Below, in pieces: positions 1 to 64,000 of a stretch of 64,000 bases of DNA. Source of the stretch: a virus (taxonomy: Duplodnaviria > Heunggongvirae > Uroviricota > Caudoviricetes); IMG/VR virus record IMGVR_UViG_3300042314_001251, positions 31,580 to 95,579 of that record; one strand, written 5' to 3'. How positions within the stretch are numbered: the stretch's first letter is position 1; every line of letters starts with the position of its first letter. Below the pieces are notes generated by a model, which saw only the letters and a list, made by a program, of their open reading frames with translations, did not search any database and had not been told where the DNA came from. The position numbers and the translations under genes are program-made.

Positions 1-176
1 AAACAAAGTTTTTAACTAATGGGTTCAAAGATACGTTTAGATACTTTAGTTTTTCGGATGATACAGTAATATATCATTTATGTGTTGAACCACAAGGTAT
101 TCTAGAAATAACGGGTAGTCATAAAAGTTCTACAACTAAAAGTGAACCAAGATATAAAGTAAAAATAAAAGAATAA
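1..176 (+). CDS. 3' end of an upstream hypothetical CDS (partial, frame 3, stop TAA 174-176 overlapping next ATG)
   Basis: Open frame from window edge to TAA; TAATG overlap with the next gene start suggests translational coupling. Confidence 0.35.
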   Translation, partial: TKFLTNGFKDTFRYFSFSDDTVIYHLCVEPQGILEITGSHKSSTTKSEPRYKVKIKE

Positions 177-1321
177 TGGCAAATAATGTAAGTTTAAAAT
201 TAACCAATTACGGATTACGTAGAGTAATGACTAATGGTGCTGAACAGAGTTTTAAGTATTTTAGCTTATCTGATATGAATGAACTTTATTACGTCACTAC
301 GGACCCAAATCTGGAAGACATAATGAATATAACAGGTTCTAAAAATTTATTTACAGCAAGAAAATCATGTACTGACGCTATCCCAACGGAAGCACAAGTC
401 ACACCACCACCAATGCAAGAAATGGTAAAGACTGCACAGAGATGGGTTGTTAATTTTTACAAACAAGACTGTGGTGTTAATGATTACACTAGTAGTAATC
501 TAACAATGACAATAAACTTACACGAATACTTTGCTTGGTTAACGGATGTAACAACTTATTCAGCTTATACAGAAAATCTAGAAACAAGTTTAAAATTATT
601 CCAAGGGATTTATTTAGTAAAACAAGAACAAGACTTTGTGACTAATGCTTGGTCTAATTTAGATACAACAAATAACTTTGTTACTTCATATGAATTCTTT
701 GGTGATGAGGATAAAAAGAACTACGTAAACTTTAATAGTAAGTATATAAGTTTTGATAACGGTGTTAGAACCCAATCAGATAAATCTTTTGATAGATTCT
801 ATACTGGATTACTATTTGGTTTTGGTGCTAATATAGAAGGTAATAATTACTTAGAAGGTCATAACTCATTTTTAACATTTAACGCCCCACAATTTGGGTA
901 CGTTGTTAATGGTTTAACAAACTTTATTCCATTTAACAAAATGGGTACAGCTTCTAGTTATAAGGAAATTAGACCGGCAGTATTACTTGGAAGTAATGGT
1001 TCTAAAGATGTTTATTATTTAAAAGAACCTAGAACATATAATTCAGTTGATTTAAATGGTTTTATGGCTCAAGCCATTTGGGGGTACCAAAATTCAGATG
1101 AACAATCTTTAATTATCGGTATGATTGAAAAAGCTAAAAATCATGTTGAGTTTTATTTTAAAGAAACTTCATTTGATAAATGGGAGATGCCAATTAATCT
1201 TAGACTAAGACTTAACGATACTGGAGACCTACCGATTATAGGTGGTAATGTAAGTTTAAACTTCGTTTATGAACCTAATGCAACAATATTAGGATATAAC
1301 AATATATTAATAGTTAACTAA
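176..1321 (+). CDS. hypothetical protein, N/T/G/Y-rich; possibly virion structural (tail-fibre-like)
   Basis: 381-aa ORF, ATG start; composition typical of receptor-binding/structural proteins; no catalytic motif seen. Confidence 0.55.
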   Translation: MANNVSLKLTNYGLRRVMTNGAEQSFKYFSLSDMNELYYVTTDPNLEDIMNITGSKNLFTARKSCTDAIPTEAQVTPPPMQEMVKTAQRWVVNFYKQDCGVNDYTSSNLTMTINLHEYFAWLTDVTTYSAYTENLETSLKLFQGIYLVKQEQDFVTNAWSNLDTTNNFVTSYEFFGDEDKKNYVNFNSKYISFDNGVRTQSDKSFDRFYTGLLFGFGANIEGNNYLEGHNSFLTFNAPQFGYVVNGLTNFIPFNKMGTASSYKEIRPAVLLGSNGSKDVYYLKEPRTYNSVDLNGFMAQAIWGYQNSDEQSLIIGMIEKAKNHVEFYFKETSFDKWEMPINLRLRLNDTGDLPIIGGNVSLNFVYEPNATILGYNNILIVN

Positions 1322-1623
1322 TGGTAAAGATATATTACAATACTTTAAGTGATTATAATAATCAGAATAAATTTAATGACTTAGTTGAAGGAAACAATAA
1401 TGCTGAATACAACGCTTTCCTTTCGTCAAGTTCTGTCGACCTTTACTATAAAGTTAATGATAGGTTACAAACAATTAATTTAGGAGCAGCAGATGTGATA
1501 CCTTTAGGTCTTAATGGAATGAGGTTATTACCCGTTTCATTCACTGTTCAAAAAGTTAATAATAGTGGTATAGCTATTTCATACGATAGTACCACAAACA
1601 CTCAAACAATAACAACAATTTAA
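1321..1623 (+). CDS. hypothetical small protein
   Basis: 100-aa ORF; start overlaps upstream stop (TAATG). Confidence 0.5.
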   Translation: MVKIYYNTLSDYNNQNKFNDLVEGNNNAEYNAFLSSSSVDLYYKVNDRLQTINLGAADVIPLGLNGMRLLPVSFTVQKVNNSGIAISYDSTTNTQTITTI

Positions 1624-1634
1624 ATAAAAAATTA

Positions 1635-2786
1635 ATGAGTTCATTAGTACCTGTAGAAAATGTTAACATAAAAACAACCGAAGAGGAAAGTTCATATTTT
1701 TATGCAATCCCTGGTAATGAAATAGAATGGACATACGTACCATCTTCTTCAAATTCAGGATTTACAACTAATGTGTGGTCACATTTCTACGCTAATCTTG
1801 GTTTATACACAGATGAAATAGCTGATAACTATAATATATCTTTTAATAATGGTGGTTATTTAGGTACCTCATTAGAAAAACTTTATGAAGCTTATAATAG
1901 TACTGGTATTATTGTTGGTTTAATTAATAACGAAACATATAGACAAGCTTTAATTGGTAGAGATGGGGCACTTGTAATACCGACATCCTTTACGGGAAGT
2001 ACTTTATCAGGTATAACCGCTTTAACTAATTATTTTACTTTTTATAATACACCTGAAATCTTAACTAGAAACACAGCTGGTGTTTGTGCTAAAACTGTTG
2101 GTGATACTAGAAAATTTGAGTCACTAAAAGAGGCTGTTATTGATACAGGTATGGGCCAAGAAACTGGTAGGGGTAATAACGGACCTACTTATGAAAGTGG
2201 AATTGTATTTTTATTTAATGATTATACAAGTTTAACTACAGGGTCTACTTCAGGATTCAGTCAGGCACATAAAGTCACAAATCCTTACGCAAACGGTAAA
2301 TTAACTGCTAGATTTAATGGTAGTGGTTATCATTTAGCGGCTGGTATGGTAGATTGTATTAGTGGTATAGTTACTCTTTGGGACCCAACGATTGTTCAAG
2401 GATTTAATTTTGCTTTAGCAACAGGAGGTACGGGAACAACAAGAGCAACATTCGCACCAAATATTTCTTACACAGTTGTTACAGACTATGATAGTAGTGT
2501 ATCAGCAGATGTTAGAATTAATGCTTCACCAGATATTTTAAAATTCACAACTAACCCATCTAGAAAACAAGCTATTGCTAATGGTGAGACTAATTGTGAG
2601 GAAGTGGTTAAAGTAACACAAGTGTGTCTATATGATACAGCTGGACAAGTTACCGCTATTGGAACACCAACAAGTATTATTGAGAAAACTGACAACTATG
2701 TTGTATTGAATCTTAGTGTTAAATTGGATGGTGGAATTGGAACTGTATGGGGTACATCAGTAAATACTTCTGTATACCCATCATAA
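1635..2786 (+). CDS. hypothetical Thr/Gly-rich protein; possibly structural
   Basis: 383-aa ORF, ATG start, T/G/S-rich. Confidence 0.55.
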   Translation: MSSLVPVENVNIKTTEEESSYFYAIPGNEIEWTYVPSSSNSGFTTNVWSHFYANLGLYTDEIADNYNISFNNGGYLGTSLEKLYEAYNSTGIIVGLINNETYRQALIGRDGALVIPTSFTGSTLSGITALTNYFTFYNTPEILTRNTAGVCAKTVGDTRKFESLKEAVIDTGMGQETGRGNNGPTYESGIVFLFNDYTSLTTGSTSGFSQAHKVTNPYANGKLTARFNGSGYHLAAGMVDCISGIVTLWDPTIVQGFNFALATGGTGTTRATFAPNISYTVVTDYDSSVSADVRINASPDILKFTTNPSRKQAIANGETNCEEVVKVTQVCLYDTAGQVTAIGTPTSIIEKTDNYVVLNLSVKLDGGIGTVWGTSVNTSVYPS

Positions 2787-2807
2787 TATAAATAAAAAAT
2801 GTTTTAA

Positions 2808-3440
2808 ATGTCAAGAATACTCGGACTAGATGTGTCAACAAAAACCATTGGTATGGCTTTATTTGAAGCTGACGGAAAATTGTTAGAATTAACGCACATC
2901 ACACCAAAAATTAAACCTCAACCTGAAACAAAACTAGAAGAATTGTTTAAAAAGGTTGATGCTTTTGAAAGATTAATAACTCGTTATATTGAGTTTGATA
3001 TTGAGAAAGTTATAATTGAAGAACCTTTATTGAATAGTAATAACGTATATACTGTTGCCACATTACTTAAGTTTAATGGGATGATATCTAAGGTAGTATC
3101 AGAGGTATTAAATGTCATACCAGACTTTGTATCATCAAACGACGCTAGAAGGTACTCCTTCCCTGAATTGGTTCAATTAAGAACACATAATAAGAAAGGT
3201 GAACCATACAAACAAAAAGATATTGATAGGGCTACACCTGTTTTATTTGGTGCTTTCTCTTGGGAGGTTGATAAAAAACAAATTATTTGGGAAAAAATAG
3301 CTGATTTGGAACCACAAATTGTTTGGGAGTATGATAGAAACCAAAAACTTAAAAAAGAAAATTTTGATATGACGGATAGTTACGCCGCTGTCAGAGGGTT
3401 TATGTGTAAAGAAAACCATTGGGATTGTACCAAAAAATAA
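2808..3440 (+). CDS. RuvC-like Holliday-junction resolvase (YqgF/RuvC fold)
   Basis: N-terminal ILGLDVSTKTIGMALFE resembles the RuvC ILGIDPG..G motif; acidic IIEEP follows. Confidence 0.55.
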   Translation: MSRILGLDVSTKTIGMALFEADGKLLELTHITPKIKPQPETKLEELFKKVDAFERLITRYIEFDIEKVIIEEPLLNSNNVYTVATLLKFNGMISKVVSEVLNVIPDFVSSNDARRYSFPELVQLRTHNKKGEPYKQKDIDRATPVLFGAFSWEVDKKQIIWEKIADLEPQIVWEYDRNQKLKKENFDMTDSYAAVRGFMCKENHWDCTKK

Positions 3441-3465
3441 CCCACATTATATAAAAAATTATTAA

Positions 3466-3500
3466 ATATCGGCCAATTTTGACCGATATTTTTGTTTTAT
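3466..3500 (+). terminator. intrinsic terminator
   Basis: 7-bp stem ATATCGG/CCGATAT, 10-nt loop, then TTTTTGTTTT. Confidence 0.6.
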
Positions 3501-3513
3501 TGAAAAAATATAC

Positions 3514-3521
3514 TATATTTG
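3514..3521 (+). promoter_or_regulatory. Bacteroidota-type -7 box TAtaTTTG, 5 nt before ATG of 3526; TTTG at 3491-3494 is a plausible -33 element
   Basis: Exact match to TAnnTTTG; spacing to the upstream TTTG is about 19 nt. Confidence 0.55.
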
Positions 3522-3525
3522 TATT

Positions 3526-4002
3526 ATGACTGAAAATAAAAAACTAGCATTAGAATGTTTATGGGAAGAGGCTAAGATGTATTCTAAATTATATTATGAA
3601 ACAAAAGATGAATATAAAAAACATAAATACGTTTCACACTTTAGAAGTCCAATCTATGACGAAACAAACACAACATTCTTTCAAAAAGAATTTATTTCTT
3701 TAAGAGCCTTTAACAAAGAAGGTAGAGTTACAGAGGAACACTGTAATGGTAGAACTAACTGTTCTAAAAAATTATTAGAAAAAATACATTCAGAAGAAAT
3801 CGTAACTTTTGATGAGTTCATTAATTTCCTAAAAGACTATTGTTATACAATAAAAATATTGTCAGAGGAAAATGTTTCTGTATCAACGTACCTTAAAAAA
3901 CATAAAGAAAAAAACTTTATAGAGGCTTATAGTGACTTGGGTATTATAATTTGTGACCAAGAAGGTACAGTAATCGAAGAACTTAACTTACCTATTATTT
4001 AA
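3526..4002 (+). CDS. hypothetical protein
   Basis: 158-aa ORF, ATG start immediately after the -7 box. Confidence 0.55.
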   Translation: MTENKKLALECLWEEAKMYSKLYYETKDEYKKHKYVSHFRSPIYDETNTTFFQKEFISLRAFNKEGRVTEEHCNGRTNCSKKLLEKIHSEEIVTFDEFINFLKDYCYTIKILSEENVSVSTYLKKHKEKNFIEAYSDLGIIICDQEGTVIEELNLPII

Positions 4003-4003
4003 T

Positions 4004-4969
4004 ATGGTTGAAAACTCACTCATTTACGGTATAATTTTGGATGTCTTAGGGAAACCTAAAAAGACAAATGTTTCTAAACAACAATATAGTTTTGATTGTC
4101 CTGTTTGTTCTGCCGAAAAAGGTGAATATGAAGGTGATGGTAAAGGTAATTTAGAGGTTAACTTATCTGAGGGTGTTTATAATTGTTGGGCTTGTGGTGA
4201 GGTTAATGGAACCAAGGGTAGTCTTAAAAAATTATTCAGAAGTTTTGCTAACAAACAACAAGTTAAAAAACTAAAAATGATTGGTTACACTTTAGATGAT
4301 TTTAAATCTAAAGTAAAAGATGCCAACGTTATCGAAGACTTAACCTTACCAAAAGGATTTATTAGTTTTGAAGAAGGTAACCCTAAATCACTGTTATATA
4401 AACAAGCTTGGAATTATCTTACTAAAGAAAGAAAAATTAAAAAAGAAATAATCCAAAGATATAAAATGGGTTATGTTAGTGGGGGACAGTACGACTCTAG
4501 GGTTGTAATTCCTTCTTATGATATTAATAATGAATTAAATTATTGGGTAACAAGAACTTATGTTAATGCAAAACCAAAGTACTTAAATCCTGATTCGGAT
4601 AAAGAAATTTTAATATTTAACGAATGTTGTGTAGATTGGGATTCAGATGTTTATTTGGTTGAAGGACCTTTTGACCATATTGTAGTTCATAACTCAATCC
4701 CACTATTGGGTAAAAAAATTTCTGATAAACTAATGCATTCTTTATTCCATAAAACAAACGGTAATGTAATAATTCTCTTAGATGATGATGCATGGGAAGA
4801 CGCTAAAAAACATTATGCAAAGTTGAATGTTGGAAAATTATTTGGTAGAATTAGAATTGTTAAAATGAAAGAAGGTTATGATATAGCCAAAATTCATGAA
4901 GACTTTGGTAGAGAAGGTGTGATTGAATGTATGAAAAGTGGTATTATTCTTAAAGAAAGTGAATTGTGA
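4004..4969 (+). CDS. DNA primase (zinc ribbon + TOPRIM; T4 gp61/DnaG-like)
   Basis: CPVCS...CWACGE zinc ribbon; TOPRIM-like YLVEGPFD (Glu) and ILLDDDAWED (DxD). Confidence 0.65.
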   Translation: MVENSLIYGIILDVLGKPKKTNVSKQQYSFDCPVCSAEKGEYEGDGKGNLEVNLSEGVYNCWACGEVNGTKGSLKKLFRSFANKQQVKKLKMIGYTLDDFKSKVKDANVIEDLTLPKGFISFEEGNPKSLLYKQAWNYLTKERKIKKEIIQRYKMGYVSGGQYDSRVVIPSYDINNELNYWVTRTYVNAKPKYLNPDSDKEILIFNECCVDWDSDVYLVEGPFDHIVVHNSIPLLGKKISDKLMHSLFHKTNGNVIILLDDDAWEDAKKHYAKLNVGKLFGRIRIVKMKEGYDIAKIHEDFGREGVIECMKSGIILKESEL

Positions 4970-5178
4970 TGGGATTTAATAAAAGAATTATTAAGAAAGA
5001 AATTTTATTAGAAAGATTTAGACTTGAGGGTTATCAAGGAATTATAAATTATATAGGTAATGCTGATGCATTACTTGGTTTAACTGATGAAATAAGGGAG
5101 ATATTGGATATCACTTACTGTGATAATTGCCCAACTAAAAAGAATGTTGAGATTAATAAAGTAATAAATGGCAAATAA
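4969..5178 (+). CDS. hypothetical small protein
   Basis: ORF track begins at a GTG at 4966; ATG at 4969 overlaps the upstream TGA stop. Confidence 0.4.
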   Translation: MGFNKRIIKKEILLERFRLEGYQGIINYIGNADALLGLTDEIREILDITYCDNCPTKKNVEINKVINGK

Positions 5179-5917
5179 ATGGGAAACACAAGTTTGGTTA
5201 GAACCGATAGAACATAAATATTATCATAAGGAAACTAACGAAGTTTTTAAATCAGTAACAACAATTTTATCATTATTGGAACCTCATTTCGATAGTGACT
5301 CAGTGGCTTACGCAATATCCCAACAGTCGGATGATGTAAAAAAACCTGAGTATGTTGGTATGACCAAGGGTGAGATATTAGTAGAATGGGAACGTATTAA
5401 TCGTGAGGCAAATGAATATGGTACTGAAGTCCATGAAATATTGGAGAGGTACCTATTGGCTGATAGGATATACATACCTAAAAACGATTATGAAAGAGAG
5501 GTAATAAGTAAATTCCAAGAAGTAGATGATATGTCTGGTACAGTTTACCCAGAAGCAGTTTTATTTAGTGAAAAATATAAAATTTGTGGAACAGCGGATA
5601 TTGTAGAGGATTGTGGTGATTATTTTAATATATTGGACTTTAAAACAAATAAAGAACTAAATTACATATCAAAATACAATCAATGGTTAAATAAACCAGT
5701 ATCACATTTATCAGATTGTCAATACAACGTATACGCTCTACAACTATCTATATATGCATACATGATACAAATGCAAACAAGAAAAAAAGTTGGTAAACTA
5801 CAGATATTTTATTTAAACCCACAAAAAGATTATACCTTTGAAAAAATTAATATGCCCTATTTGGGTAGGGATGCCAAAGCAATTTTGGACTATTGGTTAG
5901 AAAAAAATAAAAAATAA
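5168..5917 (+). CDS. PD-(D/E)xK family nuclease (RecB/Cas4-like exonuclease fold)
   Basis: TADIVED...ILDFKTNK motif (D..D/ExK) and downstream QLSIYAYM (QxxxY). Confidence 0.5.
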   Translation: MANKWETQVWLEPIEHKYYHKETNEVFKSVTTILSLLEPHFDSDSVAYAISQQSDDVKKPEYVGMTKGEILVEWERINREANEYGTEVHEILERYLLADRIYIPKNDYEREVISKFQEVDDMSGTVYPEAVLFSEKYKICGTADIVEDCGDYFNILDFKTNKELNYISKYNQWLNKPVSHLSDCQYNVYALQLSIYAYMIQMQTRKKVGKLQIFYLNPQKDYTFEKINMPYLGRDAKAILDYWLEKNKK

Positions 5918-5969
5918 AGTCTTTAGTGTTTAATATTTTTTGTCTATTATTTATTAAATAAACAGATAT

Positions 5970-7121
5970 ATGAGTGATAAAATAGAATTCGAACCTAAAT
6001 TAACTTTAGAGGAGACAATTGGAATAAAAGATAGATTTATAAATTTTTACCGAGACCTTGAGTCAATCCAAGACTATTTTTTGGCTAGAAAAAAAGAAAA
6101 AATTGTGGATATTAACCACGATAAATACACTAAAAACATGTTTGATGATTATAGTGTTGAGCCAAAAAACATGGAATTTGAAATCGAGGTGATTGAGGGT
6201 AATTTATTTAATCCTTCTACACAGATTATCACTTCACTACCTTTAGAATCACAAATCGGTAGACAAATCATGATGGGTATTAGAGAAAAAACCACTAACA
6301 AATATGTTGGGTTTATTCGTGTGGCTTCACCTGTTTTATCTATTAAACCTAGAAATGATTTCTTTGGTGAAACAATTAGAGCTACAGCTGTTAATAGACA
6401 TATGATTAATGGGGCCATTATTGTTCCTGTACAACCTTTTGGGTATAACTACTTAGGTGGTAAACTATTAGCTTTAATTTCATGTTCACACGAAATTAAA
6501 AATATGTTAAAAGAAAAGTATGGTGATAAAATCGATACTTGTTTTTTTGAAACAACCTCCCTTTATGGTGACATCAAAGGTATGAGTCAATACGATGGTT
6601 TAAAACCATATATCCGTTACCAAGACATGACAGAATCAGATTTGTTTTTATTCCCAACAGAAGAAGTTTATGGGCCGATTAGAGCTAAAATGAGAGAGTT
6701 ATACGGTAACCCTGAATGGGGTGGAAATACTGTAGACCCTGTACCATCAGGACCAAAGATGAGAGAGTTTAATAAGGCAATATCAGTCCTTAAAAATCAC
6801 CTTAAACATTATGATATCGATGCTTATAATGAGTTTCATTCTTTCACCAAAACACATATGAAAGCCAAAACCAAAAAGAGATATTATTATTCAAACTTTG
6901 GATACGACAATGTTATTGAACATGTTAATTCTGGTGGTGAAATTCCTTTAATTGAAGGACAAAATTTCCATAAACACAAACTTTCTCATATGATTGAGTG
7001 GTGGAAAGGGAAAGCACAAAAAAGATACGAGAAACTTGTTGAGGAAAATAAACTAAGACACGAAATGGAAATCTACACTCTTGAAAGAATAGAGAATAAC
7101 GATATAGACATGGTGAGATAA
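5970..7121 (+). CDS. hypothetical protein
   Basis: 383-aa ORF, ATG start. Confidence 0.55.
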   Translation: MSDKIEFEPKLTLEETIGIKDRFINFYRDLESIQDYFLARKKEKIVDINHDKYTKNMFDDYSVEPKNMEFEIEVIEGNLFNPSTQIITSLPLESQIGRQIMMGIREKTTNKYVGFIRVASPVLSIKPRNDFFGETIRATAVNRHMINGAIIVPVQPFGYNYLGGKLLALISCSHEIKNMLKEKYGDKIDTCFFETTSLYGDIKGMSQYDGLKPYIRYQDMTESDLFLFPTEEVYGPIRAKMRELYGNPEWGGNTVDPVPSGPKMREFNKAISVLKNHLKHYDIDAYNEFHSFTKTHMKAKTKKRYYYSNFGYDNVIEHVNSGGEIPLIEGQNFHKHKLSHMIEWWKGKAQKRYEKLVEENKLRHEMEIYTLERIENNDIDMVR

Positions 7122-7538
7122 ATGTACGTCGAAGTAAGTGGTAGACAAACAGGTAAATCAACTAGGATGGTTGAGGACATAGTTCTTTTTTTAGAAGAAA
7201 ATGGTGGAAAAACAGCTTTAGTGGTTTCACCAACAGGGGCTAGTAGAAAACTAATAAAAGAAAAGATATTTCAAAAATGTGGTTACTGTATAAACAGAGT
7301 AATTACATCACATAAGATGTTACCACCCATGAATACCATGAAACAATATGTAGATGAGTTTTTTTATGTAAAAGAAAAAGATTTATTTATTGACGGAAGT
7401 GCTTATTATGCTGGTACACCTAAATTAGAAGGTTTCACTGGAAAATACCAAGATATAATAGACCTATTTAACCAAAAAATGGGTAAAATGGTACAATTAA
7501 AACCAATAAAAAAACATGGATTTGGAGGAAGTGATTGA
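7122..7538 (+). CDS. small P-loop protein (Walker A SGRQTGKST); first member of a tandem paralog family sharing a basic C-terminal tail
   Basis: Walker A motif; C-terminus LKPIKKHGF resembles the tails of the next ORFs. Confidence 0.5.
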   Translation: MYVEVSGRQTGKSTRMVEDIVLFLEENGGKTALVVSPTGASRKLIKEKIFQKCGYCINRVITSHKMLPPMNTMKQYVDEFFYVKEKDLFIDGSAYYAGTPKLEGFTGKYQDIIDLFNQKMGKMVQLKPIKKHGFGGSD

Positions 7539-7917
7539 AAAGTGGGGTAACTTAGGTTTTTTAGATGGGTTAACCGAAGAGTTTAAAGGTAATACAGCTA
7601 TAACCTATGAAAAGGCTGCCACTATATTAATTAGTGATGGTCCTTTATTTGGTAGTGGTGATTTTTTAATAACTACTATATTCCCTATAATATATAGAAT
7701 TTGTAAAACAGGTTTAATTATTAAAAATGTCCCAAATTTAATACAAAAATTTGACCAGTTTATAACTGATAATAGAGAGGTTATTAGTGATTTACATGGA
7801 ACAAATTTTGATGCTGAGGCTGAGTTATGTAGTTTTTTTGCTGAAGACTATTGTGAATGGATTAAAGACAATCCTGAAATGGACCCAATAAAATATATAC
7901 CAAAACATAAATTATAA
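7516..7917 (+). CDS. paralog-family small protein (N-terminal W..LGFLDGL, C-terminal ..YIPKHKL)
   Basis: Shares N- and C-terminal motifs with 7917, 8210 and 9662. Confidence 0.5.
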   Translation: MDLEEVIEKWGNLGFLDGLTEEFKGNTAITYEKAATILISDGPLFGSGDFLITTIFPIIYRICKTGLIIKNVPNLIQKFDQFITDNREVISDLHGTNFDAEAELCSFFAEDYCEWIKDNPEMDPIKYIPKHKL

Positions 7918-8210
7918 TGAATTTATCATACACCACATTCAAAAATTGGTTTTTAGATAATTACGGACATTTAGGATTTGATTTATCACCACTTTACCAA
8001 GACACACAAGATTTAAAATTTTATTTTGGTGTTTTATATAATAACAATAAAACACAGATGGTTAGGATAAGTTTGGAAAGAGTTTTAGATTTTACTGTTG
8101 GTGATAAGGAACTTAGAAAATTAATATTTGACACATTATTAACAACTTATGGTTATAGATTAGATGGTGATTTTATACCAATAAAAAAAATTAAACAATT
8201 TGAATTGTAA
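7917..8210 (+). CDS. paralog-family small protein (..NYGHLGFDL ... IPIKKIKQFEL)
   Basis: Motif sharing with neighbours; ATGA-type overlaps with flanking genes. Confidence 0.5.
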   Translation: MNLSYTTFKNWFLDNYGHLGFDLSPLYQDTQDLKFYFGVLYNNNKTQMVRISLERVLDFTVGDKELRKLIFDTLLTTYGYRLDGDFIPIKKIKQFEL

Positions 8211-8539
8211 TGGATGAAATTTCACAATGGTTTGAAAATGAGTTTGGTCATTTGGGGTTCACGGTTACACCTATAATGTATAACCCAGATAACTTTTCTC
8301 CCGTTAGGGGAGTTTTATTTAGGCATCCACGAGTAAGTAGTAATTATACTTTTAAAACTAATATACAAATTTCAGTTCAACTCACAGATGACGTATATCA
8401 TTCTAATTTTAATGTTGAAACTGAATATAAAGAATTACTTACAGAGGCAGTAATTCAATTTTTAAATATACACGGATTATCAATAGAGGATTTAAAAGAC
8501 TTTAAACCTATAAAAAAAATTAATAAATTTAAATTATGA
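8210..8539 (+). CDS. paralog-family small protein (..EFGHLGFTV ... KPIKKINKFKL)
   Basis: Motif sharing with neighbours. Confidence 0.5.
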   Translation: MDEISQWFENEFGHLGFTVTPIMYNPDNFSPVRGVLFRHPRVSSNYTFKTNIQISVQLTDDVYHSNFNVETEYKELLTEAVIQFLNIHGLSIEDLKDFKPIKKINKFKL

Positions 8540-9345
8540 TAAAAATAATCTATCACTGTGCTGATTTACACATCAGACTTTATAAAAGACACGATGAATA
8601 CCGTGAACAATTTCAAAAGTTCTTTGATTCAGTTAAAGAACATATGGAAGAAAACAACCTTAACAGAGAAGAGGTTAGGATTGTTATTGCTGGTGATGTG
8701 GTACACTCTAAGAATCAGTTAACACCTGAACTAGTAGATTTAACAACATGGTTCTTTAAAAATTGTTGTGACATTTGTGATACCATAGTTATTTTGGGTA
8801 ACCACGATTTCTTAGCCAATAACTTAGATAGAATGGATGCGTTAACACCCATTATTGATACAATGAATGATGATAGACTTAAGTTTTTAAAACACACAGG
8901 ATGTTTTGAGGATGAGAATATTGTTTGGTGTTTATATGGTCATATCGAAGGTTCACAGAGACCTGAAATAGAAAAGGCCAAAGAGGACTTTGGTGATAAG
9001 ACATACGTTGGTTTATATCATGACCCTTTAATTGGTTTAAAGACAAATGTTGGGTTTGAATTTGAGGACGGACAAGACATTTCTATTTTTGATGGTTGTG
9101 ATTTTGTTTGTTGTGGTGATATTCACTTATACCAAGTGATGAATTATCATGGAACTACTATCGTACAACCCTCATCAATGATACAACAAGATTTTGGTGA
9201 GTCTGTAGATAAACACGGGTTTGTTATATGGAATGTAGAAACTAAAAAACATAAACATATTAACTTAGAATCCGATTATGGGTTTTATACTTTTAAAATA
9301 AGCTCAATAGAGGATATTGAAAATGAAATAGAAAGGTTAGTATGA
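8536..9345 (+). CDS. sbcD: Mre11/SbcD-like calcineurin-fold nuclease
   Basis: Phosphoesterase motifs DLH, GD(x)nH, GNHDF and GDIH in the order expected for Mre11/SbcD (T4 gp47-like). Confidence 0.7.
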   Translation: MIKIIYHCADLHIRLYKRHDEYREQFQKFFDSVKEHMEENNLNREEVRIVIAGDVVHSKNQLTPELVDLTTWFFKNCCDICDTIVILGNHDFLANNLDRMDALTPIIDTMNDDRLKFLKHTGCFEDENIVWCLYGHIEGSQRPEIEKAKEDFGDKTYVGLYHDPLIGLKTNVGFEFEDGQDISIFDGCDFVCCGDIHLYQVMNYHGTTIVQPSSMIQQDFGESVDKHGFVIWNVETKKHKHINLESDYGFYTFKISSIEDIENEIERLV

Positions 9346-9656
9346 TAAAACCTAAAAAATATATAAAAAAATACCATTTTGGTGATTTTGATTATGAAAA
9401 GGAGTTAAATAGACTTTTAAATGAATTATCTGGACAGATTCAAAGTAGTAATAGAGGGGGACCTGCCAATTGGATTGTTTGTTCACCACAAGTAGCTGAT
9501 TCAATAAACTCAATGATTATGGAATCCCAAATAGGTGATTGGAGGATAGAAGATAACAGTTTTATACAAGATATACAATTAAGACCTAGAAGAGTACCTC
9601 AGTATCTTAACTTGGATATTAGTATCACTAACACAGATAATAATTATTTTTTATAA
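9342..9656 (+). CDS. hypothetical protein
   Basis: 104-aa ORF coupled to the upstream gene. Confidence 0.5.
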   Translation: MIKPKKYIKKYHFGDFDYEKELNRLLNELSGQIQSSNRGGPANWIVCSPQVADSINSMIMESQIGDWRIEDNSFIQDIQLRPRRVPQYLNLDISITNTDNNYFL

Positions 9657-9661
9657 ATAAA

Positions 9662-9976
9662 ATGGCAAATTTTTCAGGATTAACAACACAAAGAGAAGAA
9701 ATTATTAAAAAGTGGATGGACTCTGGGTTGTTAGATTGTTTAGACACTAATAATGAAACAAAAATAAATATAGCCTCATTACTTGAGGGTCAGACATCAC
9801 AGTTAATTAATGAAGTGGATGAAGTACCTAGCACTGGTGGTTTTGATACTATAGTGTTCCCAATAGTAAGAAGGATTTATCCTAGAACATTATTTCAAGA
9901 CTTACAGTCACATTACGTGGAATTTAAAAAAGATGGTTTAACACCATATAATTACGTTAAAAAACATAAATTATGA
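9662..9976 (+). CDS. paralog-family small protein (KKWMDSGLLDCLD ... YNYVKKHKL)
   Basis: Fifth member of the 7122-8539 family by terminal motifs. Confidence 0.5.
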   Translation: MANFSGLTTQREEIIKKWMDSGLLDCLDTNNETKINIASLLEGQTSQLINEVDEVPSTGGFDTIVFPIVRRIYPRTLFQDLQSHYVEFKKDGLTPYNYVKKHKL

Positions 9977-10194
9977 CAATAGGGGATAAAGTAAAATATG
10001 AGAATTCTTTTTCAGATACTATGATAGGTACTATAGTTAGTAAAGAACAACCTACTTGTAAATGTAAAGGAATGGGTAAATGGGTTATTGACTTTAGTGG
10101 TGAAATTAAAAAAATAAAAATAAGTGATGAAAGATTAAGTCTATATAATATAGAACCAACTATGACTAATTTAAATTTTAATTTTGGAAAATAA
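9973..10194 (+). CDS. hypothetical small protein
   Basis: 73-aa ORF; ATGA overlap with upstream gene. Confidence 0.45.
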   Translation: MTIGDKVKYENSFSDTMIGTIVSKEQPTCKCKGMGKWVIDFSGEIKKIKISDERLSLYNIEPTMTNLNFNFGK

Positions 10195-10585
10195 TAAAAA
10201 ATATCCTGATAATATTGTCTTTAATGAAAAGACAGATAAATTTGATGCTAACCTAAAGCATTACCCAACAACGGTGGGTGCTCAAAAGTTTGAAATTTTA
10301 CAGATAGATAAATCAGATGCAATAAAGGCTGATAAATATTTTAATAAAAAATTAGAAGAATTAAAGGAAGAGTATGATAAGTTGCTGAATGAGTATGAGT
10401 CAACCAAGTTATTATACAACACCAAATATTCATTTCAACCTATATTAGGTGAGATTTATTATATCTATAAGAATAATAATGATGAAAACTTTTTAAGTAT
10501 CATAAAACCTAATGAATGGAATAAACCATGTTATGGTAGTTATAAACTAAATACTAATGGAACATGGGAAGAGATAGAGTATTAA
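10184..10585 (+). CDS. hypothetical protein (probable TTG start)
   Basis: No in-frame ATG near the 5' end; TTG at 10184 overlaps the upstream stop. Confidence 0.4.
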   Translation: MENNKKYPDNIVFNEKTDKFDANLKHYPTTVGAQKFEILQIDKSDAIKADKYFNKKLEELKEEYDKLLNEYESTKLLYNTKYSFQPILGEIYYIYKNNNDENFLSIIKPNEWNKPCYGSYKLNTNGTWEEIEY

Positions 10586-10592
10586 TAATAAT

Positions 10593-11183
10593 ATGAATAG
10601 AAATTTAACCCTACAAGAAAAAATAGTAAAATTAACCACAAATAGTTTTCATAACATAGATAATAACATAAGACAAGGTGAACAAATTACTCGTGAAAAC
10701 TATGAAACTTTAAGAGAACAAATAATTGGTCTTTTGGAATATCTTGAAAATGAAAAGGTATATGTTTTAGATTTACCAGGTAATATAATACCACACCCTG
10801 AAGCTAGAAGAAGGATGGTAGACCCTGAGTTAGCTAACACACCAACAACAAAAACTTTAGTAGTTGGTACTCAAAATTTTAATACTTTTTATGATTTAGT
10901 TATAAAAATAATGGAAGATTTAAGTAGTAATAAAGAAGTTTTTATATACACAATAGACACCGTTAGGATATTCAACCCGATAAATTTTGAACCTGATTAT
11001 AGATACATAGTTAGATATAGTACTATCGATATGGATTATTGGTATAACCCACAATACGTAGAACAAATAAATAACCCTATACAACCTGAACAATATTTTG
11101 AAAGGTATTCAAATACAAGAACAGATGAAAAATCTAATAAACCAAAATCTATTGGTGATAGTAAATTGATACACAAATTTTAA
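10593..11183 (+). CDS. hypothetical protein
   Basis: 196-aa ORF. Confidence 0.5.
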   Translation: MNRNLTLQEKIVKLTTNSFHNIDNNIRQGEQITRENYETLREQIIGLLEYLENEKVYVLDLPGNIIPHPEARRRMVDPELANTPTTKTLVVGTQNFNTFYDLVIKIMEDLSSNKEVFIYTIDTVRIFNPINFEPDYRYIVRYSTIDMDYWYNPQYVEQINNPIQPEQYFERYSNTRTDEKSNKPKSIGDSKLIHKF

Positions 11184-11773
11184 TGGAACTACCTAAAGAT
11201 TTAAAAGATGAAATATGGGAATACTGTAGATTAAACGATATAACCGATTTGAATGCTTTTATGGTTAGGATGTTAAAACAAGGTTACAATATTGAAAAAT
11301 ATGGTGCCACCCCTTTTAAAATGGGGCAAAAAGAACCTGAAATTATTGAAAAAGAAATCATCAGGGAAGTGATTGTAGAAAAAGAGGTGATTAAAGAGGT
11401 TATTGTCGAAAAAGAGAAGATTGTTGAGGTAATTAAAGAAGTCCCTGTTGAGGTTATAAAAGAAATAATCGTAGAAAAAATTGGTGGTATTACTGAAAAT
11501 AGAGTGGAAGTACCTGTTGAAGTAATAAAAGAAGTTATTAAAGAGGTTATAGTAGAAAAAATTGTTGAGGTGCCAATTAAAAACGATAAACAATTTAAAG
11601 AATTAGAACAACAAGTTGAAAACCTTAAAATAGAGTTAGAGTTGGAAAAAAATAGAAACTATAAACCAACTAAAACAGAAAAACCAAAAGAAGAAAATTC
11701 AAAAACACCAACTAGCAACGTTATTAGTTGGATATCCAAATCTGAAAGGGATACTGATTTATATGGAGAGTAA
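11183..11773 (+). CDS. tandem-repeat protein (VIKEVIVEKE-type decapeptide repeats)
   Basis: Repeated EVIKEVIVEKE / VEVIKEV units over aa 52-133. Confidence 0.5.
   Translation: MELPKDLKDEIWEYCRLNDITDLNAFMVRMLKQGYNIEKYGATPFKMGQKEPEIIEKEIIREVIVEKEVIKEVIVEKEKIVEVIKEVPVEVIKEIIVEKIGGITENRVEVPVEVIKEVIKEVIVEKIVEVPIKNDKQFKELEQQVENLKIELELEKNRNYKPTKTEKPKEENSKTPTSNVISWISKSERDTDLYGE
11336..11582 (+). repeat. in-frame tandem nucleotide repeats (~30 nt units) encoding the KEVIKEVIVEKE repeats
   Basis: Recurring gaagtgattgtagaaaaagag / gaggttattgtcgaaaaagag-like units. Confidence 0.6.
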
Positions 11774-11827
11774 ACAAGTCTTTATTTAATCAAAAATTTA
11801 AAGTATATTTTTATAAATTAAAGAAAT

Positions 11828-14206
11828 ATGGAAAACTTGGTAAAAGAAGTTAAAACTGTTGTGCCTGAAAAGGCTAAAATCAGAGTTATATGGGATGATA
11901 GTCCAGAAAATTACACCCAGGAACGTGCAAAAAGAATTGCTAAATACTTTACTGAGAAATATAACAACCCTAATGTACAGGTTATTTTTAAACCTAAAAA
12001 AGTACTCACTGAAAATGGTGAAGTAGAAATGACCGTTGCTGATAATGTAATGGATACTAATTATCAAAGAAAGTTATTTAAACAATGGATTACTGATAAT
12101 AAAGTAGATGTTGATTGGGATAGACTCTTACGTTTAGATGATAAAGTAAACGAAAAATTATCACAAGAAAGAGAAACAGATTATAGATATCGTAATTGGT
12201 ATATAAAGGAGTTAGAGTGGTCTAATTTCCTTTCTTATGGTGATGGTAATAAAATCTCTTTTAAAGAGTTAGAGGGTATTACAGTGATTACTTCAGACCC
12301 GTTAAATATGGGTGGTAAAACAACTCTTGCTTTAGATTTACTTTTATTCCTTTTCTTTAATACCACCACAAAAGGTAGTACCGCAATTAAAATGTTTAAT
12401 CTTTTTAGAGAAGATAAAAATGAAGTAGTTGTTAAGGGTAAAGTTGCTATTGATGGTGTAGATTATATCATCGAGAGAACTGTTGTACGTAAAGCTAAAA
12501 GGACTGGTGATGAGTATACCACTAGAACAGACTTATCTTTCTATAGAACCTTACCTGATGGTAGTATTGAAAACTTAGAAGGTGAACAAAGAAGAGAAAC
12601 AGAAGAATTTATAAAAAAATCGGTTGGTTCAGTGAATGATTTTTTATTAACAATTATTGCTGATGCCGACAATCTTGAGGACATCATTCACACCAAACCG
12701 ACTGAAAAAGGGCGAATCCTATCTAGATTTATTGGATTAGAAGTTATTGAAGACAAAGAAACTATTGTCAAAGAAATGAAATCTAATTGGTCAAAAGGAT
12801 TAAAATCAGACCAATACAATATTACAGACTTAAATTCTGAGATTGGTGAACTAAAAAGTTTAATTTCTGAAAATGAAAACTCGATTAAAGAAAATGAATT
12901 AGAAATTAAATCCCTAGAACTTAATATTGAGTCTTCCACAGTCAAAAAAGAAAATTTAATTGGTAAAAAAATAGAGATAGATTCTGATGTTATTAATTTA
13001 AGACCCGAAGATATTGATAATGAAATTGATAGAATCGAATTGTACGGTAAGAAGAAAAAGAGTGAGTATGAGGATACTAAAAAATCTTTTGATTCTATGA
13101 CAGAACCAGTTTATGATGAAGATTTACATGAGGAATATGTAAAACAAGAACGAGGATTTAGTTTAGAAGTAGAGAGAGCTAAATCTAAAATAAAGGAAAC
13201 TCAAAAAACAATTAAAAATTTAGAAGAGGGTGAGTTCTGTTCTTTATGTAAACAACCTTTAGCTGATGTAGACCATTCAGATGAAATTGAGGAAAATAAA
13301 GTATTATTAGATACTTTGGGTAGTGATTTATTGTCTTTATCCGAAAAATTAGTTGAGATTACAAATCTAGTTAAAGAACAAGATAACATTAAATCTTCTG
13401 TTTGGGAATACGATAGAACTTCTTTAACGGTTTCTAAACTAGAATTGGATTTAGAAAAATTAAGATTAGAAAGAAAAGAAAAATTAGACCTTAAAAAACG
13501 TTATGAAGATAATCTAGACAATATCCAAAAAAATAAAGATTTGGAGAGTCAGATAATAGGTTATAATTCTAAAATAAGTGGATTAGAATTGGAAAAAACT
13601 AATAAAATTAAATTAGGTGAAAGATTATCTAATGAAATTGAAACTTATAAAACAAAGATAAATAAGAACGAGGAATACATTAAAACTATTAAAGCAGAAG
13701 AAGAAATTAAAATAATTTTTGATGTTTATGCTAGAATGGTTGGTAAAAATGGTATCCTTAAAATAATAATGAGAAGTGTTATGCCTTTAATTAACTCAGA
13801 ATTGGATAGATTACTAGTAGATACGGCATCATTTAAATTAGAAGTGGATATTAACGATAAGAAAGAAGTTGAATTTTTAATAGTAAAAGAAAACGAAAAA
13901 GGTGAGGCTATCAAATACCCTATTAATGAAGGTAGTGGATTTGAAAAAACAGTGTCATCATTAGCTTTACGTTGTGTAATGTCAAAAGTCAGTTGTCTAC
14001 CAAAACCTAACATAATTGTTTTTGATGAGGTTTTTGGAAAGGTTGCTAACACTAATTTAGAGTTAGTTGGAAACTTCTTTCAGAAATGTTCAGAAATGTT
14101 CCCTAACATTTTTATTATAACACATAATGAAATTGTTAAAGATTGGGCGACTAAAATAATAACAATTAAAAAGAAAAATAACATATCATCATTAATGGTA
14201 CAATAA
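11828..14206 (+). CDS. sbcC: Rad50/SbcC-like SMC-family ATPase (partner of the Mre11-like nuclease)
   Basis: Walker A NMGGKTT; long coiled-coil with CSLCKQP zinc hook (CxxC); C-terminal SGFEK signature-like motif and Walker B IIVFDEVF. Confidence 0.75.
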   Translation: MENLVKEVKTVVPEKAKIRVIWDDSPENYTQERAKRIAKYFTEKYNNPNVQVIFKPKKVLTENGEVEMTVADNVMDTNYQRKLFKQWITDNKVDVDWDRLLRLDDKVNEKLSQERETDYRYRNWYIKELEWSNFLSYGDGNKISFKELEGITVITSDPLNMGGKTTLALDLLLFLFFNTTTKGSTAIKMFNLFREDKNEVVVKGKVAIDGVDYIIERTVVRKAKRTGDEYTTRTDLSFYRTLPDGSIENLEGEQRRETEEFIKKSVGSVNDFLLTIIADADNLEDIIHTKPTEKGRILSRFIGLEVIEDKETIVKEMKSNWSKGLKSDQYNITDLNSEIGELKSLISENENSIKENELEIKSLELNIESSTVKKENLIGKKIEIDSDVINLRPEDIDNEIDRIELYGKKKKSEYEDTKKSFDSMTEPVYDEDLHEEYVKQERGFSLEVERAKSKIKETQKTIKNLEEGEFCSLCKQPLADVDHSDEIEENKVLLDTLGSDLLSLSEKLVEITNLVKEQDNIKSSVWEYDRTSLTVSKLELDLEKLRLERKEKLDLKKRYEDNLDNIQKNKDLESQIIGYNSKISGLELEKTNKIKLGERLSNEIETYKTKINKNEEYIKTIKAEEEIKIIFDVYARMVGKNGILKIIMRSVMPLINSELDRLLVDTASFKLEVDINDKKEVEFLIVKENEKGEAIKYPINEGSGFEKTVSSLALRCVMSKVSCLPKPNIIVFDEVFGKVANTNLELVGNFFQKCSEMFPNIFIITHNEIVKDWATKIITIKKKNNISSLMVQ

Positions 14207-14214
14207 TTTTTTAG

Positions 14215-14222
14215 TATCTTTG
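14215..14222 (+). promoter_or_regulatory. -7-like box TAtcTTTG, 30 nt upstream of ATG 14252
   Basis: Exact TAnnTTTG. Confidence 0.35.
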
Positions 14223-14251
14223 TTGGTATATATTTATAAATAAAAGAAGTT

Positions 14252-14701
14252 ATGGATGCAAGATATATGATTGTTATCCTAGGTTCCTATAAAGGAATTG
14301 AGGAAGATTTAAACAACATAGCTAACGGTGAGGATGGTGTTAATTATGTCGATGGTAACGGTATATTTATGGGTACTTTTTATAGTGTTTATAATACTAT
14401 AGAGATATACGAAAACTTAGTTCATATACCAGCTTTTTTATTGTTTGAGATATCTGACCCCTCACATAGTGCTATAAGTCTACCAACGAAATATCTAAAG
14501 GGTTTGTTTCCTGAGATTGAAAAAACGTTAAACGAACTTACAGGTGAACCTAAAGTCAAAACTAGAAGAAAAGGTAAGAAAAAGGTTGAGGTTGAGGAAT
14601 ACAATAATGTTGATGATATTTTGGATAAACTTAGTAGAAACAACTATGATAGAGGCTGTTTGACAGAGAGTGAAATTGAAATTTTAGAAAAAAGTTCTTA
14701 A
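14252..14701 (+). CDS. hypothetical protein
   Basis: 149-aa ORF. Confidence 0.5.
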   Translation: MDARYMIVILGSYKGIEEDLNNIANGEDGVNYVDGNGIFMGTFYSVYNTIEIYENLVHIPAFLLFEISDPSHSAISLPTKYLKGLFPEIEKTLNELTGEPKVKTRRKGKKKVEVEEYNNVDDILDKLSRNNYDRGCLTESEIEILEKSS

Positions 14702-14728
14702 TTTTTTGATTTTTAAAAAAGTATTCAT

Positions 14729-14736
14729 TATATTTG
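14729..14736 (+). promoter_or_regulatory. -7 box TAtaTTTG, 10 nt upstream of ATG 14747
   Basis: Exact TAnnTTTG. Confidence 0.5.
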
Positions 14737-14746
14737 TAAAAAAATT

Positions 14747-14941
14747 ATGAATATGGAAAGTAAGGAATTAAAAAATGAAATGAATAAATTACGTCAAGTA
14801 AAAGACGTAGTTTTCAAAAATGAGGTTAACAATAATTGTGTTTCTACTCTCAGTGAGATTGAAAAATTAATCAAAAAATACCCTAACGATTACGACTTGG
14901 GTCAAAATTTAAGAAAATTTTATTTGGAATCGATTAAATAA
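14747..14941 (+). CDS. hypothetical small protein
   Basis: 64-aa ORF. Confidence 0.45.
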   Translation: MNMESKELKNEMNKLRQVKDVVFKNEVNNNCVSTLSEIEKLIKKYPNDYDLGQNLRKFYLESIK

Positions 14942-14945
14942 TTAT

Positions 14946-14953
14946 TATCTTTG
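14946..14953 (+). promoter_or_regulatory. -7 box TAtcTTTG, 6 nt upstream of ATG 14960
   Basis: Exact TAnnTTTG. Confidence 0.5.
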
Positions 14954-14959
14954 TATTTA

Positions 14960-15373
14960 ATGGATAGGGAAAAATACACTAAGATATTAAAAACGGGTGA
15001 ACGGGTAGATTGGCACGGCGCTAATGTGCCCAATGAACTAATAACTAGTTCAGTTAGACTTTGGTCTGACGCGTTATCACATGAAATAGACAAAATTGAG
15101 AGTGAGTTAGACGACTTAAAAGGTGTTTCTTTAGATAAACGTAAAGCTTATTTACAATCATTAAAAAACAATTTAAAAGATTGTCCTTATACTTTGAATG
15201 GTGATTTCTACCTCATCAAAAAAAGAGCTATTGAGAAAGAAATGGCTGAAGATAAAAAAGTAGAGAAACCTAAAAAAACAAAAGAAAAGGTAGTTAAAGA
15301 GACAACCAAAAAAGAAATAGTTAGTTCTAGAACTAAAAACAGTGATTTAATATTCGGTAAAAAAACAAAATAA
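14960..15373 (+). CDS. hypothetical protein with Lys-rich C-terminal tail (histone-like basic tail?)
   Basis: ORF track start 14951 is TTG; first ATG at 14960; C-terminus KKVEKPKKTKEKVVKETTKKE. Confidence 0.5.
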   Translation: MDREKYTKILKTGERVDWHGANVPNELITSSVRLWSDALSHEIDKIESELDDLKGVSLDKRKAYLQSLKNNLKDCPYTLNGDFYLIKKRAIEKEMAEDKKVEKPKKTKEKVVKETTKKEIVSSRTKNSDLIFGKKTK

Positions 15374-15377
15374 ATAT

Positions 15378-16193
15378 ATGGTATCATACAAACGTTACAT
15401 TGACACAACAGAGGACTCTATTTCTAACTATTTAAAAGAGGTTAGAAAGATTGATTTGGTAACACCCGAAGAAGAGTTGGAGTTAGCTAAAAAAATTGCT
15501 GAGGGGGACAAAAGGGCATTAGATAAATTGGTTAAAGCTAATCTTAGATTTGTTATCTCAATAGCTAAAGAATATCAAGGACAAGGGATTCCTTTGGTAG
15601 ATTTGATTTCTGAAGGTAACTACGGATTGATAAAAGCTGCAGGTAAATTTGACCATACAAGAGGTTTTAGGTTTATTTCTTATGCTGTTTGGTGGGTTAA
15701 GCAATCGATTCTACAATCTTTGTGTGAAAATTCAAGAACAGTAAGACTTCCTGTTAATATCACAAACCAGTTATCAAAAATTAAAAAAGAGATTGCTGTC
15801 TTCGAACAAGAAAATCAAAGAATGCCAATCAACGGTGAGATGGATTTATCTGTACTAAATCACCCTACATGTACTTCATTGAATGATAAAATAAATGAAG
15901 AAGGTGATGAGATTATGGACTTAATTCCTGATTTAACATTTGCTAGACCTGACGAGGACACTATGTCTGATGAAATCTTAAAAAACGAATTGGAAAAAAC
16001 TTTATCAATTTTAAGTGATAGAGAAAGAAAAATTGTTGACATGTATTTTGGTGTTGATGGTGGTGCTTTAACTCTTGAACAAATTGGTGATGAGTTTGGT
16101 CTTACAAAAGAACGTATTCGTCAGATTAAAGAAAAGGCTTTAAGAAAGTTGAAGAATAATAGTGAAAATCTTTTTGAATTTGTACAAAAGTAA
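15378..16193 (+). CDS. sigma-70 family RNA polymerase sigma factor (regions 2-4)
   Basis: Region 2: LVKANLRFVISIAKEY..GLIKAAGKFD..GFRFISYAVWWVKQSI; region 4 HTH: LEQIGDEFGLTKERIRQIKEKALRKL. Confidence 0.8.
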   Translation: MVSYKRYIDTTEDSISNYLKEVRKIDLVTPEEELELAKKIAEGDKRALDKLVKANLRFVISIAKEYQGQGIPLVDLISEGNYGLIKAAGKFDHTRGFRFISYAVWWVKQSILQSLCENSRTVRLPVNITNQLSKIKKEIAVFEQENQRMPINGEMDLSVLNHPTCTSLNDKINEEGDEIMDLIPDLTFARPDEDTMSDEILKNELEKTLSILSDRERKIVDMYFGVDGGALTLEQIGDEFGLTKERIRQIKEKALRKLKNNSENLFEFVQK

Positions 16194-16918
16194 TGAAAAT
16201 AGTTGTTTTTACAGGGGCAGGAGTTTCTAAGGAATCAGGTATTGATACATTCAGAGATGCTGGTGGTACATGGGAAAATGAAGATGTTGAAGCTGTTGCC
16301 ACACCTGAAGGTTGGAGAAAAGACAGAGAAAGAGTATTGGATTTTTACAACAAAAGAAGGCAACAGTTACTTGGTGTCGAACCCAATGAGGCACATAAAC
16401 TTATTGCTGAATTAGAAAAAGAACATGAGGTAACCGTTATCACACAAAATGTAGATAATTTACATGAACGTGGGGGTTCTACAAACATCTTACATTTACA
16501 TGGTGAGTTAACTAAAGCACAGAGTAGTTTAAACCATAAGAAAGTTATTGATGTTGGTTATAAACCAACTAATATTGGTGACAAACATGAAGACGGTTCA
16601 CAATTAAGACCACACATTGTTTGGTTTAATGAGTACCCCAATAATATAAATGAATCTGTAATAGCTCTTAGAAATTGTGATGTTTTATTAGTTATTGGCA
16701 CCACATTATTTATAAGTTATACACTTGGTCTATTGAGGTCTTGTAAAGATTTACATAACCCTAATATGGGGGTGATAGACGTTGTTTGCATCGACCCCAA
16801 CCCTCCTAAAGGTGAACTAGATGGTATGTTTAGAGATGTTAATTATATTGAAAAACCTGCCACTGAGGGTATGAAAGAATTTATTGAAAATTATTTGCCT
16901 AAATTTATTGCTAATTAA
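16193..16918 (+). CDS. Sir2-family NAD-dependent deacylase/ADP-ribosyltransferase, lacking the Cys4 zinc ribbon
   Basis: GAGVSKESGIDTFRD (NAD-binding), QNVDNLHERGG, catalytic His in HLHGEL; no CxxC pairs where the Zn module normally sits; ATGA overlap with the sigma gene. Confidence 0.7.
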   Translation: MKIVVFTGAGVSKESGIDTFRDAGGTWENEDVEAVATPEGWRKDRERVLDFYNKRRQQLLGVEPNEAHKLIAELEKEHEVTVITQNVDNLHERGGSTNILHLHGELTKAQSSLNHKKVIDVGYKPTNIGDKHEDGSQLRPHIVWFNEYPNNINESVIALRNCDVLLVIGTTLFISYTLGLLRSCKDLHNPNMGVIDVVCIDPNPPKGELDGMFRDVNYIEKPATEGMKEFIENYLPKFIAN

Positions 16919-16929
16919 AATAATACCCT

Positions 16930-16937
16930 TATATTTG
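16930..16937 (+). promoter_or_regulatory. -7 box TtatatTTG (TAnnTTTG) upstream of a short non-coding stretch that ends at a terminator
   Basis: Exact TAnnTTTG at 16930-16937. Confidence 0.4.
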
Positions 16938-16944
16938 TATTATA

Positions 16945-17023
16945 GATAAGGAAATAAATTAAATGTTCTTATTGTCAGAATACATTAAGAACAGCCACGG
17001 TCAGAACACCGTGGTTTTTTTTT
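16945..17023 (+). ncRNA. candidate small RNA (~75 nt): promoter box, then hairpin GTTCTTA..TAAGAAC, then terminator hairpin
   Basis: Two consecutive hairpins (16964-16991; 16995-17014) then T9 run; no ORF of meaningful length (a 37-codon ORF ends inside the terminator). Confidence 0.35.
16995..17023 (+). terminator. intrinsic terminator (CCACGG-loop-CCGTGG + T9)
   Basis: 6-bp GC stem, 8-nt loop, nine T's. Confidence 0.7.
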
Positions 17024-17076
17024 GCATAAAATTTTTTTTATACTTTATTCTTGCATATTTATTAATAAAAAAGTAA

Positions 17077-17499
17077 ATGAGTGTAAAGTATATTATCGAC
17101 AACGCCGACAGTTTATTATCAGAACAAATAATAACGGGTGATTTATTAGTGACTAACATAATATCAGGAGCAACCTTTTATGGTGATGGTTCTGGTTTAA
17201 TTGGTGTTAGTGGTTCTTTTACTGGTGGTACTGTAACAGGACCTACTGAGTTTACAAGTGGTTTATCAGCTGACACAATTTACGCCAATTATTTTATTGG
17301 GGACGGTTCTCAGTTAGCTGGGGTAGTTGGTCTTACTTATACCGATTTAGGGTTTACAGTAACATCACCGGCACCCTCAACTATAAATCAAAATGTAGTT
17401 TTACCTTATAATTCAACAGTAACTTATCCAACACCTTTAACAGTTGACCCAGGTTTTTCTGTTACAGTACCATCTGGAACAACATTATCAGTAATCTAA
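17077..17499 (+). CDS. tail-fibre-like protein (N-terminal domain paralogous to 18315..18806)
   Basis: YIIDNADSLLSEQIITGDLLVTNIISGATFYGDGSGL vs YIINNNDGLLSGQTISGDLTVTNSLSATTYYGDGSGL in 18315. Confidence 0.5.
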   Translation: MSVKYIIDNADSLLSEQIITGDLLVTNIISGATFYGDGSGLIGVSGSFTGGTVTGPTEFTSGLSADTIYANYFIGDGSQLAGVVGLTYTDLGFTVTSPAPSTINQNVVLPYNSTVTYPTPLTVDPGFSVTVPSGTTLSVI

Positions 17500-17544
17500 T
17501 ATATAAAATAATAATAAAATAATAATAAAATAAAAAAAAACAAA

Positions 17545-18291
17545 ATGAGTCAAATTAATGTAAATACAATAAATTCAGCTGGAGACCCAAGTATATCAAT
17601 AAGTGTTCCGTTTAGATATTCATCATCAGTAGCTACAGGTGGTAGTTCTTCAGCTATAGGAAGTTCTGTTACAGCAACAGGTTCTGGTTCACATGCTGAA
17701 GGATGGCAAACTTTAGCTTCAGGAAATTTTGGTTCACATGCTGAGGGGTATCAAACTTCAGCAACAACACAATCATCACACACTGAGGGTTCACAAACTT
17801 TAGCTTCAGGAAATAACGCACACGCTGAAGGGGAACAAACTATAGCTTCTGGTGCTTCTTCACACGCTGAAGGGGAGGATAGTGTAGCTTCAGGTACTTC
17901 TTCACACGCTGAAGGTAAAACTACAATAGCATCGGGAAATTATTCACATTCACAAGGATACCAAACAACAGCGGGAGGTGATTACTCACACGCGAGTGGT
18001 TCTGCTACTATTGCTAGTAATACATCTTCATTTATTCATTGTAATTCTGGTACTGTTGATGCTATTGCTGGAGCCGTTTTGGGTGGTACAAGTAATATTT
18101 TAACTAATACAGCTACAAATAGTGCTATTATAGGTGGTAATAATATTACAGGGTCAACATCAAACACAGTTTATGTACCAGAACTAGAAGTGACATCAGT
18201 TGGTTTTGGTATAATATTACAATCTTCTAATGGTACTAGATATAGAGTAACAGTATCGAATGGTGGTGCATTGACTGTAACAGCAGCATAA
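17545..18291 (+). CDS. fibre/adhesin-like protein with SHAEG-type tandem repeats
   Basis: About 9 repeats of GS/SSHAEG(x)QT(L/I)ASG, Ser/Gly/Thr-rich. Confidence 0.55.
   Translation: MSQINVNTINSAGDPSISISVPFRYSSSVATGGSSSAIGSSVTATGSGSHAEGWQTLASGNFGSHAEGYQTSATTQSSHTEGSQTLASGNNAHAEGEQTIASGASSHAEGEDSVASGTSSHAEGKTTIASGNYSHSQGYQTTAGGDYSHASGSATIASNTSSFIHCNSGTVDAIAGAVLGGTSNILTNTATNSAIIGGNNITGSTSNTVYVPELEVTSVGFGIILQSSNGTRYRVTVSNGGALTVTAA
17680..18010 (+). repeat. in-frame tandem repeats (~36-nt units) encoding the SHAEG..ASG repeats
   Basis: Recurring tcacatgctgaagg / tcacacgctgaagg units. Confidence 0.55.
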
Positions 18292-18314
18292 AATTTATTA
18301 ATAAAAAGAAAATT

Positions 18315-18806
18315 ATGTCTACACAATACATTATTAATAATAACGACGGTCTATTATCTGGACAAACAATTAGTGGAGATTTAACGGTAACTAATTCTTT
18401 ATCAGCCACAACATATTATGGTGATGGTTCTGGTTTAAGTAACATAGGAGTTAGCCAACCTTATAAAGTTTATACGGCTTTATTAAATCAGGGTGGTGTT
18501 GGTATTGCTCCGACAGCTAGGGTATTAGAGAATACTTTAGGTGTTATAACTTGGGAGTATATCGATGCAGGTATATATTATGGGACATTAACTAGTGCTT
18601 TTACACCTTCTAGTAGTGCTTTTACTTATGACAAAACAGTTGTGTTTGTACAAAGGTATCTATCTCTTTCTGCCGCAGGAGGTGGTAAAGATGTTGTTGC
18701 GTATAGGGGCAGTGATGAGAGTATTACTGTTGTAACAATGGACAATGTTGATTACATTAATAATGTTTTATATGAACAAGGAATAGAAATAAGGTTGTAT
18801 GATTAA
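18315..18806 (+). CDS. tail-fibre-like protein (paralogous N-terminus)
   Basis: See 17077; 163 aa. Confidence 0.5.
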   Translation: MSTQYIINNNDGLLSGQTISGDLTVTNSLSATTYYGDGSGLSNIGVSQPYKVYTALLNQGGVGIAPTARVLENTLGVITWEYIDAGIYYGTLTSAFTPSSSAFTYDKTVVFVQRYLSLSAAGGGKDVVAYRGSDESITVVTMDNVDYINNVLYEQGIEIRLYD

Positions 18807-18821
18807 AATATAAAAAAACCA

Positions 18822-18854
18822 CAATTAATGTTGTGGTTTTTTTTATTATGGAAC
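18822..18854. terminator. bidirectional intrinsic terminator (A-run, CCACAA-loop-TTGTGG, T-run) between convergent genes
   Basis: 6-bp stem flanked by A7 upstream and T8 downstream; overlaps the stop of the minus-strand gene 18846..19241. Confidence 0.65.
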
Positions 18855-19241
18855 AAATATTTGTAATTGTCCAGCACTTACAGTAAAATCAGGTTTTTTC
18901 ATCACGGTGATTGTGACCAGATTCCAATGATTTGTTTCTAATTTTTCAGGATTAATAATAACATTTAAATTATCACCACCTTCTCTTGAAACTATAAATC
19001 TTCTATTAGGTCTTATTTCATTATCTATAATACTATAAATTATTTCATCTTTAGCATCCTCAAGTAGGTTAATAATGTCATAATCATATATTTTTTCACC
19101 ACTCCCGTGTCTCCATTTTCTTTGTGCTGTATGACCACCTGTATCATGATATAAGTCAAAAGTAAAAGTAATTTCACTACTTAACTCATGAAATTTTTCT
19201 TCCCTTAAGATAGTTTCTTTTATTAAAGATTTAATATTCAT
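18846..19241 (-). CDS. hypothetical protein
   Basis: 131-aa ORF on the minus strand, convergent with the fibre operon. Confidence 0.5.
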   Translation of the reverse strand: MNIKSLIKETILREEKFHELSSEITFTFDLYHDTGGHTAQRKWRHGSGEKIYDYDIINLLEDAKDEIIYSIIDNEIRPNRRFIVSREGGDNLNVIINPEKLETNHWNLVTITVMKKPDFTVSAGQLQIFVP

Positions 19242-19318
19242 ATTTTATAAATATTTATATAAGTATTAAACGATATACTTTTAAAATAAAATTAATTAAA
19301 ATTAAAAATAAAAAGGCT

Positions 19319-19648
19319 ATGAAAAAAATTATTGAGTTTGTAAAAAAATATAAAATCTACATTTTATCGGGATTATTATTTATCTTCTTTTTCCGTTCTT
19401 GTATTAAATCAGGTGAGGTAAGAAAGTTGGATAAAATTAAAACTAAAAATGAAAGAGTTATTGATAGTTTAACTTCTGTTGTTAACGGACAAAAAGACAC
19501 TATTAATAATATTTCTGAAGTAATTAGAATGGAAAAAATTAGAGTCCATAGAAATTATGATAATTATATTTCTTCTAAAGACAGGGGTGACCAATTAATG
19601 GAACTCCATATGGTTGTGAAAAAAAATATTAAAGAACTAGAAAAATGA
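19319..19648 (+). CDS. hypothetical protein with N-terminal TM helix
   Basis: KIYILSGLLFIFFFRSCI hydrophobic segment. Confidence 0.5.
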   Translation: MKKIIEFVKKYKIYILSGLLFIFFFRSCIKSGEVRKLDKIKTKNERVIDSLTSVVNGQKDTINNISEVIRMEKIRVHRNYDNYISSKDRGDQLMELHMVVKKNIKELEK

Positions 19649-20604
19649 GAAAAATAATTAATTGGGTTAAGGACAACCCAAACAGAAGTATGTTCTTGTT
19701 ACCTATTATATTGGTAGCAGGAATTTCTATTTCACACGTTGTTTCTTGGTATGATATTACTAACCCATTTAGTTGGGCAGTTTACTTATCAGTCGCTATT
19801 GAAATAGGTGCTATGACAGCTTTGGTCGCAGCAACAAATAAAATGAAAGGTGGGGTTTGGTTTATGTTTGGATTGATTACACTAATCCAAATGATTGGTA
19901 ACATATTCTTCTCATTTAAAGAAATTGACGCAAACGGTTCTTTATTTAAATCTTGGGTTGAACTTACGGGTCCACTTTGGGATATGATTGGTTCAGATTC
20001 TACCGATGTTGTTTCCATGAAAAGATGGTTGGCATTTTTAGAGGGTGGATTACTACCTATTATATCACTAACCTCACTACATTTCTTTGTTAAGTATGAA
20101 AAATCTAATTCCCCAAAAAAGGAAGAGATTTCTCCAAATGAAGAGGTAATTACTGTAAATCAAGTACAAATTGAAGAAACCAATTCCCCAAAAGAAGATG
20201 AAAACTTGTTTCAAGAAGAGGTTTATTTACCTACAAAGGAAGAGGCTTTAATCGAAATAAATGAGACTCTTAATAAAGAGGTTAAAAAAGTTTGGGCAAA
20301 AGTTGAGGAATTAAGAGAAGAAAGTAAATTACCTGAAACAACAGAAGAGGATGATTCATCTGAACCTACCACTTTAGCTAATTCTGAATATAGACTAGAA
20401 GAAATTAATGAGGAGGATGATGAACAACCATTGTTAGTTGAAGAAGAAAATCCTGAAGATGAAATAATTATTCCCATGACAGGAGACACTAGAGTAGTTG
20501 AAGTTGGAACAGATATTAAAGCTGGAAAAACTTTGGGTGATGAATTAACTAAAAGTTGGAATAGAATAATCAAAAAAAATAACACTATCGATAGATTAGG
20601 TTAA
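19645..20604 (+). CDS. multi-pass membrane protein with acidic C-terminal region
   Basis: About 4 hydrophobic helices in the first 150 aa; E/D-rich C-terminus. Confidence 0.5.
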   Translation: MRKIINWVKDNPNRSMFLLPIILVAGISISHVVSWYDITNPFSWAVYLSVAIEIGAMTALVAATNKMKGGVWFMFGLITLIQMIGNIFFSFKEIDANGSLFKSWVELTGPLWDMIGSDSTDVVSMKRWLAFLEGGLLPIISLTSLHFFVKYEKSNSPKKEEISPNEEVITVNQVQIEETNSPKEDENLFQEEVYLPTKEEALIEINETLNKEVKKVWAKVEELREESKLPETTEEDDSSEPTTLANSEYRLEEINEEDDEQPLLVEEENPEDEIIIPMTGDTRVVEVGTDIKAGKTLGDELTKSWNRIIKKNNTIDRLG

Positions 20605-21188
20605 TGATTAACGAAATATCATATCTTTTAGGTGAAAATAATTACTACAAACAAACCTACGAAAAAACTCAAATAGTAGTTGGTCATAATAGTAGAAAAG
20701 ATATGCGTCACTACCATTCATGGATTAATAGGAGAAATGGTGGTTATAAAAAAACAGCCACCTTCTCAATAGATAAGGATGGTTCTATTTATAAACATTA
20801 CGACCCAAAATACTATTCAGATTTTTTAGGTTGTGAACAAGATAAATGTAATATATCAATAGTATTAGTTAACGAAGGTTGGGTAAAATTAAACGATATG
20901 AACGTGTTTGTTGACTGGTTAGGGCATACTTATAGTAAAAATAGTGATTTATTAGAAAAGAATTGGAGGAACTATAAATATTGGATAAAATACACCGAAA
21001 AACAGTTTGATTCCCTTAATTATTTAATAAATCATTTATGTGAAAACTATAATATTAAAAATAAATTTATTGGTCATAATGTTTATGATGAAAATATAGA
21101 TTTATTTAAAGGAATAACTTTTAGGAGTAATTACTTTAAGGATATAACGGATGTAAGTCCGGCTTTTGAATTTGAAAAAATAAAATAA
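20604..21188 (+). CDS. putative N-acetylmuramoyl-L-alanine amidase (amidase_2/PGRP-like)
   Basis: VVGHNSRKDMRHYHSW...NGGY..TFSIDKDGSIY..LVNEGWV resembles zinc-amidase His/His motifs; weak. Confidence 0.4.
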   Translation: MINEISYLLGENNYYKQTYEKTQIVVGHNSRKDMRHYHSWINRRNGGYKKTATFSIDKDGSIYKHYDPKYYSDFLGCEQDKCNISIVLVNEGWVKLNDMNVFVDWLGHTYSKNSDLLEKNWRNYKYWIKYTEKQFDSLNYLINHLCENYNIKNKFIGHNVYDENIDLFKGITFRSNYFKDITDVSPAFEFEKIK

Positions 21189-21189
21189 A

Positions 21190-21741
21190 ATGGATGATAG
21201 AAAATTTTTAGACAAAATTAGAAAATTACAAGAAAGTGGTCAAAAAATTGGTCTAACAGAATCTACTGTAGGTAAATCTACATTAAAAGACTCTAGTTTT
21301 AGAAGACTTTTAAAAGAGTACGAGGAAAATACTAATATACAAACAGTTGAACCTGACGAACAAAGAGACGAAGAAAATAAGTTTAAAGATACTGTATCTA
21401 AATTGGTTAAATTTAACCCAATTAAGGTACATAAAGAAAACGTTGAGTGGTCAGGAAATCTTGTAAGAGAAAAGATTCAATGGAACTACTCACTAGATGA
21501 AAAAATTGGTTGTTATATTCAATCAATGACAGATGGAGGTACTTCAGCACCAATTCAATTAACGGATGATACTTTAGAAGTTATTAAAAAACTTAGAGGT
21601 TATTATGATGTATGGAGTGATGAATGGTCAGCAAGATTAACGGGTGGTTCAGCAGAAGAAACAACCGAAGAAACACCAGTAGAAACTGCACCCACAGAAG
21701 CAGGTACAGAAGGTAAAGAAACAGGAGGATTTGGATTTTAA
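21190..21741 (+). CDS. hypothetical protein
   Basis: 183-aa ORF. Confidence 0.5.
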   Translation: MDDRKFLDKIRKLQESGQKIGLTESTVGKSTLKDSSFRRLLKEYEENTNIQTVEPDEQRDEENKFKDTVSKLVKFNPIKVHKENVEWSGNLVREKIQWNYSLDEKIGCYIQSMTDGGTSAPIQLTDDTLEVIKKLRGYYDVWSDEWSARLTGGSAEETTEETPVETAPTEAGTEGKETGGFGF

Positions 21742-21743
21742 TT

Positions 21744-22550
21744 ATGAAAGGTATTAATTTAAAAGACACCATTTTATTTGGTGGTATTATGTTTTTAATC
21801 ATTTTACTTATGATGAGTAGATGTGAAAAAACTAAAATGGAAAAAGACTTGTATGAACAAGTTAGAGCAACAAATAAAGAAATTGTTAAAAACAGTAAAC
21901 TAATAAAAGAAAAAGACGGGCAATACTCTAAGTTTGTCAATAATTTCAACGACCAAAAAGATTTACTTAAACAATTAAAGGAAGAAAATAAAGATTTATA
22001 TAAAACAATCAAAAAAAGTGATGAAAAACTTTTAATGATTAATAATACATTGATTACACTAGAAGGACAAGTTTCGGAAGGTTTTGGTAAAATTAATCCT
22101 AGTGATAGTAATTTAATTGATTTAAAATTAAAATACCCTAACGACAAAGATTGGTTTATTTCTTGGGATGGTACAGTACATAAGAAGACAGCTTTCTATA
22201 AAGGTGACTGGACTTTTGGTAAATTACCTTTACAGATTATTTTAACTGAAACAGATAAAGGTATATGGAATAGTAGATTAATTGGACCAGAATGGTTAAA
22301 GGTTGATAAAATGGAGGTTAATGCTATTAAACCTGAAGACATTACATCACCATATGTACCACAACCACGTAATTTTGGACTTATGTTAGGTGGTGGTTAT
22401 GTAAAAGGATTTGCTAATCCAACAACTAACGCACTTTCAATAGGTATAGGTGGGTTCTTTAAAAATCATTCAGTAATAGTTAATGGAACAACTAATAGTA
22501 CGATAGGCTTTAATTATTATTACAGATTTGTTACTTTTAAGAAAAAATAA
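21744..22550 (+). CDS. hypothetical membrane-anchored protein
   Basis: N-terminal TM helix ILFGGIMFLIILLMM. Confidence 0.5.
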   Translation: MKGINLKDTILFGGIMFLIILLMMSRCEKTKMEKDLYEQVRATNKEIVKNSKLIKEKDGQYSKFVNNFNDQKDLLKQLKEENKDLYKTIKKSDEKLLMINNTLITLEGQVSEGFGKINPSDSNLIDLKLKYPNDKDWFISWDGTVHKKTAFYKGDWTFGKLPLQIILTETDKGIWNSRLIGPEWLKVDKMEVNAIKPEDITSPYVPQPRNFGLMLGGGYVKGFANPTTNALSIGIGGFFKNHSVIVNGTTNSTIGFNYYYRFVTFKKK

Positions 22551-22555
22551 TTGTC

Positions 22556-22882
22556 ATGAGTAGTAATTTACAGGTTAAAAGATTAATAGAAGAAATACAA
22601 GAAAACAGTCACAAAAAAGTTATTGTTTACGCATTAGATGGTTGTCCAGCGTGTGAAGAGTTTAAAAGTAAGATTGATAAAATAGGTCTTGTTTTTGAAA
22701 ATATCGGTATGGATGGTAACGACGTTATGTGGAAAATGTTAAGTGAAAAAGGTGGTAGTGACTTTGTTCCACAAGTTGAAGTGGAGGGTTATTTGATTAA
22801 AGAGGAAGAATATGAAACTGTTAATGAGTTGGTTAGTAAGACCTTATCGAGACTCTTAGAACGAAAAATTATAATTAAATAA
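22556..22882 (+). CDS. glutaredoxin/NrdH-like thiol-disulfide redox protein
   Basis: VIVYALDGCPACEEFKSK (CPxC active site in a thioredoxin-fold context). Confidence 0.6.
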   Translation: MSSNLQVKRLIEEIQENSHKKVIVYALDGCPACEEFKSKIDKIGLVFENIGMDGNDVMWKMLSEKGGSDFVPQVEVEGYLIKEEEYETVNELVSKTLSRLLERKIIIK

Positions 22883-22893
22883 TTAAAAAATTA

Positions 22894-22923
22894 AAACCAC
22901 TTAAAATTTAGGTGGTTTTTTTA
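22894..22923 (+). terminator. intrinsic terminator (AAACCAC-loop-GTGGTTT + T-run)
   Basis: 7-bp stem, 11-nt loop, T8. Confidence 0.6.
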
Positions 22924-22977
22924 TGCTCAGAAGATATTTATCTAATAAATAATAATCGATTATTAAAAAAACACAAA

Positions 22978-23142
22978 ATGGCAAAGGTATTAAGATACAA
23001 TGAAGAAGAATTCGTAACTCTATTAGAGAACATCGTAAAAAGAGTTAAAAAAGAACAAATGTTAGAAGAGGCTAGAAAAAATAGAAAAGCTAACCTATCT
23101 GAAAATTTCAATAGACTTAGAGAAAGAAGAAGTCGTAATTAA
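22978..23142 (+). CDS. hypothetical small basic protein
   Basis: First ATG in the frame the ORF track opens at 22912 (non-ATG). Confidence 0.4.
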   Translation: MAKVLRYNEEEFVTLLENIVKRVKKEQMLEEARKNRKANLSENFNRLRERRSRN

Positions 23143-23144
23143 TA

Positions 23145-23414
23145 ATGAAAAGTCTTATTAAACAAGTCCTTAAGGAAGAACTAACTCGTGCCGATAAAGC
23201 TGAAATTAAAAAAATAGCAAGGACCGAGTTTGAAGACATGCTTAAAAGTTCCAACATCAAATCAAAGATAGAGGATATTGTTAAAAAACAACTTAAAAAC
23301 GATAAAGCAACCCAAAAAGAAGTTGCTGATATCACACAAAAAGTATTAGTACAATTCTATAAAACCCTTTGGACTAGAAGAAGTTTTTGGGCTAATAAAT
23401 TAGATAACATATAA
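23145..23414 (+). CDS. hypothetical small protein (N-terminal LIKQVLKEELT motif shared with several other small ORFs)
   Basis: 89-aa ORF. Confidence 0.45.
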   Translation: MKSLIKQVLKEELTRADKAEIKKIARTEFEDMLKSSNIKSKIEDIVKKQLKNDKATQKEVADITQKVLVQFYKTLWTRRSFWANKLDNI

Positions 23415-25042
23415 TGTCATATAATTTAATTAATAGAGACCCAATAGCTAAAGTAGGGATGAGAATCCGTATGGGTGAATTTGATGCCAACAATCCATCT
23501 AAAAAAAATTCTGAATGGAAACCTGATGTAAGTGCAGTAAAAAAAGATTTAGAAGGTACTATATATAAAATAGATGACATTGGTACCTTACATGTTAAGT
23601 GGGACAACGGGAGTACAATGGGGATTATACCTAATATAGACACTTATACGTTATTACCATCTTTAAAAGACCAGGTAGATTTTAATGTTTTTGAGGCTGA
23701 AGATAAACCTATTTTAAATAATAGTAAGGCAACTCCAGCAGGAAAAAATCTATCAAAAAAGTTTAAAGCACCAATGAAAAAACTTGGTGTAAAATCTGAA
23801 TCTGAGGAAAAAAATCTATCAAAAGAGGTTGATTGTGAAATGTGTGACCATTCTTGGGACATAGAACCAAAAGAAAAACACCCATACTTATGTCATGATT
23901 GTGGTTACGATAACAAATCTAAAAAATATAACTACAAAGAACTTGAAAACTTTCGGAAGAAACATAAAAAAGAGGGTGAGTTAGAAGAAACTATGACAGC
24001 CGGTGGAGGAAATGGTTTAGCTGGTGCATCAGGTTATGCATTTACAGGTTCATTAGGTGGTACCAAAAAAACAAACGAAAACAAAATCATTAAAGTAAAA
24101 GATTTAATGAAAGAAGAAACTACCACAAGTGCTATTTCAGCAACGGTAGATTTTGTGGTAGCTAATTTATTGGGTTGGGGTACAAAGGAGGATATGAGTC
24201 CACCTTGGCCTTCACCTAAAAGAAAAGCTGATAATAATGAAATAGAAGATTGGTGGTGGCAAAAAATACCAACATACAATGGTGGTGTTATAACAGACCC
24301 TTATGCCAAAACAAACGAAACTTGGGACGACGACCAATTAGAGGTTCATATTGACGGTGATATGACGCAATTTCAAAAAGACGTTTATAAAAACCCTAAA
24401 AAATATAAACAATCTGTTATTACAATTGACAAGGGGTTTGACCTTAACGTTAGTCCACCAAATAATGATTGGAAAACATCATTACAAAAAGGGGTAACTT
24501 TAAAAAACCAAAAATCAGAAGAACCCGCTGAACATTTTCGTAATAGACACTATTCAAGAACCATCAAGAAAGAAGAGGTATCTAATTTTGTAAATGATTT
24601 ACTTTCAGAATCTAAGAAAAAAGAAAAGGAAAAAGAGGATTTAGAAGAAACAACAACATTTGGTTCTGTATTTGGTGGTGGTTTCCCTGTAGGTCCTGCT
24701 TTTGCAGCTAAGAAAGGGAAATGGACACCATCTAAAAAACCTATATGGAAAGGTGGTAAAATCATCCAAAGATTAGATAATACTGGTATTCTAGGTGAAA
24801 ACACTTTATTTACTGAAATAAATAAAATTAAGTTTGTCCCAAAAGGAGGTAAATTTGTTAAGATTAAAGACAAATGTGCTAAATATAATAACCAACCATG
24901 GTGTAGTCAGGGAGCAATAGATAAACCTTTAGAACTTAGTAATAATACCTTTGAAAGTATTAAAAAAGTCTCTAAAGAAACTGGTTTACCTTTTAATATT
25001 ATCTTAGATAAAATCAAATTAAAGATACTAAACAATAAATAA
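23414..25042 (+). CDS. hypothetical large Lys-rich protein with Cys4 zinc ribbon
   Basis: CEMCDHSWDIEPKEKHPYLCHDCGYDN; 542 aa. Confidence 0.55.
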   Translation: MSYNLINRDPIAKVGMRIRMGEFDANNPSKKNSEWKPDVSAVKKDLEGTIYKIDDIGTLHVKWDNGSTMGIIPNIDTYTLLPSLKDQVDFNVFEAEDKPILNNSKATPAGKNLSKKFKAPMKKLGVKSESEEKNLSKEVDCEMCDHSWDIEPKEKHPYLCHDCGYDNKSKKYNYKELENFRKKHKKEGELEETMTAGGGNGLAGASGYAFTGSLGGTKKTNENKIIKVKDLMKEETTTSAISATVDFVVANLLGWGTKEDMSPPWPSPKRKADNNEIEDWWWQKIPTYNGGVITDPYAKTNETWDDDQLEVHIDGDMTQFQKDVYKNPKKYKQSVITIDKGFDLNVSPPNNDWKTSLQKGVTLKNQKSEEPAEHFRNRHYSRTIKKEEVSNFVNDLLSESKKKEKEKEDLEETTTFGSVFGGGFPVGPAFAAKKGKWTPSKKPIWKGGKIIQRLDNTGILGENTLFTEINKIKFVPKGGKFVKIKDKCAKYNNQPWCSQGAIDKPLELSNNTFESIKKVSKETGLPFNIILDKIKLKILNNK

Positions 25043-25067
25043 AGATATTTATAATAAAAACATAGAC

Positions 25068-26036
25068 ATGTCAAATAAGATTAATAAACTAGTTAAAAAG
25101 AACTTAAATACTTTACTTGAAACTAAAGGATTTGAGGATATGGAAGTTGCTTTTGGTGTTAAACACAAAAGTGATAACCTTTCTGACGCTGAAAAAGGCC
25201 AATTTGGTTCAATGGAGTCAATCCAAGACAAAGAAAGTGGTGTTGTTAAATTAGGTACTTCTACTGTACAACCAGCATTAAATAAAGTACATAAAGAAGA
25301 TGTGAAAGATGCTGAAGAGTATTACAAAATGGTTTTGGATAGAATGAGAAACTTCCAAAAGACAGATACTTCTGAACCATCACAAATTGGTGAGGCTTTT
25401 AAACCTAAAAAGGTTAATAGAGAAGATGACCAAACAAAAGATTATGATGTATATGATACTGAAGCTTTAGGACCTGGTATGTTAGCACTAAAATATGATA
25501 ATGAAGGAACACCTGTTCACGATGAATTCGTGAAAAGACAAGATGAGTTAAACGGTAACGACTCTACATATCTAAAATTAAGAGGTTATTCAGAAAAGTA
25601 TTTAAAACACAAATACGGAACACCTGATGAATACCACTACTCACCAAAAGTTAGAACAACTGATAAACCTATTGCTGAATCAGATAAAAAATACTCTGAC
25701 GTTATTGAAGAAAATATATTCAAAACAAAAAGTAAGATAACATCAAAAGAACAGGTTATTAGATTAACAGAAAAGTTACCTTCTAGAGTTAAGATTGATG
25801 AGACAGTATTTGCTGTTACTGACGGTAATAACTATTATAGATTGATTTGGGAAGGTGAAGAAGACGGTGAAGCGGTTATTACACACGAAAAAAATACTAA
25901 GGTAGTTAGTGAGTCGATTGATAAAATGAAACATTTGTGGGGTTATAAAGCATCGGATTCTATTTCCACTAAAAACATTGTTAAAGAAAACGAAGAAGAT
26001 AAGTTTAAAACATTATTTAGACAAATGAAAAAATAA
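25068..26036 (+). CDS. hypothetical protein
   Basis: 322-aa ORF. Confidence 0.55.
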   Translation: MSNKINKLVKKNLNTLLETKGFEDMEVAFGVKHKSDNLSDAEKGQFGSMESIQDKESGVVKLGTSTVQPALNKVHKEDVKDAEEYYKMVLDRMRNFQKTDTSEPSQIGEAFKPKKVNREDDQTKDYDVYDTEALGPGMLALKYDNEGTPVHDEFVKRQDELNGNDSTYLKLRGYSEKYLKHKYGTPDEYHYSPKVRTTDKPIAESDKKYSDVIEENIFKTKSKITSKEQVIRLTEKLPSRVKIDETVFAVTDGNNYYRLIWEGEEDGEAVITHEKNTKVVSESIDKMKHLWGYKASDSISTKNIVKENEEDKFKTLFRQMKK

Positions 26037-26041
26037 TCACT

Positions 26042-26368
26042 ATGGCAAATGAAAAAAAAATAAACACGGAACCAACAAAAAAGAAGTGGTATTCAGTAGC
26101 AGCAGAAAAAATTAAATGGTTTTTTACTGAAGTTATGAATATGTATTCAGCTAGTGATTCTTATTTTTCTAAAAAAAGAATTGAATCTGGTGTAGCTTTT
26201 GTTATAGCTCAATGGGGGATGATATTTTTTTTAATGGAAAAACATAGTAAACTAAGTATGGGTGAATTTCTATTATGGGCTTCAGCGGAATTTGCGGTCG
26301 CGGGATGGATGATTACTAAAATACAGAAAGAAAAAAATACAAATCATAACGAAGAAAACCCTCAGTAA
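26042..26368 (+). CDS. small two-TM membrane protein (holin-like candidate)
   Basis: Two hydrophobic helices (VAFVIAQWGMIFFLM; FLLWASAEFAVAGWMI), charged C-terminus; located before the lysozyme gene. Confidence 0.4.
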   Translation: MANEKKINTEPTKKKWYSVAAEKIKWFFTEVMNMYSASDSYFSKKRIESGVAFVIAQWGMIFFLMEKHSKLSMGEFLLWASAEFAVAGWMITKIQKEKNTNHNEENPQ

Positions 26369-26381
26369 GAGGGTTTTTTTA
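26357..26381 (+). terminator. intrinsic terminator (AACCCTC-loop-GAGGGTT + T7)
   Basis: Stem overlaps the stop codon of 26042..26368. Confidence 0.6.
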
Positions 26382-26403
26382 TTTATAATCATATTTATGT
26401 AAT

Positions 26404-26787
26404 ATGAAAAAAGTAATTAGACTTACAGAATTAGATTTAACAAGAATTGTCAAAAGAATTCTTAAAGAAGAGGCTGAAGAAAAAGTTGAGGTAACATATA
26501 GTACTTCACATGGTGATATAACTTATATTGGGCAATTAGGTAGAAACCCTAACGAAGATTTATATTATTTTAAACCAGAGGAAGGTGGGTTTGAATTTAT
26601 GTCTAATAGTAGTATGAAACCTAATTGGGGTCTTGAAAAAGAATTTAATAGATTAGTCGGAAAAAAATTAACTGTTGATTATGAATATGGTCCTTCTATT
26701 AAATTAGGTGGTCAAATAAATCATGGTAAAATGTTTATTAAAGGCCTCTTAAACGGTGAGGAGAATGTTAAAATAAAAAAAATTTAA
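26404..26787 (+). CDS. hypothetical protein
   Basis: 127-aa ORF, N-terminal IVKRILKEEAEE motif. Confidence 0.5.
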   Translation: MKKVIRLTELDLTRIVKRILKEEAEEKVEVTYSTSHGDITYIGQLGRNPNEDLYYFKPEEGGFEFMSNSSMKPNWGLEKEFNRLVGKKLTVDYEYGPSIKLGGQINHGKMFIKGLLNGEENVKIKKI

Positions 26788-26794
26788 TTTATTA

Positions 26795-26826
26795 AACCCC
26801 ATCTTTATATAGTTAGGGTTTTTTTT
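26795..26826 (+). terminator. possible intrinsic terminator (imperfect stem AACCC/GGGTT + T8)
   Basis: Short stem with a large loop; weak. Confidence 0.35.
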
Positions 26827-26857
26827 ATGTCTAAGAATATTTATAAATAAAAACATT

Positions 26858-27316
26858 ATGAAAATTACAAAAACAAGTGAGAAAGGTATTGATTTAATTA
26901 AATCTTTTGAAGGATTTATGTCAAAACCTTATTTATGTCCAGCTAAAATCCCAACAATTGGGTATGGAGCAACTTTTTACCCTGACGGTAAAAAAGTAAC
27001 CTTAAATGACAAAGCGATTACTGAAGCGGAAGGTGTTGCGTTATTAAAAAGTATGTTAGTAAAGTTTGAACAATACGTTGATTCTTACTGTGTGGATACA
27101 ATTAATCAAGGTCAATTTGATGCATTAGTTTCTTTCGCCTATAACTTAGGTCCAGCTAACTTAAAATCTAGTACATTACTTAAAAAAGTTAATACTGACC
27201 CTAACGACCCAACTATTGAAGTTGAATTCTTAAAATGGACTAAAGCTGGTGGTAAAACACTTAAAGGTTTGGTAAGAAGAAGAGAGGCTGAAGTTAAATT
27301 ATATTTTAATAAATAA
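26858..27316 (+). CDS. phage lysozyme (GH24, T4-e/lambda-R-like muramidase)
   Basis: GIDLIKSFEGFMSKPYLCPAKIPTIGYG matches the GH24 catalytic Glu ... GYG motif. Confidence 0.7.
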   Translation: MKITKTSEKGIDLIKSFEGFMSKPYLCPAKIPTIGYGATFYPDGKKVTLNDKAITEAEGVALLKSMLVKFEQYVDSYCVDTINQGQFDALVSFAYNLGPANLKSSTLLKKVNTDPNDPTIEVEFLKWTKAGGKTLKGLVRRREAEVKLYFNK

Positions 27317-27322
27317 AAAAAA

Positions 27323-27913
27323 ATGAGTTATACAAGAGAACAAATTGAAACAGCAGTTAAATCAAAAGGATACGTTTGGTTTGAAGGCACTAAAGATTAC
27401 GATGTGAACATTGTAGGGGTAAGAAATTCCGCTACTGGAGATAAAGTTACTAATGTATTTGATGATACAATGACTATATCTTATAAAGAAAATGGTGAAT
27501 GGAAATTCCGCACTTGGTCATGTACAACAGACCCAGGTAAAAAAGGGGTTATGGAGTATCATAACGCAGCTGGTGTAGCTAGATTAGTGGAAGGTCAGTA
27601 CAGAGGTTCACACACAATTAGATTACACCAAGGTAAGTATGAGGCGTTAGGTCAAGCAAAGAATGTTAAAGTTTATCGTGATGCTAATCGTGATATGAAA
27701 TATGATGAGACTAAAATTACTGAAGGTGTTTACGGTATCAATATTCATAAAGCAGGTGCTGATTCTACTTACGTAGAGAATTGGTCAGAAGGTTGTCAAG
27801 TATTTAAAAAATCAGCTGATTTTGAAGAATTTATGAAAATCTGTAGAAAAGCTAAAGATATTCATGGAAATTCATTTACCTACACTCTTATTGAGTCAAA
27901 AGATATTGTTTAA
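27323..27913 (+). CDS. putative cell-wall-active enzyme (YkuD/L,D-transpeptidase-like His...SxGC motif)
   Basis: GINIHKAG...NWSEGCQVF resembles the YkuD catalytic H...(S/T)xGC(I/V) signature; speculative. Confidence 0.35.
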   Translation: MSYTREQIETAVKSKGYVWFEGTKDYDVNIVGVRNSATGDKVTNVFDDTMTISYKENGEWKFRTWSCTTDPGKKGVMEYHNAAGVARLVEGQYRGSHTIRLHQGKYEALGQAKNVKVYRDANRDMKYDETKITEGVYGINIHKAGADSTYVENWSEGCQVFKKSADFEEFMKICRKAKDIHGNSFTYTLIESKDIV

Positions 27914-27967
27914 CAATATTTAAACAGTAAACCTATAAATCTAAGAAATAGTCATTAATATTAATAA

Positions 27968-28447
27968 ATGGGTAAAATTAATAAGATATCAAAGACTATA
28001 GATTTTATAGAGTACATATCAAAAAATATGGAAAAAGACGATTTAATGTTGTTATATAAAATTAATAATATAACACAAGAAAAATTAGAGTTATTTTTCG
28101 ATTTTATATACTCACTAAATGAGTTAGTTTTAACTACATATATGGGTGATGATGTTACTATCGGTGAAGAAAAGAATAATCATTTTAAATGGTGTTGGTC
28201 AAAAGTGATTAGTTCCTTTAAAGAAGAGAGAATCTACTTCATCGATGTAACAGAATTATTTAATTATTTTAAAGAGTTTTATAAAGAATCTTTTTATTAC
28301 GAAGAAGATAAAGATATTGATAGTACAAAAAAGATAACCGAGTTTTGGGGACAGTTGTTTGATTTTAGTAAAGGTAAAACAATGTCTGAATATGAAACTC
28401 TTTTAGAACTCTACAAAATATTTAATAAAAGTTTTGTAGTAAATTAA
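27968..28447 (+). CDS. hypothetical protein
   Basis: 159-aa ORF. Confidence 0.5.
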   Translation: MGKINKISKTIDFIEYISKNMEKDDLMLLYKINNITQEKLELFFDFIYSLNELVLTTYMGDDVTIGEEKNNHFKWCWSKVISSFKEERIYFIDVTELFNYFKEFYKESFYYEEDKDIDSTKKITEFWGQLFDFSKGKTMSEYETLLELYKIFNKSFVVN

Positions 28448-28511
28448 TATTATTTTAACCCAATACTGTTTAATTTTAAACAAATTAGGTTAATTTAAAT
28501 AAAAATGTTTT

Positions 28512-28751
28512 ATGAATTTTAAAGATTTAAATATTGTAAGTAACGAACTTATACAGGAAAAATTAAAAGCCGAATCCAATATCGAACACTTGATATTAGA
28601 TAAAAATTTAAATCCAGAAGAAAAAATAAAAAGCATAATCAAGGAATTAGGTAGACTAAAAGACGCGTCATTAATGATTACGTATTGGGAGTCTTTTATA
28701 TCTAATAATTTAATAACCCCTAAAAACGAAGGGGAAAATAATAATGAATAA
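28512..28751 (+). CDS. hypothetical small protein
   Basis: 79-aa ORF. Confidence 0.45.
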   Translation: MNFKDLNIVSNELIQEKLKAESNIEHLILDKNLNPEEKIKSIIKELGRLKDASLMITYWESFISNNLITPKNEGENNNE

Positions 28752-28763
28752 AAAATAATTAAA

Positions 28764-28949
28764 ATGGAAAAAATTATTGAACTAGAAAATCTTGTAAAAT
28801 CTTTTAGAGATGATTACGAAAAATTTATTGAAAAAGGTAATAAAACTGCTGGTACTAGAGCAAGAAAAACTTTACAAGACATTCGTAATGTGGCTAAAGA
28901 CACTAGAGATGAAATTAGTAACACTAAAAAACAAATGGTAACACCGTAA
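28764..28949 (+). CDS. hypothetical small protein
   Basis: 61-aa ORF. Confidence 0.4.
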   Translation: MEKIIELENLVKSFRDDYEKFIEKGNKTAGTRARKTLQDIRNVAKDTRDEISNTKKQMVTP

Positions 28950-29152
28950 TGGGAGAATTTTTTTTAAATAAAGTTTTATTAGTTATATTCATAATGGGTG
29001 TCTTTAATGTACTTAAACACTCTTGGAATATAATAAATGGGTTGAGGTCGGAAGTACCCACTAAATACGAAATCTCTACTTGGGACAGGTTTTTATTGGG
29101 TCTTTCTATCTCATACATTATCACAGCATTACTCACAGGAATTCAATTATAA
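28949..29152 (+). CDS. small two-TM membrane protein
   Basis: LLVIFIMGVFNVL and LLGLSISYIITALLTGI. Confidence 0.4.
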   Translation: MGEFFLNKVLLVIFIMGVFNVLKHSWNIINGLRSEVPTKYEISTWDRFLLGLSISYIITALLTGIQL

Positions 29153-29601
29153 TGATACAAAAAAGAATAGACAAACTACAACCTTTTTTTAAGGGGTTAA
29201 AAGTTGCTGAAGGTTATAGAATAGTTGAGGTTAACTTAAGAAAGACTTGGGAAATAGAGGAAACAGATGAAATTCAGGTTTCACAAAAAGAAACCAAAGA
29301 ACAAGGTTCTCTTTATAATATGTTTTATTCAGATACAAAAAGTTTTGATGAAATTTTAGATTATATTGAAGAAAAGGTAATTAACTATAATCTAGAAATT
29401 GAGGAAAAAGAAAGATTACTTAAAGCTAAGGTTGAGGAACTTAAAAGAGTTTTTGAAACAAAAAGTTTAGATGAACTTAATCACCTTAAATTCACTACAG
29501 AAGAGAATAATCTAAAGTTGAACGCAAAAAACATTATCGCTAATGTTACTACAACAAACGAACAACAAGATAATAACAAAACAACAGAAAAAATTTCTTA
29601 A
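29152..29601 (+). CDS. hypothetical coiled-coil protein
   Basis: ATG at 29152 in the frame the ORF track opens at 29080 (overlapping upstream gene). Confidence 0.45.
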   Translation: MIQKRIDKLQPFFKGLKVAEGYRIVEVNLRKTWEIEETDEIQVSQKETKEQGSLYNMFYSDTKSFDEILDYIEEKVINYNLEIEEKERLLKAKVEELKRVFETKSLDELNHLKFTTEENNLKLNAKNIIANVTTTNEQQDNNKTTEKIS

Positions 29602-29602
29602 A

Positions 29603-38698: not shown

Positions 38699-39493
38699 AT
38701 GAAATATTTTTTTGAAATTAAAGAGATAGATAAAACTCTTGCTATAGAATTTGTACAAGAAAGACACTATTCAAAAGTAATGCCTAAATTAACCAAACAT
38801 TGGTTAGGTTGTTTTTTAAACAATGAGTTAGTTGGTGTTGTTACATTGGGGTGGGGGACACAACCCTTACAAACAATTAAAAAGTTATTCCCGAACTTAA
38901 AATCAGAGGATTATTACGAAATTGGTAAGATGTGTATGGATGATTCTATGCCTAGAAATTCAGAGTCACAGATGTTAGCTCAAGTAGTTAGATGGATGAA
39001 AACTAATTTACCTGAAAAGAAATTTCTTTATACATGGGCAGATGGAATTGTGGGTAAAGTTGGGTATGTGTACCAAGGGTCTAATTTTTATTATGGTAAT
39101 TTTATTTGGACCGATATCTACATATCACCTTTAGGGGAGAAAATACACCCAAGAAGTTCAAAAGCTTTATTGAAAGAAAATGCTGAATTTTCGGGTAAAG
39201 AAAAATTATTTTGGATGACCCCTGATTTTATAAAAATAAAAGGTATTCGTAGAATTAGAGGAAAACAATTTAGATATATATACCCCCTGAATAAAAAATC
39301 AAAAGAACTTTTAAGAAGAGAATCTACGGTAGTATGGAACAAAATATACCCAAAAGAAGTTGACCTGTTATGGAAAGAACAAAAAGGTAAAGGTGATTAT
39401 GTTTTATTAACGAGTAAACCTGAAATGAATTTAAGTGTTGTTGAATATAATCAAAACAATGTTAATGCACATAAAAAGTTAAAGAAATCTTAG
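38699..39493 (+). CDS. hypothetical protein, paralog B of the tandem pair
   Basis: Shared ~130-aa N-terminal domain with 37966..38697. Confidence 0.45.
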   Translation: MKYFFEIKEIDKTLAIEFVQERHYSKVMPKLTKHWLGCFLNNELVGVVTLGWGTQPLQTIKKLFPNLKSEDYYEIGKMCMDDSMPRNSESQMLAQVVRWMKTNLPEKKFLYTWADGIVGKVGYVYQGSNFYYGNFIWTDIYISPLGEKIHPRSSKALLKENAEFSGKEKLFWMTPDFIKIKGIRRIRGKQFRYIYPLNKKSKELLRRESTVVWNKIYPKEVDLLWKEQKGKGDYVLLTSKPEMNLSVVEYNQNNVNAHKKLKKS

Positions 39494-39507
39494 GATATTT
39501 ATTATTG

Positions 39508-40410
39508 ATGAAAAAAACTATTAGAAAAGTATTAAGAGAAGAACAATTATCATTGTTCGATGATTACGAAGACACCAGTTATAAAATATGTTCCCATTTT
39601 AAAGATGAGGACCAGCAGAACCTATGTTCAAATTTAAATTCTCTTGGTAAATTTTTATATTCAGAGGATGGTTTAGGTTTACAAAGAATCATTGATTTTA
39701 AAACCAACCAAATGAAAAAACTTGTTGATTTAAACAATCAATACCAAGAACCACTAGCTATTTTATGGGAAACAGGTAAATACAATCAATCAGGTAGATA
39801 TGATTATATCTCAAAAGAAAATGACTACTATCAAAATGAGGCCATGAAATCTGTTAATAGAGTTTATGATGATAATGGTAAATGGGATTCTATTAATAAA
39901 TTAAACACAAATTATTCTGATTTAGCTGAACTATTAACAGAATTATTTATCAGAGGTAATATGGTAGGTACCCTAAAAGATAAAAACGCTTTAGGATTAA
40001 GGAAGTATCTTATATCTATTAAAGATAAGTTAGAAAGAGTTATAGATAAGTATATAAAATTAGATGAGTTTAAATCTTTCGTAAGAAATACAAAACACTT
40101 ATCAAAAATAGGTGAAAAAGCTGAAAACGATGTTAAAAACATTTTAACAAAGGCTCAAATAGATACAGTGTATCAGGGGGGTGATGGGGACTTTGTTGAT
40201 ATGATTTTTGGTGTAGACCTTATAGTGAATTCTGGTGGTGAGGTTTATACGATACAAGTTAAGAGTAATGAGATTCAGGCAAAAGAATCTAGAGGATTAA
40301 AAAAATATGGAAAGATTGACTTTACTGCTTCACCTACCGATTATGGTATTATTATGTTTGATATAGATAATAACGAATTAAAATTCGATAAAAATGGTGA
40401 TGAAATCTAA
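39508..40410 (+). CDS. hypothetical protein (N-terminal IRKVLREE motif family)
   Basis: ATG at 39508; ORF track opens at a TTG at 39505. Confidence 0.5.
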   Translation: MKKTIRKVLREEQLSLFDDYEDTSYKICSHFKDEDQQNLCSNLNSLGKFLYSEDGLGLQRIIDFKTNQMKKLVDLNNQYQEPLAILWETGKYNQSGRYDYISKENDYYQNEAMKSVNRVYDDNGKWDSINKLNTNYSDLAELLTELFIRGNMVGTLKDKNALGLRKYLISIKDKLERVIDKYIKLDEFKSFVRNTKHLSKIGEKAENDVKNILTKAQIDTVYQGGDGDFVDMIFGVDLIVNSGGEVYTIQVKSNEIQAKESRGLKKYGKIDFTASPTDYGIIMFDIDNNELKFDKNGDEI

Positions 40411-40413
40411 TAA

Positions 40414-40650
40414 ATGGAACCAAAAAAACTTTTAAAAATACATAGTTTTTTATATGGTATAAATGAAATCTTAGGATATAAGGGTAATACTATTATAGAG
40501 ACTGATTATATCTACGCACCATATTTACCTATGTTTATAGAAGAAGATTTTAGACCTAGGCAAGGGATTGCTTCAAGGTATGCACGAAAAATCGTGAATA
40601 ACAATTTTTATGGGAGAGTTACACTTGGAGCCGATACGCAAAATACCTAA
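40414..40650 (+). CDS. hypothetical small protein
   Basis: 78-aa ORF. Confidence 0.4.
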   Translation: MEPKKLLKIHSFLYGINEILGYKGNTIIETDYIYAPYLPMFIEEDFRPRQGIASRYARKIVNNNFYGRVTLGADTQNT

Positions 40651-41035
40651 ATTTAATTTTGACAATTCAATAAATTTTAATTTTAATTCTTACACTGTTA
40701 ATGCGGGTGCAAGAACAATACGTGCAACATGGTCACCCGAATTAGCACAAGATTTACAAGCATACCACGGGATAGACGCTGAGGCTGAATTAACGAGGTT
40801 ATTATCTGAGGAATGGGCTAGAAGTATTGATAGAGAAATTATTAATACTCTTCTTGCTCAAGATTTAATAACCGTACAACCATTAGGCCGACCAATCGGT
40901 CATCTTTTTTATTTCGATTCCCAATACGAAACATTCGAACCTAAAGTTTATGACGATGGTTCTTGGAGTCTAAAAAATATTTTTGAAAGTTCCATTGGTT
41001 TTAAAATAGAAATATCCCCACATAAGTTTATTTAA
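40610..41035 (+). CDS. hypothetical protein
   Basis: ATG start, 41-nt overlap with upstream ORF in another frame. Confidence 0.4.
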   Translation: MGELHLEPIRKIPKFNFDNSINFNFNSYTVNAGARTIRATWSPELAQDLQAYHGIDAEAELTRLLSEEWARSIDREIINTLLAQDLITVQPLGRPIGHLFYFDSQYETFEPKVYDDGSWSLKNIFESSIGFKIEISPHKFI

Positions 41036-41054
41036 TTAATTTTGCCGATATTTA

Positions 41055-41393
41055 TTGTTAAATGAATTTAACGTGCAAAATAACCTTTTCAATAGATTTT
41101 TATTGTTATTGGGATTTTTTAAATTTAAAAAAACTGAATCAAAAGATGAGGCTTTTAATAGATTAAAAAAATTAGTTCTTTCTGTTAAAAATAGGGAGGA
41201 TTTAATTAATGCTGTTAAACTAATAAACCACTTTAATAAAACTTATGAAATAAATCCTGAATCAGCGGAATTTATTTATTTTAACAAAATAGTTAATTTA
41301 ATGAGATTGATTATTCGTAAAAAACATAAGAAAAGTGGTGACAAAAATGACGAGGGTCAGTGGAAATGCGAAATAGAATTAGAAAGATATTAA
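41055..41393 (+). CDS. hypothetical protein (TTG start; no in-frame ATG near the 5' end)
   Basis: 112-aa ORF. Confidence 0.3.
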   Translation: MLNEFNVQNNLFNRFLLLLGFFKFKKTESKDEAFNRLKKLVLSVKNREDLINAVKLINHFNKTYEINPESAEFIYFNKIVNLMRLIIRKKHKKSGDKNDEGQWKCEIELERY

Positions 41394-42736
41394 AAGAAAA
41401 TTCTGATGAGTTAGGTAATTGGTTTAATGAAATCGAACCGACCTTTAAAAATTGGAATTTTGAGTTTGATGGTAAACACGAATATTGGGTCGATTTAACT
41501 AAAATGACTAAAGATGAAATTAGTGTTGTTGCTGATTACATTTTAAAATGTTTACCAAACATTAGTGGGTTACGAAAAACTAAGTTTAAAAATTTAGGAG
41601 ATTATGATGGTGTTGTCATTCATTGCGGTAGTGAAGATAATGATTATTATCCCACAGAAAATTATGTATGTTTTATGGAGTTTTCTTTTGATGATGACGA
41701 AGAAAAAAATAATAGTATTTATATTGACGGTAGAGAAGTGTATGAGTACATCAAAATCAAAGAAGAACAAAATTTAAAAGAAAGTTTAAATTGGTCTGAT
41801 AAAGACACAATTAATTGGGATAAAGACCCTAATTGGGGTACTGATAACTATTATGGCCCTGACACTAACAATTGGACAACCGATACAGCAAAAAGCCAAT
41901 GGGTACAAGGTGATGGAGGTGGTGTCTCAAAATCATCAGAAGATACAATGTCAGAAGAAGATGAAATAGAATTTGGTGACGATTTTGATTGGGCTAAAAA
42001 TACTGGGGTACAACCAAATTATAATGGACATCCACAAGGTGTGGTTTATCTTCGTGACCATGATGAAATTGATGAATTTTGTGATATTATAGAAACTTAT
42101 AATGGTGGTGAATTACCTAGAGGTAATGTAAGAGAAAATTTACATAGTGGTTTAGAAAATAGTAGGGATGAATTAGAGGGTAGTGACTATAACCCTTCTA
42201 ATGCTGTAATATCAGTCTCATTTTTTGTAGAAAAAAACAAACCCAGTTTATTGTCCGTTGGTTATTGGGGTTATGATGTAGCTGACAGGTCAATTTTTGA
42301 ATGGTTAGAAGATGGTGACACATTTAACAATGAATATGAATTATATACCAATTTAAATCAAGTTAAAAAGGTTTTTGAAGATTATCAAAATCCTGAATTA
42401 GTGAAAGAATCTACTGACCCAGAATGGGAGTGGCTAAATGATGTACCTGTTACAATCCCATTTGAAATGGTTGAATTACATAAAAAATATAAAATAGAAG
42501 TAAAAGAAGATTTACGAGACGCTATTGAGTCATGTGGTGATAATTCAAGAATATTTGTACAAGGGTATTACGGTGTTGTCACCAAAACTGATACAATATC
42601 TTATAATCGAATACATTGTGATTCAGAAATAGAAGATGAAGTTTTTACTTTACAATTATATTTTTATGATATAGATGATAATAAAATTAGTTACTTTTGG
42701 GTATCCTCTAATATGGTAGATTTTTACGAAATATAA
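41366..42736 (+). CDS. hypothetical acidic protein (N-terminal IRKILKEN motif; internal ESTDPEWEWL motif repeated in next gene)
   Basis: ATG at 41366; ORF track opens at GTG 41360; D/E-rich. Confidence 0.5.
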   Translation: MRNRIRKILKENSDELGNWFNEIEPTFKNWNFEFDGKHEYWVDLTKMTKDEISVVADYILKCLPNISGLRKTKFKNLGDYDGVVIHCGSEDNDYYPTENYVCFMEFSFDDDEEKNNSIYIDGREVYEYIKIKEEQNLKESLNWSDKDTINWDKDPNWGTDNYYGPDTNNWTTDTAKSQWVQGDGGGVSKSSEDTMSEEDEIEFGDDFDWAKNTGVQPNYNGHPQGVVYLRDHDEIDEFCDIIETYNGGELPRGNVRENLHSGLENSRDELEGSDYNPSNAVISVSFFVEKNKPSLLSVGYWGYDVADRSIFEWLEDGDTFNNEYELYTNLNQVKKVFEDYQNPELVKESTDPEWEWLNDVPVTIPFEMVELHKKYKIEVKEDLRDAIESCGDNSRIFVQGYYGVVTKTDTISYNRIHCDSEIEDEVFTLQLYFYDIDDNKISYFWVSSNMVDFYEI

Positions 42737-43164
42737 TGAGAAATTTAATTAAAAAAATATTAAAAGAATCTACTGACCCAGATTGGGCATGGCTAGATGA
42801 GATACCACCAATTATAGATGGTTGGGATTTATATCATAACAAATTAAAAGGTGAATCTTTTACAATAAATCTTAAATCTGAAGTTATGACTGATGATTGT
42901 GTTGATGAATACTTCCCAGATGATGTTGATTATGAATCTGAAGTAAAAGTAATATTAGTAGAAGTGGTACCAAAAATGAGGGTAAAAACAAATGGTTGTT
43001 ATACTAAAGAGGTAGAAGTATTATTATTAAAATTTTATGAAAGTACTAATGGACATGATGGGATTAGTGACAATTTTAGTGGTGAAAAAAATGGGGAGAT
43101 TGCTAATATGTGTGATAATAGATGTTGGTGGGTTTACCCTGGGTTAATAAACGTAAATTATTAA
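42736..43164 (+). CDS. hypothetical protein (IKKILKESTDPDWAWL; paralogous segment of 41366..42736)
   Basis: ATGA overlap with upstream gene. Confidence 0.5.
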   Translation: MRNLIKKILKESTDPDWAWLDEIPPIIDGWDLYHNKLKGESFTINLKSEVMTDDCVDEYFPDDVDYESEVKVILVEVVPKMRVKTNGCYTKEVEVLLLKFYESTNGHDGISDNFSGEKNGEIANMCDNRCWWVYPGLINVNY

Positions 43165-43325
43165 AGATTTCTTAACATTAGATATTTGTCCTTTTTACTT
43201 TTATGACCTATATATTGTTATATGAAAATAATATTATTAACACTAATAATAACAACAATCACATTTTTATTACTGACAGTCTCAAAAGACAGAAAAGAGT
43301 ATTTTGATTATTACGGAAAAAAGTA

Positions 43326-43333
43326 ATATCTTT
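43326..43333 (+). promoter_or_regulatory. -7 box TAtcTTTG, 6 nt upstream of ATG 43339
   Basis: Exact TAnnTTTG. Confidence 0.5.
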
Positions 43334-43338
43334 GTCTT

Positions 43339-43548
43339 ATGGAAATAATTGATTATACTTGGTTCACAACATCCCAAACAGTTGGTATTGTTTTAGTTAA
43401 AGACCCCTATGATGGGTATAAAGCATATATTGGTGTGGCGAAGGGTGGTAACGAACTTGACGATGTTACCCATATTACAAAATGGGGGAGTAGTTTCCCT
43501 ATCGAAGCGGCAAAAAAATTATTTACACACATAAATTTTACAAATTAA
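43339..43548 (+). CDS. hypothetical small protein
   Basis: 69-aa ORF. Confidence 0.45.
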   Translation: MEIIDYTWFTTSQTVGIVLVKDPYDGYKAYIGVAKGGNELDDVTHITKWGSSFPIEAAKKLFTHINFTN

Positions 43549-43570
43549 TTGACAATTTAAAAACTTTTAT

Positions 43571-43578
43571 TATCTTTG
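43571..43578 (+). promoter_or_regulatory. -7 box TAtcTTTG upstream of a 37-codon ORF (43608..43721) and the first tRNA cluster
   Basis: Exact TAnnTTTG; may drive the tRNA cluster transcript. Confidence 0.4.
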
Positions 43579-43788
43579 TAACATATTTAATTAATAAGAA
43601 TAAAAAAATGATAACAAATAACATACATATCAGCAATCGTAATCAGTGGTATCAGCCGTGTTTTATTAACAATGGTAAGGGTATGTTATGTGTAAATGGA
43701 AGTGAGGAAATAATTTAATCACAGAAGTAAATAAAAATATAACAAACCCAATTCCAAAAGAGTTGGGTTTTTTGTTTATAAAAAAAAA

Positions 43789-43862
43789 CGATGTGTATAT
43801 CAGTTGGTTAGATAGACACTCTGATAAGGTGTAGGTCGGAGGTTCGAGCCCTCCCACATCGA
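43789..43862 (+). tRNA. tRNA-Ile (anticodon GAT)
   Basis: Acceptor CGATGTG/CACATCG, anticodon arm ACACT-CTGATAA-GGTGT, T-arm GGAGG-TTCGAGC-CCTCC. Confidence 0.8.
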
Positions 43863-43890
43863 CAAAAAAGAAAAAGTTCTTTGATGTATT
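43861..43890 (+). repeat. 30-nt segment GACAAAAAAGAAAAAGTTCTTTGATGTATT, repeated with 3 differences at 60697..60725
   Basis: Direct repeat found by eye; follows a tRNA 3' end here and a hairpin at the second site. Confidence 0.55.
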
Positions 43891-43902
43891 GGTATTAGTA
43901 AT

Positions 43903-43975
43903 GACTCAGTAGCTCAATTGGTAGAGCTCCACACTGTTAATGTGGCCGTTACAGGTTCAAGTCCTGTCTGAGTCG
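43903..43975 (+). tRNA. tRNA-Asn (anticodon GTT)
   Basis: Acceptor GACTCAG/CTGAGTC, D-arm GCTCAATTGGTAGAGC, anticodon loop CTGTTAA, T-arm ACAGG-TTCAAGT-CCTGT. Confidence 0.8.
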
Positions 43976-44105
43976 CTGAGGTTGATTGGGGAATGATATA
44001 ACGTTAACGTGTCAGTAGTCGTGGTTATATCGGAGTTGTAACTGTCCGAGTAAAGCCAATCGTAAAAGGGGATGTCCACACAACCATCTTCCCCTTTCCT
44101 AACTT

Positions 44106-44186
44106 GGGAACTGAAAGTCGTTTGGATACGGCAGCGAAACTGTAAATTTCGTCCTCGCGGGAGTGGTTCGAGTCCACCAGGTCCCA
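44106..44186 (+). tRNA. irregular tRNA-Tyr-like (anticodon GTA; class II-type)
   Basis: Perfect anticodon arm CGAAA-CTGTAAA-TTTCG (as in bacterial tRNA-Tyr), T-arm AGTGG-TTCGAGT-CCACC, acceptor GGGAACT/AGGTCCC with one A-G mismatch and 4 nt instead of 2 between acceptor and D stem. Confidence 0.45.
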
Positions 44187-44254
44187 CAAAAAAAAATAAA
44201 TGTAATATAAGTGGATTTTAACTCTGTTTGTTATATTTATAATAAAAGAATATT

Positions 44255-44704
44255 ATGAAACAGAGAGAAGTTAAAATTACTGATGAAGAAATAAAGTTGG
44301 CATATGACAAATACGACACACTACATCAGGCATCCGCAGAATTAAAAATGACTACTGTGTCATTATGGAGAAGGGCAAAAAAAATTGGTTTAGCCTGGAA
44401 AGATAAAAACTTTAAACCTGAACAACAAAAAATACCTTTAAACGAGATTATAGAAGGTAAACATCCGTACTACCAAACCTTAAAATTAAAAAAAAGGTTA
44501 TTGAAAGAAGGGGTTAAAGAAAATAAGTGTGATATTTGCGGTATAATAGATTGGAATAATATAGAGTTATCAATGCAATTAGACCATATTGATGGTGACT
44601 CACACAACCACAAATTGGATAATTTAAGGATGGTTTGCCCTAACTGCCATTCACAAACAAACACTTATTGTGGTAAAAATAAAAAAATCAAAGCGGAAAT
44701 TTGA
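44255..44704 (+). CDS. HNH homing-endonuclease-like protein
   Basis: CDICG...LDHIDGDSHNHKLDNLRMVCPNCHSQ (HNH with CxxC...CxxC zinc site). Confidence 0.7.
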   Translation: MKQREVKITDEEIKLAYDKYDTLHQASAELKMTTVSLWRRAKKIGLAWKDKNFKPEQQKIPLNEIIEGKHPYYQTLKLKKRLLKEGVKENKCDICGIIDWNNIELSMQLDHIDGDSHNHKLDNLRMVCPNCHSQTNTYCGKNKKIKAEI

Positions 44705-44734
44705 AAACAACATGTCTTCCTGTATATTTTATAC

Positions 44735-44806
44735 GCGTCTTTGGTGTAATTGGTAGCACGGCTGGTTCCAACCCAGTCGGTCAGGGTTCGAGGCCTTGGG
44801 GATGTG
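44735..44806 (+). tRNA. tRNA-Trp (anticodon CCA)
   Basis: D-arm GTGT-AATTGGTA-GCAC, anticodon arm GCTGG-TTCCAAC-CCAGT, T-arm CAGGG-TTCGAGG-CCTTG; acceptor GCGTCTT/GGGATGT pairs only with four G-U wobbles. Confidence 0.6.
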
Positions 44807-44811
44807 CAAAT

Positions 44812-44884
44812 GGTGATGTAGCTCAGTTGGTAGAGCAAAGGACTGAAAATCCTTGTGTCGAAGGTTCAATTCCTTCCATCACCA
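44812..44884 (+). tRNA. tRNA-Phe (anticodon GAA)
   Basis: Acceptor GGTGATG/CATCACC, D-arm AGCTCAGTTGGTAGAGC, anticodon arm AAGGA-CTGAAAA-TCCTT, T-arm GAAGG-TTCAATT-CCTTC; CCA follows. Confidence 0.85.
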
Positions 44885-44891
44885 CCATTAT

Positions 44892-44966
44892 AGGGTAATG
44901 GACTAATTGGCAAGTCACCACGTTTGGGACGTGGGCATCGTGAGAGTTCGAGTCTCTCTTACCCTA
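44892..44966 (+). tRNA. tRNA-Pro (anticodon TGG)
   Basis: Acceptor AGGGTAA/TTACCCT, anticodon arm CCACG-TTTGGGA-CGTGG, T-arm GAGAG-TTCGAGT-CTCTC. Confidence 0.7.
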
Positions 44967-44974
44967 CTATACAA

Positions 44975-45047
44975 TGTCCTATGGTGTAATTGGCAACACG
45001 TCGGTTTTTGGTACCGAAGAGTCGAGGTTCGAACCCTTGTGGGACAA
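44975..45047 (+). tRNA. tRNA-Gln (anticodon TTG)
   Basis: U1-A72 acceptor TGTCCTA/TGGGACA, D-arm GTGT-AATTGGCA-ACAC, anticodon arm TCGGT-TTTTGGT-ACCGA, T-arm CGAGG-TTCGAAC-CCTTG. Confidence 0.75.
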
Positions 45048-45131
45048 CAATATGGTGTTTGAAGCATTAAGGTGATGTACTAGTTTGTGGGACTAGGAAA
45101 GACGGGTCGGTACCGTCCTTACACCCAAAAA

Positions 45132-45218
45132 GGAAAGGTGGGTGAGTGGCTAAAACCAACAATCTGCTAAGTTGTCGTACCTGTAAGGGTACCGAGGGTT
45201 CGAATCCCTCCCTTTCCT
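45132..45218 (+). tRNA. tRNA-Ser (anticodon GCT; class II, long variable arm)
   Basis: Acceptor GGAAAGG/CCTTTCC, anticodon arm ACAAT-CTGCTAA-GTTGT, variable hairpin GTACC..GGTAC, T-arm GAGGG-TTCGAAT-CCCTC; CCA follows. Confidence 0.8.
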
Positions 45219-45224
45219 CCATAT

Positions 45225-45296
45225 GTGGATGTGATGTAACGGTTAACATGAGACTCTTATACAGTCTTCTCGGTGGTTCAACTCCACCCATCCATA
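45225..45296 (+). tRNA. tRNA-Ile (anticodon TAT, would decode AUA)
   Basis: Acceptor GTGGATG/CATCCAT, D-arm ATGT-AACGGTTA-ACAT, anticodon arm AGACT-CTTATAC-AGTCT, T-arm GGTGG-TTCAACT-CCACC. Confidence 0.7.
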
Positions 45297-45301
45297 CTAT
45301 T

Positions 45302-45375
45302 ACACTCTTAGCTCAATGGATTAGAGCACAACGTTACGGACGTTGGGGTTGGTGGTTCGAGTCCATCAGAGTGTA
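45302..45375 (+). tRNA. tRNA-Arg (anticodon ACG)
   Basis: Acceptor ACACTCT/AGAGTGT, D-arm GCTC-AATGGATTA-GAGC, anticodon arm CAACG-TTACGGA-CGTTG, T-arm GGTGG-TTCGAGT-CCATC. Confidence 0.8.
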
Positions 45376-45384
45376 CAATAATAA

Positions 45385-45455
45385 GGCACCATGCCCGAGT
45401 GGTTAGGGGTCGGTCTGCAAAACCGCTTACATTGGTTCGAACCCAATTGGTGCCT
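45385..45455 (+). tRNA. tRNA-Cys (anticodon GCA)
   Basis: Acceptor GGCACCA/TGGTGCC with U73 discriminator, anticodon loop CTGCAAA, T-arm ATTGG-TTCGAAC-CCAAT. Confidence 0.75.
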
Positions 45456-45538
45456 CTATCTTTAATTTCTTTTATATTCAATATAGGCCCAAACACCAAC
45501 AAATATTGGGGTTAGTATAGCAATAACTATTTCTGTAT

Positions 45539-47746
45539 TCATCGCATAATTGTTAAATGTCCTGTTATCATTTTACGTGAGTCATCATACTCAGACCCAT
45601 ACATTATTCTCCAAACATAAATCCCATCAAAACACATTTTATTATTATAAGTACCATCCCAACCAACGGTATGATTGTATGATTCAAAAATTGTTTCACC
45701 CCATCTATTGAATACCAATAAATTATAATCATAGACATCAAACCCATCAGTAAATATTGGTAACCAAATATTGTTGAAAGCATCACCATCGGGGGTAAAT
45801 GTATTAGGTATATAAATTAATTCTTGTGGACATTCTTGTATTGCTATATTAGCTTGTTCTTCATTAGAAACACAACCATTAACCGTTTGGGAAACGCTAA
45901 TTGTATAAAAACCAACATTATTCCAAACATAAGGTAAACTATTATCTTGTATTGTATCACCTTCAACAACCCAATCAAACAACCCAGATAAAGATGAATA
46001 AGCTGTATAGATTCTAAAAATACTATCACCTTCACAAAGTTGGTTAAATTCATATGAAGGTGTTACAGATGTTATGATTGGTTGTGGGTTTACAATAACG
46101 TTGATTGTTGTATCAAATGGGCAATTACTTTGTGTATATGTATAAGTTACATCATTGTTTGTTATGATACCTTGTTGTGGGCAAAATTCATCAGTCTGAA
46201 CCCCATTGACTAAGAAAGTACCATTTAAAGGTGAACCCACTAAATCTACACAACCATCATAATCACAAAAAGGACCAATAGGGTCTATTGTAGGGTTTAT
46301 GTTTAAAATAAATGTAGTGAAGTAAGAGGTATCACTATTACAACCAATAGGACTAGTAGAATAAACACTTATAGAGTCTTGATATAAACCACTAGGTTCT
46401 AATGACCAATCCGTTGTTATATTATCAGTACCTTGACCATTTATTATTTGTGGTGTTGTAGACCATATGTAGTTGTAACCAACACCCATAGAAGGTACAC
46501 TATAACTTTCTGATGTTGATAAATAACATACCGTATCAGGACCACTAATAGGTGTCATTATTATTTGTGCTGGGTTAGTGAGTGTTGCATTACCTGTTAC
46601 GGTACAACCTATACCGTCTGTAATTAAAAAACTATAATTACCATAACAAAGGTTAGTGGGGTTAAAAGTTGTTTGTAGAGTATTCCAAGAAATAGTAGTG
46701 ACACCATTGGTTCCGTTAGGGATTACATTAATACTACCATCACAATAGTTATAACAAGTTGGGTCAATAAAAGTAATTGTAGGTTGTGGTAAGTTAGGTG
46801 GACCAGGTTGTACAAACACCGTATCAGGTCCTGGACCGGCAATACTATTACAAGTATTCCATCCAACATTACAAGAAGGATATACTAGTTGACAAGTATA
46901 ATTAGCTCCTTGTACAGGTGGTGTAACCGTAATGGACGCACCAACCCCAATTGGATTTGGGTTACCTACAATATACCATGTTGGTACAGGTAAAACAGTT
47001 GGTCCACTTGGAGTGTATCGGTACGCATCATTATTTGCTGTCCATTGTGTGGAATTCCTACCTGGTACAGTTATCGCCACGGTTCCTGTGGTATTATGTA
47101 ATCCTTGAACCGCGGTACCTCCCGCCCAAGCTAGACAGTTTGGTTTTGATTGAATATAATTTTCTATTACGTTTGTTGATTCATAAATCACTGTATGAAA
47201 TGTCCCCAGTAAATTTGTACATGAAAACATAGGGACACCAACCCAACTAACAACTAATTTTCTACAAGGTGCTGTACCTTGAACTTGGTACCTAATTTGC
47301 CCACCTAAACCTGGGTGCCAATCTTGCCAAGGACCCATGACACAATTTTTTGGTACTGTACCCGCACCATTAGGTATTGTTGCTGAAGTAAATGTTGTTG
47401 GTTGTGCCGGTGAAAAAGAAATCCAACCGTTAGAACCAACCCAAAATTGATTGTATGTTTGTCCAAAGAAACAAAATGTAAACCCAATATTAAAAGGACC
47501 TTGTTGTGAATCATCCGACATAAATAATTGTGTACCAGTATTTGTTTGTGTTACATAAGGAATATTTGTAACACCGTAGTTTGTTGTTTGATTTGGATTT
47601 GAACCTGGTCCACATTGACTAAAATCGGCAGTTAATGTTGTTGACCCAACACCACAAGGTAGTATTTGGTCTGGTCCTAAATAAGGACAGTATTGTGAAT
47701 AGGTCACAAAAGAAATTAGTATAAAAAGGTATTTAATTAAGTTCAT
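45539..47746 (-). CDS. secreted Cys-rich protein with T9SS type-B C-terminal sorting domain (gliding-motility-associated CTD)
   Basis: N-terminal signal peptide MNLIKYLFILISFVTYSQ; C-terminus IPNTFTPDGDAFNNIWLP...FNRWGETIFES...GWDGTYNNK...GIYVWRI...GHLTIMR matches the T9SS type-B CTD pattern (PNxFTPNGDGxND..F...RWG..VF...WDG...G.Y.Y......G.v.l.R); 735 aa, G/P/T/N/C-rich. Confidence 0.7.
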   Translation of the reverse strand: MNLIKYLFILISFVTYSQYCPYLGPDQILPCGVGSTTLTADFSQCGPGSNPNQTTNYGVTNIPYVTQTNTGTQLFMSDDSQQGPFNIGFTFCFFGQTYNQFWVGSNGWISFSPAQPTTFTSATIPNGAGTVPKNCVMGPWQDWHPGLGGQIRYQVQGTAPCRKLVVSWVGVPMFSCTNLLGTFHTVIYESTNVIENYIQSKPNCLAWAGGTAVQGLHNTTGTVAITVPGRNSTQWTANNDAYRYTPSGPTVLPVPTWYIVGNPNPIGVGASITVTPPVQGANYTCQLVYPSCNVGWNTCNSIAGPGPDTVFVQPGPPNLPQPTITFIDPTCYNYCDGSINVIPNGTNGVTTISWNTLQTTFNPTNLCYGNYSFLITDGIGCTVTGNATLTNPAQIIMTPISGPDTVCYLSTSESYSVPSMGVGYNYIWSTTPQIINGQGTDNITTDWSLEPSGLYQDSISVYSTSPIGCNSDTSYFTTFILNINPTIDPIGPFCDYDGCVDLVGSPLNGTFLVNGVQTDEFCPQQGIITNNDVTYTYTQSNCPFDTTINVIVNPQPIITSVTPSYEFNQLCEGDSIFRIYTAYSSLSGLFDWVVEGDTIQDNSLPYVWNNVGFYTISVSQTVNGCVSNEEQANIAIQECPQELIYIPNTFTPDGDAFNNIWLPIFTDGFDVYDYNLLVFNRWGETIFESYNHTVGWDGTYNNKMCFDGIYVWRIMYGSEYDDSRKMITGHLTIMR

Positions 47747-47838
47747 TTTTTTTTTATTTATAAATATAATATTAAGACGTATTTAAATGTAAATAGAAGG
47801 AACACTTATCCCAAAAGGTGGGATTGGAGAATATCTAG

Positions 47839-47846
47839 TACTTTTG
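47839..47846 (+). promoter_or_regulatory. -7-like box TActTTTG about 44 nt upstream of ATG 47890
   Basis: Exact TAnnTTTG. Confidence 0.35.
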
Positions 47847-47889
47847 GCTTATTTTTTAAATTTACGATTAAATAGAATATTTATATTAT

Positions 47890-48639
47890 ATGAAGTTAAT
47901 TAGAGAATTCGATGATTTTAGTTGGACTAATATGGGTACACTTAATCCGTTTATGAGTGATGACCCACTTGTTGTTGTATGGTTAGATAAATCTGCCACT
48001 GAATCAGAGATTAATAAATTATATGATATGCTTTTGGAAGTTAATATAGAAATTAGTACATCAAAGTCAGATTTTGTAAAAAGTTTATTAACATATTCTA
48101 GAAATGGGTCTGCATATGTTAAATCTTACATAGCTCAAAATGGTGAAAAAAGAGCTGGGTATGGTGATACAAAAGCTTTATTTGATGAACATAAATATTG
48201 GAAAGCTATGGAAGATTTAGACGGTAAACCATATATAGAATATAAATTAGGTGATATCTTTAAAGATAGATTAAATGAGTCTGAAGAGTTAAATTGGATT
48301 ATAGAAAGTAACCCATCATTTAGAAACAAGATAATTATTTTTGAACCACTGATTATTGAGGATGAGTATAATATTGTTATAGATGGTTTATTAGAATTTG
48401 ATGAGGACCTTTATACCTATAGTGGTAATTTAGAAGAATTAAGACCTTTCACTTCTTATGATTATTTACACCATTTAGTTATAGGTTTAAATGGTGTAGT
48501 AGCTTATGGTGGGGCCAATGAACATAACAACGAAGACTGGGGTGGTTTTATGGATAACGTAGAAAATTACATAGGTAATTATTATAAAAATTTTAACAAC
48601 CCAGAAGTTATTGATGGAAGAAAATATTTTAATCTTTAA
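47890..48639 (+). CDS. hypothetical protein
   Basis: 249-aa ORF preceding the kinase genes. Confidence 0.5.
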   Translation: MKLIREFDDFSWTNMGTLNPFMSDDPLVVVWLDKSATESEINKLYDMLLEVNIEISTSKSDFVKSLLTYSRNGSAYVKSYIAQNGEKRAGYGDTKALFDEHKYWKAMEDLDGKPYIEYKLGDIFKDRLNESEELNWIIESNPSFRNKIIIFEPLIIEDEYNIVIDGLLEFDEDLYTYSGNLEELRPFTSYDYLHHLVIGLNGVVAYGGANEHNNEDWGGFMDNVENYIGNYYKNFNNPEVIDGRKYFNL

Positions 48640-48663
48640 TAACTCCAATTAATACTTATTGAT

Positions 48664-50589
48664 ATGGATAAAAATTTTTACATTAATAAATTAAATAAAA
48701 CTTTAATTTCACAAACACATAACCCTCTTTTTTATAAAGGGGATATAGTAGAAGGTTCTAAAATTCTAACTAAAGAAGTTGTAGACTCAATTAATGTTGA
48801 TAGATGTTCTATATGGTTATACAACAAAAATAAAACATCTATTGTTTGCCAACAATTATATGTTAAATCTGAAAATATGTGGTATGATGGTTTAGAAATC
48901 TTTGAAAAGGATTTTGGACCGTATTTCGAAGAATTAATAAAGAACCCAATAATAATAGCTAATGATGCTGAAAAACATCCAGCAACATCTTGTTTTACTG
49001 ATGGTTATTTAAAACCACTGGGTATTAAATCTATGTTAGATGTACCTATCATTTATTTTGGGGAAACTATTGGTGTTATATGTATTGAAAGTTTTACATT
49101 ACGTGAATGGGATTCTTTTGAGGTTGATTTTACTCAATTATTATCTTCTTTATACACTTTTGCTTATTCAATAAAAGAAACAAACAATTTAAATAAAAAA
49201 ATAGAAGAAACAGAAAAATTTATTGACGTATCGACAATTATATCTACTGCTGATAAAAGAGGTAAAATTACATATGTTAATAAAAAATTTGAGGATGTTT
49301 CTGGGTGGTCTTTGGATGAGGTAGTTGGTAAAGACCATGTTATTGTTAATTCGGGATTACAACCTGATGGATATTGGGGTAAAATGTATGAAACGGTAAT
49401 GAAAGGTGATGTATGGAATGACGTTGTTACCAATAAAGGAAAATCAGGAGAATTATATTACGTTGATACTTTTATTAGAGCAATTTTTGATACCGATGGT
49501 AAATTGGATGGATTTGCTTCAATAAGACAAGATGTTACAGAACTTAAAAAAAAGGAAGTTGAAATTCGCAATAGAATGAACGCGATAAATAAATCTAACG
49601 CAGTTATTGAGTTTGATTTAGAAGGAAACATCATTTTTGCTAATAATTTGTTTTTAGAAACTATGGGATATTCTTTACAGGATGAAGTAGTTGGAAAACA
49701 CCATAGAATTTTTATAGATGAGGAATACTCAAAAAGTGAAGAATACTCTCTTTTTTGGGAAAAATTAAATGAAGGGGTGTTATTTACCGGTGAAATTACT
49801 AGAATTAAAAAAGACGGTTCTTTAGTGTATCTACAAGCAACATACAATCCAGTTATCGGTTTAGATGGTAAGGTTTATCGTGTTATGAAAATCGCGACAG
49901 ATATCACCAATTCCTACGAACAAAAGAAAGAAATTGAAAAGAAAAACACTTACCTAGAACATGCGGCTAAAATATTAAGACACGATATGCATTCAGGTAT
50001 TAATACTTATATGCCAAGAGGATTAAGTTCTTTAGAAAGAAGATTAACCCCCGAAGATATTAAAACTTTAAAAATTGAGGCCCCAATTAAAATGATTAAA
50101 GAGGGTTTAAAACATTCCCAAAAAGTATATAAAGGGGTTTACGAATTTACAAATCTTGTAAAGAAAGATGTTGTTTTAAATAAAACGGAATGTAATTTAA
50201 AAGATATACTTGAGGATTATTTATCAGCGACAGCATATAGTAGTCAAGTTATTATTGATGAGTTACCAACGATAGAAGTTAATGAACCATTATTCTGTAC
50301 CGCAGTCGATAATTTAATTCGTAATGGGTTAAAGTATAATGATAGTAATACAAAATTTGTTAAAATATATATGGAAGATGGTAATCTAATTATACAAGAC
50401 AACGGTAGAGGGATTACACAAAAAGATTTTATTCATTTATCCCAACCATATACCAGAAAAGAAGGCCAAAAAGAATCTGGAACTGGTCTAGGGCTTAATA
50501 TATGTGTAGCTATTTTAGAAGAACATAAATTTAATATTTCGTGTGAGAAAAATGACATAGGGACAAAAATGAAAATTGAACTAAAATGA
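48664..50589 (+). CDS. cytoplasmic sensor histidine kinase: GAF - PAS - PAS - variant DHp (H-box RHDMHSGI) - HATPase_c
   Basis: GAF-like N-terminus (CSIWLY...DVPIIYFGETIGVICIES); two PAS-like segments (GKITYVNKKFEDVSGWSLDEVVGKDH; GNIIFANNLFLETMGYSLQDEVVGKHH); H-box EHAAKILRHDMHSGINTY; N-box DNLIRNGLKYN, G1 DNGRGI, G2 GTGLGLNI. Confidence 0.7.
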   Translation: MDKNFYINKLNKTLISQTHNPLFYKGDIVEGSKILTKEVVDSINVDRCSIWLYNKNKTSIVCQQLYVKSENMWYDGLEIFEKDFGPYFEELIKNPIIIANDAEKHPATSCFTDGYLKPLGIKSMLDVPIIYFGETIGVICIESFTLREWDSFEVDFTQLLSSLYTFAYSIKETNNLNKKIEETEKFIDVSTIISTADKRGKITYVNKKFEDVSGWSLDEVVGKDHVIVNSGLQPDGYWGKMYETVMKGDVWNDVVTNKGKSGELYYVDTFIRAIFDTDGKLDGFASIRQDVTELKKKEVEIRNRMNAINKSNAVIEFDLEGNIIFANNLFLETMGYSLQDEVVGKHHRIFIDEEYSKSEEYSLFWEKLNEGVLFTGEITRIKKDGSLVYLQATYNPVIGLDGKVYRVMKIATDITNSYEQKKEIEKKNTYLEHAAKILRHDMHSGINTYMPRGLSSLERRLTPEDIKTLKIEAPIKMIKEGLKHSQKVYKGVYEFTNLVKKDVVLNKTECNLKDILEDYLSATAYSSQVIIDELPTIEVNEPLFCTAVDNLIRNGLKYNDSNTKFVKIYMEDGNLIIQDNGRGITQKDFIHLSQPYTRKEGQKESGTGLGLNICVAILEEHKFNISCEKNDIGTKMKIELK

Positions 50590-51200
50590 TAAAACTAAAA
50601 AATTTATTAACCATATTTTTCATAAGTATGGTAAGTATAGTGTATTCACAACCAACCTACCCTATCCAGACACAATTAAAAGGTGATTCTGTGGTTATTC
50701 TTACAAAAAAACAATCTGATGATATTAATTCACTAATTGAGAATCAAAAAATTAGAATACAAAAATATAAAACAGAAATAAAATTAGTTAATGATACTAA
50801 CACGTTATTAAATAACGATATTAAAATAAAAGATAGTGTTATTAACCAATTGGATAGTTTGTTAACCGTCCAAAACAATTATTACGATAGTTTAATTTCT
50901 AAAATAGATACGTTAGAGAATTGGATTTTATCGTCGTCGATAGATAATGGGTACCTATATTATTCTTGGCAAGACTCAACAGTTAAAGTTATTGATTTAA
51001 GTTTGTATATGTTAGTATCGCATAGAGGAAGTGGTAATTATAGTTTAATTACAAGAGGTGATGTTACTAATATATATTATTGGAAACAAATAAATCTACT
51101 TAAAGAAGAAAGTCCTGAGATTGGTTGGGAATTAAATATATCCCCAAAATATAAACCAAGAATAGTATTATTCCCATATAAATTAACCCCAAAATTATGA
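50586..51200 (+). CDS. secreted/periplasmic hypothetical protein (signal peptide)
   Basis: N-terminus LLTIFFISMVSIVYSQ; ATGA overlaps with both flanking kinase genes. Confidence 0.5.
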   Translation: MIKLKNLLTIFFISMVSIVYSQPTYPIQTQLKGDSVVILTKKQSDDINSLIENQKIRIQKYKTEIKLVNDTNTLLNNDIKIKDSVINQLDSLLTVQNNYYDSLISKIDTLENWILSSSIDNGYLYYSWQDSTVKVIDLSLYMLVSHRGSGNYSLITRGDVTNIYYWKQINLLKEESPEIGWELNISPKYKPRIVLFPYKLTPKL

Positions 51201-52600
51201 TAAAAAATATTTTAATAACAATAATGTTTTTGGGTTTTTTTACTTCTTTAAATGTAAATTCACAGACTGATAATAACCCCAAAAAAACAGAGATTGAACC
51301 TACATGTCCTAGTGATAGTCGTATAACTAGTTTAATTAAAAAATTAAATTACGAACCAAATAAAAAATTAACTAAATACCAATCAAGCTTATGTCAAGAA
51401 ATTGGTATCTCTTTTTATAATAAAGGTATGTATGATGAGTCAGATTGGTATTTAGATAAGGTTAGTACCTATATTGATGTTGTTGATTTAAAACCTGAAA
51501 AAGTTTTTGACACACCTAAAGAAGAACCCGTACAAGAGTTAAGTGACTCAGAATTATCTAGTATTAAAGCCGACCAAAAATTTTTAGATGACCTACCAAA
51601 ATCATACGATAATTTATCTAAAAAAGATATAAAAAAAATTGCTGATGAGATAGAGTCAAAACTCCAAAAACTATTAAAAGAAAAAAAAGAATTATTAAAA
51701 AATAAAGCTAGTCAAGAAGTTATCAGTTCTAAAACAAGTACTATACAAATATTAGGTAAAGAAAAAAATATCATTAATCTTAGTGTTAAAAATGATGATT
51801 TAGTTACCGATAAAAAAACCTTAAAAAAATATTTATGGTGGTCCACAATTGTTCTTTCTGTTTTGGTTTTAGGTATTATTGTTTTATTACAAAGAAAAAC
51901 AATTAAAGTCCAAGACATAGAAATCGAAAACCAATTAAAAGACATTAACAAGAAAAACACTTACCTTGAATATGCGGCTAGAATAATTAGACACGACATG
52001 CATTCAGGTATTAACACCTATATACCAAGAGGGTTATCGTCATTAGAAAAAAGAATTTCAATTGAGGAAATGAATAACTTAAAAATTACACCCTCAATTA
52101 AAATGATAAAAGATGGTTTGGCACACACACAAAAAGTATATAAAAGTGTTTATGAGTTTACAAACCTTGTGAAAAATACTGTAGTTTTAGATAGAAATAT
52201 GGTTGATATAAAAGAATCTTTATTAAAATACTTAACAAATACATCATATAAAAATCAGGTAGAAATTAGTGAATTAGTTACACTAAATGTAAATGAAACT
52301 CTTTTTTGGAACGCTATTGATAATTTAATTAAAAATGGGTTAAAATATAATAGTAGTGAAAATAAAGAAATTAAAATTTACATGGATAATAATGATTTAA
52401 TTATTGAAGATAATGGTGTTGGATTTTCACAAAAAGAGTTCGAAAGAACAACAGGTGAATATTTAAATAAAAAGAGTAATTCCGAAGTTGGTTTAGGTTT
52501 AGGTATAACCAAAACAATTTTAGAAGAACATGGTTTTAGTATGATGTGTGAAAAAATTAACACTGGTACAAAAATAACGGTTAAATTAAATAAAAATTAA
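51197..52600 (+). CDS. membrane sensor histidine kinase (signal peptide/periplasmic domain - TM - DHp - HATPase_c), paralogous kinase core to 48664..50589
   Basis: Signal peptide ILITIMFLGFFTSLNVNSQ; TM YLWWSTIVLSVLVLGIIVLL; H-box EYAARIIRHDMHSGINTY; N-box DNLIKNGLKYN; G-boxes EDNGVGFS, GLGLGI. Confidence 0.65.
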   Translation: MIKNILITIMFLGFFTSLNVNSQTDNNPKKTEIEPTCPSDSRITSLIKKLNYEPNKKLTKYQSSLCQEIGISFYNKGMYDESDWYLDKVSTYIDVVDLKPEKVFDTPKEEPVQELSDSELSSIKADQKFLDDLPKSYDNLSKKDIKKIADEIESKLQKLLKEKKELLKNKASQEVISSKTSTIQILGKEKNIINLSVKNDDLVTDKKTLKKYLWWSTIVLSVLVLGIIVLLQRKTIKVQDIEIENQLKDINKKNTYLEYAARIIRHDMHSGINTYIPRGLSSLEKRISIEEMNNLKITPSIKMIKDGLAHTQKVYKSVYEFTNLVKNTVVLDRNMVDIKESLLKYLTNTSYKNQVEISELVTLNVNETLFWNAIDNLIKNGLKYNSSENKEIKIYMDNNDLIIEDNGVGFSQKEFERTTGEYLNKKSNSEVGLGLGITKTILEEHGFSMMCEKINTGTKITVKLNKN

Positions 52601-52607
52601 AAAAAAA

Positions 52608-53045
52608 ATGATTGATTCTATATTATTAGTTGATGACGAGGATTTATTCCATTTAGTATTTGAGGATGCGTGTTCCTTATTAGATATAAGTTTGTCTTTA
52701 AACGCGTTAAACAGTTCTGACGAAGCAGCAAAACTATTCCAAAAATGGTTCCAAAGTGGTAATGAAGACAATAAACCAGAATGTGTTTTTGTTGACTTAA
52801 ATATTATTGGTAGTTCTTTTGATGGTATTGAGTTAATTAGAAAAATAAACTTTGAATATGGTAACCATGTGGTTATTGGTATAATTTCATCGTCTAATGA
52901 ACCAGATGAACAAGCTAAAGCATTACAAGCTGGAGCACAGTTTTGGATTATTAAATCAGACGATATAGAACCAAGACTAGAAGAATTTAGAAAAGATTAC
53001 GAAGGTTATAAAAATAGAACCGCACCATTTAAAGTTTACAAATGA
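52608..53045 (+). CDS. stand-alone response-regulator receiver domain (CheY-like)
   Basis: ILLVDDED (acidic pair), VFVDLNI (phospho-acceptor Asp), GIISSS, IIKSD (Lys). Confidence 0.6.
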   Translation: MIDSILLVDDEDLFHLVFEDACSLLDISLSLNALNSSDEAAKLFQKWFQSGNEDNKPECVFVDLNIIGSSFDGIELIRKINFEYGNHVVIGIISSSNEPDEQAKALQAGAQFWIIKSDDIEPRLEEFRKDYEGYKNRTAPFKVYK

Positions 53046-53719
53046 TTAAAATAGAAAGTTTTACTAAAAAAAGTTTAATAGATTTATATAAAGAAAAAAA
53101 TGTAGGTCTTGAGGGTAATATCACAAAATTAATTGATTCTGAGGATGATGAAGAATTTAAAGATTATTTAAAAGATTGTGAATTAAGAGATACCGAAAAA
53201 AGGAAGAAGCGTCTTGATATGACAAAAAAAATACAAAAACAAAATCAAGAACTATCTAATTTAAATAATGAAAACGAAAGAATTCTAGAAGAATTACAGG
53301 AAACTTTAAAAGACGTTGAGGATTCCAAGTTGACGTATGAGGTTCAGAATAAGGAACTTAATGAGTGGAAAGAAGATAACCTTAGATTAACTGAAGAGTT
53401 AAAAAATGAAATGGCTAAATCTGAAAAGGCTAGAATAGATGCGGAAAAAGCTAAAGATATGGCCGAAAACGATTTAGATTTATTACAAAAAAGAACTCAA
53501 AATGAACTAATCTCCACCATTGTTAGAGTTGCTCTATGGATAATCATGGGTGTGGGTTTTGTAACAACTGGTGTTTATGTCTTCACATTATTAATGGGCA
53601 AAGACACTCAAGTTATTAGTGCTACTTGGTCTAACATATTTGGTATTCTATTAACAAATGCATTTTCTATTGTAGGTACCATTATGGGTATAAAATACGC
53701 AACAGAAAAAAAAGAATAA
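53042..53719 (+). CDS. coiled-coil protein with C-terminal double TM anchor
   Basis: Heptad-rich E/K/L region; C-terminal VALWIIMGVGFVTTGVYVFTLLM and FGILLTNAFSIVGTIMGI. Confidence 0.5.
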   Translation: MIKIESFTKKSLIDLYKEKNVGLEGNITKLIDSEDDEEFKDYLKDCELRDTEKRKKRLDMTKKIQKQNQELSNLNNENERILEELQETLKDVEDSKLTYEVQNKELNEWKEDNLRLTEELKNEMAKSEKARIDAEKAKDMAENDLDLLQKRTQNELISTIVRVALWIIMGVGFVTTGVYVFTLLMGKDTQVISATWSNIFGILLTNAFSIVGTIMGIKYATEKKE

Positions 53720-53748
53720 AAATAGTTTGACAATTAATAAACTTTTAC

Positions 53749-53756
53749 TATATTTG
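53749..53756 (+). promoter_or_regulatory. -7 box TAtaTTTG upstream of a 33-codon ORF (53799..53900), its terminator and the second tRNA cluster
   Basis: Exact TAnnTTTG. Confidence 0.45.
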
Positions 53757-53798
53757 TACCATATTTAATTAATACGAACAAAAATTTTTATAAATTCA

Positions 53799-53900
53799 AT
53801 GAAAACAACAATGACATACAAACAAGGGACCGTTAAAACGGTTGATGGGAAAGTGGATTCACTTTTCTACGGACATGGGTTGTCATACTGGAGTTGTTGA
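53799..53900 (+). CDS. possible micro-ORF (33 aa, MKTTMTYKQGTVKTVDGKVDSLFYGHGLSYWSC)
   Basis: ATG 43 nt downstream of the -7 box; followed by a terminator; could instead be a non-coding leader. Confidence 0.25.
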   Translation: MKTTMTYKQGTVKTVDGKVDSLFYGHGLSYWSC

Positions 53901-53926
53901 TTTGAATTTACTCTATATATAGAATA

Positions 53927-53956
53927 ACCCTGGGTCCAAAAGATTCAGGGTTTTTT
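53927..53956 (+). terminator. intrinsic terminator (ACCCTG-loop-CAGGGT + T6)
   Basis: 6-bp stem, 13-nt loop, TTTTTTG. Confidence 0.55.
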
Positions 53957-53983
53957 GTTCTTTGATATATCGGTTTAAAAAAA

Positions 53984-54073
53984 GGAAGGGTGGCAGAGTT
54001 GGTCTATTGCATCTGATTTGAAATCAGAAGTACCTTTGAAAGGGTACCGTGGGTTCGAATCCTACCTCTTCCT
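53984..54073 (+). tRNA. tRNA-Ser (anticodon TGA; class II)
   Basis: Acceptor GGAAGGG/CTCTTCC, anticodon arm TCTGA-TTTGAAA-TCAGA, variable hairpin GTACC..GGTAC, T-arm GTGGG-TTCGAAT-CCTAC. Confidence 0.8.
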
Positions 54074-54080
54074 CATAAAT

Positions 54081-54152
54081 GGTCCATTGGTGTAGTGGCC
54101 AACATACATCCCTGTCACGGATGTGCCGCGAGTTCGATTCTCGCATGGACCG
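54081..54152 (+). tRNA. tRNA-Asp (anticodon GTC)
   Basis: Acceptor GGTCCAT/ATGGACC, anticodon arm CATCC-CTGTCAC-GGATG, T-arm GCGAG-TTCGATT-CTCGC. Confidence 0.8.
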
Positions 54153-54193
54153 CAACTAACCATAAATCCTAGTAACCCCTAGGTTGGTTAAAC

Positions 54194-54266
54194 AGTTCCT
54201 TAGCTCAGCTGGGAGAGCAACTCGCTTACATCGAGAAGGTCACAGGTTCGAACCCTGTAGGAACTA
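54194..54266 (+). tRNA. tRNA-Val (anticodon TAC)
   Basis: Acceptor AGTTCCT/AGGAACT, D-arm GCTC-AGCTGGGAG-AGC, anticodon loop CTTACAT, T-arm ACAGG-TTCGAAC-CCTGT. Confidence 0.75.
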
Positions 54267-54275
54267 CAATAAATT

Positions 54276-54350
54276 GCCTCATTAGCTCAGCTGGCTTAGA
54301 GCGTCTGATTTGTACTCAGAAGGCCGTGGGTTCGATTCCTACATGAGGCT
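54276..54350 (+). tRNA. tRNA-Thr (anticodon TGT)
   Basis: Acceptor GCCTCAT/ATGAGGC, D-arm GCTC-AGCTGGCTTA-GAGC, anticodon arm TCTGA-TTTGTAC-TCAGA, T-arm GTGGG-TTCGATT-CCTAC. Confidence 0.8.
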
Positions 54351-54412
54351 CAATTAATAACAAACAAATAAAAACGTCAGATTATGGAAAGTGGCAAGTA
54401 TGGCAAACACAA

Positions 54413-54484
54413 TCCCTCGTAGCAAACAAGTGTAGGCAACGGACTTTTAATCCGTGGGGCTGGGAGCGTTACCCGGCGGGGGAA
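54413..54484 (+). tRNA. degenerate tRNA-like element (72 nt) with TTT (Lys) anticodon arm; possible pseudo-tRNA
   Basis: 7-bp acceptor TCCCTCG/CGGGGGA; anticodon arm ACGGA-CTTTTAA-TCCGT; T-arm-like CTGGG-AGCGTTA-CCCGG with non-consensus loop; no convincing D-stem. Confidence 0.3.
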
Positions 54485-54492
54485 CAAAACAC

Positions 54493-54562
54493 ACCGAGGC
54501 TTAGTGGTAAAGAACTATCTCTCATAAGGATGGTCAAGTGGGTTCAATTCCCATACTCGGTA
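54493..54562 (+). tRNA. tRNA-Met (anticodon CAT; loop CTCATAA)
   Basis: T-arm GTGGG-TTCAATT-CCCAT, acceptor ACCGAGG/ACTCGGT (one mismatch at the stem base), anticodon arm TATCT-CTCATAA-GGATG (two G-U). Confidence 0.55.
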
Positions 54563-54570
54563 CATTATAT

Positions 54571-54641
54571 TGCGGCAAGGTGTAATTGGTTGCATGGGAG
54601 TCTCATAAACTTCAGGGGTGGTTCGAGTCCACAGCACGCTA
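54571..54641 (+). tRNA. irregular CAT-anticodon tRNA-like element (possible tRNA-Ile2/Met pseudogene)
   Basis: D-arm GTGT-AATTGGTT-GCAT, anticodon arm GGAGT-CTCATAA-ACTTC, T-arm GGTGG-TTCGAGT-CCACA, but the 3' strand GCACGCT has no complementary 5' acceptor strand. Confidence 0.3.
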
Positions 54642-54646
54642 CTAAT

Positions 54647-54721
54647 GGGGATATAGTTTAATTGGCTAAAACATCTGATTTGCATTCAGAAGATGTCTCG
54701 GTTCGATTCCGAGTATCTCCA
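54647..54721 (+). tRNA. tRNA-Ala (anticodon TGC)
   Basis: Acceptor GGGGATA/TATCTCC with the G3-U70 Ala identity pair, anticodon arm TCTGA-TTTGCAT-TCAGA, T-arm CTCGG-TTCGATT-CCGAG. Confidence 0.8.
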
Positions 54722-54918
54722 CAATAAAATAACAAAAGAAAAAGAAAGAAATTAATGAAGATAGTGTTAACAGGTAAATTAGAATCACATAGAGAAATTT
54801 TTAGAGGAGAAAGAGAAAAAAATAAATTGATTAAAAGAATAAAAAAATTTATTTTTAAAAGAAAAAACGCTTAATAGAACAAAGTACAAGTTCAGGGTGG
54901 GGTGCGGTTCCCACAAAT

Positions 54919-54992
54919 GCGGGTGTAGCTCAATTGACTAGAGTACTAGCCTTCCAAGCTGGGAGTTGCGGGTTTGAATCCCGCCACCCGCT
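54919..54992 (+). tRNA. tRNA-Gly (anticodon TCC)
   Basis: Acceptor GCGGGTG/CACCCGC, D-arm GCTC-AATTGACTA-GAGT, anticodon arm CTAGC-CTTCCAA-GCTGG, T-arm GCGGG-TTTGAAT-CCCGC; CCA follows. Confidence 0.8.
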
Positions 54993-54996
54993 CCAT

Positions 54997-55079
54997 ACGT
55001 CAGTGGCGGAATTGGTAGACGCGTTGGTTTTAGGAACCAATATCGTTAAGATGTGGGGGTTCGACTCCCCCCTGACGTA
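54997..55079 (+). tRNA. tRNA-Leu (anticodon TAG; class II)
   Basis: Acceptor ACGTCAG/CTGACGT, D region GCGGAATTGGTAGACGC, anticodon arm TTGGT-TTTAGGA-ACCAA, long variable arm, T-arm GGGGG-TTCGACT-CCCCC. Confidence 0.8.
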
Positions 55080-55109
55080 CTTTTATTTTGCCAATTAAAC
55101 AATAACCCT

Positions 55110-55117
55110 TATATTTG
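55110..55117 (+). promoter_or_regulatory. -7 box TAtaTTTG, 5 nt upstream of ATG 55123
   Basis: Exact TAnnTTTG. Confidence 0.5.
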
Positions 55118-55122
55118 TAATT

Positions 55123-55818
55123 ATGAAAAAATTAACCTTTATTAGTGACACACACACCAAACACGAGAAACTTAACGGTTTTCTTCCTGGTGGTGATATG
55201 TTAATCTGTGCTGGTGATATCACTAGTAGAGGTTATAAAACTGAAATTGAAAATTTTCTTAAGTGGTTTGATAAAATTGATAACTATGACCACAAAATTT
55301 TCATAGCAGGTAATCACGACTTTGGTTTCCAAGACCAACCTAATGAAACTAAAGGTTTGTTAACTGGTTATAAAACAGTTGAATATTTACAAGACGAACT
55401 TTTATTGGTTGGTGATGAGGATTATGACGATATGGTTAAAGTTTGGGGTACTCCTTGGCAACCTGAATTTCATAATTGGGCATTTAACTTACCAAGAGGA
55501 CAAGCTTTAAAAGAGAAGTGGGATATGATAACAGTTGGTACTGACATTCTTATCACTCACGGACCACCATTTGGCAAATTGGATTACGTAAAATACCCAA
55601 ATCAAAATGTTGGTTGTGAAGAACTAATGAAACGAGTTGAAGTAATCAAACCAAAAATTCACGTATTTGGACACATCCACGAAGGTTATGGTTATGTGTT
55701 TGATGGAAATACTCACTACATTAACGCAGCTGTGTTAAATGGACGATATGAGTTCCGCAATAAACCTGTGAATGTTTTATGGGATAAAAACACAAATCAT
55801 TTGGAATTTGTTGATTAA
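55123..55818 (+). CDS. calcineurin-like metallophosphoesterase
   Basis: FISDTH, GDITSRG, GNHDF, HGPP, GHIHEG motif series. Confidence 0.65.
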   Translation: MKKLTFISDTHTKHEKLNGFLPGGDMLICAGDITSRGYKTEIENFLKWFDKIDNYDHKIFIAGNHDFGFQDQPNETKGLLTGYKTVEYLQDELLLVGDEDYDDMVKVWGTPWQPEFHNWAFNLPRGQALKEKWDMITVGTDILITHGPPFGKLDYVKYPNQNVGCEELMKRVEVIKPKIHVFGHIHEGYGYVFDGNTHYINAAVLNGRYEFRNKPVNVLWDKNTNHLEFVD

Positions 55819-55823
55819 TAGGT

Positions 55824-55831
55824 TATCTTTG
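55824..55831 (+). promoter_or_regulatory. -7 box TAtcTTTG, 5 nt upstream of ATG 55836
   Basis: Exact TAnnTTTG. Confidence 0.5.
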
Positions 55832-55835
55832 TGGT

Positions 55836-56297
55836 ATGAATAAAGTAAAAATATATTTGGATGACATAAGAACTCCTAATGACAAAGATTGGTTGGTTGT
55901 TAGGAGTTTTTATGAATTTGTAGACTTAATAAATAAAGTTGGTTTGAATAACATCGAATTAATTTCATTAGACCATGACTTGGGTGATACTGCTATGAAT
56001 GAGTATTATAACAATGTTTCACCTAACTACAAATTAGATTATGAGAACATAGAAGAAAAAACTGGTTACGACGCGGTTAAATGGTTAGTTAATTTGTTTT
56101 ATTCTTTGAATGAACATAGAATCAACATGAGTAGGTCTGAGAAAAAAAGGGATAAAAATTTTTATTTCCCTAAAGTTGTGGTTCATTCAGCTAACCCAAT
56201 AGGTTCAGCTAATATCATGGGTTATATCAATAACTTTTTAATGAATGAAGGTAAATCACAAGATTGTATAAGAGTTAAAATTGAGTATTATGTATGA
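55836..56297 (+). CDS. hypothetical protein
   Basis: 153-aa ORF. Confidence 0.5.
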   Translation: MNKVKIYLDDIRTPNDKDWLVVRSFYEFVDLINKVGLNNIELISLDHDLGDTAMNEYYNNVSPNYKLDYENIEEKTGYDAVKWLVNLFYSLNEHRINMSRSEKKRDKNFYFPKVVVHSANPIGSANIMGYINNFLMNEGKSQDCIRVKIEYYV

Positions 56298-56417
56298 TAC
56301 TGAGGGACCAGAATTAACAAAACAACAAAAAAAAGATATTAAAAAAGTTGTTGACCGTTATCTTAGAATTAGATTCAAGAGAAGGGTTAGATTATTAATA
56401 GGATTAAAATTAAAATA

Positions 56418-56807
56418 ATGAAAGTTTCATTTGATTTTGATGGTACGCTTTCTCTTAAGAGTGTCCAAGAATACGCCAAAGATTTGGTGAGTAGGGGTTT
56501 AGATGTCCACATTGTTACTAGTAGACATAGTGATAAAGCAGCCAAAGAAGCTGGTTGGTGGTGGATATTGGACCAAAATAAAAATCTATTTAATGTTGCT
56601 CAAGAATGTGGTATTGATGAAAAAAATATTACCTTCACAAACGGAAGGGACAAGATAGAATATTTGAAAGGTAAAGACTTCAAATTTCATTTGGACGATG
56701 ACGAAATTGAATTAATGTTAATTTTTGAATCTGATGAAAAGTGTATGCCTTTGAACGTTGGTCATAGTGATTGGCGTGATAATTGTGAAACAGAAATTAA
56801 AAGTTAA
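56418..56807 (+). CDS. HAD-superfamily phosphatase-like protein
   Basis: Motif I VSFDFDGTLS (DxDGT), motif II HIVTSR. Confidence 0.45.
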   Translation: MKVSFDFDGTLSLKSVQEYAKDLVSRGLDVHIVTSRHSDKAAKEAGWWWILDQNKNLFNVAQECGIDEKNITFTNGRDKIEYLKGKDFKFHLDDDEIELMLIFESDEKCMPLNVGHSDWRDNCETEIKS

Positions 56808-56808
56808 T

Positions 56809-57384
56809 ATGAAAGTAATTTTTCTTGATAATGATGGTGTAATCTGTTTGGCAGATAATTGGGGTAGTAGAATGAAAAAATTTAAAAAATATCATTCTAA
56901 AAATCCTGATGTTAAATTTGATGATAGACCAATTGATTGTAGATTAGATAACTTTGATGTGAAAGCAATTAAAGTTTTAAATACCATCCTTGAACAAACA
57001 GGAGCTGAGATTGTGGTATCTTCTGATTGGAGATACCAAGCTTCTCTTGAGGAACTTGGGGACTACTATCAAAGTCAAGGAATTATCAAAAGACCTATTG
57101 GGGTTACTGACATGTTTAAAGATATCTACCCAAGAGAATGGCAAAGATTGAGAAACTACGCCAAACTTGAGTATGAGAGACAAGCAGAAATCAAACATTG
57201 GTTATCGCAACATCCTGAAGTAACTCATTGGGTTGCAGTTGATGATTTAGATATGTCAGAAAAGTTTGGGTCAATCTCTGGTAATCCTAATAGTGGGTTA
57301 ACTAACTTTGTCCTAACACCAAAATCAACACAGGGAATTAAACAATCAGGGATTAAAGAAAAAATCTTAAAATTTTTAATGTAA
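56809..57384 (+). CDS. HAD-like protein (second, divergent)
   Basis: ATG at 56809 (ORF track opens upstream at 56758, overlapping the previous gene); VIFLDNDGVICL resembles HAD motif I. Confidence 0.4.
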   Translation: MKVIFLDNDGVICLADNWGSRMKKFKKYHSKNPDVKFDDRPIDCRLDNFDVKAIKVLNTILEQTGAEIVVSSDWRYQASLEELGDYYQSQGIIKRPIGVTDMFKDIYPREWQRLRNYAKLEYERQAEIKHWLSQHPEVTHWVAVDDLDMSEKFGSISGNPNSGLTNFVLTPKSTQGIKQSGIKEKILKFLM

Positions 57385-57385
57385 T

Positions 57386-57673
57386 ATGGCTAGATTAAGT
57401 AGAGAAGAAAAAATGAACAAAGCTGTTGTCGACATTATTAATGAAATGTTTAAGATAGCAGGTCATGAGGTAACTTATGACGATATCAAGGACCGTAAGG
57501 ATAATTGGTACGCCCAATGGACCATGACTGAAGCTCAATACGACGAATGGAAAAAATGGGGTAAAAAATATCTCCAAAAGAACCTTCGTATGTATGCAAA
57601 ACAAGCAGAAAAAGAAATGTTATGGGTAGGTATGATGTGGGGATTAAAATTTTCTGACCTACAACTTGGTTAA
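57386..57673 (+). CDS. hypothetical protein
   Basis: 95-aa ORF. Confidence 0.45.
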   Translation: MARLSREEKMNKAVVDIINEMFKIAGHEVTYDDIKDRKDNWYAQWTMTEAQYDEWKKWGKKYLQKNLRMYAKQAEKEMLWVGMMWGLKFSDLQLG

Positions 57674-57726
57674 TTAGTGTTTTTATTTCTTTTATAGGAT
57701 ATTTATAATTAACAAATTAATTAGTT

Positions 57727-58347
57727 ATGAGTAGAAATATTAATAGAAGTACTTCAGCTATTGTTGATGAAATTCTTAGAAAGAGTAGAATTCGTGAACA
57801 AGAAGAGGAAGAAGAAAACAAAGATACTGAAGAAAAGAAAACTGAAACAAAAGGTGAACCTGAACTTTATAAATTAAGTAGTAAGGTTATAGAAATTCTT
57901 AATAATAGAATTAAAGATGAGTATACAGCTCATTACTATTATAGAGCGGCTACTAACTGGTGTCAGGATATGAATTATAAGAAAGCTGCTGAGTTCTTTA
58001 AAAATGAGGCTGACGATGAGTTAGAACACGCTCAAAAACTACAAGAGTATATGACAGGTTTTAATATTTTACCTGAAATAGAAAAAACAGAAACAAAACA
58101 CACTTTTGGTAATTTACTTGATGTTGTTTATGGAGCTTACACTATGGAGTTGGCTTTAATGAAAGATTATAATAAAGATTCTCAGGATGTTTTTTCTGAT
58201 GATATCACAACATTTGATTTTTTAACTGAATTTAGAGAAATCCAAAAAGGAGCTGTAATTGAATACAATGATTTGATTAACGCATCCAATTTGATTGATA
58301 AAGGGGATAAATTCCAAATACTTTATTTTGAACAAACTTATTTTTAA
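57727..58347 (+). CDS. ferritin-like (four-helix-bundle di-iron-type) protein, tentative
   Basis: EYTAHYYYRAA..(x)n..EADDELEHAQKLQEYM: paired E...ExxH-like helices. Confidence 0.35.
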   Translation: MSRNINRSTSAIVDEILRKSRIREQEEEEENKDTEEKKTETKGEPELYKLSSKVIEILNNRIKDEYTAHYYYRAATNWCQDMNYKKAAEFFKNEADDELEHAQKLQEYMTGFNILPEIEKTETKHTFGNLLDVVYGAYTMELALMKDYNKDSQDVFSDDITTFDFLTEFREIQKGAVIEYNDLINASNLIDKGDKFQILYFEQTYF

Positions 58348-58370
58348 GTAATTGTATCATCGAATAAGGA

Positions 58371-58398
58371 CCCCTTTCAGAAATGTTAGGGGTTTTTT
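58371..58398 (+). terminator. intrinsic terminator (CCCCT-loop-AGGGG + T6)
   Basis: 5-bp GC stem, 12-nt loop, TTTTTTG. Confidence 0.55.
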
Positions 58399-58430
58399 GT
58401 TTTTATATTGTTTAATTAAAAAAATAACTA

Positions 58431-58438
58431 TATATTTG
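58431..58438 (+). promoter_or_regulatory. -7 box TAtaTTTG, 4 nt upstream of ATG 58443
   Basis: Exact TAnnTTTG. Confidence 0.5.
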
Positions 58439-58442
58439 TGTT

Positions 58443-58634
58443 ATGGAATATTTTAAATTGTTTTTAATGTGGTTAGCATTTATTGTTATCACAACTTATT
58501 ACGGGGATTACCTTGTAAGTAGAGAAGTAAACGGGTTCATCCAACTTTTAGGTTTCGTTGGAATGGTTGCACTCGTAGGATTAGTAGGAAACGAAACCAT
58601 CAAAGTTTTAAATAATAAAAAAGAAGAAAAATGA
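58443..58634 (+). CDS. small two-TM membrane protein
   Basis: FKLFLMWLAFIVITTYY and LLGFVGMVALVGLVG. Confidence 0.4.
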   Translation: MEYFKLFLMWLAFIVITTYYGDYLVSREVNGFIQLLGFVGMVALVGLVGNETIKVLNNKKEEK

Positions 58635-59581
58635 TTAGTACAGTAATTTTTGTAGTATGTTTAATTGCGGTTATCCTTACCGTTCTAAAAACAAGAGGTA
58701 GTATGTTTACGGTAACCCAAAACCATTACGGTCATGATAGTAAACGATTCAACCCATCTTGGCTCATTAAACCGATTGGTATTTTTGTTGTAGGTATCGT
58801 TATTTCAATGACCCAACCGTTTGCGATTGAAAAAGTTGACGCAGGTCACAAAGGATTAAAGATTAATTTGGTCGGAGACCAACGAGGTGTATCAAGTTAT
58901 CAGTATAAAACTGGTTGGGTACTTTATAACACTTGGACAGAACAAGTATTGGAGTTTCCAACATACCAACAACACATTGAGTATGAAGACCAAGGTGTAA
59001 TCCTTAAAGGTGGATTCTCAGCAACCATTAAACCAACATTTAACTATTCTCTACGTGAGGATGCTATTGGTGATATGTTTGTTAATTTAAGATTATCTAT
59101 TAGTGAAATTGAAAAGGGTTGGTTGAAAAACGCTATTATTGGGGCAGTAAATGACGTAGCTAACACATGGGAGGTAGATAGTATTTTTAATCACCGACAA
59201 GCATTTGAATCAGCAATTGTTGCAGAATGTAATGTTAGGTTATCTAAATGGTTTAACGTATCTCAGTTGAGAACTAATATCACACCACCTGAGGCATTAC
59301 AAGAGTCAATTATCGCTAAAACAAAGGCTATCCAACAAGCTGAAGCCTCTGAACAACAAGCTATCGCAGCAATCTCTGAAGGAAGACGTAAAGTAGCCGT
59401 AGCAAGAGCGGATTCTGCTGAAACTATAATCAACGCAAATGCGTCAGCACTTTCAATTAAGATTAAACAAACTCAATTAACACCTATGTATATTGAGTAC
59501 TTAAAGGCGTCTGCTTGGGATGGAAAATTACCAACAACGGTAGCAGGTGGTTCAGGATTGTTTTTAAACCTAAACAAATAA
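58631..59581 (+). CDS. membrane-anchored protein, possibly SPFH/band-7-like
   Basis: N-terminal TM; Ala/Glu-rich C-terminal stretch (QQAEASEQQAIAAISEGRRKVAVARADSAE) reminiscent of the SPFH C-terminal coiled coil; weak. Confidence 0.35.
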   Translation: MISTVIFVVCLIAVILTVLKTRGSMFTVTQNHYGHDSKRFNPSWLIKPIGIFVVGIVISMTQPFAIEKVDAGHKGLKINLVGDQRGVSSYQYKTGWVLYNTWTEQVLEFPTYQQHIEYEDQGVILKGGFSATIKPTFNYSLREDAIGDMFVNLRLSISEIEKGWLKNAIIGAVNDVANTWEVDSIFNHRQAFESAIVAECNVRLSKWFNVSQLRTNITPPEALQESIIAKTKAIQQAEASEQQAIAAISEGRRKVAVARADSAETIINANASALSIKIKQTQLTPMYIEYLKASAWDGKLPTTVAGGSGLFLNLNK

Positions 59582-59850
59582 TGAAGAATGGATTTATTGG
59601 GATGGTGACAGTACTTGTTACCATCCTATTTCTAACAGGATGTGGTTGTAGTGACGAAGAATATTACAAACAAAAGTTTAAATTCAAAAACGGTGATTTT
59701 GTAACACATAAGGTTAGTGGTAGTAAAATTTTAATTATTGATACACTAAGATTTAATAATGATTGTGGGTGTGAAGTTGAGTTAGAATATCTTGGAGTAA
59801 ACTCAAAAGAACTTAATGAACGTTATAAAGAAATTGAATTAACTAAATAA
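59581..59850 (+). CDS. small lipoprotein
   Basis: ATG at 59581 gives MKNGFIGMVTVLVTILFLTGC (lipobox LTGC); ORF track opens earlier at 59515, overlapping the upstream gene. Confidence 0.45.
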   Translation: MKNGFIGMVTVLVTILFLTGCGCSDEEYYKQKFKFKNGDFVTHKVSGSKILIIDTLRFNNDCGCEVELEYLGVNSKELNERYKEIELTK

Positions 59851-59856
59851 ATTTAT

Positions 59857-59864
59857 TATATTTG
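59857..59864 (+). promoter_or_regulatory. -7 box TAtaTTTG, 4 nt upstream of ATG 59869
   Basis: Exact TAnnTTTG. Confidence 0.5.
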
Positions 59865-59868
59865 TGTT

Positions 59869-60108
59869 ATGGAAAAAAGAAGCACACATTACGGAGACGT
59901 ATCAAAATGGATTGAAAAGGTAATTGATTCTTGCGAGACATACCAACAGACATTTACTGTTAAAAAATTGATTAGTAATTTTGCAAAACAATTAAGAAAT
60001 AGTGCCCCTGATAAATATTGGAACAGTTATCAATACACAGTTATTTGGCCACTTGAACATAAATTAAAATATAAAAGACAATCATTCATAGATAAGATTG
60101 GGGAATAA
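59869..60108 (+). CDS. hypothetical small protein
   Basis: 79-aa ORF. Confidence 0.45.
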   Translation: MEKRSTHYGDVSKWIEKVIDSCETYQQTFTVKKLISNFAKQLRNSAPDKYWNSYQYTVIWPLEHKLKYKRQSFIDKIGE

Positions 60109-60583
60109 TGGGGAATAATGAAATTGAACTAGAAAAAAATTATCTACCCGAATTTATTGACCAATTTGGTGATGGTCCTCTCGGTGAATTAGACCCTGAA
60201 GAATGGGGAGCATTAGAGTTTCTCAGATGGTTAGAAATTAATAATTATAAAATTATAAAAAAATAATAAATTTATGGAAAATATGAAAAGAGTTGATTGG
60301 TTTTTGTTAATAATATTTGTAGCAAACTTATGTGCTAGCATTCCATTAGGGTCTTTACCAAACATTCTTGGTTGGTCTTGTGCGGCAATGGTACAATTAA
60401 GAATTTGTTTAACCAAATAATATAAAAGGTAATAATTGTTAATTACAAAATTTGACTTTTTAAGAAATACAACTATATTTATAATATAAAATGAAAAATA
60501 CGAACATCATATCATTATTAGAAAGATTAGAGAGATTTAGTCTAATGGAGATGGTATGATTATTTTTTAAATAATATTTTAAA

Positions 60584-60616
60584 ACCCGTCTCTTAAAACA
60601 GATGGGTTTTTTTTTT
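60584..60616 (+). terminator. intrinsic terminator (ACCCGTCT-loop-AGATGGGT + T10)
   Basis: 7-bp stem including one G-U, 8-nt loop, ten T's. Confidence 0.6.
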
Positions 60617-60638
60617 GAAAAAGATTTGGTAGATTAAA

Positions 60639-60646
60639 AAAGATTA
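60639..60646 (+). promoter_or_regulatory. -7 box TAcaTTTG at the head of the long non-coding leader preceding the third tRNA cluster
   Basis: Exact TAnnTTTG; no ORF downstream for ~450 nt. Confidence 0.4.
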
Positions 60647-60649
60647 CTT

Positions 60650-61101
60650 ACATTTGTAAGACAAACAACGGGGGTAGGAAGTTAGAGATGAGTGTCCTAC
60701 TCCCGTGACAAAAAGAAAAAGTTCTTTGACATATTAAAACGGGGACAAGGTAACCACAAACCCACTGGTAATAGGCAGTTCTTGAGATGGAATGCAAGAC
60801 AGAACGTAACCCCTACCTTGTTCTTTTTTAAAATATATTGTGGTGGTAAGAAAAGGTGAACTCGTTAAGTTCATAGGCCTGTTGACAAAAGATGGTGAAA
60901 CGAGTGTGGTTGTCGACTACTGCATCACATATATAATACATTGTGTTGTTCCCTTGAGAAAGGAATCAAGAATAAGAGTGGACAGACTTTAAGCACTACA
61001 ACACAGAGGACTCAACCTCAAAGAACCTGTACCCTTGAAAAACTCGTTTAAGTAAAGCAGGTTTGCTCCGAAATAAAAGGGTATGAGAATAAGGAGTATT
61101 T
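60650..61101 (+). ncRNA. ~450-nt structured non-coding leader / candidate ncRNA upstream of tRNA-Leu(TAA); contains a 12-bp hairpin and a decayed copy of the tRNA-Ile 3' flank
   Basis: No ORF; hairpin ACGGGGGTAGGA-loop15-TCCTACTCCCGT (60658..60696); multiple complementary 7-8-mers (ACTCGTT at 60852 and 61031 vs AACGAGT at 60890; GGGG/ACAAGG at 60731-40 vs CCCC/CCTTGT at 60800-11). Confidence 0.35.
60697..60725 (+). repeat. copy of the 30-nt segment found 3' of tRNA-Ile at 43861..43890 (GACAAAAAGAAAAAGTTCTTTGACATATT)
   Basis: 26/29 identity by eye; upstream hairpin 3' strand CCTACTCCCGTG resembles the tRNA-Ile 3' end CCCTCCCACATCG. Confidence 0.5.
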
Positions 61102-61184
61102 GCTCGGGTGGTGAAATAGGTATACACGTTTGACTTAAAATCAAATTCCCATTGGGAGTGAGGGTTCAAGTCCCTCTCCGAGTA
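61102..61184 (+). tRNA. tRNA-Leu (anticodon TAA; class II)
   Basis: Acceptor GCTCGGG/TCCGAGT (G-U at both ends), anticodon arm TTTGA-CTTAAAA-TCAAA, variable arm CCCATTGGGAG, T-arm GAGGG-TTCAAGT-CCCTC. Confidence 0.75.
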
Positions 61185-61245
61185 CTGTGAAATGAACAAC
61201 GTCACCACAAGAGTTGTACCTTTATGGTTTTATAATGTGGTATTT

Positions 61246-61317
61246 GGTCCTATCGACTATCGGTTAGGTCGTCAGGTTTTCATCCTGGAAAGCGGGGTTC
61301 GATTCCCCGTAGGACTA
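61246..61317 (+). tRNA. tRNA-Glu (anticodon TTC)
   Basis: Acceptor GGTCCTA/TAGGACT, anticodon arm TCAGG-TTTTCAT-CCTGG, T-arm CGGGG-TTCGATT-CCCCG. Confidence 0.75.
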
Positions 61318-61400
61318 CAAAAGAGGTGGATACTTTGTACGTAGATAATTTAGTAATATCTTGTCGTAGTGCACCGTTGACGAAACCTCTTTTATTTTTG

Positions 61401-61473
61401 GGTCCCGTAGTGTAATGGATTAACATAAGGAGCTTCTACCTCTTTGATTCAGGTTCGAATCCTGACGGGACTA
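61401..61473 (+). tRNA. tRNA-Arg (anticodon TCT)
   Basis: Acceptor GGTCCCG/CGGGACT, D-arm GTGT-AATGGATTA-ACAT, anticodon arm AGGAG-CTTCTAC-CTCTT, T-arm TCAGG-TTCGAAT-CCTGA. Confidence 0.75.
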
Positions 61474-61540
61474 CTAAAAAAATATTAACTACTAGGTTCG
61501 ATTTTTAATAAACCTTAAATATTTATTAATAAAATATATT

Positions 61541-62146
61541 ATGAATTTTGAGGAAAAATATAATAAAGAAGAACTTGAGAAGTTAATTTTTGTTGAGAGT
61601 AAGAGTTATCGTGAAATTGGTAAAATTTATGGTGTTAGTGACGCATACATAAAAAAAGTGTGTGGCAGATTAGGGATTAAACTTAGAAAAAGAAAAAATT
61701 TTCCTGAAAATTTTATACCACACAATAAAGGTATGGGTAAAAAAGTTATATGTAAAAATTGTGGTAAAGAAACAAAAAGTTCACACGATAAACAAATATA
61801 TTGTTCATTTGATTGTAATGTGGAACATAAAAATAAAAATAAATACAAAGATTACTTAGACAATCAAGAAAAATATTGTAATACCACATCAGGTTTGCGA
61901 TGGTTAAAAAAATATTTTTTAATAGACCAAGATAATAAGTGTAATATTTGTGGAATAGATAATTTTTGGAACGGTAAACCATTAGTTTTTGTTATGGACC
62001 ATATAAACGGTGATGCTAGTAATAACAAAAGAGATAATCTAAGATTAATATGTCATAATTGTGATTCACAGTTAGACACATACAAATCTAAAAATAAGAA
62101 TTCAGCAAGGAAAGAAAGATATTTGTTAAACTACAAAAATATTTAA
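61541..62146 (+). CDS. HNH homing-endonuclease-like protein (second copy; paralog of 44255..44704)
   Basis: CNICG...MDHINGDASNNKRDNLRLICHNCDSQ; N-terminal region also similar to the first HNH (SLWRRAKKIGL vs YIKKVCGRLGI). Confidence 0.7.
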   Translation: MNFEEKYNKEELEKLIFVESKSYREIGKIYGVSDAYIKKVCGRLGIKLRKRKNFPENFIPHNKGMGKKVICKNCGKETKSSHDKQIYCSFDCNVEHKNKNKYKDYLDNQEKYCNTTSGLRWLKKYFLIDQDNKCNICGIDNFWNGKPLVFVMDHINGDASNNKRDNLRLICHNCDSQLDTYKSKNKNSARKERYLLNYKNI

Positions 62147-62363
62147 AATAAACGAGAAAGAGATACTCGTAGGGTTTTTAAGTATCCCTCAAAACTTAAC
62201 GGAGCTGGTACCACCACGTCAAGGGGTACTCGTTGGGAATCGGAAGGAAGACTCTCCTATCCCCCAAGTAAGAGTTGACTTTTAAGTGGTAAGACACGTT
62301 GGGTTTTGAAATAGAAAAACTGTGAATATCTACTCACCATTAATCTCAGGTGGGGAAACATAG

Positions 62364-62469
62364 TCAGGTGGCGGAATTGGTTAGACGCTAAATTAACGAG
62401 TGGATAGTGTGCCATTGGGGAAGGGCCAAGAAAGTTACACATACAGGTTCAAGTCCTGTCCTGACTACA
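62364..62469 (+). ncRNA. non-canonical tRNA-like RNA (106 nt): tRNA-Leu-like acceptor/D-arm and canonical T-arm, but no anticodon arm; carries an extra internal hairpin
   Basis: 5' AGTCAGG-TG-GCGGAATTGGTTAGACGC (nearly identical to the tRNA-Leu(TAG) D region) ... 3' ACAGG-TTCAAGT-CCTGT-CCTGACT-A; the 54 nt between the D-arm and T-arm contain no 5+7+5 anticodon stem-loop. Confidence 0.45.
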
Positions 62470-62484
62470 AAAAAATAAAAAATT

Positions 62485-62733
62485 ATGGAAAATAAAGAAA
62501 CATACCAAATGGTGAATTATGATGGTGATAGTTACGACAGTAAGATCCCTGTGGAATTAGTTGAGTCGTTCCTTAAAATGAAAGAACTAATGGAACAGGT
62601 GTCTAATGGGAAATATTATTGTACACCAAGTATGTATTATACAGATGAATTGGAAGGTGTTTCAGTAGGTATAGTTGAGGTTAATGGTGACGGGACACAT
62701 ATTAAAACACCATTTAGTTTAATTATCAAATAA
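62485..62733 (+). CDS. hypothetical small protein
   Basis: 82-aa ORF between the two tRNA-like elements. Confidence 0.45.
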   Translation: MENKETYQMVNYDGDSYDSKIPVELVESFLKMKELMEQVSNGKYYCTPSMYYTDELEGVSVGIVEVNGDGTHIKTPFSLIIK

Positions 62734-62743
62734 AAAATAGTCA

Positions 62744-64000: not shown

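Follow-up and report, generated by a model that had tools for sequence, protein, structure and literature searches.

[quoted passage not shown] In this case, the CTDs (PorV/PorU route) are carried by enzymes and a PA14 protein of the 'Cryophage', the cargo is hypervariable between variants, and the authors, who termed it a unique occurrence, considered it a hijack of the host T9SS that may serve competition or superinfection (Bellas et al. 2020, Nat Commun, PMC7468147). Beyond this study, nothing was found in the literature on phage-borne type-B CTD cargo, so the statement of the initial annotation that the subject has been little explored agrees with the single precedent found. Al-Shayeb 2020 mentions surface-localised proteins in generic terms only.

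The type-B CTD is both a secretion and a targeting signal, with PorP-like anchoring (PMC12618676, PMC9143113), and type-B cargo is anchored via PorP-like proteins in a PorU/PorV-independent manner (PMC9143113). The pairing of type-B CTD and shuttle is reported to be highly specific; orphan type-B cargos jointly rely on a shuttle encoded at another site, and cross-talk can occur between CTDs that are alike (PMC12618676). [quoted passage not shown] Moreover, mutants of the T9SS and of gliding show broad resistance to phages, the presumed receptors being SprB and RemA (PMC9804748).

The locus reported here lies in a 64-kb stretch of viral DNA (the window) and encodes a cargo protein that can be compared with each of these systems. 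As in the 'Cryophage', a phage-encoded protein carries a T9SS C-terminal sorting domain; however, in the window family this domain is of type B (PorP/SprF route), it follows an adhesin-like head and an Ig stalk, and the family is a large, conserved single clade present in many phages. The F. johnsoniae orphans and the SprB/SprF pair are similar in being type-B CTD cargo unlinked to porP/sprF, with the shuttle encoded elsewhere (PMC12618676, PMC9143113), but the orphans are host genes using a host shuttle in one genome, whereas the window cargo would be supplied by a virus in trans. The best structural match is GhpA of Aureispira (PDB 9flp and related), a T9SS-secreted and outer-membrane-anchored filament of tandem Ig-like domains, also from Bacteroidota. 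Nonetheless, this match covers generic Ig repeats only, at 13-20% identity, the phage head is without a GhpA counterpart, and GhpA, of ~5000 aa, forms predation hooks.

Regarding function, T5 Llp, phi80/N15 Cor, and lambda Lom and Bor of enterobacterial phages are encoded by accessory genes, often in tail or lysis regions, and their envelope products block receptors or alter the surface. By analogy, the cargo protein would act like them, although it has no homology to any of them; being small lipoproteins or beta-barrels, they depend on Sec/Lol/Bam and not on the T9SS.

Results

Genomic context of the cargo gene

The features of the locus are collected in Table 1. The window derives from a large T4-like phage, since it contains a Gp23 fragment, a phage lysozyme, Mom proteins, a primase, an SbcC-like protein, PHROG replication genes, and 23 tRNAs, and 25 of its 91 genes are common to the flanks of the IMG/VR loci, compared with 3 of 91 for the bacterial loci. 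This confirms the initial view that the gene sits on phage-like DNA, and protein similarity suggests that the phage infects freshwater Bacteroidota.

Table 1. Coordinates of the cargo gene, the regions of its product, and the neighbouring features in the window.
Feature	Position	Strand	Evidence and remarks
'HNH' ORF	44255-44704		Within tRNA cluster; Pfam 19.6 bits vs threshold 21.4 (below)
tRNA cluster, 11 genes	43789..45456	+	ARAGORN; abuts cargo gene 3' end; context, outside cargo system
T9SS type-B cargo gene, complete, 735 aa	45539..47746	-	ORF list; ATG start; stop codon 45539-45541
T9SS type-B C-terminal sorting domain, aa 645-735	45542..45814	-	PF13585, TIGR04131
Stalk, ~four tandem Ig-like/PKD-like domains, aa 316-640	45827..46801	-	PKD_6, AF2, Foldseek
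Conserved N-terminal head, aa 19-315	46802..47692	-	Beta-sandwich core (~aa 55-230) and one Ig-like subdomain; 11 invariant Cys
Signal peptide, aa 1-17 (MNLIKYLFILISFVTYS)	47696..47746	-	Predicted SPase I cleavage before Q18
Divergent intergenic region, 143 bp	47747..47889	.	Upstream of cargo gene; A-rich leader AAAAAAAAAATG, without Shine-Dalgarno
Divergently transcribed 249-aa gene	47890..48639	+	Between cargo gene and kinase module; this phage lineage only
Two-component module	48664..53719	+	Pfam; linked to cargo gene in several phage lineages

The cargo gene was first described as the only long minus-strand gene, and it is indeed the sole one above 250 aa, but three shorter plausible genes (131, 114, and 213 aa) also lie on this strand. 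An invertible segment was considered as the cause of the opposite orientation and rejected, credible flanking inverted repeats being absent. As for the flanking tRNA cluster and HNH endonuclease of the same description, the cluster is real and ends 82 nt from the cargo stop codon, whereas the HNH ORF sits inside it and is a sub-threshold match. Upstream, the leader is of the A-rich type devoid of a Shine-Dalgarno sequence that is typical for Bacteroidota. The sigma-70-like sequence TTTACA-16-TATTAT (47793-47766) is not above chance in a scan that does not model Bacteroidota promoters, and intrinsic terminator signals show no excess over the shuffled expectation. The exact 735-aa protein bears the database name 'gliding motility-associated-like protein'.

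The 249-aa gene has no match in Pfam, PHROG, or NCBIfam. Beyond it, the two-component module comprises a histidine kinase with GAF-PAS-PAS domains, a 204-aa ORF, a second histidine kinase, a receiver-only response regulator, and a 225-aa ORF. In four related loci (L081 and L132-134) the 249-aa gene is missing and the cargo gene adjoins the kinase gene, the order on one strand being cargo, kinase(s), regulator, 225-aa ORF, and endolysin. Between these loci and the window the regulator is 93-94% identical, whereas the cargo is just 46-47% identical.

Domain architecture of the cargo protein

The claim that the last ~90 aa form a T9SS type-B CTD is borne out by both profiles. PF13585 (CHU_C) matches aa 645-732 with E=2.5e-12 and 47.2 bits (curated cut-off 27) over profile positions 2-85 of 86, and TIGR04131 matches aa 645-735 with E=3.3e-11 and 43.2 bits (curated cut-off 35) over profile positions 2-85 of 85, the CTD being a full-length model match at the extreme C-terminus of the 735 aa. 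For the type-A CTD (TIGR04183), no match was obtained, TIGR04131 being the only NCBIfam model that matches the window protein at E <= 1; among the aligned family members, 59 of 59 match TIGR04131 at E <= 0.001 and none of the 59 matches the type-A or any other CTD model at this threshold. The closest chromosomal type-B CTDs, mostly from Crocinitomicaceae loci, are 47-56% identical to that of the window, and one of them sits on a cargo with an unrelated body. When six-frame translations of the window were searched with an HMM built from the phage CTDs (--max), only the cargo gene was found, and no second CTD gene. As regards the SprB class, which is marked by SprB repeats (PF13573), very large size, and a neighbouring sprF gene, the window protein gives no PF13573 match at E <= 1, it measures 735 aa, and the search for a sprF-like gene yielded none.

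At the N-terminus, a basic residue, which is K5 in the window copy and K/R at position 2-3 in almost every relative, is followed by a hydrophobic stretch and then by ..TYS|QYCP. In the AF2 model, aa 2-14 form a helix that precedes a low-confidence linker. Gln after the cleavage site is the 'Q-rule' of Bacteroidota SPase I substrates. Judged by pattern and conservation, the signal peptide is kept in all 62 distinct phage copies with Gln18 invariant, which upholds the earlier proposal of a Sec signal peptide as a prediction.

The head is the best-conserved part of the protein, with a column identity of 0.83, and no known fold relative or ligand was found for it. A NIDO domain (PF06119), suggested by the motif GFxFCFFGQxY..VGSNGWISF, was discarded because it gave no match in Pfam at E <= 1, where the cargo protein matches CHU_C, PKD_6, and, by chance, Toxin_4 only. 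In turn, the stalk is the most variable part. It is all-beta in the AF2 model, its PKD_6 match at aa 397-449 reaches 26.2 bits (cut-off 25), and the stalks of relatives have SprB and PKD_6 repeats. In a Foldseek search of the PDB, the top matches fall on the Ig repeats of GhpA, a grappling hook secreted by the T9SS (E=2e-15 to 1e-9), and this likeness to a T9SS-secreted surface filament counts in favor of export to the surface.

The region before the CTD had also been described as a Cys/Gly/Pro/Thr/Asn-rich body with many CxxC/CxC spacings. It is rich in Thr, Gly, Asn, and Pro, but it contains zero CxxC/CxC motifs, the 25 Cys of the window copy being 4-81 residues apart. Of these Cys, 22 are conserved in >=90% of the copies, which fits an oxidising extracytoplasmic destination. 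Taken on its sequence, the cargo protein is a genuine carrier of a T9SS type-B CTD and has a predicted signal peptide.

Phage family, ancestry, and the question of recent acquisition

The family has 133 matches in IMG/VR, and a member is also found on the 634-kb huge phage LR745206, which shows no synteny with the window within +/-15 kb beyond the cargo gene. The median dN/dS in phage copies is 0.146 (65 pairs), with 0.12 for both the CTD and the head. In a single neighbor-joining tree without support values, all phage copies fall into one clade, which is nested next to chromosomal homologs from Bacteroidia that lie amid housekeeping genes. Cellular homologs come almost all from Bacteroidota MAGs, and the bacterial copies and CTDs closest to the phage ones are mostly of the Crocinitomicaceae.

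The bacterial homologs, of ~1040 aa (for example L018, L013, and L023) or 849 aa (L006, Crocinitomicaceae), share with the phage copies the signal peptide, the Cys-rich head (~40-65% identity), a stalk of Ig, PKD, or SprB repeats, and the type-B CTD. However, they are ~300 aa longer and have more stalk repeats, their genes frequently form tandems with further type-B cargo genes, and some lineages have a PorP/SprF gene a few genes off; at ~735 aa, the phage copies are compact, they are also AT-adapted, and no partner gene lies nearby. Sequence comparison thus identifies the phage family as a shortened derivative of a ~1040-aa chromosomal Bacteroidia surface protein and, by the same evidence, as large, old, phage-specific, and under purifying selection rather than a recent pickup.

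A different history had been read from the gene's setting, namely that it is horizontally acquired cargo, as judged by GC content, the tRNAs, and the HNH ORF. In its strongest form this would be a recent passenger or an artefact: either a bacterial gene was lately captured at a tRNA/HNH hotspot or the assembly is chimeric, and the gene would lack an adapted phage role. An orientation opposite to that of the neighbours, the adjoining tRNA cluster with its HNH-like ORF, and a total GC above that of the neighbours would all agree with such an origin. Regarding the last point, the gene is less AT-rich than its neighbours, as had been noted, but modestly so: its GC is 35.3% against a mean of 30.4% for the other genes (z=1.5, 7th of 74), and the excess is wholly at codon position 2, therefore reflecting amino-acid composition. 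Moreover, its GC3 (18.5% vs a window mean of 21.0%) is phage-like, as in 52 other phage loci, which points to long residence in phage genomes. The identical protein is found on 9 independent public contigs of up to 252 kb with the same neighbours, the IMG/VR relatives group as a phage clade on which purifying selection acts, linkage of the adjacent kinase module to the cargo gene recurs in other lineages of phages, and relatives of the gene are co-directional at different sites. Also, the minus-strand, tRNA-flanked placement is specific to the window lineage, a relative of 82% identity being without it. These data largely refute a recent passenger or an artefact, which we regard as very improbable, and the original reading of the setting is not supported.

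The location of the gene in other phages bears on a further alternative. In 27 of the 74 related loci it lies in the tail module, on the same strand, between the tail sheath/tube and tape-measure genes and with a median distance of 74 bp from the preceding tube gene, and in 9 of the 74 an endolysin is downstream. A structural gene would be expected at such a tail-module site, which keeps a virion component in play as a weak rival: the protein would be a tail-associated fibre or decoration protein, with Ig-like domains and head serving adsorption and with the signal peptide and CTD as relics or used independently of the T9SS. Nevertheless, signal peptide and CTD are conserved throughout the copies and selection constrains CTD and head equally, the ~22 conserved Cys are ill-suited to cytoplasmic folding, PHROG structural families are unmatched (best E=0.3), and the head is conserved and not hypervariable like the tips of receptor-binding proteins. 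In the window and in many relatives the gene is far from structural genes, adjoining tRNAs, signalling genes, or the endolysin. Besides, accessory 'moron' genes, for instance lambda lom and bor, are classically inserted in tail and lysis regions. A virion role seems improbable.

Discussion

The reading that we favor, with moderate confidence, is that the phage protein is an 'orphan' type-B cargo that would be exported by the host T9SS, anchored by a shuttle, and employed to remodel the surface of the infected cell. The cargo would be made in an infected Bacteroidota cell, most likely of the Crocinitomicaceae (Flavobacteriales) as far as protein similarity indicates the host. Sec would move it over the inner membrane, where signal peptidase I would cleave before Gln18, and the protein would fold in the periplasm with disulfides. 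Then, the type-B CTD would be recognised by the host T9SS translocon, and the cargo would be passed to a host outer-membrane shuttle of the PorP/SprF type, staying anchored at the cell surface. In this position, the highly conserved, host-derived head would be displayed atop a short stalk of ~four Ig-like domains. As for the purpose, our committed guess is that the cargo may replace or compete with host type-B surface proteins, among which flavobacteria have phage receptors, and this remodelling would limit superinfection and the loss of progeny onto cell debris. The exclusion, receptor masking, and adhesion put forward in the initial annotation are likewise guesses.

The shuttle deserves a separate comment. 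No PorP/SprF partner is present in the six frames of the window or in any of the phage-locus flanks, as searched by motif and by jackhmmer, the window covering 64 kb of a phage whose genome reaches at least 252 kb; the jackhmmer seed was a verified PorP/SprF protein (TIGR03519, 222 bits) and detected relatives in 4 bacterial loci. Also, no other T9SS or gliding component occurs among the families listed from Pfam for the 76 window ORFs (25 of 28 families in the second batch). Because no phage PorP/SprF is at hand and CTD/shuttle pairing is reported to be highly specific, the use of a host shuttle is an assumption. On the other hand, the missing shuttle gene does not exclude membership in type B, since orphan cargos exist in F. 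johnsoniae (PMC12618676).

A variant of this mechanism would not need any binding by the head. In this case, the host-matched CTD would saturate the PorP/SprF shuttle and the T9SS sites and thereby displace the native type-B adhesins that serve these phages as receptors. If true, the infected cell and its debris would become non-adsorbing, and superinfection would be excluded by a virus that creates competition inside a secretion system; we consider such a shuttle hijack rather unlikely.

The same export route could also serve adhesion or behaviour. In this scenario, the protein would be an adhesin displayed by an SprF-like shuttle that alters sticking to particles, algae, or cells, or alters gliding; for example, the virocell would be kept within a dense patch of hosts, so that the progeny meet new ones. 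The distal conserved head, Ig-like stalk, and type-B CTD make up a surface-adhesin architecture like that of SprB-class proteins and GhpA, and the strong conservation of the head suggests an invariant ligand over an arms-race interface. Moreover, SprB is bound to SprF (PMC9143113), and CTD/shuttle pairs set the post-secretion site of putative adhesins (PMC12618676). However, the window protein has no significant SprB repeats, and the gain for a lytic phage within one infection cycle is speculative. Given a head that lacks a fold relative or ligand, nothing specific favors exclusion over other surface roles, and the sequence data separate neither purpose from the other. As the purpose, we assign adhesion a low probability.

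Returning to the favored orphan-cargo reading, what is new here is a large and old phage family, under purifying selection as judged from its sequences, that carries the other signal type, type B. Such a family implies that large phages of freshwater Bacteroidota would routinely display a protein of their own via host machinery. Since type-B anchoring needs specific PorP/SprF shuttles, the phage CTD would double as a molecular host tag, in this case for Crocinitomicaceae, and it would provide a natural experiment on CTD/shuttle specificity. Finally, because the sensitivity of flavobacteria to phages is tied to the surface proteins of the T9SS and of gliding, a virus that writes to that surface would be directly relevant to superinfection exclusion, receptor dynamics, and the differences between virocells and uninfected cells in lakes.

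The sorting domain and the export signals of the cargo protein

The cargo gene is confirmed at the coordinates first annotated; it starts with ATG and encodes a predicted T9SS type-B cargo of 735 aa. The initial annotation had assigned this minus-strand ORF a type-B C-terminal sorting domain (CTD), and this is borne out because PF13585 (CHU_C; 47.2 bits, E=2.5e-12, cut-off 27) and TIGR04131 (43.2 bits, E=3.3e-11, cut-off 35) both score above their cut-offs. The match covers the full model length and lies at the extreme C-terminus, in the last 91 residues; no type-A sorting-domain model matches the protein. Moreover, TIGR04131 is matched by 59 of 59 aligned relatives (E <= 0.001). A borderline PKD_6 match is found at aa 397-449 (26.2 bits, cut-off 25), and no PHROG family matches the protein.

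The proposed N-terminal Sec signal peptide also holds, its pattern being conserved across phages: a M-K/R-hydrophobic leader is kept in 62/62 distinct phage copies and closes with an invariant Gln directly before a conserved Y/F-C-P. This Gln fits the Bacteroidota "Q-rule" for substrates of signal peptidase I. The CxxC/CxC spacings ascribed to the body are absent, the 25 cysteines being 4-81 residues apart, and 22 of them are conserved in >=90% of copies. For 65 pairs of phage copies, dN/dS (Nei-Gojobori) has a median of 0.146 and a maximum of 0.27; split by domain, the value is 0.12 in both the head (aa 19-315) and the CTD and 0.19 in the Ig-like stalk, so the CTD is constrained like the best-conserved region, the head. 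Leader, cysteines and dN/dS are sequence-level evidence that the export signals would be in use in phages. AlphaFold2, with a 59-sequence alignment, predicts an all-beta protein (mean pLDDT 83.5) laid out as signal helix, head, about four Ig-like domains and CTD; modelled by itself, the head reaches a pLDDT of 86 and a pTM of 0.81.

The window as phage DNA

The window is phage DNA. About 92% of its coding sequence lies on a single strand, and among the PHROG matches are a primase, an SbcC-like nuclease and two families confined to phages. Pfam matches for 76 ORFs include a Gp23 major-capsid fragment, Phage_lysozyme, two Mom proteins, a sigma factor and RNase HII; among the matches listed (25 of 28 families in the second batch), no T9SS or gliding component is found. 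Relatives of the window proteins occur in T4-like cyanophages, huge metagenomic phages (LR7565xx) and Tenacibaculum jumbo phages. Of the 91 window genes, 25 have a homolog in flanking regions of IMG/VR loci retrieved by the cargo protein, and only 3 have one in bacterial loci. Nine public contigs, the longest of 252 kb, carry an identical cargo protein, with unchanged neighbours wherever contig DNA could be compared.

Other features of the window are listed in the table. The 23 tRNA genes form three clusters, one of them, as initially annotated, beside the cargo gene. The ORF called HNH in that cluster scores 19.6 bits, under the Pfam threshold of 21.4, and a second sub-threshold HNH-like ORF lies within another cluster. 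A set resembling an RNA-repair kit (55123-57384) lies immediately 3' of the second cluster. The two capsid-like pieces, of T4 type and in odd order, may stem from one interrupted gene or from capsid paralogues that are split or degenerate. The defence-type domains within 176-28447 may represent counter-defence or captured genes.

Coordinates of the cargo gene, other window features and further type-B CTD proteins on phage contigs
Feature	Position	Strand	Remarks
Cargo gene	45539-47746	-	735 aa
DruA (Druantia defence protein domain), SIR2, Phage_lysozyme, Amidase_2, YadA_head repeat	176-28447		Pfam matches
Full sigma-70 factor	within 176-28447		Pfam regions 1.2, 2, 4
Mom-family paralogues, side by side	37966-39493	+	243 aa (81 bits), 264 aa (186 bits)
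Capsid piece, C-terminal-like	40468-40620	+	comes first; aa 452-508 of the protein of locus L120
Capsid piece, middle	40670-40855	+	aa 269-330; Pfam Gp23, 79 bits
tRNA cluster	43789-45456	+	11 tRNA genes, adjoins cargo gene
HNH-like ORF	44255-44704		within tRNA cluster
Two-component module	48664-53719	+	GAF-PAS-PAS histidine kinase (641 aa), 204-aa ORF of no family, histidine kinase (467 aa), receiver-only response regulator (145 aa), 225-aa ORF; linked to cargo gene in L081, L132-134, endolysin after it there
tRNA cluster	53984-55080	+	
Metallophos phosphoesterase	55123-55818	+	RNA-repair-like set
cREC_REC cyclic-phosphate-processing receiver	55836-56297	+	RNA-repair-like set
HAD_SAK_2 "Swiss Army Knife" RNA-repair domain	56758-57384	+	RNA-repair-like set
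tRNA cluster	61102-62899	+	
HNH-like ORF	61541-62146		within tRNA cluster
Other type-B CTD protein	L001 4303-6801	-	832 aa
Other type-B CTD protein	L002 6050-11062	+	1670 aa
Other type-B CTD protein	L116/L117 2556-6599	+	1347 aa

A phage family with chromosomal relatives

The cargo gene is one of a large family found in phages. At the protein level, 1380 relatives are returned (E <= 1e-5); over 100 have a length of about 735 aa and an identity of 58-100%. Matches are found in 133 IMG/VR stretches and in 2 of 50,697 GenBank phage records, the metagenomic phages LR745206 (634 kb) and LR756502 (642 kb). The GTDB genomes hold 75 loci with relatives, nearly all labelled Bacteroidota. The Bacteroidota-type type-B cargo genes on MAG contigs labelled Akkermansia (L019, L030) and Competibacteraceae (L007) probably reflect binning or labelling errors.

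Viral and MAG loci form two cleanly distinct sets, the former with a GC of about 30-34% (a few up to 40%) and numerous small genes, the latter with 33-52% GC and housekeeping genes such as a UvrD-like helicase, GH3, glycosyltransferases and E2 acyltransferases. Phage copies measure 731-770 aa, with variants of 817 and 660 aa; chromosomal copies are mostly of about 1040 aa and often in tandem with further type-B cargo genes. In a neighbor-joining tree of the shared head, built without support values, a single clade holds all phage copies, with the short MAG copies L007 and L008 as sisters and the 1040-aa clade next out. Nested within the phage clade is a Crocinitomicaceae copy (L006), which is genuinely chromosomal, its flanking genes being 57-74% identical to other Bacteroidota loci. 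Additional type-B CTD proteins, devoid of the cargo head, are found on other phage contigs, including LR745206 and LR756502; phage-borne type-B cargo therefore extends beyond this family.

Genomic context of the cargo gene

The cargo gene had been described as the only long minus-strand gene, less AT-rich than its neighbours, and as horizontally acquired cargo. It is the sole minus-strand gene above 250 aa, with three shorter ORFs on that strand that also look genuine. Its GC is indeed higher (35.3% versus 30.4%), but the difference is modest (z=1.5) and confined to codon position 2 (46% versus 30%), GC3 being 18.5% versus 21.0%. A recently acquired island is not supported, because GC3 is fully phage-adapted in the window and in 52 other phage loci and the contexts are diverse. 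GC3, the family phylogeny and the repeated occurrence on independent contigs largely exclude that the gene is a recent passenger or an artefact of assembly.

Of 68 phage loci, 64 have the cargo homolog on the majority strand. An endolysin follows it in 9 loci. According to PHROG identities and gene maps, 27 of 74 loci have it between tail sheath/tube genes and tape-measure genes. This tail-module position, seen in a subset of relatives, is all that suggests a virion component; against such a role, the signal peptide and cysteines are conserved and the CTD is constrained, no structural family is matched, contexts in other loci are non-structural, and the head is not hypervariable but conserved.

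In L081 and L132-134, the cargo gene is followed by one or more histidine kinases, a receiver-only regulator, a 225-aa gene and an endolysin. The window shares the kinase/regulator module beside the cargo gene, differing by an inversion of the latter and by the insertion of a lineage-specific gene of 249 aa. Across window positions 45539-53045, L132-134 are 93-94% identical in the regulator and 81% in the kinase, but only 46-47% in the cargo protein, which implies that the cargo gene was swapped or turns over faster and suggests an exchange of cargo alleles among otherwise closely related phages. Relatives with 82% and 70% identity are co-directional and again in different neighbourhoods, and no inverted repeats were found flanking the window gene. 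This pattern fits a mobile, moron-type accessory gene; morons are common in phage tail and lysis regions, for example lom and bor of lambda.

Shuttle, host and proposed role

A PorP/SprF-family outer-membrane protein binds and so anchors type-B cargo, PorU and PorV not being needed (PMC9143113). In F. johnsoniae, specific cargo/shuttle pairs exist, one orphan shuttle is common to three orphan cargos, and similar CTDs may cross-talk (PMC12618676). Using as query the PorP/SprF gene of a bacterial locus (verified by TIGR03519, 222 bits), relatives were found in four bacterial loci, but all six frames of the window and every phage flank gave none. As a type-B cargo, the phage protein would thus be an orphan, dependent on the shuttle of its host. 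Consistent with such reliance, its last 100 aa share 47-56% identity with chromosomal type-B CTDs from nearly exclusively Crocinitomicaceae loci (L006, L025, L027 and L079, plus the Flavobacteriales-labelled L026), one of them on a cargo of unrelated body, versus about 34% for the remaining Bacteroidia CTDs. This likeness points to a host within Crocinitomicaceae and also to the shuttle that would be used. The hosts of these phages are probably uncultured.

Sensitivity to flavobacterial phages requires T9SS and gliding genes, SprB and RemA being presumed receptors (PMC9804748). Given this dependence, the most economical purpose of the cargo would be to remodel the surface of the infected cell by masking receptors or by competing with them; the anatomy would suit a role in adhesion or behaviour just as well.

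In the literature searched, phage-encoded T9SS cargo is reported only by Bellas et al. 2020, who described three hypervariable type-A CTD genes in a single "Cryophage" and termed this a unique occurrence; searches for phage-borne type-B cargo found nothing further, and the huge-phage paper behind LR745206 refers to surface-localised proteins in generic terms only. In contrast to the type-A CTDs of that one phage, the present family is type-B and borne by many phages. What is new is a host-derived family of predicted shuttle-dependent type-B surface proteins, which is conserved and widely distributed among large phages that probably infect Bacteroidota. The presence of genes for such predicted cargo in phages is a real phenomenon.

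Follow-up and report, generated by a model that had tools for sequence, protein, structure and literature searches.

Small proteins through which phages target the two-component systems of their hosts are known, an example being PIT4 of Pseudomonas phage LSL4 (PMC10714779). The histidine kinase HK853 carries its phospho-acceptor, His260 (chain position 29, mapped via the construct numbering), in the box HELRTPLTA. The locus described here encodes two histidine kinases and a receiver, and the first kinase (HK1) bears HDMHSGINT, with its phospho-histidine predicted at the position of HK853 His260. The locus lies in a 64,000-nucleotide stretch (the window) of the Caudoviricetes record IMGVR_UViG_3300042314_001251, positions 31,580 to 95,579, and its features are listed in Table 1.

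Six ORFs follow one another on the plus strand between positions 47890 and 53719, where a preliminary description had placed them. The ATGA-type overlaps that it reported are found at three of the five junctions (HK1/orf3, orf3/HK2 and REC/orf6); at the remaining two, the genes are separated by 24 and 7 nt. The two histidine kinases with a common box are confirmed: the transmitters of HK1 and HK2 are 57% identical over 221 aa (BLAST, E = 4e-80), Pfam finds HATPase_c in both, and each has a complete ATP-binding domain, as expected from the N, G1 and G2 boxes noted earlier. The box itself required correction only at its first two positions and reads E(H/Y)AA(K/R)I(L/I)RHDMHSGINTY. Likewise, HK1 has the GAF and two PAS domains claimed for a soluble kinase, HK2 the architecture of a membrane kinase, and the 145-aa receiver (REC) is a Pfam Response_reg protein with no output domain. 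What does not stand is the six-gene cassette as a conserved unit: only three of the genes, the trio HK1-REC-orf6, recur together in related loci.

Table 1. Features of the kinase-receiver locus and associated genes, in window coordinates.
Feature	Position	Strand	Length and basis
T4-type lysozyme	26858..27316	+	PF00959 at 6.7e-40; phrog_7 endolysin
X202 endolysin-associated protein	27323..27913	+	phrog_3000; C-terminal domain of endolysin phrog_33083
T9SS-cargo-like protein, PKD-like + CHU_C type B sorting domain	45539..47746	-	PF13585 at 2.5e-12; TIGR04131
orf1, hypothetical protein, outside conserved cassette	47890..48639	+	249 aa
HK1, sensor histidine kinase, GAF-PAS-PAS-DHp-CA, soluble	48664..50589	+	641 aa; Pfam GAF, PAS x2, HATPase_c
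HK1 GAF domain, aa 33-162	48760..49149	+	PF01590, E = 1e-12
HK1 tandem PAS, aa 195-295 and 313-415	49246..49908	+	PAS_4, PAS_9, PAS_3 matches
HK1 DHp helical hairpin, aa 417-497	49912..50154	+	phmmer, AF2, Foldseek
HK1 catalytic ATP-binding (CA) domain	50185..50586	+	PF02518, 51.4 bits
orf3, accessory partner of HK2	50586..51200	+	204 aa; found only alongside HK2
HK2, membrane sensor kinase	51197..52600	+	467 aa; TM scan; BLAST vs HK1; HATPase_c 44 bits
REC, single-domain receiver	52608..53045	+	145 aa; PF00072, 35.9 bits vs cut-off 30.2
orf6, coiled-coil/2-TM membrane protein	53042..53719	+	225 aa; TM scan; AF2 model

No TM segment was detected in HK1 by the TM scan. Its PAS region matches the TIGR00229 S-box model at 2.5e-30, and the LOV cysteine motif is absent from it (the translation reads GKDHVIVNSG). 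Neither kinase has a Pfam HisKA match, and the H-box of both lacks the usual T/N-P. In phmmer, HDMHSGINT of HK1 was aligned to the HK853 box at chain position 29, and the predicted phospho-acceptor is His440 (codon 49981-49983), within the box ILRHDMHSGINTY. The AF2 model of the DHp-CA fragment (pLDDT 84.5, pTM 0.76) comprises a hairpin of two helices (2-45 and 57-82 in fragment numbering) and an alpha/beta domain; its best Foldseek matches are HK853, CpxA, CusS, EnvZ and ZraS, all full-length with E about 1e-9. The CA domain (Pfam HATPase_c at aa 544-640) contains N (DNLIRNGLKYN), G1 (DNGRG), F-like (QPYTR) and G2 (GTGLGL) boxes. The phospho-histidine context, on which the preliminary description had made its kinase assignment depend, thus appears intact from the HK853 alignment, the predicted fold and the structural matches, and the prediction for both kinases is a DHp derived from HisKA, with a conserved histidine that can be phosphorylated (H440 in HK1, H266 in HK2), together with a complete ATP-binding domain.

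Around 100 clusters (50% identity) keep RHDMHSGINTY(I/M)PRG nearly unaltered, and 63 family representatives show little or no variation in the RHD, the N box or the G1/G2 glycines. Because the H-box of weaker relatives shades into SHDLKAPVR and the best structural matches include HK853, CpxA, CusS and EnvZ, RHDMHSGINTY is best read as a derivative of the canonical HisKA H-box and not as a different DHp class. The distinct kinase subfamily proposed earlier is accordingly real as a discrete group, but not as a separate class of DHp. HK1 is 63-87% identical among relatives, and its N-terminal sensor differs between them (PAS-PAS only, TM-anchored, or none).

HK2, for which Pfam returns HATPase_c alone, consists of an N-terminal signal-like hydrophobic stretch, an extracytoplasmic region of ~190 aa, one strong TM segment (aa 211-238, 51827-51910; TM scan) and a DHp-CA from aa 246, with no HAMP between TM and DHp-CA; its predicted phospho-acceptor is His266 (codon 51992-51994). 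Only ~8 of 88 relatives carry it, and the closest of them, L102, lacks it. The orf3 product, which starts with a hydrophobic signal-peptide-like N-terminus (aa 1-19), continues as a coiled coil, is beta-rich towards its C-terminus and matches no family in Pfam, NCBIfam or PHROG, was seen solely in loci with HK2 (L001, L021, L072, L075 and L095; 29-38% identity), and HK2 occurs without it in L007, L078 and L082. The orf3-HK2 pair is an optional insert, not part of the cassette core. The orf1 product also has no family match in Pfam, NCBIfam or PHROG; none of the first 82 related loci to be examined contains it, it has only 5 homologue clusters among 5.8 billion proteins, and among relatives it is confined to the closest, L102-L107.

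No other gene of the cassette is as conserved as REC (80-95% identity among IMG/VR relatives, 64-74% in distant ones), and identity of 80-95% across the clade indicates long-term purifying selection. Its active-site residues are D9, D10, (E11), D63 (codon 52794-52796), S94 and K116, of which D9, D10, D63, S94 and K116 are invariant in 48 distinct sequences, so the Asp/Lys geometry named earlier as decisive for a receiver is kept. DHp helix 1 below the histidine and the beta1-alpha1 segment of REC (LVDDE.LFHLVFED.CSLLD) are both invariant or nearly so; the joint conservation of a family-unique DHp specificity region and REC alpha1 helix suggests a matched, insulated kinase-receiver pair. REC and orf6 always occur together, and in nearly every locus the end of REC and the beginning of orf6 share 4 or 1 nt, an arrangement from which translational coupling is predicted. 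The orf6 protein (AF2 pLDDT 77) has a small N-terminal helical region, a long helix (aa 37-185) running into TM1, a highly conserved TM2 (189-223) and a charged tail, KYATEKKE, both TM segments being C-terminal (TM scan). Its only family match is a weak one to phrog_1544, with none in Pfam and none to a holin or antiholin family; its 5963 database matches at E <= 0.001 may be inflated by coiled-coil composition.

The trio is found on at least 587 IMG/VR contigs, which are T4-like and up to 304 kb long, with neighbours in relatives that include T4_Y16D, RNA_lig_T4_1, Tad6 and Gp23. It characterises a large clade of aquatic (freshwater) phages, uncultivated, T4-like and ~150-300 kb in size, and is an island of conservation amid a region of high gene turnover, the other genes flanking it being almost wholly unrelated between phages. 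The rarity of such sets in phages, as claimed earlier, therefore applies to GenBank phages (no family homologue in 50,697 records) but not to metagenomic ones. Phages with a GC content of 30%, 38% and 49%, whose hosts presumably differ, all retain the kinase-receiver pair, and the nearest cellular-looking kinases score far more weakly (profile E about 1e-18, whereas members reach 1e-30 or better). In a non-exhaustive scan of the genomes of 185,579 species (GTDB), at least three contigs carry the family, each of them from a MAG; PHROG phage genes are present on the two whose flanks are long, and the third is too short to judge. Independent assemblies from at least five samples agree on the gene order, including orf1, orf3 and HK2; a Gp23-family gene is present on the longest contig examined (150 kb), and records of the exact orf1 protein come from contigs of up to 252 kb. 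Together these results argue that the arrangement is not an assembly artefact. We are highly confident that HK1-REC-orf6 is a genuine, phage-maintained module.

The trio lies within or directly against a lysis module in most relatives, and these recurrent lysis-gene neighbours of a kinase-receiver cassette are new here. In ~71 of 90 related loci, peptidoglycan-hydrolase or holin genes are found no more than 2 kb from the cassette (the hydrolases counted being GH19, Peptidase_M15_3, X202 or PG_binding_1-X202), in at least seven different arrangements that include non-homologous hydrolases, although the loci are phylogenetically related and several arrangements are interconvertible by a single inversion, so that few independent events are represented. 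The two commonest are a divergent GH19 gene upstream (27 loci) and the order HK-REC-orf6 followed after 14-17 bp by a PG_binding_1+GH19 endolysin (24 loci), a spacing that suggests co-transcription; in several of the latter a 55-aa Phage_holin_10 gene then follows at about 875 bp, so a dedicated small holin is already present in relatives. In many relatives an X202 gene lies 35-56 bp upstream of HK1. The window is an exception, its lysozyme and X202 genes being 21 kb from the cassette, and for that reason these neighbours were invisible in the preliminary description. About 19 loci have no lysis gene nearby, among them the most divergent, L083 and L085 (neighbours only partly screened), and a subclade with TM-anchored kinases (L019, L029, L037 and L044).

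The locus is best read as a phage-specific, insulated phosphorelay with gating of lysis as its probable function, one that we infer from gene context. HK1 would autophosphorylate on an intracellular cue read by its GAF/PAS domains, a periplasmic cue being read in addition where HK2 and orf3 are present, and the phosphoryl group would be handed to REC. As REC has no DNA-binding domain, REC~P would work through protein-protein contact, its likeliest target being the cytoplasmic coiled-coil of orf6, which would in turn modulate holin/endolysin action and so set lysis time, as a two-component analogue of T4 lysis inhibition. For this complete scheme, a self-contained relay with its output through orf6, we consider the chances evenly balanced; lysis control as the cassette's output is, by itself, a tentative assignment, rated slightly lower. 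Against the scheme stand the 21-kb distance in the window and the loci with no lysis gene nearby, the dedicated small holin of the relatives, the lack of a holin or antiholin match for orf6 and, for the kinases, the missing Pfam HisKA match and T/N-P.

A less probable but serious alternative is a general infection-state sensor in which REC~P acts on another phage or host target (the transcription machinery, the gliding motor or a metabolic enzyme, for example), orf6 does no more than tether or buffer REC at the membrane, and proximity to lysis genes is synteny inherited within one clade. The cassette is indeed highly identical where no lysis gene is near (the window, L019, L029, L037, L083), there are few classes of arrangement, some of them related by an inversion, and sensors are swapped freely (GAF-PAS, PAS, TM-anchored, none), as expected of a general-purpose input module. 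Yet the flanks turn over almost fully while a hydrolase stays close in most loci, non-homologous hydrolases (GH19 versus M15_3) replace one another there, the short orf6-endolysin spacing suggests a shared transcript, and REC is never without its coupled membrane protein, whose TM2 is highly conserved, all of which favour lysis control.

Interference with host signalling, whereby two-component networks of the host are rewired during infection, either by the phage kinase phosphorylating or dephosphorylating the host's response regulators or by the receiver draining phosphate from its kinases, is improbable. PIT4 provides a precedent, and REC resembles phosphate sinks in lacking an output domain, but the family-unique DHp and REC alpha1 regions suggest a matched pair and not mimicry of a host partner, the same pair serves phages of widely differing GC, and cellular-looking kinases are distant. 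Far less probable still is the sensing-and-secretion island of the preliminary description. The T9SS-cargo-like gene does lie beside the cassette on the opposite strand, indicating a Bacteroidota host, and a CHU_C cargo gene also adjoins the cassette in the closest subclade (L003-L006, L008, L018, L044 and L102-L107), to which it is confined; however, it is adjacent in only ~9 of 90 loci, its orientation varies (plus strand in L003-L006, minus in the window, downstream in L044), and profile searches of the window found no PorX-type regulator and a PorY family score of 43 bits against a cut-off of 350. The cargo gene is a neighbour, not part of the signalling system. The last reading, a chimeric contig or an operon recently taken from a host and without a role specific to the phage, for which domain types typical of bacteria and the MAG contigs might speak, is effectively refuted by the viral contigs, the independent assemblies and long contigs, the conservation of REC and the phage genes on both of the long-flanked MAG contigs.

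Giant freshwater phages of a widespread, uncultivated group thus carry their own kinase-to-receiver pathway together with a membrane protein, usually beside lysis genes. If the proposed role in lysis is true, these phages may sense conditions and then choose the time at which the host bursts.

The six open reading frames that the preliminary description had joined into one sensory cassette were all recovered on the plus strand at unchanged positions (see the table of features). The ATGA overlaps it described between consecutive genes are present at three of the five junctions (HK1/orf3, orf3/HK2 and REC/orf6), but the other two have gaps of 24 and 7 nt. The window proteins were compared by tblastn with 82 related loci, and the histidine kinase HK1, the receiver REC and the coiled-coil membrane protein orf6 were all present wherever the contig reaches far enough, with identities of 80–95% for REC, 63–87% for HK1 and 43–75% for orf6. 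In comparison, orf3 and the second histidine kinase, HK2, were found in only ~8 of the loci and orf1 in none, so that the six-gene unit gives way to a conserved trio, HK1-REC-orf6. At least 587 viral contigs in IMG/VR encode HK1 relatives, some of them 170–304 kb long, and a protein search gave 1849 matches, among them one on a contig of 302,830 bp with T4_Y16D, T4 RNA ligase and Tad6 genes. On the phage contig L001 (303 kb), HK2 and REC are separated by an inserted NUMOD3 homing-endonuclease gene.

Features of the window and of related contigs (L handles), with coordinates on the respective contig
Contig	Feature	Coordinates	Strand	Match or position
Window	SbcC-like nuclease subunit	11828-14206		phrog_77
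Window	T4-type lysozyme	26858-27316		directly before X202
Window	X202, endolysin-associated	27323-27913		phrog_3000
Window	RtcB-like RNA ligase	35758-37200		phrog_850, 4.5e-149
Window	tRNA array	43789-45456	+	
Window	HNH endonuclease ORF	44255-44704		within first tRNA array
Window	T9SS-cargo-like gene	45539-47746	-	CHU_C / T9SS type B sorting domain
Window	orf1	47890-48639	+	
Window	HK1	48664-50589	+	641 aa
Window	orf3	50586-51200	+	
Window	HK2	51197-52600	+	467 aa
Window	REC	52608-53045	+	145 aa
Window	orf6	53042-53719	+	225 aa
Window	interval, orf6 to tRNA array	53727-53952		
Window	tRNA array	53984-55080	+	
Window	calcineurin-like phosphoesterase	55123-55818		
Window	cREC_REC protein	55836-56297		PF20274, 1e-20
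Window	further tRNA stretch	61102-61474	+	
Window	further tRNA stretch	62825-62899	+	
L001	NUMOD3 homing endonuclease	13134-13856		
L002	HSP70/DnaK	7383-9269		Pfam
L019	ClpA/B-like gene	5892-8402		by inspection
L037	HSP70/DnaK	7638-9530		sequence inspection
L083	three-gene cluster	12464-16899		first gene phrog_22605, 4e-130
L095	SmpB	968-1432		
L096	SmpB	225-656		

The closest relative of the window, L102, has the order cargo gene, orf1, HK1, REC, orf6 and lacks orf3-HK2. Over the stretch ending with HK1 its nucleotides are 97% identical to those of the window, and beyond it 86%, the breakpoint against L102 lying at window 50602/51938. The drop in identity at this point marks a recombination breakpoint and shows orf3-HK2 to be a variable insert. 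With 57% identity across 221 aa, the transmitter modules of HK1 and HK2 are paralogues, and their sequences could have mediated gain or loss of the insert. A promoter and terminator scan within the cassette gave matches no more numerous than in shuffled sequence. In the interval between orf6 and the following tRNA array lie a sigma-70-like promoter close to consensus (TTGACA-16-TATATT), an ORF of 33 codons and a strong terminator hairpin.

Pfam assigns a GAF domain, two PAS domains and HATPase_c to HK1, and HATPase_c alone to HK2. In hydropathy scans HK2 has a single strong TM segment (aa 211–238) and orf3 a hydrophobic segment at its N-terminus; by inspection, HK2 also starts with a signal-like hydrophobic stretch. 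The two kinases share the box E(H/Y)AA(K/R)I(L/I)RHDMHSGINTY, which reads H-D-M-H-S-G-I where the curated consensus demands H-E/D-x-[RK]-[TN]-P-L. Neither kinase matched HisKA (PF00512) in Pfam at E ≤ 0.1, and HisKA is not among the families reported when 63 representatives were scanned at E ≤ 0.001. The HisKA_2, HisKA_3, HWE and His_kinase classes were rejected, as they gave zero profile matches and the top structural matches all belong to the HisKA class. In a phmmer search of PDB sequences, HDMHSGINT was aligned to HELRTPLTA in HK853 from Thermotoga, at chain position 29, which maps from the construct numbering to the phospho-acceptor His260. The AlphaFold2 model of the HK1 transmitter (pLDDT 84.5, pTM 0.76) has two long helices, the first bearing the His, that flank a short one at the tip of the hairpin, and an alpha/beta domain after them, the DHp helices spanning fragment positions 2–45 and 57–82. 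Foldseek aligned this model over its full length (E ~1e-9) to HK853, CpxA, CusS, EnvZ chimeras and ZraS, every one a HisKA-class kinase. Alignment, model and structural matches thus agree on a DHp hairpin with the predicted phospho-acceptor histidine in helix 1, and autophosphorylation is predicted on H440 of HK1 and H266 of HK2. The CA domain (PF02518) scored 51.4 bits in HK1 and 44.0 bits in HK2 against a cut-off of 26.4, and its N (DNLIRNGLKYN), G1 (DNGRG) and G2 (GTGLGL) boxes are conserved in the family.

An exhaustive transmitter profile search of 1.84 billion representative proteins returned 101 clusters at E ≤ 1e-30. Among the top-scoring representatives covering the region, (I/L)RHDMHSGINTY(I/M)PRG is nearly invariant; in weaker relatives the box loosens to IRHDLxN and, at last, to an ordinary SHDLKAPVR. 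Because the near-invariant box grades into this form and the best structural matches are HisKA-class, the kinases are best described as a discrete, tightly conserved, HisKA-derived subfamily; the preliminary description had read the H-box as the mark of a distinct kinase subfamily, which is borne out, but the subfamily is not a different DHp class. The class I kinases HK853 (with its receiver RR468), CpxA, EnvZ and CusS have the same DHp hairpin, with the phospho-His at the His260-equivalent position and an Asp after it, and these systems match further in the N, G1, F-like and G2 boxes of the CA domain and in the D-D-D-S/T-K set of the receiver. The phage kinases differ from them in the box H-D-M-H-S-G-I-N-T-Y, which lacks T/N-P and is followed by an invariant PRG, and in the additional short helix at the hairpin tip. 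The phage receiver, unlike those of class I systems, lacks an output domain and is coupled to a membrane protein, and the family has so far been found on phage or phage-like contigs only.

The N-terminal sensors of the 63 representatives vary (PAS in ~27, GAF in 5, TPR in 1), and many have no recognized sensor domain. In an HK1 subclade (L019, L029, L037, L044 and L079) a multi-TM N-terminal domain replaces GAF. A LOV-type, blue-light reading of the PAS domains was discarded: YtvA and LOV-kinase models score far under the cut-offs set for them, and the sequence (GKDHVIVNSG) lacks the Cys motif that binds flavin. On two contigs, L095 and L096, phage-encoded SmpB (the tmRNA partner) lies immediately 5' of a sensor-less 291-aa family kinase.

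REC matches Response_reg (PF00072) in Pfam with 35.9 bits against a cut-off of 30.2, without any extra or output domain. The Asp/Lys geometry expected of a functional receiver is intact, with D9, D10, D63, S94 and K116 invariant in 48 distinct sequences and canonically spaced (31 residues from D63 to S94 and 22 from S94 to K116); the beta1-alpha1 segment is conserved among the same sequences. REC is therefore a competent-looking receiver, and its adjacency to the kinases and joint conservation with them suggest that it would accept their phosphoryl group. DHp helix 1 and REC alpha1 are jointly invariant, which suggests an insulated pair. The top natural PDB sequence match, 3ilh (E = 1e-4; presumably a Cytophaga hutchinsonii protein), is a stand-alone receiver; like CheY, DivK and Rcp1-type proteins it must signal by protein-protein contact, as REC would have to. 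REC differs from all of these in a conserved C-terminal extension of ~28 aa (IEPRLEEF..D..GYK.RT.PFK.Y) and in reading KS, not KP, at the conserved Lys. The window also encodes a cREC protein 2 kb from this genuine kinase/receiver set, and the phosphoesterase-cREC pair recurs in the related locus L002. According to Iyer et al. (2021, PMC7824862), cREC, the cyclic-phosphate processing receiver, is tied to NAD/ADPr and RNA-repair systems and never occurs with histidine kinases. The cassette receiver itself matches PF00072 and not PF20274, and a cREC identity for it was rejected.

The third member of the trio, orf6, belongs to no Pfam or NCBIfam family and matches the PHROGs only weakly (phrog_1544, function not assigned). 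A hydropathy scan places two TM segments at its C-terminus, and in the AF2 model (pLDDT 77) a small helical region at the N-terminus precedes a ~150-residue helix running into TM1, a tight turn and TM2. Foldseek of this model against the PDB returned noise (all E > 3); the family and structure searches gave no known holin, antiholin, spanin or other fold, and these identities were set aside. Conserved features are an N-terminal motif (LEGNI.K) and a small/polar-rich TM2 (WSN..GILLTN.FSI.GTI.G.KY), followed by a charged tail (KYATEKKE), the combination of TM segment and charged tail being holin-like. The orf6 start overlaps the REC stop by 4 or 1 nt in almost every locus. The topology (N-in, C-in, charged tail) resembles that of a class II holin, but orf6 differs in size and relatives hold a separate Phage_holin_10 gene; for both reasons we do not call it a holin, and a holin regulator, whether antiholin or adaptor, may fit better.

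The gene neighborhood was surveyed in ~90 trio loci including the window (88 tabulated, plus the window-like L102–L107). A peptidoglycan-hydrolase-type gene lies within 2 kb of the trio in ~71 of them, in the arrangements tabulated below.

Arrangements of lysis genes near the trio
Arrangement	Loci
GH19 14-17 bp after orf6	24
GH19 divergent, upstream of HK1, mostly 27-96 bp (671 bp in two loci)	27
GH19 0.6-1.4 kb downstream of orf6	6
PG_binding_1-X202 fusion or lone X202, ~0.4 kb upstream	6
GH19 4 bp upstream (same strand) and M15 peptidase 163 bp downstream	2
Peptidase_M15_3 and small TM protein, convergent, 318 bp downstream	2
X202 35-44 bp upstream and GH19 ~0.65 kb away	2
Single or ambiguous arrangements (L072, L075)	2

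Contexts of orf6 homologues run from X202 on the minus strand through the GAF-PAS-PAS kinase, REC and orf6 to a PG_binding_1+GH19 endolysin and Phage_holin_10. X202 corresponds also to the C-terminal domain of the endolysin family phrog_33083, in which a T4-type lysozyme forms the N-terminal part; X202 is fused to PG_binding_1 in L054 and lies 35–56 bp upstream of HK1 in many relatives, and against PDB sequences it gave chance nanobody matches only. L002 has a weak Rz-like spanin candidate 3' of the cassette. Among the other flanking genes almost nothing is common to the relatives and the window, so the trio and the lysis genes stay together in an otherwise fluid region. The orf6 gene adjoins an endolysin gene tightly in 24 related loci and more loosely in others, but it does not in the window.

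By computation, the two-component parts look competent, the receiver-orf6 coupling is conserved, embedding in lysis modules is frequent, and the system is phage-restricted as far as tested. As a tentative reading, we propose that a large clade of giant aquatic phages may time lysis through an insulated two-component pathway of its own. A signal would lead to phosphorylation of the kinase at H440 or H266 and then of REC at D63; phosphorylated REC would contact the cytoplasmic coiled coil of orf6, close to holin and endolysin, and this contact would alter the action of either and thereby the time of lysis. Cytoplasmic cues read by GAF/PAS would set receiver phosphorylation, with periplasmic input added by HK2 (and orf3) where present, and the whole would form a virus-only, signal-gated lysis clock.

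Three groups of known systems invite comparison. In T4 lysis inhibition, which involves holin T and the antiholins RI and RIII, a sensed signal delays lysis through membrane proteins acting on the holin. The concept is shared here, a T4-like phage with signal-timed lysis, and the trio of relatives adjoins endolysin and holin genes; however, we found no sequence or fold relation, sensing here falls to a histidine kinase with its receiver, and we infer the tie to lysis from gene neighborhood alone. In Firmicutes, LytSR exerts two-component control over the holin-like and antiholin-like proteins of CidAB-LrgAB, LytS being a 5TM-Lyt/His_kinase (PF06580) protein and LytR acting on transcription through a LytTR DNA-binding output. 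The phage system is alike in tying two-component signaling to membrane proteins that would govern murein-hydrolase access, but it is viral, its kinase is HisKA-derived and its receiver has no DNA-binding domain; Pfam and NCBIfam gave no LytSR-type domain (5TM-Lyt, PF06580 or LytTR) in the cassette. Phage-carried signal-perception genes that steer infection outcome are likewise found in the agr cassette of phiCDHM1 with its AgrC kinase, VqmA of Vibrio phage VP882 and arbitrium, all quorum or peptide receptors for lysis-lysogeny decisions or host quorum sensing; to our knowledge, none of them joins kinase, receiver and membrane protein in a trio or is conserved over hundreds of jumbo-phage genomes.

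The lysis genes do not follow the trio everywhere. In the window, the T4-type lysozyme and X202 lie 21 kb upstream of the cassette, and ~19 loci have no lysis genes nearby, including the TM-anchored-HK subclade and the most divergent members, although some of their flanks are truncated and the neighbors of L083 and L085 were screened in part. Loci of the multi-TM HK1 subclade mostly have no adjacent lysis genes, with L079 excepted. A "peptidase" of L083, considered as an endolysin, proved to be a papain-like C1 protease and no obvious endolysin. These loci are what one would expect if the trio were a general infection-state sensor with another target and its adjacency to lysis genes were synteny only, a reading that we hold to be on the unlikely side when set against the ~71 loci in which the genes adjoin. 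Two-component systems are the standard means of bacterial sensing, and the usual view of phages is that they exploit or jam the host copies; interference with host signaling of this kind is improbable here, where kinase and receiver look like an insulated pair of the phage's own. The island for sensing and type IX secretion put forward in the preliminary description takes its cue from the minus-strand neighbor with its sorting domain and is very improbable: that gene is adjacent in ~9 of 90 loci and present in a mere handful of the 82 compared, the kinases scored 43 and 42 bits with the PorY model NF052314 (cut-off 350) in alignments over the CA domain only, which leaves them outside the PorY family, and the receiver lacks the PorX-type combination of REC with a PglZ/AP domain. 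Host capture or a chimeric contig is the least credible reading of all, since at least five assemblies made independently show the gene arrangement of the window exactly, a Gp23-family gene lies on the longest such contig that was read (150 kb), and contigs as long as 252 kb are recorded with the identical orf1 protein; the contig is not chimeric.

The window is phage-like, with RtcB- and SbcC-like PHROGs, a protein also found in T4-like cyanophages and pelagiphages, and 23 tRNA genes, all on the plus strand, of which two arrays bracket the cargo gene and the kinase cassette. An HNH endonuclease ORF lies in the first array. GenBank phages showed neither a family member nor a REC homologue, whether the cassette was searched by megablast and blastn or HK1 and REC by tblastn; HK1 gave generic PAS or HATPase matches only, the other queries nothing, and no GenBank phage matched the window DNA. 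A scan of cellular genomes, one for each of 185,579 species, gave, among the matches listed, three contigs from two MAGs labeled Bdellovibrionota and Alphaproteobacteria. REC and orf6 are present on all three; the two with long flanks have PHROG phage neighbors, including an exonuclease, a UV endonuclease, phrog_22605 and a baseplate wedge protein, and the third, of 5 kb, is too short to judge. These contigs (38–49% GC) look like mis-binned phage contigs, and the family is likely absent from cellular genomes among the matches listed. On the phage-like contig L083 (49% GC, binned as Bdellovibrionota), a three-gene cluster that looks PrkA-, SpoVR- and YeaH-like by inspection is convergent with the cassette. 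The claims of a phage-borne two-component system and of a distinct kinase subfamily thus both hold, the subfamily being confined so far to phage or phage-like contigs.

The recently named moraphages are freshwater Bacteroidota phages of 200–307 kb with predicted Flavobacteriia hosts, T4-like structural genes, DnaK and ClpA, and the paper describing them is silent on kinases, receivers and lysis genes (Perez-Hernandez et al. 2025, PMC12619734). Family relatives likewise reach 303–304 kb, DnaK or ClpA/B-like genes adjoin the cassette in some of them, and the window lineage resembles moraphages in genome size, habitat, hosts and DnaK/ClpA. HSP70/DnaK adjoins the cassette in L002 and L037, and a ClpA/B-like gene in L019. 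The literature searched on phage-encoded kinases, two-component systems and lysis control offered nothing relevant, and the "huge phages" work is as silent as the moraphage paper.

The domain types are ordinary; what is unusual is the H-box subfamily, confined so far to phages, the fixed receiver-membrane-protein pairing, the conservation across hundreds of jumbo-phage contigs and the recurrent placement in lysis modules, none of which is mentioned in the literature searched. A kinase-receiver pair with a diagnostic H-box is under strong selection on hundreds of phage contigs and seems to be missing from cultured phages and, among the matches listed, from cellular genomes, which makes it a clean, testable case of a virus sensing something for itself. 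RHDMHSGINTY(I/M)PRG is a handy marker for finding such phages in metagenomes, and the family is a potential orthogonal kinase/receiver pair for synthetic biology. If the link to lysis is true, it would represent a new form of latent-period regulation in abundant freshwater Bacteroidota phages, with consequences for burst size, bloom dynamics and carbon turnover.
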